A DNA stretch of 64,000 nt from Heptranchias perlo (Eukaryota): NCBI RefSeq assembly GCF_035084215.1, contig NC_090327.1:103726001-103790000 (forward strand), given 5' to 3'. This document shows positions 1 to 64,000 of this stretch, piece after piece (position 1 is the first letter of the stretch; the number at the start of each line of letters is the position of its first letter). Under the pieces are notes generated by a model. The model searched no databases. It worked only from the letters and a program-made list of their open reading frames with translations, and was not told the DNA's origin. Position numbers and translations under genes: made by a program.

Positions 1-1273
1 GACTAATTTATTAGAGTTCTTTGAGGAAGTAACAAGCAACATGGATAAAGGGGATCCTGTGGATGTGGTGCACTTGGATTTCCAGAAGGCTTTTGACAAA
101 GTGCCACATCAAAGGCTACTACACAAAATAAGAGCTCATGGTGCAGGGGGTAACATATTAGGATTTATAAAGGATTGGTTAGCTAACAGGAAACAGAGAG
201 TAGGCATAAATGGGTCATTTTCAGGTTGGCAAGATGTAATAAGTGGAGTGCCACAGGGATCAGTGCTTGGGCCTCAACTATTTACAATCTATATCAATGA
301 CTTGGATGAAGGGACTGAATGTATGGTTGCTAAATTTGCTGATGACATAAAGGTAGGTAGGAAAGTAAGTTGTGAAGAGGGCATGTGGAGTCTGCAAAGG
401 GATATAGAGAGGTTAAGTGGGTGGGAAAAAAATTGGCAGATTGAGTATAATGTGGGAAAATATGACCTTGTCCACTTTGGCAGGAGGAATAGAAAAGCAG
501 TATATTATTTAAATGTAGAGAGATTGCAGAACTCTGAGGTACAGAGGGATCTGGGTGTCCTAGTACATGAATCACAAAAAGTTAGTATGCAGGTACAGCA
601 AGTGATTAGGAAGGCAAATGGAATATTGTCATTTATTGCAAGGGGAATGGAATATAATAGTGGAGATGTTTTGCTGCAGTTATACAGGGCATTGGTGAGA
701 CCACATCTAGAATACTGTGTGCAGTTTTGGTCTCCTTCTTTAAGAAAGGACATAATTGATTTGCAGGCGGTTCAGAGACGGTTCACTCGACTGATTCCTG
801 CGATGAGGGGGTTATCTTATGAGGAAAGGTTGGACAAGTTGGGCCTGTATACACTGGAGTTTAGAAGAATGAGAGGTGATGTTATTGAAATATAGAAAAT
901 CCTGATGGGACTTGAAGGGGTAGATGCTGAGAGGATATTTCCCCTTGTGGGAGAGACTAGAACTAGGGGCCACAGTTTAAAAATAAGGGGTCTCCCATTT
1001 AAGACGGAGATGAGAAGAATTTTTTTCTCTCAGAGGGTCGTGAGTCTGTGGAACTCCCTTCCCCAGAGAGCAGTGGAGGCAGGGTCATTGAATATTTTTC
1101 AGGCTGAGTTGATAGATTCCTGATTAACAAGGGAGTCAAAGGTTATAGTAGGTAGATGGGAAAGTAGGGTTGAGGTCACAATCAGATCAGCCATGATCTT
1201 ATCAAATGGCAGTGCAGGCTCGAGGGGCTGAATGGCCTACTCCTGCTCTTAATTCGTATGTTCGGATGTTCGT
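1..1273 (+). mobile_element. CR1 (HER1-like) LINE, 3' part of ORF2 (RT domain) and 3' UTR, decayed, cut by the window edge
   Basis: ORF 41-895 has CR1 RT motifs [27 protein letters not shown] and RPHLEYCVQFWSP. Premature stop at 893-895. Ends in a ttcgtatg-type tandem tail. Confidence 0.93.
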
Positions 1274-1585
1274 AAACTGTTTTCACTGGCAGGAGGGTCA
1301 GTAACCAGAGGACACAGATTTAAGATATATTCAAAAAATCCCGGGGGGGGGGGGGGGGGGAAGAGATGAGAATGTCTTTTTTATGCAGCAAGTTGTTATA
1401 ATCTGGAATGCATTACCTGAAAATGTGGTGGAAGCAGATTTAATAGTAACCTTCAAAAGGGAATTGGATAAATACTTGAAAAGGAGAAATTTGCAGGACT
1501 ACAGGGAACGCGCAGGGGAATGGGACTAATTGGGCAGCTCTTTCAAAGAGCCGGCACAGACACGATGGGCTGTATGATTCTATAA
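1274..1585 (+). mobile_element. CR1 LINE 3'-end fragment of a second family
   Basis: accagaggacacagattt...gttataatctggaatgc...gatgggctgtatgattcta resembles the TRGH/RVV-W coding end and gattcta tail of the other CR1 copies here. Confidence 0.7.
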
Positions 1586-2965
1586 TTGCACCCACTATGG
1601 CCTGAACAACGACATGAGTACCTTTGTATGTCCTCCTGGTAATTTCAGTTTGTTTCCTTTTCTACTGTGTTTTTGGAAGAACATAGCTGATAACAGAGAG
1701 ACAAACCACCATAGGAATAGGTATAGGTCCCCTCAGAAGCTTGGTCCTTTTACCCTTTTTGAGTGAGGGACCAGGGAATGGTCCCACTCAGGTTGTGTAC
1801 TAAACATCTCCTGTTCTGTTCTCTGCATCTTATTTATTAACACGCTGGCACCAAAACATAGACAGAAGCGCAAACTGCACAAGAGTTCCAAAAACCTACT
1901 CAAAGAAACATCCGCAACTCTTAGCCTGTCCCTTGAAATAAATTTGTATCCAAAGATTCAGTCTAGCAACCAAGTCACCCAATTTACTGGTCACTCAATT
2001 TATACGGTCAATTTAAGAAGCTGTGTACTTCAGGGGTAAAGCAAGACCCAGATGACATCATGTTCACCACATTATCCTATTGTAATGAACATCCTGCCTG
2101 TTTCTTACAAGGCAGACGTCACTTTGTGAGGCGGGGGGGGGGGGGGCGGTGGAAGGAGGGGAGGGGCAGTGGTGGGGACTCAAAGCCGGGAGATCCTTCT
2201 TGCCTGGTTCAGTTGTGGTGCTGGAACATTTCTGCGCTGTTCAAAATACCCAATGGAAATGCGCTTGGTGTGTATCATAGGTGGAAGTCGAGCGAAATTG
2301 ATCTCCAGCTACTCCTCGCTTTGTTATGCCTGAAATTCATTCATTATGGGATGTGATGGAGCCTAAAATCTGGGCAACTGTGTCTCAATGAACCTGAAGG
2401 CATTTTGAGCAAATCCAGTCAAATATCCCAGAATTGTCTGTACAATAATGATCACCGAACTGGATCATATGATACAAGTCAGTAAATCTGCCTGGCTGGA
2501 TATCTACGATAGAGACAGATTACAAGTGGCGAATACAACGGTATTCAGCTAGTGACCTTTCCACTCAAAGCAGAGGTACAAACAGGTAATGGTTTATGAA
2601 GGGCAAGTACTGAGGTGAATATTGCTCCTATTCAGTAACGCACACACCTGTGTTATCTTAATACTGCGAACATTCCACTATGTACCTAGCAAAGAGCCAT
2701 CAGAGTGGTCTGCTTCTATGCTGTAACAGTCCCTGGTGCTATGTCAGCACTTATTGTTTTGCCTCAATTCGATATGACGTGGAATGTTACCAGACGATGT
2801 GACAGTGCAGTACTGAGGATTCAGGCCAGGGAATAAAAACTGAGCAATCTCCGTACACAGGGGGGCTGAGGGAGATGTATCCACAATGGTGCTTATGCCT
2901 ATTTGCCCCATGCAAATTAGATACTCTCCCACTGACTCTGCGAACTCCTGCAGGGTCAGCCTGGA

Positions 2966-3405
2966 GTGTCAGCCATGGCTCAGTGGTAGCGTTCTCGCCT
3001 CTGAGTCAGAAAGTTGCGGATTCAATTCCTGCTCAAGAGACTTGAGCACAAAATCTATGCTGACACTCCAGTGCAGTACCAGAGGTGCCATCCTTCAGAT
3101 GATATTTCTGCACTCTCAGGTGGATGTAAAAGATCCCATGGCACTATTTCGAAGAAGAGCAGGGGAGTTCTCCCTGGTGTCCTGGCCAATAATTAGTCCT
3201 CAACCAACATCATTAAAACAGATTATCTGGTCATTATCACATTGCTGTTTGTGGGACCTTGCTGTGCACAAATTGGATGCTGCATTTCCTCTATTACAAC
3301 AGTGACTACACTTCAAACGTACTTCATTGGCTGTAAAGCACTTTGGGACAGCGTGAGGTTGTGAAGGTGCTATATCAGTGCAAGTTCTTTATTTCTTCCT
3401 TCTTT
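2966..3405 (+). mobile_element. tRNA-derived DeuSINE (SacSINE1-like)
   Basis: A-box TGGCTCAGTGG and B-box-like GGATTCAATTCC. Deu-like core ggcactatttcgaagaagagcaggggagttctccc...cagattatctggtcattatcacattgctgtttgtggg. TTTC-type tail. Homologous inverted copy at 45755-46206. Confidence 0.8.
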
Positions 3406-3444
3406 CACTGGAGGGCACAGGCGGTCGTGTGAAGATCACAACGG

Positions 3445-4657
3445 GGAACCAGCGGATGTAATATATTTGGATTTTCAATAGGCATTCGATAAGGTGCCAC
3501 ACAAAAGGTTGTCACACAAGGTAAGGGCTCATGGGGTTGGGGGTAATATATTAGCATGGATAGAGGATTGGTTAATGGACTGAAAACAGAGAGTAGGAAT
3601 AAACGGGTCATTTTCAGTTTGGCAGGCTGTAACTAGTGGGCTACTACAAGGATCGGTGCTTGGGCCTCAGCCATTTACAAGCTATATTAATGACTTAGAT
3701 GAAGGGACTGAGTGTAATGTATCCAAGTTTGCAGACGATACAAAGGTAGGTAGGAAAGTAAGCTGTGAGGAGCATACAGAATCTGCAAAGGGATATAGAT
3801 AGGTTAAGTGAATGGGCAAGAAGGTGGCAGATGGAATATAATGTGGGGAAATGTGAGGTTATTCACTTTGGTAGGAAGAATAGAAAAACAGAATATTTTT
3901 TAAATGGTGAGAAACTATTAAATGTTGGTATTCAGTGGAATTTGGGTGTCCTTATACACGAAATACAGAAAGTTAACATGCAGGTACAACAAGCAATTAG
4001 GAATGGCAAATGGTATGTTGACCTTTATTGCAAGGGGTTTGGAGTGCAAGAGTAAGGAAGACTTGCTGGAATTTTACAGGGCTTTGGTGAAACCACACCT
4101 GGTGTACTACGTACAGTTTTGGTCTCCTTACCTAAGAAAGGATATACTTGCCTTAGAGGGGGAGCAACAAAGGTTCACTAGATTGGTTCCTGGGATGAGA
4201 GAGTTGTCCTAAGAGGAGAGATTGAGTAGAATGGGCCTAAACTCTCTGGAGTTTAGCAGAATGAGAGGTGATCTCATTGAAACATATAAGATTCTGAGAG
4301 GGCTTGACAGGGTAAAAGCTGAGAGGCTGTTTCCCCTGACTGGAGAGTCTAGAACTAGGGGGGCATAGTCTCAGGATAAGGAGTCGGCCATTTAGGACTG
4401 AGATGAGAAGAAATTTCTTCACTCAGATGGTTGTGAATCTTTGGAATTCTCTACCCCAGAGGGCATGGATGCTCAGTCGTTGAGTATATTCAAGACCGAG
4501 ATCGATAGATTTTTGGATTCTAGGGGAATCAAGGGATATGGGGATCAGGCGAGAAAGTGGAGTTGTGGGAGAAGATCAGCCATGATCTTATTGAATGGTG
4601 GAGCAGGCCCGAGGGGCCGAATGGCCTACTCCTGCTCCTATTTCTTATATTCTTACA
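3445..4657 (+). mobile_element. CR1 LINE, 5'-truncated RT and 3' UTR, frameshifted
   Basis: ORFs 3765-4055 and 3922-4212 (WQMEYNVGKCEVIHFG; KPHLVYYVQFWSP). Typical 3' UTR ...ggccgaatggcctactcctgctcctatttcttat. Confidence 0.92.
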
Positions 4658-5814
4658 TCCCAAGGATTTTGGGAGCCAATGAATTCAAAGACCATTTTTC
4701 TGTTAGCTATTATTTTAAGACAGGCTTTATCCTGGTTGTTTTAAATGGGTTATTCCTCCATCACTAGTTCGAACAGATTAACGTCATACTGATGTGCTCT
4801 GTTTCTGTCCCCTCATGTCATATAGCTGGCATTTCTAGCTTTAGGTCTTTTAATTAATTTTTTCCATGTTATTAAGTGAAAAAATCAAAGCAGAATTTGC
4901 ACATAGCAAGGGAAGGGATGTCAGTGATGGAAAATGAAATACTTTCTTGGCTTGCACCCGGCCTCAAACACTGACCAGGACTGGTACGACACAGGTCAAA
5001 TTTAAAGAAAAGGAACAATTTTCTTAACGTTTGCTTCCATTGCAGAGCTCACCTTCCAGGAGTGCACATTAGGAAATTCCGTGCAAGACTTCCGACAATT
5101 TTCCAGGAGGTGGAAAGTCCTGGAGAGCTCACCCGTAGGCTGGATTTCCGTAGCACTTCCGGTGATAGAGCGGGAGCAGGTGGTGAAGCGGGAGCTGCCC
5201 TGAAGTCATTCCTGGCCATAATTTGCCAATATACACTCTTGGGTGGCAAGGCTGAGCTGGGAGTGCGATTCATTAAACAGACCCTTAACGCTTCCTCCCG
5301 TGTGCTCATTAAACCAAACTCAGAAAGTCACCCTGTAATGAACCAATGTAACATTGCCGCCTGCCCCCGCCACACCAGCCATCCTGCGGCCTCTCCAACT
5401 GACATTGCCAATTTAGTCCAAGTTAGTACCAGACTATGGCAGTTTTGTGCTTTGGGCCATGCCCACCAGCAACTTGTTTGAGACTGTCCGAACTTATTTC
5501 AGTTAGTTGAGAAGGACATCAAAAGCAGGTTATAGACTGTCAGTCATAGAATTACTTGAAAAGAGAATAAAAGAAAAAAAGAGCAAAAAAAAGTAAAAGG
5601 GATAAAAAGATAAAACTCAACTTATTATTAGGCATTAAAATAAACACTAACACATAAAATAGGCAAAAGCAACAGAAATCATAACATTCGTAATTTTGCA
5701 GAAACTCTCCCTCACAATATTAACAAAACCAATCATCAGAAAGTACTCCATTCTCATGTGGCAAAGAAAAACTATATAATTAGTCCCATAAGACAACAAA
5801 CGAGAAAGAGAATG

Positions 5815-6004
5815 AAACTGCAAATCTGAAATAAAACAGAAAACGCTGCAACTTAGCACGTCTATGAAGAGAAAAGGCAGGTTAGTATTATGGGTGGAGA
5901 TATTCTGTTCTGATGAAGGGTCCACACCCAAAATATTAACCTGTCTTTTCTCTTTACAGATGCTGATGGACTCGCTGTGTTTTCCAGCATTTTCCATTTT
6001 TATT
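5815..6004. mobile_element. Short palindromic Penelope-pLTR-derived non-autonomous element with a decayed hammerhead motif
   Basis: Inverted arms 5872-5896 and 5925-5949 (3 mismatches in 25) plus outer inverted similarity. CTGATGA-A-GGGT-ccac-ACCC-aAAA at 5910-5933. Confidence 0.65.
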
Positions 6005-7705
6005 AAATGAGAGGAAAGCAGTAGTCAGCTGCCCAAGCAGAGACACTGTGTTCTCATAAAGCCAAACCTTGGATGAAGATTTCCCCTGTGTGTTATGTAC
6101 ATCAACATTGGAAACCCATTTATAAAGAACAGGTTTATAATTTCATTACACAAAGTGCACAGATGAAATCTCTGTCCATGTATTTGTGTCACAAGGCTCC
6201 ACCTTCTCCAATTCTATTATCCATGAAAATATGATGGTTACAATTTTGATTTAACAATTTCCCAGATGTTCCTCGTGGTCAACACAAAGAAATGCTCCTG
6301 TAAGCTTGCCAGTATAAAGTGTGATCTTATACGTACAATATCTGGAACTGTAACAATGCCCGGAGGATGAACTGTAATTTACTCACTGGAATTGACACAA
6401 GCCCTCTTGTGTTCTACTAGTTTTGAGAGAGCAGTAGATCATGTGTTTTTGACCATAAACCACAGCTCAGTCCAGATCCGTGGAGCCTTTGCATGCACAT
6501 CTATTCATGAACTGTGGCATAGTGGAACAGGAAGAACTGAAGAATGAGCAGAAAGCTGCTAGTTTGGGCATGGTGCCCTCAATTAACCCCTATCCTGAAA
6601 GACATTCTGTAGGACATCCCCCCGCCTCCTCCCTCCACCCCCCACCCCACCATCATAAGGACTTAGTTACTTGAGTTCAAGTTTCCTAGACATATTTCAT
6701 TCAACAAACAAGAACTCCAAGGTCAGCTGGTTGGTTTTTACACAGAACAAAATCAGCTCCAACAGCCTCCAGGCCTGTAACATTCTGCCACATGTTTGAG
6801 ATGACAGAGTAACCAATCAAAACAGATGAGGTGACCGATCCCCTATGGCAATTCCAGCTCGAGTCTCTCTCAACCTAAATGAACCGAGTCTGCGGTAAGC
6901 AAACTTAGTGGTGGCACAGAACTTCATGCAATTGAAGGCCAGAGTGCCTGATTCACAGCCCCCAGGATGATAAGCTAAAATTATGCAGACCACAAATCAG
7001 GCACACTAATCTCAGTGCATGAATTACTGACAGGTAAGCCTAAAGCTCTGTATTGTAAAATTTACCCCATAGTCTTTATGATTTGATATATGACAGATGC
7101 ACCAAATCTCCCGATCTGCCATATTTATTTAAAGGGGCCATTATTATAATCCCCCATCCAACACCTGCATTCTGTTGGTAACAAACATCTCAAATTCTCC
7201 AGAACTTGAACTCTTTCACTGGCCTTAAATGTTGAGTCCAAGATTATTGTCCAGTAATAAAATTCCCACCAGTGACAGTTAAACCATTAGAACCAGATCA
7301 TAATGATTACTTCTCACGATCCAAGTCACCTCTAGCTCACACATGGAAGGTTAAAAGGGATTCTACGCTCCTGTATAAAGGCTTTATGAGCTTCAACAGT
7401 TGAGTAACATGTAGGTTATGCTATCCCACTACTTTACACAGACTCTTGCTCTTCAGTTTCTTCATTGGATGGAGTTAGGGTACATCCATGGAACAGGCAG
7501 AAGCCCTGCTCTGCTCTAGAACTGCCGCCAAAAGAGGCCCCCAACCCAATGGAATTTCTGGGCTGGTGCCTTCAGAAATGACAAAAAGATATAAGCTGTC
7601 AAATATCAGAAAATACTGGTGTGCTAAAATATTAAGAGGTGCATTACAAGCTATAAAAACCCGAAGCCATTGTCTAAATAACACCAAGTACAGGCAGCCA
7701 GGTAC

Positions 7706-10700
7706 TGCGGTCATCTCCCTCCAAAACAGGTATACCGTTTTGGATACTGCTGGGGGAGATGGCTCACCAGGGGAAGGTGACAGCGGCCAGGTTCATGGCA
7801 CCGTGGCTGGCTCTGCTGCACAGGAGGGCAGGAAAAAAGAGTGGCAGAGCTATAGTGATAGGGGACTCGATTGTAAGGGGAATAGACAGGCGTTTCTGCG
7901 GACGCAACCGAGACTCCAGGATGGTATGTTGCCTCCCTGGTGCAAGGGTCAAGGATGTCTCGGAGCGGCTGCAGGACATTCTGGAGGGGGAGGGTGAACA
8001 GCCAGTTGTCGTGGTGCATATAGGCACCAACGATATAGGTAAAAAACAGGATGAGGTCCTACAAGCTGAATTTAGGAAGTTAGGAGTTAAACTAAAAAGT
8101 AGGACCTCAAAGGTAGTAATCTCAGGATTGCTACCAGTGCCACGGGCTAGTCAGAGTAGGAATGACAGGATAGCTAGGATGAATACGTGGCTTGAGAGAT
8201 GGTGCAAGAGGGAGGGATTGTATAAATTGGACAGTCTACATCTGGGCAGGACTGGAACCAATGTCCTAGGGGGAGTGTTTGCTAGTGCTGTTGGGGAGGG
8301 TTTAAACTAATGTGGCAGGGGGATGGGAACCGATGCAGGAAGTCAGTGGGAAGTAAAGTGGTGACAGAAACAAAAGGCAGTAAGGGAGAGTGTACAAAAC
8401 ATGACCGGACAGATGGTCTGAGAAAGCAGGGCAAAGACCAAGGGAAGTCTAGATTAAACTGCATTTATTTCAATGCAAGAAGTCTGATGGGCAAGGCAGA
8501 TGAACTCAGGGCATGGATGGGTACATGGGACTGGGATGTTATAGCTATTACTGAAACATGGCTAAGGGAGGGGCAGGACTGGCAGCTCAATGTTCCAGGG
8601 TACAGATGCTATAGGAAAGATAGAGCAGGAGGTAAGAGAGGAGGGGGAGTTGCGTTCTTGATTAGGGAGAACATCACAGCAGTAGTGAGAGGGGATATAT
8701 CCGAGGGTTCGCCCACTGAGTCTATATGGGTAGAACTGAAAAATAAGAAGGGAGAGATCACTTTGATAGGATTGTACGACAGACCCCCAAATAGTCAACG
8801 AGAAATTGAGGAGCCAATATGTAAGGAGATGACAGACAGCTGCAAGAAAAATAAGGTGGTAATAGTAGGGGACTTTAACTTTCCCAACATTGACTGGGAC
8901 AGCCATAGCATTAGGGGCTTGGATGGAGAGAAATTTGTTGAGTGTATTCAGGAGGAATTTCTCATTCAGTATGTGGATGGCCCGACTAGAGAGGGGGCAA
9001 AACTTGACCTCCTCTTGGGAAATAAGGAAGGGCAGGTGACAGAAGTGTTAGTGAGGGATCACTTTGGGACCAGTGATCATAATTCCATTAGTTTTAAGAT
9101 AGCTATGGAGAATGATAGGTCTGGCCCAAAAGTTAAAATTCTAAATTGGGGAAAGGCCAATTTTGATGGTATTAGACAGGAACTTTCAGAAGTTGATTGG
9201 GAGAGTCTGTTGGCAGGCAAAGGGACGTCTGGTAAGTGGGAGGCTTTCAAAAGTGTGTTAAATTAGGTTCAGGGTAAGCACATTCCTTATAAAGTGAAGG
9301 GCAAGGCTGGTAGAAGTAGGGAACCTTGGATGACTCGGGGGATTGAGGCCCTAGTCAAAAAGAAGAAGGAGGCATATAACATTAATAGGCAGCTGGGATC
9401 AAGTGGATCCCTTGAAGAGTATAGAGATTGCCGGAGTAGAGTTAAGAGAGAAATCAGGAGGGCAAAAAGGGGACATGAGATTGCTTTGCCAGATAAGGCA
9501 AAGGAGAATCCAAAGAGCTTCTACAAATACATAAAGGGCAAAAGAGTAAGAGAGAGTAGGGTCTCTTAAGGATCAACAAGGTCATCTATGTGCAGAACCA
9601 CAAGAGATGGGTGAGATCCTAAATGAATATTTCACATCGGTATTTACGGTTGAGAAAGGCATGGATGTTAGGGAACTTGGGGAAATAAATAGTGATGTCT
9701 TGAGGAGTGTACATATTACAGAGAGGGAGGTGCTGGAAGTCTTAACGCGCATCAAGGTAGATAAATCTCCAGGACCTGATGAAATGTATCCCAGGACGTT
9801 ATGGGAGGTTAGGGAGAAAATTGCGGGTCCCCTCGCAGAGATATTTGAATCATCGACAGCTACAGGTGAGGTGCCTGAAGATTGGAGGGTAGCAAATGTT
9901 GTGCCTTTGTTTAAGAAGGGCGGCAGGGAAAAGCCTGGGAACTACAGACCGGTGAGCCTGACATCTGTAGTGGATAAGTTGTTAGAGGGTATTCTGAGAG
10001 ACAGGATCGACAGGCATTTGGAGAGGCAGGGACTGATTAGGAACAGTCAGCATGGTTTTGTGAGAGGAAAATCATGTCTCACGAATTTGATTGAGTTTTT
10101 TGAAGGGGTAACCAAGATGATAGATGAGGGCTGTGCAGTAGACGTGGTCTACATGGACTTTAGCAAAGCCTTTGACAAGGTACCGCATGGTAGGTTGTTA
10201 CATAAGGTTAAATCTCACGGGATCCAAGGTGAGGTAGCCAATTGGATACAAAATTGGCTTGACGACAGAAGACAGAGGGTGGTTGTAGAGTGTTGTTTTT
10301 TGGACTGGAGGCCTGTGACCAGCGGTGTGCCTCAGGGATCGGTGCTGGGTCCGCTGTTATTTGTTATTTATATTAATGATTTGGATGAGAATTTAGGAGG
10401 CATGGTTAGTAAGTTTGCAGATGACACCAAGATTGGTGGCATTGTGGACAGTGAAGAAGGTTATCTAGGATTGCAACGGGATCTTGATAAATTGGGCCAG
10501 TGGGCCGATGAATGGCAGATGGAGTTTAATTTAGATAAATGTGAGGTGATGCATTTTGGTAGATCGAATCGGGCCAGGACCTACTCCGTTAATGGTAGGG
10601 CGTTGGGGAGAGTTATAGAACAAAGAGATCTAGGAGTACAGGTTCATAGCTCCTTGAAAGTGGAGTCACAGGTGGATAGGGTGGTGAAGAAGGCATTCGG

Positions 10701-11330
10701 CATGCTTGGTTTCATTGGTCAGAACATTGAATACAGGAGTTGGGATGTCTTGTTGAAGTTGTACAAGACATTAGTAAGGCCACACTTGGAATACTGTGTA
10801 CAGTTCTGGTCACCCTATTATAGAAAGGATATTATTAAACTAGAAAGAGTGCAGAAAAGATTTACTAGGATGCTACCGGGACTTGATGGTTTGACTTATA
10901 GGGAGAGGTTGGATAGACTGAGACTTTTTTCCCTGGAGAGTAGGAGGTTAAGGGATGATCTTATAGAAGTCTATAAAATAATGAGGGGCATAGATAAGGT
11001 AGATGGTCAAAATCTTTTCCCAAAGGTAGGGGAGTCTATAATGAGGGGGCATAGATTTAAGGTGAGAGGGGAGAGATACAAAAGGGTCCAGAGGGGCAAT
11101 TTTTTCACTCAAAGGGTGGTGAGTGTCTGGAACGAGCTGCCAGAGGCAGTAGAAGAGGCGGATACAATTTTGTCTTTTAAAAAGCATTTGGACAGTTACA
11201 TGGGTAAGATGGGTATCGAGGGATATGGGCCAAGTGCAGGCAATTGGGACTAGCTTAGTGGTATAAACTGGGCGACATGGACATGTTGGGCTGAAGGGCC
11301 TGTTTCCATGTTGTAAACTTCGATGATTCT
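7706..11330 (+). mobile_element. Long CR1 LINE (partial ORF1 with SGNH-esterase-like domain; ORF2 APE endonuclease + RT), inactive
   Basis: ORF1 motifs IVIGDSIVRG and VHIGTND. ORF2 APE motifs YFNARS, ITETW, GDFNFP and SDH; RT 9607-11253 (FADD). Stop at 9264-9266; frameshifts near 7835 and 9550. Candidate TSD aggtac at 7700-7705 and 11331-11336. Confidence 0.95.
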
Positions 11331-11359
11331 AGGTACCACTAATGAGAACTAAAGTAAAA

Positions 11360-11565
11360 TACTGCGGAAGCTGGAAATCTAAAATAAAAACAGAAAATGC
11401 ACGAAATTCATTCTGCAAGCGTGACTCTGAGCTTCTGGTCGCTTGCCACTTTAATTCTCCATCCCACTCCTACTCTGACCTCTCTGTCCTTGGCCTCCCA
11501 CACTGTTCCTCAACACAAGCTCGAGCATCAGCATCTTATCTTTCCACTAGGCACTTTACAGCCAG
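11360..11565 (+). mobile_element. Fragment of a second Penelope-like family (inverted pLTR piece + GIY-YIG C-terminus)
   Basis: Translations VACHFNSPSHSYSDLSVLGLPHC and KLEHQHLIFPLGTLQP resemble PLE endonuclease C-termini. Preceded by gctggaaatctaaaataaaaacagaaaatgc, which is also seen at 5819-5847. Confidence 0.65.
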
Positions 11566-12758
11566 ATTTCCATGGCTTCTCATAGTTTCTGCTGCAGTTC
11601 CTATTGAGTGGGGAACAATCAGTTTGGCTGCATCAAAATTCCATGGGCTGTGAAAGCTGACTGGATAACAGCCTTATTTTTTGAACCTTCTCTATGTTCA
11701 GCAAGTCACACGTGCAGAGAGCAGCCAGTCTCACTGACATAGATTTTTCCGCACTAATAAAAGATGGAATAAATGTTACTAGGAGCCACATCTTTCGCAC
11801 TGATCAGGTGCCAGCGACATTTTGTCTTAATTTCCTTTAACCTATTATAAGGCCTCAGAGGAGAGCTGATGTGAGTTCCAGTGAGGCCTTTGGAAAGGCA
11901 GCAGGCCTTGCTCAGACAGCTAATTGATCTTGGAGGGGATTGATTACCTAGACCTTGCTCAAACTTGGGTAATTGCACCTGGAGGGGATCGATTACCTTA
12001 TTTTTTTAAAATGGTGTATGACTTCCTTCACAGCTGAAGAATTTTCTCCCTGTTTTTTTTTCCTTCAGCCCAGAAAAGATCCAGAAATGCACAACTTGAG
12101 TAGCAGTGACTGAGCTACAAAAATAACTTTTGAAAGACTGCTGAAAGATTGTCTTTCTTCACCAAGCAATGTCGACGTGCACACTGCTGCATGAAATGTT
12201 CCATTCTTTAAATGGTGATTTTGGCATCACAAAGCAATCTAACCATAACATCATCTTGCTAGCCTGTGCATTTTACAATGCTCTACAAACATGAATCAAA
12301 TAAGAATTTACTGCCATGACTCAAGTTGGGACAGATGTGAGTGATTATGTGACAGTATAATATTTCACTCCTTCCCCCCACGCCATGTTTTAGTAATTTT
12401 TTTTCACCCTTACTTCATTTCTCCCATGATAAACACCACTCCCTACCTGAGTGGTTGAATACATAACCTGACTCTCCGACCTTAACGATTGCGGCTGTGT
12501 TAATACTGCCAAGAGGTGGAGGAAAGCAGTCCGTGATGATTTGTCAGCTGATTTACACCATCCTCCCATGAGGAAATTCGAAGCCTTCACTTGGCACCTT
12601 GCCTTGATGGCCTTGCCAAATTGCAGGAAATGCACAGTTGAGAATTACGAGTGTAAATCTGTGTGCTGTGATTAGACATAGGCCCCATGCTCTGATGGTT
12701 ACCACCACACCGAGCGCCACATTGAATAATGACAGCAATGCTATTTTACAAATAGTGA

Positions 12759-12950
12759 GGGGTGATTCCCTGATCTAACGTTCCCAGTGGGGAATGGCGC
12801 TCACAGGGGGAGCACTTCAGAACATTCTGGGTGTGCAGACATGATCTTTCGTCCATTACAATAGGCAGAAAATTATGGGCTGCATGCCTGCGATTTCCCA
12901 AGATGTGCTCCCCATGCCTCACTGGGAGCACTGGGGAACCAAATTTCCCC
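12759..12950. mobile_element. Possible MITE (Harbinger-like termini), degenerate
   Basis: Begins ggggtgatt...gttcccagtgggg and ends cctcactgggagc...aaatttcccc, forming imperfect inverted termini. Confidence 0.35.
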
Positions 12951-14289
12951 TTTTAAAGTGGTCTGATGAAGTTCCCATTTTTTTCATTTTAATGGAGACA
13001 TAACACCTCTGTTGCAATGAAAGGGAGACAAACTTAGAGTGAGCACTCTAAATATTTGTATGAAGATAAAAGCCCTGGGCAGTGTGCCATTGCCAAAGGT
13101 CTCTCTTGTAATCCGCCAAACATTTTGTTCACTTGTCAAGGAACAGCAGTTCTTGTTTCTCACCTTTGTGCAACCACATTAATAGCTGCAGCCAGCAGCA
13201 GTAAATTAGGAGATAATAGTTCCATAGTACATGCTCAGGTCAAGATAGCCTGTGTAAAACACACAATCCTGGAGTACTAACCTATATCTATGAAAAAAAA
13301 CAGTACCCTTGAATGCAACAAAGTCTATATTATAACATTTATATCCACCAAAACAGTCATCTTCATAATGCATTGTATGTGAATGATGAGATATTTCTGA
13401 GATCTGATTATGTGCCATACAAATGCACACTGTTCTTTCTCTGTTATTTCAGTTAGTGCAGGTGTTGCTCTGCTCAGTGATTGGGCTTTTCAGTTTCTGC
13501 ACCTGCAGCCTGTGACTAAAGTGAACAGGTGGAAAACCACAGCCTGACCTCAGTTGGTGTCTCTAACGCTGTGATATTTAAATGGAAGCTCCTTCTTCTG
13601 ACTACAGGCTCCCACTGCAGATTTTAAATCTCTTCTCCTCTATCTAGCCTGCTGTGTTGTCTTCAATTTTAAATCAGCAGTGGCAGCCACTGCTAAGGTC
13701 ATGAGACATGAGGGGAAGGTCCCATTTAGATATCATTGTGCTGAAGCAGCATCTGTCAGTACTGTGCTTCGCTCCTCCACAGCGTGATAGTTCACCTTTT
13801 CTGATTTTAACTCTTCTCTCTCTGAATGTACTCTGTAGGACTGTCTCCATTTTGAACCTGCTGCAGGAGCGTGAACTGGAGTCAGGAGGGAAAGTTACCT
13901 TTTAAATATCAACCCTGGAAGAACGGGTGATGTATATTCTCCAACTGTACCTCTCAATCAGTGTTGTCAGTTTTCTCCAGTGTTGCACTTTGCAGTGTTT
14001 TTCAGCCTTAATCCTTTTGATTTTTTTTTCATTACTATAATAAATCTTAGTTTTCCATTATTAATGTAGATACTTTTCAAATATCACCATGCTGGAGGAG
14101 CAAAGAAGACTTTTGTCAACTGTTGTTCTACTCCTCCAGCACAGTGATATTTAAATAGACCCCTCTCTCCCTTCCCAACTGCAGCCTAGGTTCCTGCTCC
14201 AGATTTTGGAGACAACCCAGTAGGATAGGTACTTGGAGAGGTGAGCCAAGTTTCCTGATTAATACTGCGTCTAGTGAAAATAACATCAA

Positions 14290-17200
14290 TCTGAAGATAA
14301 AAGAAATAGGAGATGAGAGTAAAGATCAGGCCAAGGTAAGGAATAAGGGTAACAAACAGTCAGAGAACAATTACAGTTATAGAACATAAGTACAAAATGA
14401 CTGTTAAAAATAAAGCAAGGCGAACAATTATTGAAAACAAATTAAATTGCCTGTACAGCAATGTGCGCAGTGTCCAAAACAAAAGGGGGGATTTGGAGGC
14501 AATTCATAGCGAGGAGACAGATGTTGTAGGAATAACTGAGATATGGCTACACTAAGAACAGGTCTGGCATTTAATAATTGCAGAATATAATGTACTTAGA
14601 AAGGATAGGGAAAGAAGGGGGGAGGGGTAGCTGTATTAATTAGAGACAATATAGTGGCAGTAGAAAAAAGGAAATAGGTAACGTTAAGATAGAAACAGAA
14701 TCCATGTGGATTAAGACAAAGGATAAGAAGGGATCGATCACATTAATAGGTATATTCTACAGATCACCTAATAGTGGAAGGAAAGTGGAGGAAGAAATAT
14801 GTAGGCAAATCTATGAAAAGAGTAAAAAATGTCAAATAATAATCACGGGACATTTCAACTATCCCCAAATAAACTGGCAATAAGAGGTAGGGGAAGGGGA
14901 AAAGGGAATGGAGTTTTTACAGTGTGTACAGGACTCCTTTCTTACCCAGTATGTGAGAAGCCCAACAAGGGAGGATTCACTGCTGGATCTAGTAATGGGA
15001 AATGAACCAGAGCAGGTAAGCGTACGGGAACTTGTAGGCAATAGCAATTATAACATAATAAGATTTAAAATAATGATTGAGAAAGACATAAGTAAGACAA
15101 AGACCAAAGAAATAGATTGGAAAAAAGATAATTTTGAGGGGATGAGAATGGAACTAGGGCAGGTAAACTGGAAAAATTTTTCGAAAGACAAAGATAGAAC
15201 AGCAGTGGGAAATATTTAAAATGGTGATCAATAGAGTTCAGGAGAAATATATTCCTCTAAAAAACAAGAACAAACTATCCAATAATGAAACACCAGGGAT
15301 GAATAAAGAGATAAGGGTAAAATTGAAACTACAGAAAAAGGCATACACTAAATTCAAAGACAATAAAGGAGAGGATGACAAAAGGGAATATGAAGAGGTT
15401 AAGAAAGAAGTAAAACAAAACAATTAGGAAAGTAAAGAGGAACTACAAAATTAAATTATCAAAGAATATAAAAAGAAATAGTAAAGTATTCTACAGACAC
15501 ATAAATAACAAAAGGAAAATCAGGATGGGGATAGGGCCACTAAGGGATGCACAAGATAAACTCACAGGTAATGACAGCGAAATGGCAGAAATATTAAATA
15601 ATTACTTTGCCTCAGTATTTACCAGGGAGACTAACATGGTGGGCATAACATTAGAAGAAGAGATCAAAAAAGATATAAATGCATTTAAGATAGAAAAGGG
15701 GAGATAATTGATAAACTAATCAAACTTAGAGAGAATAAAACCCCTGGTCTGGATGGATTGCATCCACGCATATTAAAAGAAATTAGGGAGGAGATAGCAG
15801 AGGCACTATTACATATATAGGAAAATTCACTAGAAAAGGGAATAGTGCCAGAGGAATGGCGGACAGCTAATGTTATTCCTGTATTTAAAATGGGAGATAG
15901 AATAAGTCCAGCTTAATGTCGGTGGTAGGAAAGATAATGGAATCTTTACTCGAAGATGTAATAGGAAAACATCTAGAAACTGAAAATATAATAAAGAATA
16001 GTCAGCATGGATTTCAAAAGGGAAAGTCATGCTTGATCAACCTTACTGAATTCTTTGAAGAAGTAACAGAGTAGACAAGGATAATGTAGTAGATGTAATA
16101 TATTTGGATTTTAAAAAGGCCTTCGATAAGGTACCACATTATAAACTCATCACTAAGGTCAGAGCATGTGGAGTCAGGGGACAGGTAGCAGAACGGATAG
16201 CAAGCTGGCTACGAAACAGAAAACAGAGAGTAGGGGTTAAGGGTAGTTACTCAGTCGGCAAAAGGTGGGAAGTGGTGTTCCACAGGAATCGGTGCTGGGA
16301 CCACTGTTGTTCACAGTTTACATTAAAGATTTGGGTTCGGGAATCAGAAGTACAATTTCAAAATGTGCGGACATCACCAAAGTGGGGGGTATAGTTAATA
16401 CAAAGGAAGAATGCGTCAAAATGCAAGAAGACATTAATAAGCTTGCAGAATGGGCGTGTAATTGGCAAATTAATTTCAATATAGATAAGTGTGAGGTGGT
16501 GCATTTTGGTAGGAAGAATAATGAGGAGACATATTGCTTGGATAATAAGAGTCTAAATGGGATAGAGGAGCAAAGGGATCTAGGGGCACACAAATCACTA
16601 AAAGTAGTGATACAGGTTATAAGGCCATAAAAAAGGCACACCAAGCACTGGGGTTCATTTCTAGAGGGATAGAATTGAAAAGCAGAGATGTTATGTTAAA
16701 CTTGTGTGGAACCTTGGTTAGAGCACACTTGAAGTATTGTGCACAGTTCCGGTATCCATCTTATTAGAAGGATATGGAGGCTTGGAAAAGGTGCAGAAAA
16801 CATTCACAAGGATGATACCAGAACTGAGAGGATATACTTATCAGGAAAGGCTGGGGCTCTTTTAAGAACATAAGAACATAAGAAATAGGAGCAGGAGTGG
16901 GCCAATCGGCCTTCCAACGAGCCTGCTCCGCCATTTAATAAGATCATGGCTGATCTGATCCTAACCTCAAATCTAAATTCATGTCCAATTTCCTTCCCGC
17001 TCCCTGTAACCCCTAATTCCCTTTACTTCTAGGAAACTGTCTATTTCTGTTTTGAATTTATTCAATGATGTAGCTTCCACAGCTTCCTGGGGCAGCAAAT
17101 TCCACAGACCTACCACCCTCTGAGTGAAGAAGATTCCCCTCATCTCAGTTTTGAAGGAGCAGCCCCTTATTCTAAGATTATGCCCCCTAGTTCTAGTTTC

Positions 17201-17910
17201 ACCCATCCTTGGGAACATCCTCACCGCATCCACCCGATCAAGCCCCTTCACAATCTTATATGTTTCAATAAGATCGCCTCTTATTCTTCTGAACTCCAAT
17301 GAGTAGAGTCCCAATCTACTCAACCTCTCCTCATATGTCCGCCCCCTCATCCCCGGGATTAACCAAGTGAACCTTCTTTGTACTGCCTCGAGAGCAAGTA
17401 TGTCTTTTCTTAAGTATGGACACCAAAACTGTATGCAGTATTCCAGGTGCGGTCTCACCAATACCTTATATAACTGCAGCAATACCTCCCTGTTTTTATA
17501 TTCTATCCCCCTAGCAAAGAGAAGGCTGAGGGGTGACCTGATAAAGGTCTTTAAGATAATGAAAGGGTTTGATAGGGTAGACGTAGAGAAAATGTTTCCA
17601 CTTGTGGGAGAGTCCAAAACTAGAAGTCATAAATATAAGACAGTCACTAATAAATCCAAAAGGGAATTCAAGAGAAACGTCTTTACCCAAAGAGTGGTAA
17701 GAATGTGGAATACCCTACCACAAAGAGTTGAGGCGAATACCATAGATGCAACTAAGGGGAAGCTAGATAAGTACATGAAAGAGAAAGGAATAGGTGGGTA
17801 TGCTGATAGGGTTAGACGAAGTAGGGTGGGAGGAGGCTCGTATGGAGCATAAATGCCGGTATAGACCAGTTGGACCAAATGGCCTGTTTCTCTGCTGTAG
17901 ACTCAATGCA
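14290..17910 (+). mobile_element. Decayed CR1 LINE ORF2 (APE-RT), interrupted by an antisense CR1 insertion
   Basis: Fragmented ORFs 14908-16630 (EFLQCVQDSFLTQYV, DFKKAFDKVPH, GVPQESVLGP). Resumes at about 17511 (KRRLRGDLIKVFKIM) and continues to its 3' UTR. Confidence 0.9.
16863..17516 (-). mobile_element. Young 5'-truncated CR1 inserted antisense into an older CR1
   Basis: ORF 16979-17617(-) contains RPHLEYCIQFWCP...TRGH. (taagaaca)n tail at 16863. Near-identical to 21486-21930(+). Confidence 0.93.
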
Positions 17911-18038
17911 TATTTTTAAACATAGACAGGGGTTTATACCTTGAATTATGCTTTAAATTGCTCCATGTTAATTTGATCGTCATTCTATGTTAAATCAATC
18001 CTCTGTAATAAAGATATACTTGTACTTAAGTGTCTTAC

Positions 18039-18120
18039 CTATTTGGGACTGAGCCACCATGGTTGAATTGCGATCACAGAGTGGAGAGAAAGGAAGCCCC
18101 AGTTCAGCCTCTTTGTCACC
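18039..18120 (-). CDS. PDE1C: PDE1C coding exon (82 nt): GDKEAELGLPFSPLCDRNSTMVAQSQI
   Basis: tag acceptor and gtaag donor. Phase matches the preceding exon. Conserved PDE1 motif GD.EAELGLPFSPLCDR. Confidence 0.95.
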
Positions 18121-18432
18121 CTAGAATAAGATGAAATGAAGAATTGTAATCATAAGACAATGGTGTCTCATGTGAATAAGCTAACCTCTATGTTTGCTAA
18201 TCTCCATGCATGCTAACCTCCAAATACAATATTTCAACTAGCGCTACCAGTGTCTGAATATCTATATCAGGAGTGTTAACTCGTTAAATCTACCCAATAT
18301 TTAGCAACAGTTAAATTACTGTCCTTTAGGGTTCTCCTGTAAACATCAAAATCACTCTCAGTAACATTAGAACTTAAGAGCAACAGCTAGTCAGTTTAAT
18401 GCTTTGTAATCCCAGCTGTATAAAGTTATTAC

Positions 18433-18553
18433 CTGTCTGAAGAATTCCTCCAACAGTGCCATGGTCCAGCGATGATGCACGTCCCATGCTTTAGCTGGAT
18501 GGCTGATATCAGCCGTGTGCAGCAACAGTGATAAGGCCTTTGGTTTGTCAATC
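18433..18553 (-). CDS. PDE1C: PDE1C coding exon (121 nt): IDKPKALSLLLHTADISHPAKAWDVHHRWTMALLEEFFRQ
   Basis: cag acceptor and gtaat donor. HTADISHPAKAW and LLEEFFRQ are PDE1C-type residues (PDE1A and PDE1B have HAADISH). Confidence 0.95.
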
Positions 18554-19369
18554 CTGCAAGTCAACATAGTGATGATGGAAGTTACCAGCCTCAACCAATT
18601 GCCAAATCAGTGTAGCCTCACCAGAGGGTTTAAAGAAGATGGACAGCACTGATTATGTGACGTACGTTTGCAATCATTTTTTGATTGGTGATGAGAATGC
18701 AAATCAGGATTTCAGGCACAGTGATCAGTGAAAAATATACATGCAATCCGTGACCCTGACATGTTGATCTCTGTGACTGAAATTGCAGTATGGGCTCCAG
18801 TCACACAAAGCTCTGCATCGGGAGCATTAAATCACAAAATTTACCCCACAGTCCACACCTTTCTACTGTTATATTTGAAGATTTTTTTTTTTATCTTTTG
18901 CACATAAAATGCCTCATTTTACATTAGGAACTGCTTGCAAAACCCAGATACACTTCATATGCAAATACATATTATATGTGCAAATATTTACACAAACAGG
19001 AGGGAGTAAAGTTCATGAAGGTGCCTGTTTAGAGTAAAATGTTACAATAATTTTTAAGTTTATTATTTACTTTTGATCAACAGGTTTAAGAATTTGGATG
19101 GCTGCACTGTCAAATATTGAATGACCTACATCTCTGGAATCATTATCATTCATGACTTAACATAATCATCATTATGCAGCCTTAATGGATGATAGGAGAA
19201 AATAGATTCTGAAGGACAGTGGAGAATGCTTGTAATAGCTATTTACTGACTTCATTCCAGCCAGCAGACTTAGAGAGTTTCCTGTAGTTCAGGAGCCTCA
19301 GATGGTGAAAGGAACTGATGTCTCTGGTGCTTTTTATCTTAAAATATTTAAAGGCAAGATTTAGAGGGC

Positions 19370-19573
19370 ACACAATATGTGCCAGTTAATGGGCTGTGTT
19401 CCAAAGCACCCAACCCCCCTGAATGATGGCTGAAGGAGAAGTGCTGCTGCCTGAGTTGAGTGCGAAATGGTTTGTTTCTTTGGTACTTCAAAGGACAGCA
19501 GTGCAACATGCCTGGCAGGAGATGGTGGCTGTAGGACCTGATGGAACAGATATGGAACAACTTCAAGGATCTT
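19370..19573 (+). mobile_element. Possible decayed Harbinger Myb/SANT-like gene fragment
   Basis: gcctggcaggagatg...aggacctgatggaacagatatggaacaacttcaaggatctt loosely resembles W.EVA...RTW.QCRKKFNDL of the copy at 30870. Confidence 0.3.
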
Positions 19574-20092
19574 AAAAAAGATATAGAAGCACTGGAGAAA
19601 GTGCAAAAAATATTTACAAGGATGATACCAGAACTAAGAGGATACAACTATCAGGAAAGACTGAACAGACTGGGGCTCTATTTTGGAGAAAAGAGAAGGC
19701 TGAGAGGTGACCTGATAGAGATCTTTAAGATTACGAAGGGGTTTTATAGGGTAGACATAGAGAAAATGTTTCCACTTGTGAGGGAGTCCAAAACTAGGGG
19801 CCATAAATACAAGATAGTCATTAATAAATCCTATAAGGAATTCAGGAGAAACATCTTTACTGAGAGAGTGGTGAGAATATGGAACTCGCTACCACATGGA
19901 GTGGTTGAGGCAAACAGCATAGATGCATTTAAGAGAAAGCTAGATAAGTACACGAGGGAGAAAAGAATAGAAGGATATACTGATTGGGACGAAGGTGGGA
20001 GGAGGCTCATGTGGAGCATAAACAACAGCATAGACCTGTTGGACCGAATGGCCTGTTTCTATGCTGTGAAATTTTATGTAATTCTATGTAAT
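19574..20092 (+). mobile_element. CR1 LINE 3' fragment
   Basis: ORF 19541-20134: KKDIEALEKVQKIFTRMIPEL...RRLRGDLIE...TRGH. Same family as 14290-17910. Confidence 0.9.
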
Positions 20093-20811
20093 GTGTCAAG
20101 GCACAGCTACCCAATAGTATCATACACCAGGTAGGCAGTCCAAGTATGCAGGCCACAAAATGTTGCCTGTCAACCTGCTACACACTTATTGCTTGCTCAT
20201 ACCAAGTCCTAAGACCTCGATACAAACCCATATGTGACAGATTAGAACTCTATCTTACTTAATTTCATAGAAATTTTGATGATATATTCTATATCTCAAC
20301 CACTCCTGTGAAAGGATGAGCTGGCATCAGAAATTAGGGAATTAAATGTTAAGGCACGTTTTATTCATTTAAATGGCTGAATATACCGACTCCTTGTCAT
20401 GGTCCTGTTTACTCTGTAAAATCAGGGTTGGATACTTCTCTATGACTGCCTTCAACATCTTATCAATGAAAAGATGGGCCTCCTGTGAGGTGCAAGTAGT
20501 CCTGCCAGGTTCCTGCAGCAGAATCTTTCCAAGAAGGCACCACCCACCAATAAGCAGCGGTTCATCTCGAAGAGTAGCTGACGCCTACACACATTTTTTC
20601 AGCAAGGAAAAGTTCAAAGAACATTTGAGGTTGGGATTCAAACTCGTACATCACCCGCCCCCAAGTCAGGAGTACCGGTCACTAACAGTGTACGACAAAG
20701 TTTAATTTTAGCTAAGAATGAACAAATAATATACTGTAGTTAATGGAACTAGACAAAAATGATTGTAATCTGATGGTTGAAAGAGATGACCACTGTCAAA
20801 TGATGACTCAC

Positions 20812-20913
20812 CCCTCTGGTTGCTGCAAGGAGTTCTTCATAGCTTTGATTTGTTGAAAGTGGCAAGACATATCAGTCGCCAAGACCATCTCAATCACCAG
20901 GGTCCGAAGTTCC
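20812..20913 (-). CDS. PDE1C: PDE1C coding exon (102 nt): ELRTLVIEMVLATDMSCHFQQIKAMKNSLQQPE
   Basis: aag acceptor and gtgagt donor. Phase 2 at both ends fits the neighbouring exons. PDE motif LATDMS.HF. Confidence 0.95.
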
Positions 20914-21485
20914 CTTTGGATAAAATGGAAAGTTAATCATGAGCAACTTCTCACTAACCCAACACAACCAGCCAATTATTCTGACATTTCAAACTCCTCT
21001 GCATGCATCACTCACCCCAAAAGGTCAACCATTCCTTTTTACAAGGGTCACTCCTTGACTTCATCTCAAATACCATCCTTAATTTGAACTAATTAAACAG
21101 AAGATTAATCTCAGGATATAAAAAAAGCCACTGCTGCTTGATGAACCCATTAGGGATTCCCTTTTCAATTACACAGAGAGGCTCTAAATTGATTCTATCT
21201 TGAAAGCCTTCGATAAACAATCACATAAGTGCTTAAGTACACCTGACACTGAGTTTAAAAGAATTCCATCAGCAGATCTTAAGGTCTCGATCTCAATCAA
21301 TTCTGCATGACTCCAAGTCAGTTTACAAAGCAGCAGTGATTCATTATCTTCAAAGGGAATACTATTAACTCAATTTTAAAGCAGAAAATAAGATCATTCC
21401 CCCTCCGAATGAATAGTACCTCCAACCACCACCCCAAATAGAACATTGCCCCTCCCCCAAAAACCCTACAGAGAACCACCTGTCA

Positions 21486-21930
21486 CACTCTACTCATTGG
21501 AGTTCAGAAGAATGAGAAGCGATCTTATTGAAACATATAAGATTGTGAAGGGGCTTGATCGGGTGGATGCGGTAAGGATGTTCCCAAGGATGGGTGAAAC
21601 TAGAACTAGGGGGCATAATCTTAGAATAAGGGGCTGCTCTTTCAAAACTGAGATGAGGAGAAACTTCTTCACTCAGAGGGTAGTAGGTCTGTGGAATTTG
21701 CTGCCCCAGGAAGCTGTGGAAGCTACATCATTAAATAAATTTAAAACAGAAATCGACAGTTTCCTAGAAGTAAAGGGAATTAGGGGTTACGGGGAGCGGG
21801 CAGGAAATTGGACATGAATTTAGATTTGAGGTTAGGATCAGATCAGCCATGATCTTATTGAATGGCGGAGCAGGCTCGAGGGGCCGATTGGCCTACTCCT
21901 GCTCCTATTTCTTATGTTCTTATGTTCTTA
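21486..21930 (+). mobile_element. Young 5'-truncated CR1 copy
   Basis: LYSLEFRRMRSDLIETYKIVKGLDRVD. (ttcttatg)n tail. Inverted near-identical partner at 16863-17310. Confidence 0.93.
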
Positions 21931-22139
21931 CACCCCCAAGGCAGTGGGCAGTAGTTCCAAATTTGCTTATATAATTAAGCAGCATATCAGGCAACTCCTT
22001 ACTGAGCAGCTTATTGGGATTTCCCCACTGCCCCCTCCCCTCTACCATCTCCCCCTCCTATTTCCCATCTCCCATTTTAGCAGCACCTGACCCTCCCCTA
22101 CTGAACAATATCTCACAGACTGGGAGGAGCAGAATAGCT

Positions 22140-25100
22140 CGAGTAGTAAAGGCAATGGGTTTCTGGAACATATTCAGGACAGTTTTCTGGAACAGTATGT
22201 TTTAGAACAAGAGATAAGGCCGTACTAGATATATGATGAGTAACGAGCCAGAATTAGTTAACAATCTGACTCTAAAGGAACATCTTGCAAACAGTGACCA
22301 TAACATCAATGAATTTGATATAAGGTTTGAGAGGGAGAAGCAAGAGTCACAAGTCTAGATTTTAAAATTGAGTAAGGCAACCTTCGAAGGGTGAGAAATA
22401 AATTGACCACAGTAAACTGAGCTGAGATGTTAAGGGGTAAACCCACAGACAACCAGTGAGAAGTATTCAAAGAAACATTCAGTATAATACAAAATCAGTA
22501 CATTACCCTAAAAAGCAAAACCTCCACTTGTGCATTTAAACAACCATGGTCAACAAACAGGGTAAAAGATTGGTCCCGAGCAGGACCGGCACCAATGTCC
22601 TCGCGGGGGTGTTTGCTAGTGCTGTTGGGGAAGGTTTAAACTAGAATGGCAGGGGGACGAGAACCTGAGCAGGGAGATAGAGGAGGGGGAAACGAGGATA
22701 GAAACAAAAGACAGAAAGGGAAGAAGCAATAGTGGAAGGCAGAGAAAACAAGGGCGAAAAACAAATAGGGCCATAGTGCAAAATAATACTAAGATGACAA
22801 GCAATCTTAAAAAGACAAGTCTAAAGGCATTGTGTCTTAATGCGATGAGCATTCGCAACAAGGTAGATGAATTAACAGCGCAGATAGATATTAACGGGTA
22901 TGATATAGTTGCGATTACGGAGACATGGCTGCAGGGTGAACAAGGATGGGAACTGAACATCCAGGGGTATTCAATATTTAGGAAGGACACGCAAAAAGGG
23001 AAAGGAGGTTGGGTAGCGCTGTTAGTAAAGGAAGAAATGAATGCAATAGTGAGGAAGGATATTGGCTCGAAAAATCACAATGTGGAATCTGTATGGGTGC
23101 AGCTAAGAAACACCAGGATGGGGGTTGTCTATAGGCCCCCAAACAGTAGTGGAGATGTAGGGGAGGGCATTAAACAGGAAATTAGAGACGCATGCAAGAA
23201 GGGTACAACTATAATCATGGGTGACTTTAATTTACATATAGATTGGTCAAACCAAATTAGCAATAATACTGTGAGGGAGGAATTCCTGGAGTGTGTACGT
23301 GATGGTTTTCTAGACCAATATGTTGAGGAACCAACTGGAGAACAGGCGATCCTAGACTGGGTATTGTGCAATGAGAAAGGATTAATTAACAATCTTGTTG
23401 TGCGGGGTCCCTTAGGGAAGAGCGACCATAACATGATAGAATTCCTCATTAAGATGGAGAGTGAATTGGTTGAATCCGAAACTTGGGTCCTGAATCTAAA
23501 TAAAGCAAATTACAAAAGATTGAGGTGCGAGTTGGCTATGATAAGATAGGAGAAATTTACTAAAAGGGATGACGGTGGATTGGCAATGGCTAATATTTAA
23601 AGAACGTGTGCAGGAATTACAACAATTATTCATTCCTGTCTGGCGCAAAAATAAAACAGGAAAGGTGGTTCAACCGTGGCTTACAAAAGAAATTAGGGAT
23701 AGTATTAGATCCAAAGAGGAGACATATAAAATTGCCAGAAAAAGCAGCAAGCCTGAGGATTGGGAGCAGTTCAGAATTCAGCAAAGGAGGACAAAGAGAT
23801 TGATTAAGAGGGGAAAAATAGAGTATGAGAGTAAACTAGCAGGGAACATAAAAACTGACTGTAAAAGCTTCTAGAAATATGTCAAGAGAAAAAGATTAGT
23901 GAAGACAAATGTAGGTCCCTTGCAGTCAGAAATGGGGGAAATTATAATGGGGAACAAAGAAATGGCAGAACAATTAAACACGTACTTTGCTTCTGTCTTC
24001 ACAAAGGAGGACACAAATAACCTGTCAGAAATGTTAGGGAACCAAGGGTCTAGTGAGAGGGAGGAACTGAAGGAAACCAGTATTAGTAAAAAAATAGTGC
24101 TCGGGAAATTAATGGGGCTAAAGGCTGACAAATCCCTAGGGCCTGATAATCTACATCCCAGAGTACTAAAGGAAGTGGCCCTGGAAATAATGGATGCATT
24201 GGTGCTCATCTTCCAAAATTCTACAGACTCTGGAACAGTTCCTACAGATTGGAGGGTGGCAAATGTAACCCAACTGTTTAAAAAAGGGAGTGAAAAAACA
24301 GGGAATTACAGACCAGTTAGCCTAATATCAGTAGTGTGGAAAATGCTAGAGTCTATTATAAAAGATGTGATAACAGAACACTTGGAGGTCGTTAACGGGA
24401 TTGGACAAAGTCAGCTTGAGTTTATGAAAGGGAAATCATGCTTAACAAATCTACTGGAGTTTTTTGAGGATGGGACATGGGATTGTGGGAATATACTGGC
24501 ATGGATTGAGAACTGGTTGACAGACAGGAAACAGAGAGTAGGAATAAACGGGTCTTTTTCTGGCTGGCAGGCAGTGACTAGTGGGCTATTCACAATATAT
24601 ATTAATGATTTGGATGAGGGAACTAGATGTAACATTTCCAAGTTTGCAGACGACACAAAGCTGGGGTGGAATGTGAGCTGTGAGGAGGATGCAAAGAGTC
24701 TCCAATGTGATTCATACAAGTTGGGTGAGTGGGCAAGAACATGGCAGATGCAGTATAACATGGATAAATGTGAGGTTATCCACTTTGGTTGTAAAAACAG
24801 AAAGACAGATTATTATCTGAATGGTGATAGATTGGGAAAAGGGGAGGTGCAACGAGACCTGGGTGTCCTTGTACACCAGTCGCTGAAAGCGAGCATTCAG
24901 GTGCAGCAAGCAGTTAGGAAGGCGAATGGTATGTTGGCCTTCATTGCAAGAGGATTTGAGTACAGGAGCAGGGATGTCTTACTGCAGTTATACAGGGCCT
25001 TGGTGAGACCATCTGGAGTATTGTGTGCAGTTTTGGTCTCCTTATCTGAGGAAGGATGTCCTTGCCATGGAGGGAGTGCAACGAAGGTTTACCAGACTGA

Positions 25101-27500
25101 TTCCTGGGATGGCAGGTCTGGCATATGAGGGGAGATTGGGTCGACTAGGCCCATATTCATTAGAGTTTAGAAGAATGAGAGGTGATCTCATTGAAACATA
25201 TAAAATTCTAACAGGACTAGACAGACTAGATGCAGGGAGGATGTTCCTGATGGCTGGGGAGTCCAGAACCAGGGGTCACAGTCTCAGGATACGGGGTATG
25301 CCATTTAGAACCGAGATGAGGGGAAATTTCTTCACTCGGAGGGTGGTGAACCTGTGAAATTCTCTACCACAGAAGGCAGTGGAGGCCAAGTCATTAGATG
25401 TATTCAAGAAGGAGATATTTATATTTCCTAATGCTGAAGGGATCAAGGGATATGGGGAAAAAGTGGGAACAGGGTACTGAATTGGATGATCAGCCATGAT
25501 CATTTTGAATGGCGGAGCAGGCCCGAAGGGCCGAATGGCCTACTCTTGCTCCTATTTTCTATTTTTCTATTCTTAAAGCCAAAAGAAAAGGTTTACATAA
25601 ATGTAAGGAAAAGTGGAAATCCAGGAGACCGGGAGAGCTATAAAAAATAACAAAGGGATACAAAGAAAGTAATAAGAGGTGCAAAAGGGAATATGCAAGA
25701 GATATCAGAGTTAACAGTAAAAGTTTTTTCTAAATTTATTGAACGAGAGTGGTAAGGAGGAACGTGGGCCCATTAAAGCTAGATGCAGGTTCGACTCTAA
25801 TAGATAATAAGGAAATGACAGACTTGTTAAATTAATATTTTGGATCCATTTTCACAGTAGAGGAAGAGGACAAAATACCAGCAGTACAAGGGAACCTAAA
25901 AATAAGTGAAAGGGAGCAATGTAGTGGATTTAATATAAGTTTAAAAAAATGATAATGGAGAAAATAATGGGTCTTAAGGTAAACAAATCTCCAGGACCTG
26001 ATGGTTTCCACCTTAAGGTATTAAAAGAAACAGGTGGGGTAATTGTAGAAGCATTAGACATAATTTTCCAAAGCTCTCTAGATCCGGGATTGTGCCTTTG
26101 GATTGATAAATAATGAAGTGACATTTGCAAGTTAAGACTGGAGAGAAAGAGAAACCAGGAAACTGCAAGCCTGTCAGTTTAACATCAGTGGTCAGGAAAT
26201 TACTGGAATCTATCTTCAGGGACAGAGTAACTAAGCATTTGAACAAGTATGAGCTGATCAAAGTGAGTCAGGATGGATTTGTGATGGGCAGGTCATCTAG
26301 TTGAATGTTTTGATGAGGTCACCAACAAGATGGTCAGGGGACTGTCTCCAGAAGATGTCTATTTGGACTTCCAGAAGACATTTGATTAAGTTCCACACAA
26401 GAGATTACTAGCAAAAATAAGAGTGCATGGAATTGGAGGTAACCTTTGAACATGGATTGATAATTGGTTGGGAGGTCGAGGACAGAGAGTAGGGATAAAG
26501 GGAAAGTACACAGATTGGAGGAATGTGACAAGTGGTGTTCCCCAGGGATCTGTTCTGGGGCCTTGGCTTTTCACCTTATATATCAATGACTTGGATGAAG
26601 GAATAGAGAGTGGTATATTAGCTTGCAGATAACATTAGAAGCAACAGTAAATTATGTAGATGGGAGCAGGACGTTACAAAGAGACATAGACTGATTAAAT
26701 GAGTGGGCAGATGGAGTTCAATGTGGGGAAATGTGAGGTAATCCATTTTGACTCCAAGAAAGGCAAATCAGAATATTTTCTTAATGGCGAGAGACTAGAA
26801 ACTGTGGAGGAGTAAAGGGCTTTGGGTGTCTCGGTACACAAATCACTAAAAAAAAAATCAAAAATGCCAATGTAATATTGTTTTTTATCTCAAGAGGGTT
26901 GGAATACAAAGGAGAAGAAGTTACGCTTCAGTTGTACACTGTCTTGGTCAGATCCTGTATTGCATTCAGTCCTGGGCACCGCATCTCAGGAAGGATATAT
27001 TGATCTTGGAGGGGGTCCAGCGCAGACCTACCAAAATCATACTTGGGCTTGAAGGGTTAAATTGTGAGGACATTTTGCATCAACTTGGGTTGTATTCCCT
27101 TGAGTTTAGAAGGTTGAGTGTTGTTCTACTTGAGGTGTTGAAAATGACAAAAGGATTTGATAAAGTAGATACAGAGAAGCTATTTCCTCTGGTGGGGGAG
27201 TCCAGAACAAGGGCACACAAAATTAGAGCTGGCCATTGAGCACTAAAATCAGGAACCTTTTTTTCCACAAAAGGGGTAAAGGGGTAGTGCGAATCCAGAA
27301 TTCTCTCCCTCAAAAGGCTGTGGATGCTGGGACAATTGGAGCTTTCAAGGCTGAGATAGATAGATTTTTATTAGACAAGGGTATCAAGGGATATGGATTA
27401 AAGGAGGGCAATGGAGTTGAGGTACAGATCAGCAATGATCTAATTAAATAGAGGAACAGACTCGAGGGGCTCAATGGTCTATTACTGTTCCAATGTTCCC
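22140..27500 (+). mobile_element. Old, heavily decayed CR1 ORF2 (22140-22574 and 25574-27500), split by a nested CR1
   Basis: APE/linker-like sequence ending ...ccatggtcaacaaacagggtaaaagat continues after 25573 as aaagccaaaagaaaagg.... RT remnants (ggtgttccccagggatctgttctgggg) and a CR1 3' UTR near 27400-27500. Confidence 0.8.
22575..25573 (+). mobile_element. CR1 LINE (ORF1 end, ORF2 APE-RT, 3' UTR) with internal deletions, nested in an older CR1
   Basis: ORF1 end RTGTNVLAGVFASAVGEGLN*. ORF2 22776-25357 has ITETW, GDFN, SDH and FADD, but lacks the LDFQKAFDKVPH and VPQGSVLGP segments present in sister copies. Confidence 0.93.
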
Positions 27501-28789
27501 TATTCTCCCCCACCAAGCCGTACTTCTGCATGCCACCTCTCCCAATCTTCCCCTCCCCAATCTCTCTGTTTCCCTCTCCCCCCTCATTTGCCTTCTCCCT
27601 CTCCCCATCCAATATCTCCCACACCCCCTTATCCTTCTGTCCTGAATACTGCACTTGGACTTGGCTCTCCATGTGCAACACCCCTGGATGTCACCTAGTT
27701 TTCAAGAAAAAACAGCAAACTGATTATTTCAATATTTTGTAAAACCTATATTCCTCTTCATCATTCTCTGTAAGCTAGACCCATTTAAACAAGGCAACCT
27801 CCCTAACTTCTCATTTGTAGAATGGTACCTACCAGTTAATAATCGAGTGAGAGAAATTGGGCAGCGATCACGTAAATTTAAGCCAATCTGGCATAAAAAA
27901 CTCGCACATCTGAGGGCTTCATTTTAAATAATCAATCTTATGGAAATTAGACTTAAAGAAATTTGGCACAAAATTCCATTCTTTCTGACTGTTAGGAGAC
28001 ATGAGTAAGAAAGGGTTAAAAAATATTTTAAATGAACAGTAGCAGTTGAACCAACAGAATCTCATGCTTTTACTTAACCTACTGGAATGCAAAGGCTGGA
28101 GACCCCAGGGCAAGATAAGCACCTGCATGCTTATCCAGCAGGAAAGAACCCATACATAGTACTGCAAGTCTCACTGTGTGAGACTTAATGAAGTGGGTCC
28201 AGTGACCTTGAATGAGGAAGATAAGGAGTATGGGAAAGTGAAGGGAAATAGCATTCAATCAATAGTGTAACTTTACCCATTGTTCATATATATTGTAGTT
28301 TAGATAGGCAGCTGCATGCCTTATGAGGACATTTAAATTAGTGATTTGTAGCTCAGAAAGGTATCAGGACTTTGCATTCAACCCGGGAAGCTCAAGTGCT
28401 ATTTACTCGATAGACCTCGTTTCCCAGAATCAGGTTCCCCTGATTTTGTAAGTACTTTACCTTATTTGATGGATTAAACTTTGAATAAGTAAAACTTTGC
28501 TTGTGTGCATATTTTCTTACCATCATTGAGTGATCTCACCTAAAGCTAGCTAGCTAAAATGACAGGATCATGCAGCACACATATTCCGTCCATATATAAA
28601 GTAAGAGGTCAGAAAGTTACAGCCCTTCAGCAAGTGGCTTCTTAAAGAGGGAGAATAATATTTTTAGTTGCTACAGCAAAAATTGATGAAATAGCTTTAA
28701 GTGCTTCTTTTTTGGGAGGCAGATGAAAGAAGGAATGTGAGGGACATTCACTTACAACAGAGGCCTATTGGCCATCTCTCTCCATTACC

Positions 28790-28980
28790 CACACAGCCTT
28801 CACAGGCTGTGCTTTACAAGGGACACAGTGACAGAATTGCAGTGAACCTCCATCACAAGGACAGGACTGTTAGTGGCAGTCAAGATCACCATTGTCCTGA
28901 ATTTTTATGCCTCTGGTAGCTCCCAATCTACTTCAGGGGACATCTGCAACATTAGCTAATACTCAGTGCACAGATGCAAG
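28790..28980 (+). mobile_element. Harbinger (HARBI1-like DDE) transposase N-terminal fragment
   Basis: Translates to LHRLCFTRDTVTELQ and LVAVKITIVLNFYASGSSQSTSGDICNIS*YSVHRC. Homologous to ORF 54770-55198(-) in this window. Confidence 0.65.
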
Positions 28981-30572
28981 TCACTGGGGTCAATTGTTAG
29001 TTGAGGTGCACAATAGGCAGTCCCTGGGCAGAGTTACACAATAATTACACTAATTATTTTTGCTCCTCATATTTGACCCTTTACCTTTAAATGACCACTT
29101 CTCATTAGCTAGCTGCTGCAGTCCTAGACATTGCTGCAGCAGTGTACAAAATCCCACCTCCCCACTGTGCAACATCCTAGCACTACTCATATTTCAGATA
29201 CACAGCTCATACTGAATATTAAAATTAGCACAAGCCAGAGGTTAGCAGGTGATTGGCAGATGCAAAGACTGCATTACACCATTTCTGCACACATCGTAGA
29301 AATTCCATCTTATGTTGCCAATTTATATAGCCACTATTGTCAAGGCAAATAGAATATTAAGATATATTAGTATATCTACGGCGTATAGGTGCCAATATTG
29401 ACACTCTCTAAAGCAACGGGGAGAGCACATTGGGAATACTTTGTCTAGTTCTGGTTGTCATACATTGGAAAAGATTTCCCAGCCAGCACTCCCTGCGAAT
29501 GCCATCCTGCACTAGCAATGTCCGACCATTTAATCAGACCTTTGACGCCAGCTATCGGACTCAAAGGAATGCAATGTAGGTACAGCTGAGTAGTTCACTG
29601 CATTTAATATGGACTGGAGGGACATGAACTGCAGGCGACTTTGTAAAGTATTTACTCTGCCACTGAAATGATTGAAGCTGCGACTGAATTGTTAGTTAAT
29701 TCATAATTTACTAATTAATAAGTTAATTCATTGACACATCTGAGTAATTCATTTCATTCATTTATATAAGGTTAAATTCCATAATTCCATCGGGGAGCCA
29801 TGCTAACGGATTTTGTGGGTCGGAGATAGGACTACAACACTGTAGCGCTGATTCTCCAAACCTGTGCTCCCTTTGCATGCAACTGTCGGATGAGAGTGCA
29901 GGATTGAGCAACATACCCTATAATTTTTGAAACTAATACGTGTATCTTCAATCCCCCATTTATCACCATTCTCTCCATATCAAAAACAACCAACTGTAAG
30001 TTCGACAACATTCTTACCTTAAAGAGAATGGCCATAAATGGATTTCAATTTTCAAAGAACGTTTAATTTCTAGAAAAAATGAGTTAAATAAACGAGTGAC
30101 TCACACACACAAACAAATGAGTTGCTTCTTCTGGAATATGCATGTCATTATCGTCTTATAAATACTGAGGATCATAAAATCACCGACAGTTGATGTCCAT
30201 TCACTCTGCATTAACATTGCTGTAAGTACAAAGAGCAGCCCATCAACGCCATCCCCTTCTGACATCAGTGACCCACTCCCCAATCATGCAAATCTCCTAA
30301 GAGACCTGAATAAAAACATAGGAAAAAATTAGGAGCCCAATTTAGGGAAAACTCTGGGAAATTCCCCTCCAACTCCACAAGACAATCAGGCAAGGCTCCA
30401 CGAGACCCATAATTCCTTCTAACCCCAGCTAATCCCTAATTTGTCGTCTATAACTGAAAATGTCTTTCTGTTTCGGGGACTTGTTGAGCTTCCTTTTGAG
30501 GGGCCACATGGAATCTATACTACTCGTAGTAATCTGTCCAGATGGTGCTGTCTCTCTGTGAAAAGACAATGA

Positions 30573-33285
30573 GGGTTATATTGGATAACCCCCGAAAACG
30601 GGCGTTGGGATTGCGCTGCACGATTAACTCGTGCCCGTTCGTTGAGATGCAGGCAGCACGTAACATTTGTGCTGCCTGATGATTTCAATGATTGCTGCGT
30701 GCACCCAGGGCTCTCTGCGCTATTGATTGGCTGCACGCACCAGCAGGGGGCCCTGATGTCAGGAGTGGTTAGCACTACTTAAAGGCAGCCTGTACCTCTT
30801 AAAGGAGAGGTGCACCGTGGCTGCAGGAAGTCCAATGCAAAGTAAATCTGTGCTGGAATATAGTGAACAATGGCTGCGCCTGCACCAAGGTTCTCAGATC
30901 ATGCACTGGAGGCCTTGGTGGAAGAGGTGGACAGAAGGAGGGACATCCTATATCCGCAGGGGGACAAGAGGTCCTCCAGACATATGCTCAATAGGCAATG
31001 GGAGGAAGTAGCGGATGCATATGCCAGGAGCAGAGCGCCAAGAACATGGATACAGTGCAGGAAGAAGTTCAATGATTTGACACGAGTGGTCAAGGTGAGT
31101 GAGTTCAGCTTTCAAGTGGCATCTCTTACTAACTGCACCACGAGCTGCATCCACTGCTCCGCACTCCCCTCCTCACCCACATACCAACAAACTCTTTCAA
31201 TCAGTAATCAGCTCTTCAAATCAGATGCTTGATCTCACCCTCACACATTACCACTGTTGCAAGCCACACACCCACAACTCACAGATCACACATACTGGCA
31301 GCTATTCAACCATGACAGCCACATCACCCAAACATCTTGTCCTAACACCCATGGAGGAGATAATGCTGTCCATCATTGGAAGAGCCATCGCTGAGGCCGT
31401 GGCCACTGGCGACGCTGGAGGGATCGATGGTGAGGGTCTCTGCTTACCGAATCCTCCTTCTTGTTTCACACATCTCCCTTATCCCACAATCTTTTCTGAC
31501 TCACGTGCTGCAGATGGTGTGAGCAAATCTTACTTTCTCCTCTCCCCTCACCACAACTCAACCCGTGTCCCTTTGTCATTTCAGATACGCAAGAACTGGA
31601 ACCTATCCAATCAGGGGAGGCAGAGGAAGACGACGGTGATGATGAAGACACACGGTTACTCGATCTTACACTCACAGCAACCAGCTCAGAGACCGAAATT
31701 GCGCTTAGTTTAGAGGCTAGGATAGAGGAGGGATCTGCACGTGGTGAAACACCAGGCACAAGTGCACAGGAGCCAGGGTGGAGGGAACGGATATTGCAGG
31801 TGCCAGCTTGCCGGAGGGTGAGGTCACACACTAATTCTGCTGCCGAGGAGTCAGATGATGACTTCGATGGGCCAGGCTGCAGAAGAAGGCTGATGGGCGT
31901 ATACAACCAAATGTTTGGTGCACTGGAAAGCCTGCACACAATGTCAAGGGGCATGGAGGAGTCCAGCTCCAACTTGGCACAGGGCTTTGCACAGAGCTTG
32001 GAGCCATCCTTTCCCACATGGAACAGGTGGTCACATCCATCAGCACACCTGTGGAACCCACCGTGATACAACGTCTGATGGCCGATATCATAGCTTTCAT
32101 TGCAGCACAAACATCTGCCATCAAAGGTCTGCCTTGGAAGCTCAGACTGCTATCATGGCTCTGGGTATCACTGTTGAAAGGGGCTTCCAGGGCATCACAG
32201 CAGTCCAGCAATCTGTTCTCCAGCAGATCACCAGGATTGCTGAGACGCTGCTCCGGGAGAGTGGCAGTGGTGCCATAGAACAGGAACATGCTGTCCTCTC
32301 TCAGGATGACAGCATTCCCGATCCCACCCCTGCCACTCTGCCAGTGCCCTTGCTGTTGCCTGTCAGCCAGCCAGGCCAGACTGCTGCAGCCCAGGCCAAG
32401 ATGGTGCAGTCTGAAGCCGGGCCCTCTTGGCCCGGAGCTGCACGAGGTCGTCCTCCAAGGTCATCTGCACGTTCCTCAATTGAAGGCCAACAGCCTCCCA
32501 CCACCCATGCTCCAGGCACTGGGGATGCACCTTAGAGGAGCACTAGGAATGGTAAAGGGATAAGAATGTTAGGCACTAAGGGAATGCACAAGAGTGAATA
32601 GTATCATTTTGTTTGCATAATTTCATGTGTTAATTTATAAATTAGATTTGACTTTGCATTTGGTGGTGGTTTTTATTTCTGCGATGAGCTGAGGGAGGAA
32701 GCAATGTGTAATCATAAGGAGGACGATTTGATGGTCGCTGAGCGAGGAAAGGTGAGGAGTGTGGGACTGTTGGTGAATGGAGAGGTGTCGTTGAGGTTAT
32801 TGGTCTCACTCATTAATAATCTGATCACGCAGAGCCCTGGCAGAAAGGGCCTGTCTAGCCTTCCTGCCTCTTCCTCCACTTTTGATACATTTCCTCCTCC
32901 TCCTCTTCCACCTCTTCCTCCATCTCTTCCACCTTTTCCTCCTCTTCCTCTTGCTCAGGTTCTCGCCTGATAGGCGGTGGTAAGGGCTGTTCCCTCATAA
33001 TGGCGAGGTTCTGCAGCATGTAACATACAACAACAAATTTTGATAACCGTTAGCTGAGTACTGCAGGGCTCCTCCAGAGCGATGCAGGCAGCGGAAGTGT
33101 TACTTGAGGATGCCTATGATATGCAATTCTCTTAACTCAACTTCAGCGATGACCAGTGCATCCGACGGTTGCATTTCACTAAAGAGGTTGTGACTGAAAT
33201 TTGTCAACAACTGCAGCCTCAGAGGGCAAGGGCAGGTTTTCTTGTGGCTGTCAAGGTAATTGTGGCACTTAATTTTTTTTTTTGC
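30573..33285. mobile_element. Decayed Harbinger/PIF transposon: intron-containing Myb/SANT-like gene (+) convergent with a DDE transposase remnant
   Basis: ORF 30870 APRFSDHALEALVEEV...QWEEVA...RTWIQCRKKFNDLTRVVK|gtgagt (donor 31095). Later donor at 31430 and acceptor tttcag at 31584. Minus strand 32970-33120 gives IIGILK*HFRCLHRSGGALQYS and an acidic tail. Confidence 0.85.
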
Positions 33286-33299
33286 ATTTGAACAGGTAA

Positions 33300-33630
33300 A
33301 GGGATTAAACAGAACTTTGCACATTTTTAAATCTGCCACACAGTACAGGAGTGTTTTGATTTTTTTTCATTTAATCAATTTCAGTGAATCAACAAGCACT
33401 GATACAACTGATATTGAACTTGCTGCATTATATTAAATGGACTTTCATTCCTTATTAAATCTGTTGTTCTGTGAAGTGTCTGCTATTGATCAATTTTAAT
33501 GGATCTATAAGGAGTAACTAATATTGATTTTGCAGCATTGGATTAAACAGAACTTCACCGTGTTAAATCTGCTGAGCTGTGAAGTGTCTGCTATTGATCA
33601 ATTTCAATGAACGAGTAAGCACTAGAAATG
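33300..33630. repeat. Degenerate tandem repeat, about 3 units of about 110-130 bp
   Basis: ggattaaacagaact at 33302 and 33540, with a variant at about 33431. ctgtgaagtgtctgctattgatcaattt at 33469 and 33577. Confidence 0.75.
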
Positions 33631-34297
33631 AATATATAGTCATTTCAAATTGAACAATTTGCTGTGAGTGTCTGGCTGCCTCCAACAATAAAGCTGTTCA
33701 GAATATATTGGTAGCATTAGTTCAGTTTTTGCTCATACTGTACTGTTTTTAAATGGGCTTCACATACACTTCATTACAACACCTTTCTTGTTACTTCACT
33801 TTTCTTGTTCCAACAGTTTCCTCGTTACACTTTGATGCAATATTTCCTTGGTTCTCAATACATTGAGGGGGCAGTATTTCAGGGTGATTGATGTGTATAA
33901 TTAGAAACTAGTTTGCCACTTCCCTAATCCAGTGGAGGCCAAACTTCAGGCAGAATGTGGTTGGCTCACGAGCCCTGACAATCCAGCCCACAAAATTTGG
34001 GCAATTTAGTTTTGTTCTCACTCGTTGGTTTGGGGACTGGAGGTTTGGTGAAGGCTGTTCTTAACACCGTTGTCCATTGGAGAATAAATTCTAAATTAGG
34101 ACACCAAGATCTGTTTGTATCAGCAACTTTAGATATACACAAATTACTGGGAATATTGATGTAAACTTCATAACCTCAATTTTACAAGATAGGCAAAAGT
34201 AGACTAGTGTTGGCCCAATGTGCAGACGCACCTCTGTCCATATTACACTGTAAATAATTTAACAACACCAAGTTATAGTCCAGCAATTTTATTTTAA

Positions 34298-34338
34298 ATT
34301 CACAAGCTTTCGGAGGCTTCCTCCTTCGTCAGGTAAAT
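34298..34338 (-). ncRNA. Minimal type-I hammerhead ribozyme (inverted pLTR copy; sense to PDE1C)
   Basis: Exact reverse complement of 38570-38610. Confidence 0.75.
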
Positions 34339-35503
34339 GTTCAGGAGCTCCTTGAAGCCTACGCATTTATACATCACAGAACAATACATGGTGTTTACAG
34401 ACTGCCCCTGCAACTGCCCGTTGCCAAGGCAATCACCGTGTTCAGACAGAGAGGTGTCACCTGCAGAACCCCCGAATACACATTCAACAAAAAAACAAAC
34501 AGGAAAAAAAAACAGAGAGAGGCAGAAACATCCGGAAGGCAGAGAAAGCCAGCAAATGACCCATTATATTAAAAACAGATAACATTTGTTCGCTGGTGGG
34601 GTAACGTGTAGCGTGACATGAACCCAAGATCCCGGTTGAGGCCGTCCTCATGGGTGCGGAACTTGGCTATCAATTTCTGCTCGACGATTTTGCGTTGTCG
34701 TGTGTCTCGAAGGCCGCCTTGGAGTACGCTTACCCGAAGGTCGGTGGATGAATGTCCATGACTGCTGAAGTGTTCCCCGACTGGGAGGGAACCCTCCTGT
34801 TTGGCGATTGTTGCGCGGTGTCCGTTCATCCGTTGTCGCAGCGTCTGCATGGTCTCGCCAATGTACCATGCTCTGGGGCATCCTTTCCTGCAACGTATGA
34901 GGTAGACAACGTTGGCCGAGTCACAGGAGTATGAACCATGCACCTGGTGGGTGGTGTCCTCTCGTGTGATGGTGGTATCTGTGTCGATGATCTGGCATGT
35001 CTTGCAGAGGTTACCGTGGCAGGGTTGTGTGGTGTCGTGGACGCTGTTCTCTTGAAAGCTAGGTAATTTGCTGCGAACGATGGTCTGTTTGAGGTTGGGT
35101 GGCTGTTTAAAGGCGAGTAGTGGAGGTGTGGGGATGGCCATAGCGAGGTGTTTGTCCTCATTGATGACATGTTGAAGGCTGCGGAGAACATGGCGTAGTT
35201 TCTCCGCTCCGGGGAAGTACTGGACGACAAAGGGTACTCTGTTGGTTGCGTCCCGTGTTGGTCTCCTGAGGAGGTCTATGCGATTTTTTGCTGTGGCCCG
35301 TCGGAACTGTCGATCGATGAGTCGAGCGTCATATCCCGTTCTTACTAGGGCGTCTTTCAGCGTCTGTAGGTGTCCATCGCGTTCACACCTCTCTGTCTGA
35401 ACACGGTGATTGCCTTGGCAACGGGCAGTTGCAGGGGCAGTCTGTAAACACCATGTATTGTTCTGTGATGTATAAATGCGTAGGCTTCAAGGAGCTCCTG
35501 AAC

Positions 35504-35544
35504 ATTTACCTGACGAAGGAGGAAGCCTCCGAAAGCTTGTGAAT
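35504..35544 (+). ncRNA. Minimal type-I hammerhead ribozyme in the 5' pLTR
   Basis: Stem I AUUUAC/GUGAAU; core CUGACGA; stem II GGAGG-aag-CCUCC; GAAA; palindromic AAGCUU in place of stem III; NUH site CUU. Minimal hammerheads are an established feature of PLE pLTRs. Confidence 0.8.
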
Positions 35545-35630
35545 TTAAAATAAAATTGCTGGACTATAACTTGGTGTTGTAAAATTGTTTACAATTGTCA
35601 ACCCCAGTCCATCACCGGCATCTCCACATC

Positions 35631-38339
35631 ATGACTACCATCGACACCACAAACTGCCGGCTCACAGTGGAAAGGATATCCAAGAAGATCGCGCATTTAG
35701 ACACAGACATCAAGTTTTTACAGAGCTGCAAGAAAGCAGACAAGATCCCGAAAGGACTCCAGATCACGAACCCACTCAGGTCCACATACAACTCGGATTA
35801 CGCTGAGAGACTCTGCCGCCGTACCTCTCGCACACTCCGCAACCATCTCATACACCAACTCTACAGCAGACGCCACAACCTCGAAACCAAGATAGAGTCC
35901 ATACTCTCAACCTGTACTCAGGACATAGCAGACCAGCTACGTTATACCGCCAAACAGACGAGGCAACGGAACTACGCTGCCTACATGAAAACCAAGAGCA
36001 GGAAGCTTGAGAAACTCGGCATCACCACCAGCAACGACCAAGCTTCCCCTGGTACCACGGTTGCAACCACAGGGAAGTCTATTGTCAATTTATCCGACCA
36101 CACCCTTCAAGCAGACGAAATCGAAGTTCTCAGCCGAGGGCTCAATTTCTGCCCCACTACCAAAATGGATCCCACTAGTCTCGCGGCGGACACAGAGGAA
36201 TTCATCAGGAGAATGAGGCTCCGGGAATTCTACCACAAACCCCAAGATTTCAGCAGCGAACCCAATGAGACAATCGACGATCCGGAACAGCAGACAGAGG
36301 GATCCGCAGTACAGCAACCGAAGAGGAAAGAGTCAAACTGGACTCCTCCGGAGGGTCGCTGCCCTCAGCTGGACATGTATGCTCAAGCTGTCAGGAAATG
36401 CGTCAATGCCAGATTCATCAGCCGCACTCAGAAGACAGTCCAGAATATCACCCGAGCACAACGCAACGCCATCAACGCTCTCAAGACCAACCGCAACATC
36501 GTCATCAAACCAGCGGACAAAGGAGGAGCCATAGTCATACAGAACAGAACAGACTATTGCAAAGAAGCATACCGACAACTGGACAACCAGGAACACTACA
36601 GACGGTTACCCGCAGATCCGACCAAAGAACACACCCACCAGCTCAACAAACTGATCAAGACCTTCGATCCAGACCTTCAAAGCATCCTATGCACTCTCAT
36701 CCCACGTGATCCCCGCGTGGGAGACTTCTACTGCCTCCCAAAGATACACAAAGCCAACACACCCGGACGTCCCATCGTATCAGGCAACGGAACCCTGTGT
36801 GAGAACCTCTCTGGATACATCGAGGGCATCCTGAAACCCATCGTACAGGGAACCCCCAGCTTCTGTCGCGACACTACAGACTTCCTACAAAAACTCAGTA
36901 CCCACGGACCAGTTGAACCAGGAACACTTCTCACCACGATGGACGTCTCGGCACTCTACACCAGTATCCCCCACGATGACGGCATCGCTGCGACAGCATC
37001 AATACTCAACACCAACAACAGCCAATCTCCGGAAGCCATCCTACAACTCATCCGCTTCATCCTGGATCACAATGTCTTCACCTTCGATAACCAGTTCTTT
37101 ACCCAAACACACGGAACAGCCATGGGGACCAAATTCGCACCCCAATACGCCAACATTTTCATGCACAAGTTCGAGCAGGACTTCTTCACTGCACAAGACC
37201 TCCAACCAACACTATACACCAGATACATCGACGACATTTTCTTTCTATGGACCCACGGCAAGGAATCACTAAAGAGACTACACGATAACATCAACAAGTT
37301 CCATCCCACCATCAAGCTCACCATGGACTACTCCTCAGAATCAGTTTCTTTCTTGGACACACGAATCTCCATCAAAGACGGGCACCTCAGCACCTCACTC
37401 TACCGCAAGCCCACGGACAACCTCACGATGCTCCACTTTTCCAGCTTCCACCCTAACCACGTCAAAGAGGCCATCCCCTATGGACAGGCCCTGCGAATAC
37501 ACAGGGTCTGCTCAGACGAGGAGGAACGCGATGGACACCTACAGACGCTGAAAGACGCCCTAGTAAGAACGGGATATGACGCTCGACTCATCGATCGACA
37601 GTTCCGACGGGCCACAGCAAAAAATCGCATAGACCTCCTCAGGAGACCAACACGGGACGCAACCAACAGAGTACCCTTTGTCGTCCAGTACTTCCCCGGA
37701 GCGGAGAAACTACGCCATGTTCTCCGCAGCCTTCAACATGTCATCAATGAGGACAAACACCTCGCTATGGCCATCCCCACACCTCCACTACTCGCCTTTA
37801 AACAGCCACCCAACCTCAAACAGACCATCGTTCGCAGCAAATTACCTAGCTTTCAAGAGAACAGCGTCCACGACACCACACAACCCTGCCACGGTAACCT
37901 CTGCAAGACATGCCAGATCATCGACACAGATACCACCATCACACGAGAGGACACCACCCACCAGGTGCATGGTTCATACTCCTGTGACTCGGCCAACGTT
38001 GTCTACCTCATACGTTGCAGGAAAGGATGCCCCAGAGCATGGTACATTGGCGAGACCATGCAGACGCTGCGACAACGGATGAACGGACACCGCGCAACAA
38101 TCGCCAAACAGGAGGGTTCCCTCCCAGTCGGGGAACACTTCAGCAGTCATGGACATTCATCCACCGACCTTCGGGTAAGCGTACTCCAAGGCGGCCTTCG
38201 AGACACACGACAACGCAAAATCGTCGAGCAGAAATTGATAGCCAAGTTCCGCACCCATGAGGACGGCCTCAACCGGGATCTTGGGTTCATGTCACGCTAC
38301 ACGTTACCCCACCAGCGAACAAATGTTATCTGTTTTTAA
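35631..38339 (+). CDS. Penelope-like element protein: reverse transcriptase + Cys linker + GIY-YIG endonuclease (902 aa from the ATG)
   Basis: Uninterrupted ORF. PLE RT motifs KPADKG, LPKIHK, GRPIVS, MDVSALYTSIP, GTAMG and RYIDD. Linker PCHGNLCKTC is Neptune-like. NVVYLIRC...YIGET with conserved His residues. Confidence 0.96.
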   Translation: MTTIDTTNCRLTVERISKKIAHLDTDIKFLQSCKKADKIPKGLQITNPLRSTYNSDYAERLCRRTSRTLRNHLIHQLYSRRHNLETKIESILSTCTQDIADQLRYTAKQTRQRNYAAYMKTKSRKLEKLGITTSNDQASPGTTVATTGKSIVNLSDHTLQADEIEVLSRGLNFCPTTKMDPTSLAADTEEFIRRMRLREFYHKPQDFSSEPNETIDDPEQQTEGSAVQQPKRKESNWTPPEGRCPQLDMYAQAVRKCVNARFISRTQKTVQNITRAQRNAINALKTNRNIVIKPADKGGAIVIQNRTDYCKEAYRQLDNQEHYRRLPADPTKEHTHQLNKLIKTFDPDLQSILCTLIPRDPRVGDFYCLPKIHKANTPGRPIVSGNGTLCENLSGYIEGILKPIVQGTPSFCRDTTDFLQKLSTHGPVEPGTLLTTMDVSALYTSIPHDDGIAATASILNTNNSQSPEAILQLIRFILDHNVFTFDNQFFTQTHGTAMGTKFAPQYANIFMHKFEQDFFTAQDLQPTLYTRYIDDIFFLWTHGKESLKRLHDNINKFHPTIKLTMDYSSESVSFLDTRISIKDGHLSTSLYRKPTDNLTMLHFSSFHPNHVKEAIPYGQALRIHRVCSDEEERDGHLQTLKDALVRTGYDARLIDRQFRRATAKNRIDLLRRPTRDATNRVPFVVQYFPGAEKLRHVLRSLQHVINEDKHLAMAIPTPPLLAFKQPPNLKQTIVRSKLPSFQENSVHDTTQPCHGNLCKTCQIIDTDTTITREDTTHQVHGSYSCDSANVVYLIRCRKGCPRAWYIGETMQTLRQRMNGHRATIAKQEGSLPVGEHFSSHGHSSTDLRVSVLQGGLRDTRQRKIVEQKLIAKFRTHEDGLNRDLGFMSRYTLPHQRTNVICF

Positions 38340-38569
38340 TATAATGGGTCATTTGCTGGCTTTCTCTGCCTTCCGGATGTTTCTGCCTCTCTCTGTTTTT
38401 TTTTCCTGTTTGTTTTTTTGTTGAATGTGTATTCGGGGGTTCTGCAGGTGACACCTCTCTGTCTGAACACGGTGATTGCCTTGGCAACGGGCAGTTGCAG
38501 GGGCAGTCTGTAAACACCATGTATTGTTCTGTGATGTATAAATGCGTAGGCTTCAAGGAGCTCCTGAAC

Positions 38570-38610
38570 ATTTACCTGACGAAGGAGGAAGCCTCCGAAA
38601 GCTTGTGAAT
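38570..38610 (+). ncRNA. Minimal type-I hammerhead ribozyme in the 3' pLTR
   Basis: Identical to 35504-35544, 3066 nt downstream. Confidence 0.8.
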
Positions 38611-38999
38611 TTAAAATAAAATTGCTGGACTATAACTTGGTGTTGTAAAATTGTTTACAATTGTCAACCCCAGTCCATCACCGGCATCTCCACATCATAT
38701 TACACTGGGCAACTGTACCGAACTCTGCAATCTGAGCTGCTCTCCAGATTTTTAATAGGCTACGGACACAGGAAAGGCTTGCTCAGAGAGCTTCACACAT
38801 GCACAAAACTACTCCATTTGATGCTGAAGGGCTACAGGGCCTGTTGCAGGAGGTGCACACCAAAGGAGGCGGCCCTGTTTTGGGCTGAATGCCAGGCCCC
38901 AGTTAAAGTACAGACACAAGCTGCATGGAAGGAGGTCAGCAACTGAGTCAATGAAGTCATTGAGATTCCTCGTACTTGGCTTCAAATGAGGAAAAAGTG

Positions 39000-40335
39000 T
39001 GTTGGTTTCAGGAACTAGGAGAAGATTAATGTGTCCCTCACTTCTGCACATATTTCATTGTGCACAACCATTGCCCTTTTGCACCTACCGTTTTGTTGTG
39101 CCTAAGCTGCACAAAACACTTTTCTTGAAGGTGGAAGTGGCAGCTGAGGAATTGCAAACAGATGCTGAGGCGTCTAGGCCAAGGTGCCTGGGGCTTTCTC
39201 AGTGATGTTAACAATCATTGGTGTGGAGAATAGCCTGGTCTTCTAATTGTCATCAATCAGTGCTTCTTCAAATAATGTGGGCACTGTGGAATGTCACATA
39301 ATAAAGGCATCATGGCTGCTTCCTGGGCAATAGCCACTGACATGCATCATGATGTTTCTGTGGTCAGATATCACCTGAACGTTCACTGAGTGCAAATCCT
39401 TTCTCTTCATGAACAGCATAGGGATGATATGAACAACCCTGATGTTTACATGGGGACCACTTGAAACTCTTTGCACTCAAGTAAACTCTGCCACCTCAAG
39501 AAAGCTCTGCACCTTGTCCAGCTCATGCCACCTCTCCACAGGAGCAGTGATGGAGGGTTTGCTCCTCGACAGACATAGCAGCTGTCCCTTCCCCGATAGA
39601 TGTGTGCACCGTAGACTGCCTGATCTGGCAGATGTTTCCTGGAGCGTCTTGGAAGAATACAGCAGCAAAGCTTCATGTTGTGGTAACCTTCACTTCTATG
39701 CCCCAGATCCAGGTGTTATACACAGGTCATTATGCAGCACTCCTCTGATGTGTCTAGCTGCAGGTCCCGAGGTAGTGATGGGCTTTTCCGGAATGCCTCA
39801 AGCGCTGTTGCACCTATATTTGTGAGTCGATTATGAATTTCTTTTTCTCATCTCATTTATGCAGCATGTTCAATTCCTCAAAAAGAATACTCATCCTCGT
39901 CTCAATCCGCCAGTATGCAACAGTGTTGGTTTGGGGGGAGAAAAGAAAACAAAAATGAAGGACTTCCCTACAAAATCAACTAATGAATGGAACAAACAAA
40001 AGATGAAATCCCAACTACAACAGAATAATGTCACTATCTTGCTTTAAGAGCCCTGCTCCAAATAATGAGCTTCCCAGAACTCTTTTTACAGACAAGGTCT
40101 ACACTATAGGTGATGCCTCACTTGATCTCGTGAAACTTGATGGGGTACCATCCTGCACTCATTTAAATATATATTTCAGGCCCCATTCTTACGTGTAGCA
40201 CGTCATCTAAGAAAGGGCCCAAATCACGCCAAATCGACGAATTTGACGTGCAACTTTGCACGTCCGAGTTTATGACCTTCACTCTCAGAACCTTCACAGG
40301 CATCACCAGCAGGGTAGGCCCCTACAAAATTTATT
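39000..40335 (-). mobile_element. Old Harbinger transposase remnant
   Basis: ORF 39294-39476(-) FMKRKDLHSVNVQVISDHRNIMMHVSGYCPGSSHDAFIM matches the HARBI1/DDE_Tnp_4 motif N/RKG.HS.NVQ...PGS.HD. Confidence 0.7.
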
Positions 40336-40497
40336 CGTATATGTAGCCTACAAAGCTCCATGATATACATCTAGGTGGCTCATGAAGACAAAAAGCTTGG
40401 ATACTTCGACCTTAATCCACCCTTGGGAGGGGGGGCGGGGGTAGGTGGCAGGAAATAAATATGCTTACCAGTTGCCATCCAAGGTCAAAAACACCTT

Positions 40498-40626
40498 GAG
40501 GTGAGATTGGTCTTGGGCGTTGTACACCTTACTCGATTTTCTTTACCATTCACTTCAGTGGAAAAGAAAATGGCTGCCAATCGCTATCACCCGTTCTCGG
40601 TCACAGCCCAAGACCAATTTCGCCCC
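40498..40626. mobile_element. Short MITE with about 21-bp terminal inverted repeats
   Basis: 5' gaggtgagattggtcttgggc versus reverse complement of the 3' end ggggcgaaattggtcttgggc. Internal quasi-palindrome ttttctttacca...tggaaaagaaaa. Confidence 0.7.
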
Positions 40627-41879
40627 TCCTTTAGTAGAAAAGCTTGTTGCAATTTATAGCACAATTCACTGACTGAAAATGTGTATACCAACTTTGAGGT
40701 GCCTACTTCAGGAAAGCTGAAAGCAGAGGCCCAGGAGAACGATTTGTGAGGTAATATAGGTTAAAGCATGACATTTTATCATGAATTTTTAAAAAAACTT
40801 GATGGTATGGCTTCCACCCAAAAATCCTAACTAGAGGCAGTCTGAACTTACATCCGACCAATACTAATACTCAGAGATTTTGATGAGTTCAAATAGAAAA
40901 CCTTTGGAGTGTTCTTCACACCTTATAGGAAGCAGATATAGAAGTCTTGTTGGATATTAGAAGGATTATGATACTGTATCATAATACATAATAACAGTAG
41001 AGAAAGTGTAAAAGCATGCTTATGTAATTCCATTCTCCATTATTTTAACTAAAGCATATCTGAACAATATGCTTATTAAAATAACATATAGAGGAGGGTC
41101 ACCTGATCATCTTGAAATCTTTGTTACTAATATAGCAGAGAGCCAGCTTCAACTCTCAATGATGGCCAGTTCCTGGGAGCCACCATCAAAGGAAAGAGCT
41201 TTTTCTTCATATAAAAACGCAGGCACAATCTTTGCTCGGGACAGTCGGGACTTTCCTTGCAAAATTACCAGCATAGTTCAACATCAGTGTGGCTGCAAAG
41301 TGGAAACCACCTTGAAGCAGCATTAAGTTGCAGTATAAATGCAGCATACACCTCCAAGTATGGACTGACCAATGCACTGTAAAGCCTTAGCAAGACTTCT
41401 GCAGGCAAGTAGGCAAGTATTACACTCCTCTGGCAATATATTCCACCCTCCTACTCCTCCCTGGCCACCAATCCCCAACCCACCCAAACCCCAGTTGCCC
41501 CTCCTCACTTACCTGAGGACCACTGCTAGTGTCGCAGTAGTCTGATTTTCAACGACATTTCACCAGGCGAGCTGTTTCTTACGCTTCACAGTTCACCTGC
41601 TTCATGGAAATGAGGCCCAATATAGGGGGCGCCTCAACTGTACCATTCAGGCACAGGGATTGTACCCTGCGTCCTGCACCCAACCCCTGCCATGCTCCTA
41701 AAAATGGGAGCACCCAAACTTCTAGGCCATAATGTTTGCTTTATAGGAATGTTTGGATAAAGGAAACATGGTGGGAGATACTCAGTCCTATAATAGGGTT
41801 TTTATATGTTGAAAGAAATTGCATGTGTAGCCACAAACTACAATTATTTGTGGCAAAAAGCCAAATGTTTCAAGATAGG

Positions 41880-42123
41880 GGCCCAGGCTCTCGCACCCCT
41901 TTGATTGAGGCATAATTCCAGCAGTTTGAATAGTACGAAATGGCAGTGAACACGTCAGAGGTGAGTGTATTTACCACACACGCACCCACCCACATATGGG
42001 CAGGCGTAGCTTCCTCTGACCGGACCGGCCACCGGAAACTAGCAGGGAGTGGCTTTCCACCTCCATTTGCCCTGCATCTGCCAAGCAATCAGTGGTAGGG
42101 GGGAGAGGAGGGAAACCTAGGCC
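41880..42123. mobile_element. Possible MITE about 100 bp from a PDE1C donor site
   Basis: GC-rich block with imperfect termini ggcccaggctctc / gggaaacctaggcc. Confidence 0.4.
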
Positions 42124-42221
42124 AGGGTATCTTAATAACTCTCCGTATTTCAACAACACAGCTTGGGACTGATCCAAAAACTTAGAAAGGGCCTCCAGCT
42201 ATACTGCTCTGTGTTTCTTAC

Positions 42222-42350
42222 CTCCAGTCATCCTTGGAAAGATTGAACAGGATGTTCATCTCCTCATCCTCCTCTAGCAGACGATAAGCTGCACTGACAT
42301 GATGATTCTCCAGCACTGATCGGTCATTGTACAGAATAGCTGAATCGGAC
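42222..42350 (-). CDS. PDE1C: PDE1C coding exon (129 nt): SDSAILYNDRSVLENHHVSAAYRLLEEDEEMNILFNLSKDDW
   Basis: aag acceptor and gtaag donor. PDE motif A.LYNDRSVLENHH. In phase with the exons on both sides. Confidence 0.95.
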
Positions 42351-43849
42351 CTTCCAATTAAAGACAAAAGTGTATGTTAGTTGACACCAATTAATATAAA
42401 TAGGGCTACTCATTCATTTAATGTGCTAGGAAAAGCAATTGAGTTCTCATGTTTTGAACATCAAAGTACCATTTTATATTTATCTGTTTTTCAATTCAGT
42501 TCCAAATTGGTTAACATCGGAAACATGTGAATTTTACACAGTGTAAAGTGATCTCTTTATGTTCTTTCTGTGATCTTTAATCCAGTAAAGAGATCAAAGC
42601 AAATTTACTTGGCACCTTGCAACACAAATGAGTTGATTACTCCCCATTCAAATATTAATATTTAACAAATGTTATGCAGCTTACTGTATAGTGTTATATG
42701 TTCCAAGGTCTTTGCTTGTATTATGATTATGATATTATTAAGCAGCATTTCTGAAACTCAATTAATAGCAACATGATAGGGACTATGGCTGTTAAACAAT
42801 TGCTGAGCACAGGGGTTGCTACTCTCAAGGTGCTGCAGAAAGGGAGCAGCCTAATATACAAAGCAATGGGTTGGTGATTATACTGTCCCAATGAGGGCTC
42901 ATAGAACTAATGTTAGTCAAAGAGTAGAAAGTCAGTGATCACACTAACCAGTTGAAAGGCCAGAGACACAAGATAGGCAAGTCAACAATGGAACAGGGTG
43001 AAGGTTATATGGTCACCAGGATGGAGGCCATGTCACCAGCCATACTGATCAGCTAGGGGCTAAAATAAGACAGTAGCTTGGGTCTGCAGGTCAGCAGATT
43101 AGTAATCATATTGACCCACTTTGGGATTTACAACAGATCAGGTTATTGGCAATAATTGTAATACTGACCAGTCATTGGTAATACTGACTGGTCACTGGTA
43201 ATTCTGACCTGCAATCTGCTACCGCTCTTTCAATGGTATATACTTACTGGATCCAAAACATATATATTTAATGGTTCACTATGAAAATAGCCTGGAATCC
43301 TGACTTCTACAGGACTGGACTCCTGAAACAGATGAATTTGTTTACTTTTTAAAAGAACAGCTTCATTTGCCATATGGGCTTGATGATTTGTTCTTCCCCA
43401 CTCACAGACCAGCAGTGATAGAGTTAAGTAATCACCATAGTCACAGTGCATAGCCTGCAGTGAGGATATTTAAATTTTAAGTTTGTGCCTGGGAGAAGAA
43501 AATGTTAACATTGACGACAGTGAATTATCTGTCATTACCACTTTATGCCGTGTGAGATATTTTGGTACTTCTGGGCGACAATGTAACACGGGAGAATAGA
43601 AAGTGCTGTGATTAAACAAAATATTTACAGTCCCATCGCTGGAATCATTCCACATACCATTAGAGATCTCAACCAGAATTAAAGTTTACGCCTAACTTTG
43701 TAATTACTCAGCTGAAGTGCAAGAAATGAACGGAACATGGGCCACAGAATCAGGCCCATAGTGTTACAGCTCAATCTCTATAGAAGCTCCACACAAGGCC
43801 GAAGCCTGGCCAAATGATTCCTGCATTATAAACAGATTATATGATGACC

Positions 43850-44230
43850 TTTTATTTCTTCTCAGGATGTGGGTGGTACTGGGAAGTACACAATTTATTG
43901 GCCACCCTGAGAGGGGGATGGGAGGCCGTCTTCTTGATTCGCTGCAGTTCTTTTAATGGCAGCAAAGGTTTATACAACTGAGCAGCTTGCTAAACCATTT
44001 TAGAGTGGGATTAAGAGTCAAGTGGAGGCCACATCCAGTAGGGGTGGCAGGTTCTTTTCCCTGATGGACATTAGTGAAACAGTTGGCAGCTTTCATGGTC
44101 ATTTTCTCGGATGCCAGCAGACAAATGACCAGATTTATTGAAGTCAATTTAACAACCTGCCATGGTGGGATTTGAACTCGTGACCTCTGGGTTCCTAGTC
44201 CAAATACTATAACTATTACACTATTGTACT
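43850..44230 (-). mobile_element. tRNA-derived SINE (MetaSINE-like core) with a LINE-derived tail
   Basis: Minus-strand B-box gagttcaaatcc. Core ttcactaatgtccatcagggaaaagaacctgcc resembles the Meta domain as I recall it. Tail matches the 3' end of the LINE at 49885-49998. Confidence 0.65.
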
Positions 44231-45754
44231 CTGCAATAACTGACCTGATAACTCATGAGTTACTAAGCGATATGCAGCTGTGGGATATAATCTATGTCTC
44301 ACATTCGATGCTGACACCAGTCACTCACAAGTTATCAGGTCACTCCAATTGTAAGATATATGATCCCAACATCTGCACCGCTGAACTCTGTCGTTGACCC
44401 CACTGAAGTTCACAGAGTCAGGGGAGGGTCCTCGAGGAACAGGCCTTTGATGGTTTAGAGGTGTCCTACTCCCCCAACTGGAGATGCTGGAAATACCAGG
44501 TGGTCTGGGTGGGGTTGGGGGGGGGGGGCGGGTTTGCCAGGTTCTGCTCCCAGAAAGCTGATGGTCGTAATCCCACTTTATACATTTTAAAACATTCATC
44601 TTTGAACTGCAGTAATTCAGGCCCCGATCTCTGCCTCGACCTCCTGGTGGGCTACACCTGCACTGGTTCAAGCGGGGTACATCTGATGAGACCAAAGCAT
44701 TCTGCCAATGCTTCGCCAGGTCCTGACTGAGGCTTAGGGAATGAGGATTCCAGATTCAGGGAATCCCTTTCCCTCTTCCTTACATCGATGACCTTGGAGG
44801 GGTGAATGGAGGCCTTTCCGACTACCTGCTCTTAAGGCCGGGATCCAGCGTATCCTACGGTGGGAGCACTCCAGAACGACCAAGCAATTTCAGAGCTAGG
44901 GTTTCCTATGGCTACTTAACCTCTGTCTATATCTCTTATGGATAAAATCTCATTTAATATTGTTAAAAGTGTTTGCCTCTAAACTGCAGGTTGTGATGAC
45001 TTCAAAGGCTGAACTGAGCCAAACATAAAACAAATTACTTAAAAAATAATCTGAGCATCTGTTGTCACTCAGGTGCAATTGGAAAAGAAATTATTATGAA
45101 TTAATTTGGAATGATGCCGGATATTTTCTGTGGTAAAATAGGATTTTTCCTTCTTATCTTACATTTTCTCTCCTTTAACTGTGACGCAGTCTCACCAACA
45201 TCAATCTCCCCAAGTCAATGGGACAAATACAACATGCTGCCTGGTGATTAATTCCAGCTTGGATCTCTCACAGGTCAAAATAGTGATTGAAGAAAAACAT
45301 CAAAGAAAAGGCTTTTATCCTTTATGTTCCCTGCCAGACTGTCACTTAAAATACATGTCAAAGCATCTTTTAGTTTTACAGTAATTGGGTGTTGCTATCC
45401 CAAAAAATGAAAAAGGAGAGCATTTATCATTTTGTGTTAATGAAAAGAGATGATGGTCACATCCTGTTCCAGCAGGCTCCCACTGTAAGTTTGCTGGGAG
45501 TCTGCCGGAGAGGCCACAAACTCGGCCAGGACCTGGAAACGTGGGTCCCGGTGTTAAGGCAGAGCCCCTAGAATGGCCTTGTGGGGGTGGAGTGGCCCAC
45601 CCTTACAAGGCCATCGACGTAAAGTGTGAGAGGGGGAAATTCCCTCTCCAAGGCCCTCCATCGAGAACCAGCGTATGATTGATGGAGGCACATTTGGTCC
45701 TACTTGGCCAAATGGGGCAGAAGAGCCTGCCTGGGGGTCTAGGCTAAGATCAGG

Positions 45755-46206
45755 GTATATCGCGCCGTTCACAATCTCATGATGTCTCAAAGTGCTTTAC
45801 AGTCAATGAATTACTTTTTGACGTGTAGTCACTGTTGTAATTTAGGAAACACGGCAGCCAAGTTGGGCACAGCATGGTCCCACAAACAGCAATGTGATAT
45901 TCACCAGATAATCTATTTTACTGATGTTGGTTAAGAGATAAATATTGGCCAGGACACCGGGGAGAACTCCCCTGCTTTTCTTCAAAATAGTGCCGTGGGA
46001 TCTTCGATGTCCACTTGAGAGAGCAGAAGGCGTCTCGGTTTAACGTCTCATCTGAAAGATGGCACCTCCGACAGTGCAGCACTCCCTCAGTACTGCACTG
46101 AAGTTTCATCTTAGATTTTGTGTTCATGTCTCTGGAGTGGGACTTGAACCCACAACCTTTTGACTCAGAGGCAAGAGTGCTACCAACTGAGCCACGGATG
46201 ACACCC
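45755..46206 (-). mobile_element. DeuSINE (SacSINE1-like)
   Basis: Reverse-complement homolog of 2966-3405, with A-box tggctcagttgg and B-box ggttcaagtcc. Confidence 0.82.
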
Positions 46207-46953
46207 AAAGCAAACACTACATGCAAGCTTCTCCCCCTAACACCTGATGGTGCTTCCAGCACAATCTACAGCACTGATACAATTTAGAAAAGATGGATTT
46301 ACTAGTGCAGGGTTTCCCCCCACCTCGGTAAGAAGAGGACAATATTACTTTGTCACTGGAACGTGTCTCTTTCAGGACATTTATCATTTCACAGCACCAC
46401 AGGTCTTCCCTATGACTACTGTGGTCTCAGTGATTATGAATCTGCTCTGTGTGCTGCCAGTGTGTCTTTTCTCCTTTCCTCATGGTGCAGGAGATTGTGC
46501 TGATGTCAGTATTAATGCTGATGCAAGCAGTACCATGAATTTATCCAGTATATGCATGTGTAGAGTTGAAGTGGAGCTTTCAGGCAGTGCTGCTTCCCCC
46601 AATGGGTCAGTAGGTACTTTCTGGGGTAAAGAGCCATACAGGGTCACCCCCTTGGAAACTGCTGGTCATGCATCAGAAATGGTGATCATAAAATTCAACC
46701 ACTGTCTCTTCAGAGTTAGGGGATCTCAGCCAAGAAGACATTGATGGAATAATAACTGCCTCAACGTCCTTGGGTTTGATAGCAGGGCAGATCCACCAGG
46801 GATTCTGCTCCTGATCACTCTCCAGTGACCTTTGCTGGAAATATATTTCTCTCTGGATGCCAGGTGAGGATAGAGTCAGGTTTAGCCATGATGCCCCTAT
46901 GATTCTATAGCATGTTGACATTCACTGTCCAGGCTTATATATGAGGAAAGGCC

Positions 46954-47195
46954 ATGTGTGTATGTCTATATGTATATATGTGTGTATGTATATGTATATA
47001 TGCGTGTGTATGGGTGTAAATGTATGTGTGTATGTATGTGTACGCATGTGTCTGTATATGTACGTGCATGTGTAGGTGTCTATGTGTATATGTTTGTGGG
47101 TGTGTATGTATACATGTGTGTGACTACATATATACGTGTGCATGTATGTGTGTGTGTCTATATGTATACATGTATGTAAATGTTTGTGTGCGTCT
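46954..47195. repeat. Imperfect (TG)/(TA) alternating purine-pyrimidine microsatellite
   Basis: About 240 bp of mixed tg/ta/cg dinucleotides. Confidence 0.9.
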
Positions 47196-47471
47196 CTGAG
47201 GTGCTTTTTCCTTTGGAACGCTTCCTCATGATCGTCCACCTTCAGCGAACAAATGAAATGATTATTGTGGGTAAATGAGAATTATTTATGTAGTGTATGC
47301 TTTGCAACGCACAGCCTCACAGTATGATGAAACATAAAATGATGAATAAGATATCAGCACTAAGAATTCAGCAGGAGCCTCTTGATATTGATTGAATGGG
47401 GAATTTGCTAAAGGAACAAACTGTGAATGGGTTTTCTACAGAAGAGAGTAAATCATTAATCTATAAGTTAC

Positions 47472-47572
47472 CTGGTCTGAATGTGGAAATTGTTTGTAGT
47501 TCCCGTGTGCTCATAGTCGTGAATAGCAGCTGCAAATATCATGGCGAAGATTTCCAGTTCTGTCATCCAGTG
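47472..47572 (-). CDS. PDE1C: PDE1C coding exon (101 nt): HWMTELEIFAMIFAAAIHDYEHTGTTNNFHIQT
   Basis: ttttgtag acceptor and gtaac donor. Class I PDE signature HDYEHTGTTN. Confidence 0.96.
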
Positions 47573-47870
47573 CTACAAAACAAATCAGATGGGTAATGGA
47601 TTATGTGCTGTTCTCATATGGATTCAGTCAAAAGGTTCCCCTGCTGATTCAGACCACGAGCCAATAATGCAGAGCACGCTTTAATGCCACTTCCCTGCTG
47701 CAGCACTAATAACAAAGTTAGAGGCACACATTGCAGCCTTGGTGGGGGTGGGGGGGGGGGGGGGGGGTTGGTGGTGCTGTGTTTTAAACATTTTTACACT
47801 GGGAAGAGATGGATTCATACAATTACACAGAAATCTAAATCTATTCGCAATTATGTAGTGCAGCTTCAGA

Positions 47871-48080
47871 GTGTGTACACTGCCTGTGTGTACACTGTTT
47901 CAGAGTATGTATTACATCAGTTTGTGTATACTGTTACAAGAGCACGTACTACATCAATGCGTATACAATGTTACAGAGTGTGTACTACATCAGTGTCCGT
48001 ACACTGTTAGAGTATGTACACATCAGTGTGTGAACACTGTTACAGAGTGTGTGCTACATCAGTATGTGTACACTGTTACT
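47871..48080. repeat. Minisatellite, about 36-bp unit (cagtgtgtgtacactgttacagagtgtgtactacat), 5-6 copies
   Basis: acatca recurs at 47914, 47951, 47987, 48020 and 48056. Confidence 0.85.
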
Positions 48081-48342
48081 ACACCTCAGGGCAAACAGGA
48101 ATTAACAAGAAATGCGAATGTCATCCACATCCCAGGAACAAATAAAAAAATGTGTTCTTATTCACAGGGGATAGAAACTCCCTTGAGAATCCATAAAGAA
48201 TTTCAGAAGAAACAGTTATCATTTGCAATTCAGTGATGCATTTTTGAAATCCTAAGGTTGGGGGTGGACTTGCAGATTTCCCAATCTGTATACTTGTATA
48301 TTGAGAAATTGCCCAACAGCTCAGATCTAAAAAAAATTTTTT

Positions 48343-49999
48343 GAGGTGAGAGTGACTGCCCTTGACATCAAGGCAGCATCTGACCGAGTGTGGCACCAAG
48401 GAGCCCTAGTAAAATTAAAGTCAATGGGAATCAGGGGGAAAACTCTCCAGTGGCTGGAGTCATACCTAGCACAAAGGAAGATGGTAGTGGTTGTTGGAGG
48501 CCAATCATCTCAGTCCCAGGATATCACTGCAGGAGTTCCATTCAGTTCCATTTGCAACTCTCTCTCTCTCTTTCACTTTCTCTCTCCCCTTTTTTTCTCT
48601 CCCTCTCTTCCCCTCTCTCTTTCTCACTCTGTTTCTCTCTCCCTTTCTCACTCGGTGTTTTCTCTCTTTCTCAGCTCTGTTTCTCTTCCCCCTGAATAAT
48701 TAATGTCCTCAGTGTTGCTCTTTATTTTGCTCTTGGTTTTCTTCTAGGAGTCATATTCTCCTTCTGGTATTTCCCACTCTCACTGCCTCATGTCCTCGCT
48801 GCTCTCTATTTCAAAGCTTCTTCATGTGTGCAATAGCCTGCATAACCAGTAATCAAAACCCTTCACATCCCACTGGCAGCAGATGCACTGCACTGCTGTC
48901 AAACTATCTCACGTCTGCACAAAAAACCTACAAACACAATTTGAAATGATTCAGAATTGAAAATAAAGCTTGCCAGTCCAAACAAAATATGTACATAAAG
49001 AAAGCAAAGAATTACAGGAAGTAACCCAATGCGGTATGTTTTCTATAATTAACTGTTTACCGTAAATATCTTTTACCAAGGTTTGCTGGCAGTCTGAATG
49101 GTTGGAAGCACAATATAATCTAATAACCTCATCACTCAAATAATGAAGCAGTCCGAGCCCAAATGCAACAAGACATGGACAACATTCAGGCTTGGGCTGA
49201 TAAGTGGCAAGTAACATTCGTGCCAGATAAGTGCCAGGCAATGACCATTTCCAACAAGAGAGAGTCTAACCACCTCCCCTTGACATTCAACGGCATTACC
49301 ATCGCCGCATCCCCCACCATCAACATCCTGGGGCTCACCATTGACCAGAAACTTAACTGGACCAGCAATATAAATACTGTAGCTACAAGGGCAGGTCAGA
49401 GGCTGGGTGTTCTGCAGCGAGTGACTCACCTCCTGACTCCCCAAAGCCTTTCCACCATCTACAAGGCACAAGTCAGGAGTGTGATGGAATACTCTCCACT
49501 TGCCTGGATGAGTGCAGCTCCAACAACACTCAAGAAGCTCGACACCATCCAGGACAAAGCAGCCCACTTGATTGGCACCCCATCCACCACCCTAAACATT
49601 CACTCCCTTCACCACCGGCGCACAGTGGCTGCAGTGTGTACCATCCACAGGATGCACTGCAGCAACTCACCAAGGTTTCCTCGACAGCACCTCCCAAACC
49701 CGCAACCTCTACCACATAGAAGGACAAGAGCAGCAGGCATATGGGAACACCACCACCTGCACGTTCCCCTCCAAGTCACACACCATCCCGACTTGGAAAT
49801 ATATTGCCGTTCCTTCATCGTCGCTGGGTCAAAATCCTGGAACTCCCTTCCTAACAGTACTGTGGGAGAATCTTCACCACACGGACTGCAGCGGTTCAAG
49901 AAGGCGGCTCATCACCACCTTCTCAAGGGCAATTAGGGATGGGCAATAAATGCCAGCCTCGCCAACAATATCCACATCCCATGAACGAATACAAAAAAA
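48343..49999 (+). mobile_element. CR1/L2-group LINE of a different lineage (RT 3' half and 3' UTR), split by an inverted templated insertion
   Basis: 48346: RVTALDIKAASDRVWHQG...ITAGVP. 49163: MQQDMDNIQAWADKWQVTF...YKAQVRSVMEY. Ends gaacgaatacaaaaaaa. Confidence 0.88.
48558..49136 (-). repeat. About 580-bp inverted duplicate of 50669-51241
   Basis: Base-by-base reverse-complement match with few substitutions and small indels in the CT/GA-rich end. Confidence 0.93.
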
Positions 50000-50668
50000 T
50001 CTAAAATGTGGACAAAATGTGACTGTTTACTGAACAGGGGTAAAAGTAGGGAAGATGCAGAGCAAATGCTGTCCTCCTAGATCATCCATACACATCAGTA
50101 TGCTAAAACCCATATTTACTGTAAATTGCACTTTGTATCTTGAGGGCCCTCTATCTGAGTGCTGAACCCAGTGTTTCCAGAATCTGGAGCGTTAAGTGAG
50201 ACGTTCCTACCAGTTGACTGTTTTGTCGATGTAAGCAATTTCTGGACTCAGAAAAAAACAACTTGAAAGCTTTTGCATAAATATGTGAGGAGGTTTGATC
50301 GAAAAGTGTTGTGTCGTGTTTGGGGGTGAGAAATGCCAGGGATCAATCTCAAACCGGACCAGCTGGTTCCAATCATTGACAGGGCCTGACGAATCTTGCT
50401 GAAGGCCCCCAAAATGCTAAGACCAATGGTGTAATTTCAACACTGAACAACACGGATATGCAGGGCTATTAATTGAGGTGTTCAGGCAAAAATAATCACT
50501 CCGAGGGATTATAATTTATCATATCGGTACTGTTATTAATTCACACAAAGTGTTCTTCATACAGAATATTCTGTACTATGATGCAGCAAACCTGTAATTT
50601 TAACTGATCTGCACATTAACACCATCTTCACTGGGGCAATAAGAAAAAGTGACATTTCTGGAGGAAAA

Positions 50669-51241
50669 AGTGATGAGGTTATTAGATTATATTGTGCTTC
50701 CAACCATTCAGACTGCCAGCAAACCTTGGTAAAAGATATTTACGGTAAACAGTTAATTATGGAAAACATACCGCATTGGGTTACTTCCTGTAATTCTTTG
50801 CTTTCTTTATGTACATATTTTGTTTGGACTGGCAAGCTTTATTTTCAATTCTGAATCATTTCAAATTGTGTTTGTAGGTTTTCTGTGCAGACGTGAGATA
50901 GTTTGACAGCAGTGCAGTGCATCTGCTGCCAGTGGGATGTGAAGGGTTTTGATTACTGGTTATGCAGGCTATTGCACACATGAAGAAGCTTTGAAATAGA
51001 GAGCAGCGAGGACATGAGGCAGTGAGAGAGGGAAATACCAGAAGGAGAATATGACTCCTAGAAGAAAACCAAGAGCAAAATAAAGAGCAATACTGAGGAC
51101 ATTAATTATTCAGAGCTGAGAAAGAGAGAAAACACCGAGTGAGAAAGGGAGAGAGAAACAGAGCGAGAAAGAGAGAGAGGGGAAGAGAGGGAGAGAAAAA
51201 AAGGGGAGAGAGAAAAAGAAAGAGAGCGAAAGAGAGAGAGA
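50669..51241 (+). repeat. Donor arm of the inverted duplication, ending in a GA-rich tract
   Basis: agtgatgaggttattagattatattgtgcttccaacc... is the reverse complement of 49100-49136, and the match continues to the (GA)n tract. Confidence 0.93.
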
Positions 51242-52310
51242 GAGAGAGAACAAGAACAAACTACTAGAGAAAAGGAGAGAGGGGTCAATTTTCACTTCTA
51301 TCACCTGGTGTTAACGGGACAGTAAAGACCTCAAAATGGGGCAGTAGCCTTACTGCCCCATTAATACCGACAAAGAGGCTGGCAACACTTTGAAAGGTGG
51401 CCGAAGCATCTGCCTGTTTCAGGCAGTAGGCCCCTTTTAATACACAAACCGGGGTCCCTGGACCCTGATTGTCATTTATGGTCGGAACTGGTTGGAGCAC
51501 GCTCCGCGCACAAGCTGACCAGCTCCACGGGCGATGAAGGCAAAGAGGCCCAGCCAAGGTAAGTTTGGAATTATTGGACTCCTGCTCCTCCAGGTGGCAC
51601 AAAAAGTAATGTGGGCCACTGCTGCCCTGGGACCCGCACCATCCACGGTGTTGACCCCTACTGCTCTTACGTTGGCTGGCGGGTGGGGCGGCCTGATATT
51701 GGGAGGCTTCACTCCAGCGAGCTGTATTAAGACTGTCCGTCTGGACTGCACCTCGCCGACCTGACATTAATGAAGCTGGTCCCTCAAAATCAAGGCTGCT
51801 TCTTCGCCTGTTGTAATCTATTACAATGGCTGACTGGTCAGCCCTATGCTGTTGGATATTTTGCGTCAGCCTTTCGTGTACTGTATTTTCTCTCTTCATG
51901 ATAACAGAGATCCAATTTTCCAGCACTCAAGCATCTGACATCACTGGGATACAATCCCATAAAAATTCAATCAAAAAAATAAATGGCAGAAATAAGATGA
52001 AACACTCGATGAATGTGGAAATACACAAACTACTTGTCTGTGACAAGAAATGATATTAGAGCAGAATATCTTATGTGAATTATCCCTTGTCTTCTGGGTT
52101 TCTCTGCACTTTATTGTGACAGTTAGATGGCCTGGATGAATGAGGTCATTACTGCACCAGTTCCAATTATAAACAATTTTCTGTAGCCCAAAACGCAGAT
52201 TCTAAAAACCTGCTGAATCCACTGTAAGTTTATTGTAAGTCACAGTCAAAGATCAGTGCATTTCATATTTCTGAAGGAAGTCTTTCCACACGACTCACAC
52301 TTTTGATACT

Positions 52311-55300
52311 GGGGCCTATAAATTCGATCATGCCTGAAAATGGGCATGCAGGGGTGGGGTTGGGCGCGAGTTGAACTCGCCTGTTCACCCGTTCGCAGAG
52401 ACCACATTAAGTTGGTGCTGCCAGCTCATTACCATGTATCAGGTGTTCAGGCAGCGCTACCCATGCTACCCATTGGTTGCATACCTGTTTATGGGGGGGT
52501 GGTGGGGGCAGGAACTAGGGCTTCACTGATGCCAGTTAAAGGCAGCCAGCACCTCTTAAAGCAGAGATGCACTGGCTGCAGGCAGGAAGGAAGACATCGA
52601 AGAAAGAAATGGCTGTAAGACCTGCAGATCAGGCTCTTCGGTTCTCTGGTGCTGCATTGAGGCCCTGGCCCAGGCAGTGGACAGGAGCAGGGAGCACCAG
52701 GGGGCAGAAAGCCCTCCAGGCAACACCTCCACCGCCAGTGTGAAGAGGTCACTGCAGAAGTTAATGCCAGAAGCTTAGCTCGAAGGACATGGCTGCAATG
52801 TTTAAAAAAAAGGTTCAATGACCTGACCAGAGTTGTCAAGGTAAGAATCCTGCTCTTTTACTCTCTGCTCACACCTCCACCACCTACAGCCTCGCTACTC
52901 ACAATACTCCCCTTAACTCTGCTACAATCAGTGCACCACACTTCACTCCAACTCCATCTCCTCCTACTCACACACACTGCACTTCCTACTCTCAGCACTA
53001 TTGCAAACCTCACTTCCCCGCAGCTCACATCTTGCACACTATATACAAACTATTCAACCATGAGAGGCTCATTCTTTAAACACCTCACAAGGATGTCACT
53101 AACACACTCACTTCTTTCTTGCAAGAGAAGGTCGCGCACAACTTCCGTGAAAGAAAGTGTGCTGGCCATCATGGAGAGGGAAGAGAGTCATGGCCGTGGT
53201 GAGTGGCAATGTTGGAGGAGGCGTTGCACAGGGTTTCTTCACATCTTATCCTCTTGTTCCCTTCTTACTTCCAGCTAGGGCAAGGGGATAGGACACAACA
53301 GGTGCCAGCTCGCCGGAGCAAAGATCACATAACAGCACAGTTGCAGAGGACTCAGGTGTTGGCTTCGAAGGCCTAGCCTGGTGAATTTACACCAGGAAAT
53401 GCTAGGTGCATTGGCCAATCTGCTGATGAAATTCTACACAATGGCTCAGAGCGTGAAGGCATTCAGCTCTCACTTGTGTTGGGGCTTCACACAAAGCATG
53501 GAGACCATTCTGTCTAATATGGAGCAAGTGATCAGCTGTGTGAACACGACAGTAGTGCCCCCACTGACAGCTCTGACAGTTTCCATGGCAGCTCACACTG
53601 CCACCATGGAAGCTCAGACAGCTGCCAATCTTGACTCTGGCGTTCAGTGTTGACAGGGACTTCCAGAGCATTACATCACTCCTGCACTCTGTTCTTGCGA
53701 AGAGCTGCAGGAGCAGCAATCTCAGAAGAGTGGCCTTGACTCCATGGAAGAGGCACCTGCTGTCCGCTCTCACCACCTGCTCCCCTGCCATCCACTCCAC
53801 CTGTGCCCTTGTTAATGCCACACAGCCGACTGTGCCAGACTGACCCGGCCCATGCCAAAATGCTGCAGTCTGCAGCCGGGCCCTCAAGGCCCAGAGCTGT
53901 TCGAGGTCACCCACCATGGCCAACTGAAGTGTCCTCAATGGAAGCTCAGCAGCCTTCCACCGCGCAAGCTGTAGCCATTGGGGATTCACTTTGTAGAAGC
54001 ACTAGAATAGGTAATCAAGCACACAAGACAGGCACTAAAAGGTTGCATAAGGGGGAATTCTTAATTATTCCTGTTAAATAGTAGACATGGATGGAATTGA
54101 GTTGACAGATTTTTTTTTGTACTGGATTTGGTGTTGGTGCTAATATTTGTAGTGAATTGAGAGCAAGACCCAAAAGGCTGGACTAAAGGAAGGGAATCAG
54201 GTGGTGGTAGTAAAGACGGTGGTGATAAGGATTGCGGGACTGTTGGTGTATTGGGGATGGGAGGGATGGTTTGCATGAGGCGCTCTTGCATGTGCTGCTA
54301 TCTAAGACCTCTGGGGTCACTGGTGGTTGATGATGATCTTACTCTTCCTCCTCCTGTCCTTTTTGCTGCCCAGGTGGTGGTAATGTCTGGTCTCTCACTA
54401 TTGTAAAATTATGCAGCATGCAGCAGATGACCACAAATCTTCAGAATCAGTCAGAGGTGTACTGCAAAGCTCCTTCAGAACAGTCTGGACAGCGGAAGCA
54501 CTGCTTGAGCATGCTGACTATCTGCTTGATGACCTTTTTGGTGTCTGCCAGCTGTGCCCGGGTTCCTGACAGGAGTCAAGAGCCAAGCCTGAAGAGGATA
54601 GCCCTTGTTGCCCAGTAACCAGCCTGTAACTGATGGCCTTATTGGAAATAAAGGTGGCAAAGAGGACTGGTGGAGGATGAATGAATCATGGTTGCTGTCA
54701 GGAAACTGGGCACAACTTGAAAGACGAGGTGCCCATGGTCGCAAACAAGCAAAGGAGTGGAATCCCTTTCTATTGATAAAGATGCCAGGCTGGTAATGGG
54801 GAGCACGCAAAGCAATGTGGGTGCAGTCTATGGCATCTTAAACCTGGGAAGCCTGCACAGCTGGCGAACCCTAGTGTTTTCTCATCCTGCTTCACTCTGT
54901 CCATTGGGAAAGGAATGTAGCTCTTGCACCTGCCGGAGAGAGCCTCGGTGATTTCCCTGATACAGCGGTGCAAACTGGGAGATGTCCCTGGTGTCACACC
55001 CTGCAGCCTGGAATGACCCCGGGGAATAAAAGTTAAGGGCCACGCTGATCTGACAGACACAGGCTGTGGCCGCAGCAGGTGACACAGTTCGGTGACCGTC
55101 TCCTTGGTGAAGCAAAGACGCCTCATGCACCGCTCTTTAGTGAAGTTTAGAAAGGAGACGTACTCCAGAAGACCCACTATGTGTATGGCCTCTTGCACAG
55201 TGCCCTCCTCCTACCTCTTCTCCTGGCTGCTCGTGCTCTCTCCTAGTCTTCTTGGCCGCTCCCCCTCGTCCTCCGGTCCCAAAAGCAGACCTACCTGACC

Positions 55301-55785
55301 ACCCATGACCACAGTAAAACTGTTCTGAAGGCAGACAAAAGCAGTCCAGCACTAGCAAAAACTTGTTGGCTGAAGTCAGAAATCAATTGTAGAAGGCAGA
55401 AAATAGGCAAAAAAATGCCCAGAAGTTAACCAGCAGCCTAAGAAGATAAACCAGCAACTAACCAGTATATAGTGGATTAGCCCTTTATATAGCACTGCTG
55501 CAGGTCTTTGCTGCGTGTTAGCGCCATGTGTTACTGAGCAAGTTTATCACGTGGTGAGTCAGGCACTGGGGCAGACCAACTTCACAAAAGGATTCTACAA
55601 CAAGTGAAGGACCCTGAATTAAATATTTTAATAAGGCTTATTAAAATTTCCGGCGTGCACCCTGGACGCCTACGGAGGAGCCCAATCCAATATGGCAGAC
55701 GGCAAACTTCTGGTGCATATTGGACCGTTAGGTGCCCATTTTAAGCCTGTAAAATGGGCGTGGCACGGTTGAATTTCCAGATCAA
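52311..55785. mobile_element. Near full-length decayed Harbinger/PIF transposon (Myb/SANT-like gene +, DDE transposase -)
   Basis: Myb exon ...cgaaggacatggctgcaatg...ttcaatgacctgaccagagttgtcaag|gtaag (52841). Minus ORFs 54475-55198 have FINRKGFHS, FPDSNHDSFIL and WLLGNKGYPLQAWLLTP. Degenerate TIRs ggcctataaattcgatcatgcc versus gatctggaaattcaaccgtgcc (reverse complement). Confidence 0.85.
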
Positions 55786-56244
55786 GCAATCAGCCTTGTG
55801 ACTCTTCTCCACACTGTTTCTAGCACTTGAATGTCTCCTTGGTTTCTCGGCAACCATGAGTGAATGAATGCAGTGCTCAAAGTGTGATCCGACCAGAAAC
55901 TGTGTAGTCTGACCATAACATGAGAGGAACTGACAGAAGATAATCAGGAGTGAACAAGACCATAAAAATAAAGAAAGAACTTGCATTTACATCCTACAAT
56001 ATAATGCATTACCGAATTGAGCAAACACGACTTAATGGGGCAGAGAATAGAATCTGTTAATGTCTTAGTTGAAGCCTGTAAACTAAAGAGGTGCAAAGGG
56101 ACTAAGACTATGAAGAGAGATGCAGAGGAATCGACGGACTATCATACTGGCAGAAGAGGCCATTGAAAGACTCGCATGGAATGTTTCATCACTTCCTTTC
56201 TTCACTTCCACATACTATCCCACAGAGACCACAGAAAGGACCAG

Positions 56245-58070
56245 TTAACAACATAGGAATAGAAGTAGGCCATTCAGCCCGTCTAGTATGTTCCGTCATT
56301 CAATGAGATCATGGCTGATCTGTATCCTAACTCCATCCACCCGCCTTGGCTCCATATCCCTAAATACCCTTGGCTAGCAAAAATCTATCAATTTCAAATT
56401 TCAAATTGTTAATTGAGCTAGCATCTACTGCTTTTTGTGGAAGAGCGTTCCACATTTCTACCACCCTTTGCATGAAGAAGTGTTTCCTAACTTCTCTCCT
56501 GAATGGCCTGGCTCTGATTTTAAGATTATGTCCTCTTGTGCTAGACTCCCCCATCAGCAGAAAAAGTTTCTCACTATCTACCCGATCAATTCATTTCAAA
56601 ATCCTAAAAACCTCAATCAAATCACCCCTTAACCTTTCATATTCCAGGGAAAACAAGCTTAGTTTATGGAATCTCTCCTTATAATCTAACCCTTGGAGCC
56701 CTGGTAACATTCTAGTGAAGCTGCACTGCACTTCTTTCTAAGGTGCAGTGCCCAGAACTGTACACAGTACTCCAGATGTGGTCTAACCAAGGCTTTTTAT
56801 AGCTGTAGCAAAACTTCCTCCCCTTTATATTCTAGCCCTCTAGTTATAGAGGCTAACATTCCATTAGCCTTTTTGATTATTTTTTGTGCCTGACTACAAC
56901 ATTTTAGTAATCTGTGTACATGGACCCCTAAATCTCTTTGGACCTCCACTGTTCCTAGCTTTTCACCATTTAAAAAATACTCAATTCTATCATTTTTTGG
57001 TCCAAAATGGATGCCCTCACACTTATCTGCAATGAAATGCAGCTACCACAATTTTGCCCACTCACTTAATCTATCAATGTCTCTTCATAATTTTATGCTC
57101 CCATCTACAATTCTTACTATGCCACCAATCTTTGTGTCATTCGCAAACTTGGATATATGGCTCTCTATTGTGTTATCTAAGTCATTAATAAATAGAGTGA
57201 ATATTTGAGGCACCAGCACAGATCCTTGCCGGACACCACTCATCACTTCCTTCCAATTCGAACACATACCCTCTATCCCTACTCTCTGTCTTCTACCGCC
57301 TAACCAATCACCTAACTAGGTCAATAATTTGCCTTCAATTCCATGAGCTTTAATTTTAGCTAACAGTCTCTTATGTGGAACCTTATCAAATGCCTTCTGG
57401 AAGTCCATATATACTATATCCATAGACATTCCCTTGTCTACTACTTTAGTTACTTCCTCAAAAAATTCAATTAGGTTCGTTAGGCATGACCCATCCTTTA
57501 CAAATCCATGTTGGCTCTCTCTAATCACTCTAAGTGCTCAGTCACTCTGTCCTTAATTCTAGATTCCAATAACTTTCCCACAACAGATGTTAGACTAACA
57601 GGACTATAATTTCCTGGTTTCTGTCTCACATCTTTCTTAAATAATGAAGATACATTTGCAATTTTCCAATCTAAAGGGACAATTCCTGAATCGAAAATTG
57701 GAAAATTACGGCTAAAGCATCGGCAATTTCCTTACCTACTTCCTTTAAAATCCTGGGGTGTAAACCAGCAGGTTCTGGGGATTTGCCCGTCTTTAGTGCC
57801 ATTATTTTTTCTAATGCTGTTTCTTGCTTATGTTAACTTTAGTGAGTTCCAGTCCTTGATTCATTATTAGTTTCCCTGGAATGTCAGGTGTATTATCCTC
57901 TTCCTCTAATGTGAAGACTGATACAAAGTAATTATTCAACAAGTCTGCCATTTCCTTATTTTCATTTGCAATATTACCCGCATCAATTTTTAAAGGGCCC
58001 ACATTCCCCTTGACCCCTTTTCTTCCAATATAATTGTAAAAACCTTTTGTGTTAATTTTGATGTTCCTAG
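56245..58070 (-). mobile_element. CR1 LINE RT and 3' UTR, decayed
   Basis: Minus ORFs SQHGFVK...MDFQKAFDKVPH, SKFANDTK and STRGHNLKI. Confidence 0.9.
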
Positions 58071-58804
58071 GACTCTTCTGTTGGTTTCAAATCAAAGGTG
58101 TACTAAAGCACCAGATGGGACCCATCTGCCAATTTTCCTTTCCTTCCTGTAGAGGAGTTTCTAATGTAAAGTACTGTCTCCACCACTGGCAGAAAGGAGA
58201 TATGGAGCTCATCAGATGAGGAATCAGTGCACAAACCTCTGCTTTACCAAACTATGACACAGCTCTTCAGACAACCACAGTCCTGAACCATAGTGTAACC
58301 TGACGCCGGGCTGGAGATTTCACTATAAGTCCAATGTCACATACAATGATGGAGAGTGGAAATCTTATCCCGCTTTTTGCCATAGTGTGAGAGACACCAT
58401 TCTGTATCCATCCTGTTCCATATTTACAAACTCTTAACATCCAATGACAGTCATTATATAAATTCTGACCCATGTAAGGGAGAGATTTCCTTTGTGTGCG
58501 GTGTGTAAAATTGTATACGTGATCCTTAAAAAATATGATTTTGCATATCACACAGACTAAATCTTACCTCCCAGCTGAGCAATAAATTAAATTTAGCAAA
58601 TTGCACAAAAAGCAAATAAAAAGATCAGTCATATAAATAAAATGAAGCAAGGAGAAGGCACTACTGATGTGAGGTTAATTTTCCCCTCTTCCATGCTCCT
58701 GGCACTCCGGAAGCACCTCATTTGCGGTCTCCACAATTTTCTATCTGTTAGTTTTATTGGATAAAAAATCCTGGGGGCGACGAATTGGGCTGAACCCACA
58801 TTCT

Positions 58805-58925
58805 AGATATGTTGATAGGGTGAGATGAAATAAGGTGGGAGGAGGCTCGTGTGGAGTCATAAACACCGGCATAAGGCCGAATGGCCTGTTTCTATGCTGT
58901 AAAATTCAATGTCATTCTATGTAAT
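58805..58925 (+). mobile_element. CR1 3' UTR fragment
   Basis: ggtgggaggaggctcgtgtggag...ccgaatggcctgtttctatgctgtaaaatt matches 19994-20090. Confidence 0.75.
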
Positions 58926-59321
58926 GGAAGATATGGAGTCTTAACAGGTGAAACACCAGGAGCACAAAATATGAACAGTTACTTCATAGTACCTGGTGCA
59001 CCTATCAGTCAAGTTTGCTCAACAACTTTTTGTAGAGTGCCACTATCTTTCTCATTTGCACTCTCTTTCTGTCTGTCCGTCTCTCTCGCTCTGTGACCTG
59101 GTAAGTTGTAAATTGAAGCCAAAAGTTGCAAGTCTCCCGATAGCCACAGGTGAATGGGAGGTAGGCCACAGGAGACCAGACAGCTGTATTATGGCTGCTC
59201 CTGCTGTAAATCAACATCTCTCAGCTAATAATACTTATCCATATTTTCTTTAAAGGGATATGGTTCTCATTAAAAACTGTTTGGCAATTCTTTTTTTGTT
59301 TGGGAGGAGAAATGGATTTGA

Positions 59322-60100
59322 AGAATTATGGAATGACACAGCACAGAAGGAGGCCACTTGGCCCATCATGGTTGTGCCAGTTCTTTGAAAGAGTAATTCA
59401 ATTAGTTCCACTCCCCAGCTCTTTTCCCATAGCCCTGCAAATGTTTCCTTTTCAAGTACTTATCCAATTCACTTCTGAAAGTTACTATTGAATTTGCGTC
59501 CACCCCCTTTCAGGCAGTGCATTCCAGATCATAACAACTCGATGCGTAAAAAAATTTCTCCTCATCTCCCCTTGGTTCTTTTGCCAATTACCTTAAATCT
59601 GTGTCCTCTGGTTATTGACCCTCCTGCCAGTGCGAACAGTTTTTCCCAGTCTACTCTATCAAAACGCTTCATAATTTTGAATGCCTTTCTTAAATATCAC
59701 CTTAACCTTCTCTGCTCTAAACCCAACTTCTCCAATCTATCCACATAACTGAAGTGCCTCAACCCCGGTACCATTCTGACAAACCTCCTCTGCACCCTCT
59801 CCAAGGCCCTGACATCTTTGCTAAAGTGTAGTGCCCAGAATTAGACACAATACTCCAGCTGAGGCCTTTTTATAAAGGTTTAGCATAACTTCCTTGCCTT
59901 TGTACTCTATGCCTCGACCTATAAAGCCAAGGAACCTATATGCCTTTTTAACATCCTTCTCAACTTGTCCTGCCACCTTCAAAGATTTGTGTATGTGAAC
60001 CCCTAGGTCTCTCTGTTCCTGCACCTCCTTTACAATTGTACCATTTAGTTTATATTGCCTCTCCTGGTTCTTCCTCCCAAAATGCATCACTATGCAACTT
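59322..60100 (-). mobile_element. CR1 LINE 3' fragment
   Basis: ORF 59821-60105(-): MHFGRKNQERQYKLNG...QRDLGVHIHKSLK. Confidence 0.88.
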
Positions 60101-61414
60101 TGCATTATTTCAATCTCAATGAAGTTGTATGCAATTAATGCGATGATTCATTTTAATGTGATTTATGGCACCGTGTGGTAAATTTACAATCTAATCATAA
60201 ACTTTGCAAAGCATTTTTTCATGTCGATGGTGCCCCTAATGTTATTGTAGACATTTTTATTATTCAATGAAGTACAGTAATTGTCATGCTAATTATCTGA
60301 TATGTGTGAGGTTTGACTGTTCTATTTGACTGTGGTTGAACTAAACCTCTTTTATTCAACAATAACCCTCATTTATCCTGAACTAAATATTTTGCTAGCT
60401 TATACTTGATTGTTTCATTACTGATTTTCACCACTTCATGACTCTATCTAATTGTCTATTTAGAGATATATACGCTGTAAAAGGCAAGGCAAATTGATGT
60501 GTTAGCCTGACAGATCGTTCTGGAGGCAGCATTCATATTCTGGTACAAACTGGATACGCCAACGGAATTCTGTCAGGAGTTAACATTTGTTGTTGACACC
60601 CTTGAAACTATGCCCAAACCTGAGTCACTACACTTAGGGGTGGAGCGGAAACAAGCAGAAAGAAAAATCTGCTTACGTACTATCTCGGGGGTAAATTCAT
60701 GATCTTGAACTCCTGGCACTGTGCTTTGCTTGCCAGGAAAACATATTGCAAATCCTGGCACAGAGGTCAGTGCGTCCCACAAGAATTTAATGAATATAAA
60801 AGCTTGTAGGCCCAGAGAACGCCATGTCCAAGTTCCCAAATCTTACTCTTCCTGTGATGAAGGTTGCATGTGGGAGTGAGATTTCTTTAAAAAACCCTGA
60901 GATTTTCCACTTTATTTAAGAGCAAATTGTATCCAGGCACTGGGGGACAAACAGCCTCCTCGTGTCCTGTAATTTCTATCACTGTATGAAATTCCTCCTT
61001 TATTGAGTCCGAGCCCAGGGAGTGGTTTAGAAATGTTGGTGCTGAGCTGAATTTAGGACGATGTGCCCAGTGAGAATTGGGGCTCCGGGCCCACTGCTCT
61101 TTGTGCGATCTCTCGGTTTGGTTCAGGTCGGTCTGTGCCGCCCAGTTTTGACGTGAAGTCCAAGTGCAGATTGGCTGTGACCAAGGCTCCCAATTCAGCA
61201 TTGTCACCTTCACACAGAACCCGAGTCCAAACTAGAGTCCAAGGAGATAGGGAGAGGGATGCAATAACATTTGCAGATGTCACGCAGTCAGACGACACGT
61301 GGTCAGACGTCACGTGGTTTGAACGTAACATGATCAAATCTCTAGAAATGGTTCCAACCAGAGTTGACAATCCTAAGTACAGGTTAACTTTAAAACAGTC
61401 CCTTTGTACTTAAT

Positions 61415-62396
61415 TGGTGCTTAGGGCCCAGCTATTCACAATATATATCAATGATTTGGATGAGGGAACCAAATGTAATATTTCCAAGTTTGCTGATGAC
61501 ACAAAACTAGGTGGGACTGTGAGTTATCAGGAGGATGCAAAGCGGCTTCAAGGCGATTTAGACAAGTTGAGTGAGTGGGTAAATACAGGGCAGATGCAGC
61601 ATATTGTGGATAAATGAGAAGATATCCACTTCAGAAGGAAAAACAGAAAGGCAGAGTATTATTTAAATGGTGATAGATTGGGAAATGTTGATGTACAAAG
61701 GGACCTGGGTGTCCTTGTACACCAGTCACTCAAAGCAAACATGCAGGTGCAGCAAGCAGTTAGGAAGGCAAATGGTATGTTGACCTTCATTGCAAGAGCA
61801 AGGATGTCTTACTGCAGTTATACAGGCCCTTGGTGAGACCACACCTGGAGTATTGTGTGCAGTTTTGGTCTCCTTACCTAAGAAAGGATACACTTGCCAT
61901 AGAGAGAGTGCAGCGAAGGTTCACCAGACTGATTCCTGGGATTGCAGGACTGTCGTATGAGGAGAGATTGGGTCAACTCGGCCTGTATTCACTAAAGTTT
62001 AGAAGAATGAGAGGGGATCTCATTGAAACATATAAAATTCTGACAGGGCTAGACAGGCTGGGTGCAGGGAGGATGTTTCCCCTGGCTGGGGGGTCCAGAA
62101 CGAGGGGTCACAGTCTCAGGATACGGGGTAGAACATTTAGGACTGAGATGAGGAGAAATTTCTTCACTCAGAGGGTAGTGAACATATGGAATTCTCTACC
62201 ACAGAAGGCTGTGGAGGCCAAGTCACTGAATATGTTTAAGAAGGAGCTAGACAGAATTCTAGACACAAAAGGGGTATGGGGAGAGCGCGGGAATATGGTA
62301 TTGAGATAGAGGATCAGCCATGAATATATTGAATGGCGGAGCAGGCTCAAAGGGCCGAATGGCCTACTCCTGCTCCTGTTTTCTATGTTTCTATGT
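61415..62396 (+). mobile_element. CR1 LINE 5'-truncated RT and 3' UTR
   Basis: [12 protein letters not shown]...FADDTKL; RPHLEYCVQFWSP; (tttctatg)n tail. Confidence 0.92.
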
Positions 62397-62939
62397 AATT
62401 AAAAATTAGTAACATTACATTTCTTTTACAATTACATACCATACACAGTTCAAACATATGGGAGCCATCTTAGTCATATGTGGTCTTTTACACTGCCTTA
62501 TCTTCAGGGGTTCCAGCGTTTTACAGGAGGAAACGGGCATCTGAATTACACATGAAAAATTGAGAAACCTAGATGAAGAGCCCATGATGGAAAACATTAG
62601 CAATGTTGAAAAGAGCAGGTGAGAAGACCAGGGGCATTAGCGAGATTATGCTATTCTAGGCTTTTGAAGGCCTGTGCAGTATAGAGAAAAGGGAAGAGCC
62701 ACAGTTTTGAGGTGCTGGGAAAGAATGAGTTAAGAGTAGGACATCTTTGTTGAGTTTTGATTTCAATATCGCGGGGATACTGAGAGAAGAAGAGTGCACA
62801 AGTCAATATATTCAGAGCTGAGGCGGAACAAGAGGGGGAAGAAATATCGCTGAATCATAAGGTTAGTGCCTCTTCAACTGATCTTCACAATGTAGCAAAA
62901 TGTCACAGCAGCTTCTTATTTAGTACTGTTGGGTTTATG

Positions 62940-63275
62940 GAGTATACATCACCAAAACAGATTGTCTGCTCATTCATTCATTTACTGTTTATTTTGCTCC
63001 CCTGTTCGCCTACATCACAGTAATAAGTGATTCAGGAAATGCAGATCAGGTCAGTCAGTATCCGTAAAGAGAAAAGATGGATTATGATATTTCGGTTTTA
63101 ATAACATTTCATTAGATCTTTCTCCTTTCTCCGCTGATGCTGACTGATCTGTTGTATATTTCCAGCATTTGCATATTTTCCTTTTTATTGGAACAAAAAA
63201 TAATTCATTGTCTGTAAAGCATTTTGGGAAATTATGAGAATGTGATGAGGTGCTGTATAAATGCAAATTCTTTTC
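62940..63275 (+). mobile_element. Old DeuSINE 3' half interrupted by a degenerate Penelope-pLTR palindrome (about 63045-63185)
   Basis: accaaaacagattgtctgctcatt and ttcattgtctgtaaagcattttggga...gctgtataaatgcaa match the SINE at 3215-3385. The middle gatgctgactgatctgttgtatatttccagcattt matches 5959-5992. Confidence 0.55.
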
Positions 63276-63319
63276 AGAAAGAAATATACACGAGAATCAA
63301 AGAACAACCAGAAATATAT

Positions 63320-64000
63320 GAAATATATGAATATATTTCCATTGAGAAATAAAATCTCCATGGGAAAAGTGATCCACCCATGACTAACTAAAGAAGTTAA
63401 GGAGAGTATTACTTTGAAAGAAGAGGCCTATAATGTTGCCAAGAAGAGTAATAAGCCTGGGGATTGGGAGAGTTTTATAAACCAACAAAGGATGACCAAA
63501 AAATTGATAATAAGGGAGAAAATAGAATCTGAAAGTAAACTAGCAAGAAATATAAAAATGGATTGTAAGAGCTTCTACAAGTATGTAAAAAGGAAAAGAG
63601 TAGCAAAAGTAAACATTGGTCCCTTAGAGGCTGAAACAGGAGAACAACCTCTTTAATGGGGAATCAGGAAATGGCAGATGCATTAAACAAATATTTTTTA
63701 TCTGTCTTCACAGTAGAAGACACAAAAAGCATACTAGAAATAGTAGTGAACCAAGGGGTAAATGAGAGTGAGGAACTTAAAACAATTAATATCACTTGAG
63801 AAAAAGTACTGGACAAACTAATGGGACTAAAAGCCAACAAATCCCTTGGACCTGATGGCCTATACCTTAGATATCTAAAACAGGTGGCTGCAGAGATAGT
63901 GGATGCATTGGTTATGATCTGCCAAAATTCTCTAGATTCTGGAAAGATCCCAATGGACTGGAAAGTAGCAAATGTTACCCCACTATTCAAGAAGTGAGGG
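63320..64000 (+). mobile_element. CR1 LINE ORF2 linker region, cut by the window edge
   Basis: SKLARNIKMDCKSFYKYVKRKR, and ggacctgatggc...gcaaatgttaccccactattcaag (ANVTPLFK). Confidence 0.88.

Follow-up and report, generated by a model that had tools for sequence, protein, structure and literature searches.

A conserved slippery heptamer at the ORF1/ORF2 junction of esterase-type CR1 LINEs suggests ORF2 expression by −1 ribosomal frameshifting

CR1 LINEs whose ORF1 encodes an esterase probably produce ORF2 for the most part fused to ORF1, through programmed −1 ribosomal frameshifting on a U_UUA_AAC heptamer directly upstream of the ORF1 stop codon, a reading of sequence patterns to which we assign a probability of roughly 0.8. 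The synonymous positions of the heptamer are conserved across 14 lineages. Several young families have no ORF2 start codon, and their copying enzyme is therefore probably the product of a −1 slip that fuses the two proteins. Such a fusion had been proposed in the initial annotation, and the observations run that could have told against it (synonymous change of the heptamer in young families, stops before the endonuclease and a retained ORF2 AUG) came out in its favor; frameshifting itself is what we infer from these patterns.

The CR1 copies and their junctions

The window, a stretch of 64 000 nt from Heptranchias perlo, contains two CR1 copies of different families, both broken and 5′-truncated (Table 1). 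Copy 1 is matched by 30 family-1 loci at 98–100%; its ORF1 has a 45-nt deletion near position 8220 and an extra base near 7838, where intact ORF1 relatives have 315–316 aa, and its ORF2 frame is broken near 9550 by the loss of 5 nt. Copy 2, matched by its family loci at 95–96%, begins only 60 nt upstream of the heptamer.

Table 1. Features of the two CR1 copies in the window
Feature	Coordinates	Strand	Remarks
CR1 copy 1 (family 1), 5′-truncated, inactivated by indels and stops	7705..11331	+	95.9% match to family copy L197
ORF1 3′ part, SGNH/GDSL esterase, ending ...G-L-N-stop	7705..8310	+	Pfam Lipase_GDSL_2, E 1e-10
Slippery heptamer U_UUA_AAC, copy 1	8301..8307	+	In X_XXY_YYZ phase
ORF1 stop TAA overlapping in-frame ATG (TAATG)	8308..8312	+	Family 1-specific
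Conserved G-tract, copy 1 (G5 at 8318-8322, then GGG)	8313..8331	+	Candidate non-canonical stimulator
Copy 1 −1 frame: 55-codon linker, then APE endonuclease	8301..9266	+	Copy-specific stop at end
Copy 1 reverse transcriptase part of ORF2	9550..11253	+	Pfam RVT_1, E 2e-34
Copy 1 3′ UTR, predicted hairpin, without poly(A)	11254..11331	+	
CR1 copy 2 (family 2), 5′-truncated, internal deletions	22575..25570	+	Matches to L194, L196
Slippery heptamer U_UUA_AAC, copy 2	22635..22641	+	Followed by TAG (22642-22644)
Conserved G-tract, copy 2	22647..22665	+	
Copy 2 −1 frame: ~66-codon linker with ATG at 22794, then APE	22635..23549	+	
Broken reverse transcriptase, copy 2	23875..25128	+	Pfam RVT_1

Besides its Pfam match, the ORF1 esterase had as its best solved relative in a profile search 4C1B, 'ORF1-encoded protein' (E 2e-47), and ORF1 of full-length family copies carries an N-terminal CxxC...CxxC zinc-finger-like motif that is lost from the truncated window copies. 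ORF2 holds both APE (Pfam Exo_endo_phos) and RT domains; a PDB sequence search with the −1 frame gave matches at E 0.3 only. The 3′ ends of both copies fold at about −30 kcal/mol and are without poly(A), and a tail with a hairpin and short repeats but no poly(A) is typical of CR1. Within the CR1 group, poly(A) is described as unique to Zenon (PMC13343379). We assigned the copies to CR1 rather than L2 on the basis of named ORF1 relatives and because chondrichthyan L2, as described in the same paper, has no ORF1 (PMC13343379).

As the initial annotation had noted, TTTAAAC lies in slippery phase directly 5′ of the ORF1 stop in both copies (GGT TTA AAC TAA in copy 1, GGT TTA AAC TAG in copy 2), and the −1 frame is open into APE (FKLMWQGDG... 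and FKLEWQGDE..., respectively). The TAATG overlap in copy 1, an out-of-frame ATG at 22646, the in-frame ATG at codon 53 of copy 2 and a shared downstream motif starting at the sixth base after each heptamer were likewise confirmed. Two matches to this motif occur in the window, where 0.02 would be expected. Of the 17 TTTAAAC occurrences on the two strands, only these two are followed by a stop, a combination that chance alone would produce 0.8 times per window; the signal therefore lies in position and phase and not in the word. The claim that the junction is conserved in two divergent families held in that the heptamer is shared, but the two junctions are not independent, with 51 of 60 upstream bases identical. 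At the protein level their ORF1 C-terminal parts share 80% identity, and the ORF1 and APE trees conflict among the families of this genome, so that an exchanged ORF1 cassette can bring the junction with it. The two window copies alone would be weak evidence for frameshifting.

Conservation of the heptamer and of the −1 frame

Among own-genome copies, which were top-scoring matches and not a random sample, the exact heptamer was found in 149 of 153, and young families carried no synonymous changes in it; in family 2 it was present in 20/20 loci. Per-site divergence was 4/1071 in the heptamer versus 286/12674 upstream and 314/14922 downstream, and at A/T sites 4/918 versus 99/6920 and 163/9768, respectively. 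The heptamer tally from anchored copies was left out because the anchor pattern resembles the heptamer.

Across 14 lineage representatives, with 22–88% ORF1 identity in the pairs listed, the last ORF1 codons were TTA and AAC in 14/14 each, and the preceding base was T in 13/14 under four different amino acids; the lineages share ancestry, so these counts are not independent. In background codon use, TTA accounted for 26/201 Leu and AAC for 34/73 Asn, and of the 23 other conserved degenerate columns just one used a single codon. The sole exception to the preceding T, G_UUA_AAC in L052, fits the GUU deviation described as tolerated in equine arteritis virus (PMC3542737). At the protein level, LN closes 102 of the 186 ORF1s whose C-terminus is complete, among them entries named for coelacanth, three turtles, Xenopus, rays and sharks, and the residue before LN has an NNU codon in 45/45 LN-ending clusters (background 83%).

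Between heptamer and endonuclease, the −1 frame had no stop in 14 of 15 representatives, and the other two frames were always stopped. The open linker into APE spans 33–131 codons, and copies whose −1 frame is open show lengths of 45, 55, 63–73, 85–86, 92 and 122–131 codons; among 197 anchored copies, 72 were closed before the APE motif, which we read as decay. An AUG was not retained: no Met precedes the Asn of the first APE motif in 36/38 open copies of family 4, 12/15 of family 5 and 6/11 of family 3, nor in L051. In L189 and L190, ORF1 (316 aa) is open and so is a −1 frame of 975 codons, in which Met does not occur until residue 145, whereas the Pfam APE domain begins at 47. The first nine codons of the −1 frame have neither AUG nor a near-cognate start in families 2, 3, 3b, 4 and 5. 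An in-frame AUG before APE is present in families 1, 2 and 3b and in L052, L055 and L058.

In the mechanism we propose, most ribosomes would end ORF1 at ...L-N-stop, and a minority would slip back one base from UUA AAC, where tRNA-Leu and tRNA-Asn are paired, to UUU AAA and resume with CUA, so that in the window's families the junction would read L-N | L-x-W-Q-G. The product would be an esterase-linker-APE-RT protein of ~1,290 aa, and the slip rate would fix the ratio of ORF1p to RT, as in gag-pol. Most speculatively, the pause would come from the G-tract 11–20 nt downstream, acting as a G-quadruplex or a protein-binding site, with some help from the adjacent stop.

In distant relatives that have no heptamer, ORF2 continues the ORF1 frame after a single stop, TGA in 20/21 and TGA-C in 15, which points to the fusion as the conserved product. 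Where ORF1 ends in GN, 13/13 clusters are slip-compatible as judged from protein ends only (background 78%). Contig searches for the DNA of GN- and KN-ending ORF1s returned nothing or bacterial esterases, so candidate slip sites there rest on protein ends, and a non-LN-type ORF1 query (P0184) had no match in G000 at E 1e-30. Natural in-frame fusions were sought among longer proteins, with three matches. Two ray gene models (P0026 and P0229) cross the junction in the −1 frame; both are automated models of single copies and were not counted as support. A broader reading, which as a whole we hold tentatively and at somewhat less than even odds, is that esterase-ORF1 LINEs across animals produce RT only as an ORF1-ORF2 fusion, with the recoding route switched as in retroviral gag-pol: vertebrate CR1 would slip −1 on U_UUA_AAC, ORF1s ending in QGN and SKN would perhaps do so on G_GGA_AAC and A_AAA_AAC, and other lineages would read through UGA-C. 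As part of this reading, an unstructured G-tract would drive the CR1 slip and would have been conserved since the origin of jawed vertebrates.

Downstream context and competing explanations

The shared downstream block had been suggested as the place of a stimulator, and as a conventional structured one it was not supported. MFE z-scores for the sequence 3′ of the heptamer ranged from −2.45 to +0.91 in 15 representatives, 14 of them above −1.3, and no stable structure was found. Folding of the window copies and the 15 representatives likewise gave no stem-loop or pseudoknot 5–9 nt downstream, where canonical −1 signals are described to have their structured stimulator (PMC3542737); the site is therefore not in the canonical structure-stimulated class. 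The label 'coronavirus-type' accordingly holds for the heptamer but not for a predicted pseudoknot or hairpin.

Candidate structures were rejected as follows. For a local hairpin or pseudoknot, the two window copies folded only weakly and z stayed near 0 in 14/15 representatives, and the best duplexes with downstream long-range partners lay at unrelated places with no shared partner. An upstream partner at about −640 (window ~7707–7723) ranked in the top 1–3% of windows in 8/9 own-genome representatives and in L054 and formed a 10-bp helix in families 1, 2, 4 and 5. As a general stimulator it was rejected: cognate pairs had no advantage over swapped ones (permutation p 0.82), it was missing in L051, L052 and L056, changes in the helix families were one-sided transitions only, and it sits in a Pro-rich, C-rich stretch. 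It may still act as a lineage-specific stimulator.

The G-tract lies at a fixed distance, 11–20 nt 3′ of the heptamer. The 11th and 12th bases after the heptamer are G in 13/13 lineages and the 13th to 15th in 12/13; Gly codons at the tract are GGG in 25/32 versus 89/283 further on. A G-quadruplex was predicted in 8/15 representatives.

That ORF2 is instead translated by termination-reinitiation, on UAAUG as in SART1 or independently of AUG as in L1, with the conserved block as a reinitiation signal, has precedent in tested two-ORF LINEs and would agree with the absence of a structured frameshift stimulator, and we consider it unlikely as the general route. The two caveats raised initially hold, TAATG occurring in 25/30 family-1 loci and AUG at codon 53 in 17/20 family-2 loci, but they are family-specific: TAATG is absent from families 2–5, and an AUG overlapping or adjoining the stop in the ORF2 frame is confined to family 1 (28/31) and L055 (other groups 0/43, 0/31, 0/29 and 1/25). 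Within 10 codons of the slip, an AUG is found in 0/43 family-4, 0/29 family-3 and 1/25 family-5 copies, near-cognate codons near the stop are absent in families 3, 4 and 5, and family-1 copies without AUG still keep ORF2 open for 960–984 codons. TGGGA, which in reinitiation signals of the TURBS kind would lie about 40–90 nt 5′ of the stop, occurs upstream of the stop in all eight own-genome representatives, L051 and L052; it lies at −55/−81 in families 3 and 3b, at −81 in L051 and at −96 or further in most, and it is absent from L055, L056, L058, L062 and L076. Reinitiation also leaves the fixed UUA, AAC and preceding U unexplained; in family 1 it may operate beside frameshifting.

Joining of ORF1 and ORF2 at the RNA level, whether through a splice acceptor close to the G-tract, through editing or through a single base gained by polymerase slippage, we regard as very unlikely. 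Many families have an AG a few bases 3′ of the stop, G-runs are able to take part in splicing and rare forms could escape the contigs, but a polypyrimidine tract is absent, lineages differ in the base that precedes AG, none of the three joints listed in four contig sets was GT..AG, T3A3 is too short for polymerase slippage, and the tRNA-pairing phase would not be fixed. Hardly credible, finally, is that L-N-stop is kept for the protein's sake, with the heptamer a by-product and the ORF2 start unrelated: the vertebrate alignment shows almost no variation at L and N, but the fixed synonymous positions by themselves largely refute this, LN tracks the stop and not the domain end where tails differ in length, and 77 of 122 esterase ORF1 clusters end otherwise.

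Significance and comparison with known systems

The CR1 group is described as the dominant retrotransposon in most vertebrate species. If frameshifting is correct, the active CR1 enzyme would be an esterase-APE-RT fusion, ORF2 annotated from its first Met would be truncated in many families, counts of intact copies and engineered CR1 constructs would have to include the junction, and ORF1p:RT stoichiometry and sensitivity to host anti-frameshift factors would become testable. Canonical vertebrate CR1 (subgroup 7, ORF1 type IVB) is described as having a zinc-finger and esterase ORF1 and an APE-RT ORF2 (PMC4120745, PMC13343379); the word 'frameshift' does not occur in the main text of these two papers. 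In the literature searched, from which two 1997 CR1 papers were out of reach, we found neither −1 frameshifting in CR1 nor a published statement on CR1 ORF2 translation.

Reviews treat LINE ORF2 as reinitiated, with SART1 and human L1 as the tested two-ORF cases (PMC2881922, PMC5972666), and L1 ORF2 is reported to be expressed independently of its AUG (PMC5009743). CR1 shares a bicistronic LINE RNA with both, and family 1 shares the UAAUG overlap, but most CR1 families here are without the SART1-type overlapping AUG, and the downstream structure that SART1 needs (PMC5972666) is not predicted in CR1. For Paramecium LINE groups 1–3, ORF2 recoding by +1 shift, reinitiation or readthrough has been proposed from consensus sequences (PMC5405496); these differ in being of a ciliate clade and +1 or in-frame, without a −1 heptamer.

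IBV and other coronaviruses use the same heptamer, U_UUA_AAC, reported to rank with the heptamers on which mammalian ribosomes shift most readily (PMC5009743), and retroviral gag-pol follows the same logic of a minor structural-protein/polymerase fusion (PMC3542737). Unlike these viral sites, that of CR1 has no predicted pseudoknot or stem-loop, and its host element is a non-LTR retrotransposon. The PRRSV nsp2 frameshift is stimulated by a protein complex on CCCANCUCC, an unstructured, short motif rich in a single base ~11 nt 3′ of the shift site (PMC5009743). The CR1 G5 run starts at the 11th base; its motif is G-rich whereas that of PRRSV is C-rich, and the likeness is one of analogy. A G-quadruplex stimulator was anticipated and, as of 2016, not known in nature (PMC5009743). 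If our reading is true, CR1 would offer a natural case of frameshifting stimulated by a G-quadruplex or a G-run-binding protein, the latter as a mirror of the protein-bound PRRSV motif. Among the closest retrotransposon parallels are TRE5-A and TRE3-A of Dictyostelium, APE-type, two-ORF non-LTR elements whose ORF2 needs a −1 frameshift according to a review (PMC5911963). They belong to another LINE group and have another ORF1, whereas the CR1 signal is a fixed heptamer-stop-G-tract arrangement across vertebrate lineages.

The ORF1/ORF2 junction in the window and in the host genome

By the features tested, the two plus-strand elements in question are CR1 retrotransposons with an esterase (SGNH/GDSL) ORF1. 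The slippery heptamer TTTAAAC (U_UUA_AAC) claimed in the initial annotation was found at 8301-8307 in copy 1 (family 1) and 22635-22641 in copy 2 (family 2), at both sites in the X_XXY_YYZ phase, with GGT TTA AAC ending ORF1, a stop directly behind and the -1 frame open into the APE endonuclease. The start codons (TAATG at 8308-8312, an out-of-frame ATG at 22646 and an in-frame ATG at 22794) were likewise all as described. The junctions in two families, cited there as support, are real but weaker evidence than claimed, since 51 of the 60 upstream bases are identical. At both junctions, a -1 frame stop lies 18 nt 5' of the heptamer with no AUG between, and therefore no upstream start can feed this frame. 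By composition, 0.8 occurrences of heptamer plus stop are expected per window; what goes beyond chance is that each of the two falls in the correct phase at the end of an ORF1.

Both window copies are truncated and dead, and copy 2 appears to be inserted into an older element. Among the other elements in the window, the 918-codon reverse transcriptase (RT) frame is presumably Penelope-like with a GIY-YIG-type end, and the two open-frame clusters we take to resemble Harbinger-type transposon remnants.

Elements in the window
Feature	Position	Strand	Pfam
CR1 copy 1, family 1	7705-11331	+	
CR1 copy 2, family 2	22575-25570	+	
RT frame, open 918 codons	35583-38339	+	RVT_1
Inverted duplicate of the 3' part of the 918-codon RT frame, just upstream	34569-35486	-	
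Overlapping open-frame cluster	31099-32535		no match
Overlapping open-frame cluster	52661-54001		no match
269-codon frame similar to a C-terminal portion of ORF2 from another LINE	49127-49936	+	no match
Truncated CR1-like ORF2/3'-end fragment	2-895		
Same	16979-17852		
Same	19535-20134		
Same	21498-21923		
Same	22100-22574		
Same	25580-26500		
Same	61764-62309		

By the nearest named proteins, the host, with a genome of 3.25 Gb, is probably a cartilaginous fish. Two DNA and four protein searches of this genome yielded 155 loci, which were top-scoring matches and not a random draw; 154 were anchored by their flanks (all but L234) and 153 remained after removal of one duplicate. The exact heptamer was present in 149 of the 153, across six families. 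Divergence from the family majority was 4/1071 sites in the heptamer versus 286/12674 upstream and 314/14922 downstream, and was still lower when the comparison was limited to A/T sites. In the contigs of four public runs, other families keep the block to 21 nt beyond the heptamer and then diverge, and none of the 40 differences listed from these contigs hit the heptamer, 37 further rows lying outside this listing. Loose ends were found at L189:2453-2454, in a family-4 copy, in the contigs of all four runs.

The esterase and APE trees grouped the own-genome families differently (several APE rows being partial or frameshifted), which suggests that ORF1 cassettes have been exchanged together with the junction. 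Recombination signs at the junction were observed in families 1-5 and in loci L229, L231, L240, L246 and L252, comprising this tree conflict and, in some family-5 linkers, a second in-frame copy of the post-junction block.

Start codons, linker and downstream sequence

The AUG at the junction proved not to be conserved among the own-genome families. TAATG was found in 25 of 30 family-1 loci, and ORF2 is open for 984 and 960 codons in two family-1 copies without it; in family 2, Met stands at codon 53 in 17/20 loci. A larger set comprised 225 loci, 197 of them anchored; of these, 125 were open to the APE motif and the others had the motif in another frame (36), a stop (13) or no motif (23). No Met precedes the first-motif Asn of APE in 64 of the 125 open copies (family 4, 36/38; family 5, 12/15; family 3, 6/11; family 1, 3/28; a mixed family-2/5 cluster, 3/20; minor families, 4/13). 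Two family-4 copies, L189 and L190, combine an ORF1 of 316 aa with a -1 frame that runs without a stop through 975 codons, counted from the heptamer. The first Met of this frame comes at residue 145, whereas the Pfam endonuclease match begins at 47, so that an AUG start would remove ∼100 residues of the domain. The linker ranges from 45 to 131 codons, with no -1 frame stop in 14 of 15 representatives and stops in both other frames in all 15.

Reinitiation at an ORF2 start, for which passages of PMC2881922 and PMC5972666 give precedents in SART1 and L1, accounts for family 1 and may act there beside frameshifting, but explains neither the AUG-less families nor the fixed codons described below, and we consider it improbable as the general route to ORF2.

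In the proposed check of downstream folds, no hairpin or pseudoknot was predicted in the 100 nt downstream of 15 representatives (z-scores -2.45 to +0.91, 14/15 above -1.3), and a G-quadruplex was placed in 8/15 by ViennaRNA. G occupies the 11th and 12th bases after the heptamer in 13/13 and the 13th-15th in 12/13, and a further run follows at the 18th-19th. GGG makes up 25/32 of the Gly codons at this G-tract versus 89/283 later in ORF2, and for G-skew the 25-nt stretch there ranks within the highest 4% when compared with downstream sequence in 15/15. According to parts of PMC5009743, G-quadruplexes stimulate frameshifting in synthetic constructs, and in 2016 a natural case was expected although none was known; in PRRSV, a C-rich motif that lies 11 nt downstream and is bound by protein serves this purpose. 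The G-tract may be a non-canonical stimulator.

A C-rich stretch ∼640 nt upstream of the junction (window 7707-7723 and the homologous ORF1 region) looked promising in the own-genome families, where in families 1, 2, 4 and 5 it could pair with the G-tract over a 10-bp helix. The pairing was unsupported across lineages, and the stretch was rejected as a general partner, as the swap control failed (p 0.82) and it is missing in three distant loci. In family 3 (L131-L160, L273-L342), the G-tract takes the form of a long homopolymer whose length varies and which often gives rise to frameshifts in dead copies.

The junction in other lineages

Among 228 ORF1 proteins, the esterase end was reached in 186, of which 102 end in LN, with named entries from coelacanth, Pelodiscus, Chrysemys, Gopherus, Xenopus, rays and sharks. 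Clustering at 70% gave 122 clusters, of which 45 had the LN end, with an NNU-compatible preceding residue in 45/45 (background 83%). From protein ends only, GN ended 13 clusters, with an NNG-compatible preceding residue in 13/13 (background 78%), and KN ended two; these ends would be compatible with G_GGA_AAC and A_AAA_AAC. The endings (Q/S/A/V)GN or (S/A)KN were seen in P0117, P0123, P0125, P0126, P0128, P0135, P0140, P0167, P0171 and P0175, and in P0153, P0220 and P0227; other distant ORF1s end in FFR or FFH. Three CR1 ORF1 proteins (P0006, P0071, P0102) come from records assigned to a bacterium, a flatworm and a contamination-flagged contig, and these records probably contain vertebrate DNA.

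In 80 metagenome loci, heptamer and stop stood at the ORF1 end in eight, five opening into APE, one with a broken linker and two without APE in the locus; in L054 and L095 they lie behind a copy-specific frameshift. We infer amniote-like sequences in L055-L076 and an invertebrate one in L052. When 14 representatives (six own families and eight loci) were aligned by codon, the codons checked for invariance were TTA for Leu in 14/14 and AAC for Asn in 14/14, preceded by T in 13/14 under Gly, Ala, His and Cys; a single codon was kept in only 1/23 other conserved degenerate columns, and four-fold sites were near saturation between distant pairs. The exception, L052, has G_UUA_AAC followed by an 829-codon APE-RT frame, a type of deviation that is tolerated according to part of PMC3542737. 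This fixation shows long persistence under a constraint at the RNA level and not 14 independent origins, because the lineages share ancestry. Joining of the ORFs at the RNA level fits poorly and is very unlikely; a constraint on the ORF1 end acting through the protein alone also fits poorly and is less likely still.

A single stop separated ORF1 from an in-frame APE at 21 of the 80 metagenome loci (10 clusters at 75%); this stop was TGA in 20, TGA-C in 15 and TGA-CTA in 9; the other loci lacked the ORF1 end (17) or APE (15) or were broken or otherwise arranged (19). Readthrough is known to occur at UGA-CUA and UGA-C (PMC3542737, in part), and these esterase-ORF1 LINEs (L063, L067-L126) are candidates for it, a weaker inference because the linker contains a Met as well in 17 of these 21. 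In the esterase tree, one branch (89/88) separated the -1 group from the in-frame group; in the APE tree the two were not cleanly split.

Proposed frameshifting in CR1, and known systems

A search of the full text of main articles found no statement on CR1 frameshifting, and a broader search found none among the best 25 of 159 matches; an earlier mention in older papers or Repbase notes is possible. There was none in the available parts of PMC4255032, PMC5405496, PMC2881922, PMC5006619, PMC3905857, PMC4120745, PMC5972666, PMC2734521, PMC8665684, PMC8915115 and PMC3542737, no CR1 case among passages on non-LTR elements in PMC5009743, and no word 'frameshift' in the accessible text of a 2026 CR1-group survey (PMC13343379). 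For Dictyostelium TRE5-A and TRE3-A, a portion of the review PMC5911963 states that ORF2 depends on a -1 frameshift.

The heptamer, its phase, the stop, the open frame, the missing AUGs, the synonymous constraint and the G-tract are present in the sequence. The ORF1-ORF2 fusion proposed in the initial annotation is the most likely reading given the heptamer, open frame, missing AUGs and synonymous constraint, and we put at roughly 0.8 the probability that -1 frameshifting yields a minor esterase-linker-APE-RT protein of ∼1,290 aa (316 + 975 - 2). The ribosome would slip at the heptamer at some rate, and the fusion might then be processed. Unlike the canonical structure-stimulated -1 class, the CR1 junction has no stimulatory fold, as far as folding shows; like gag-pol, it most likely works as a -1 frameshift.
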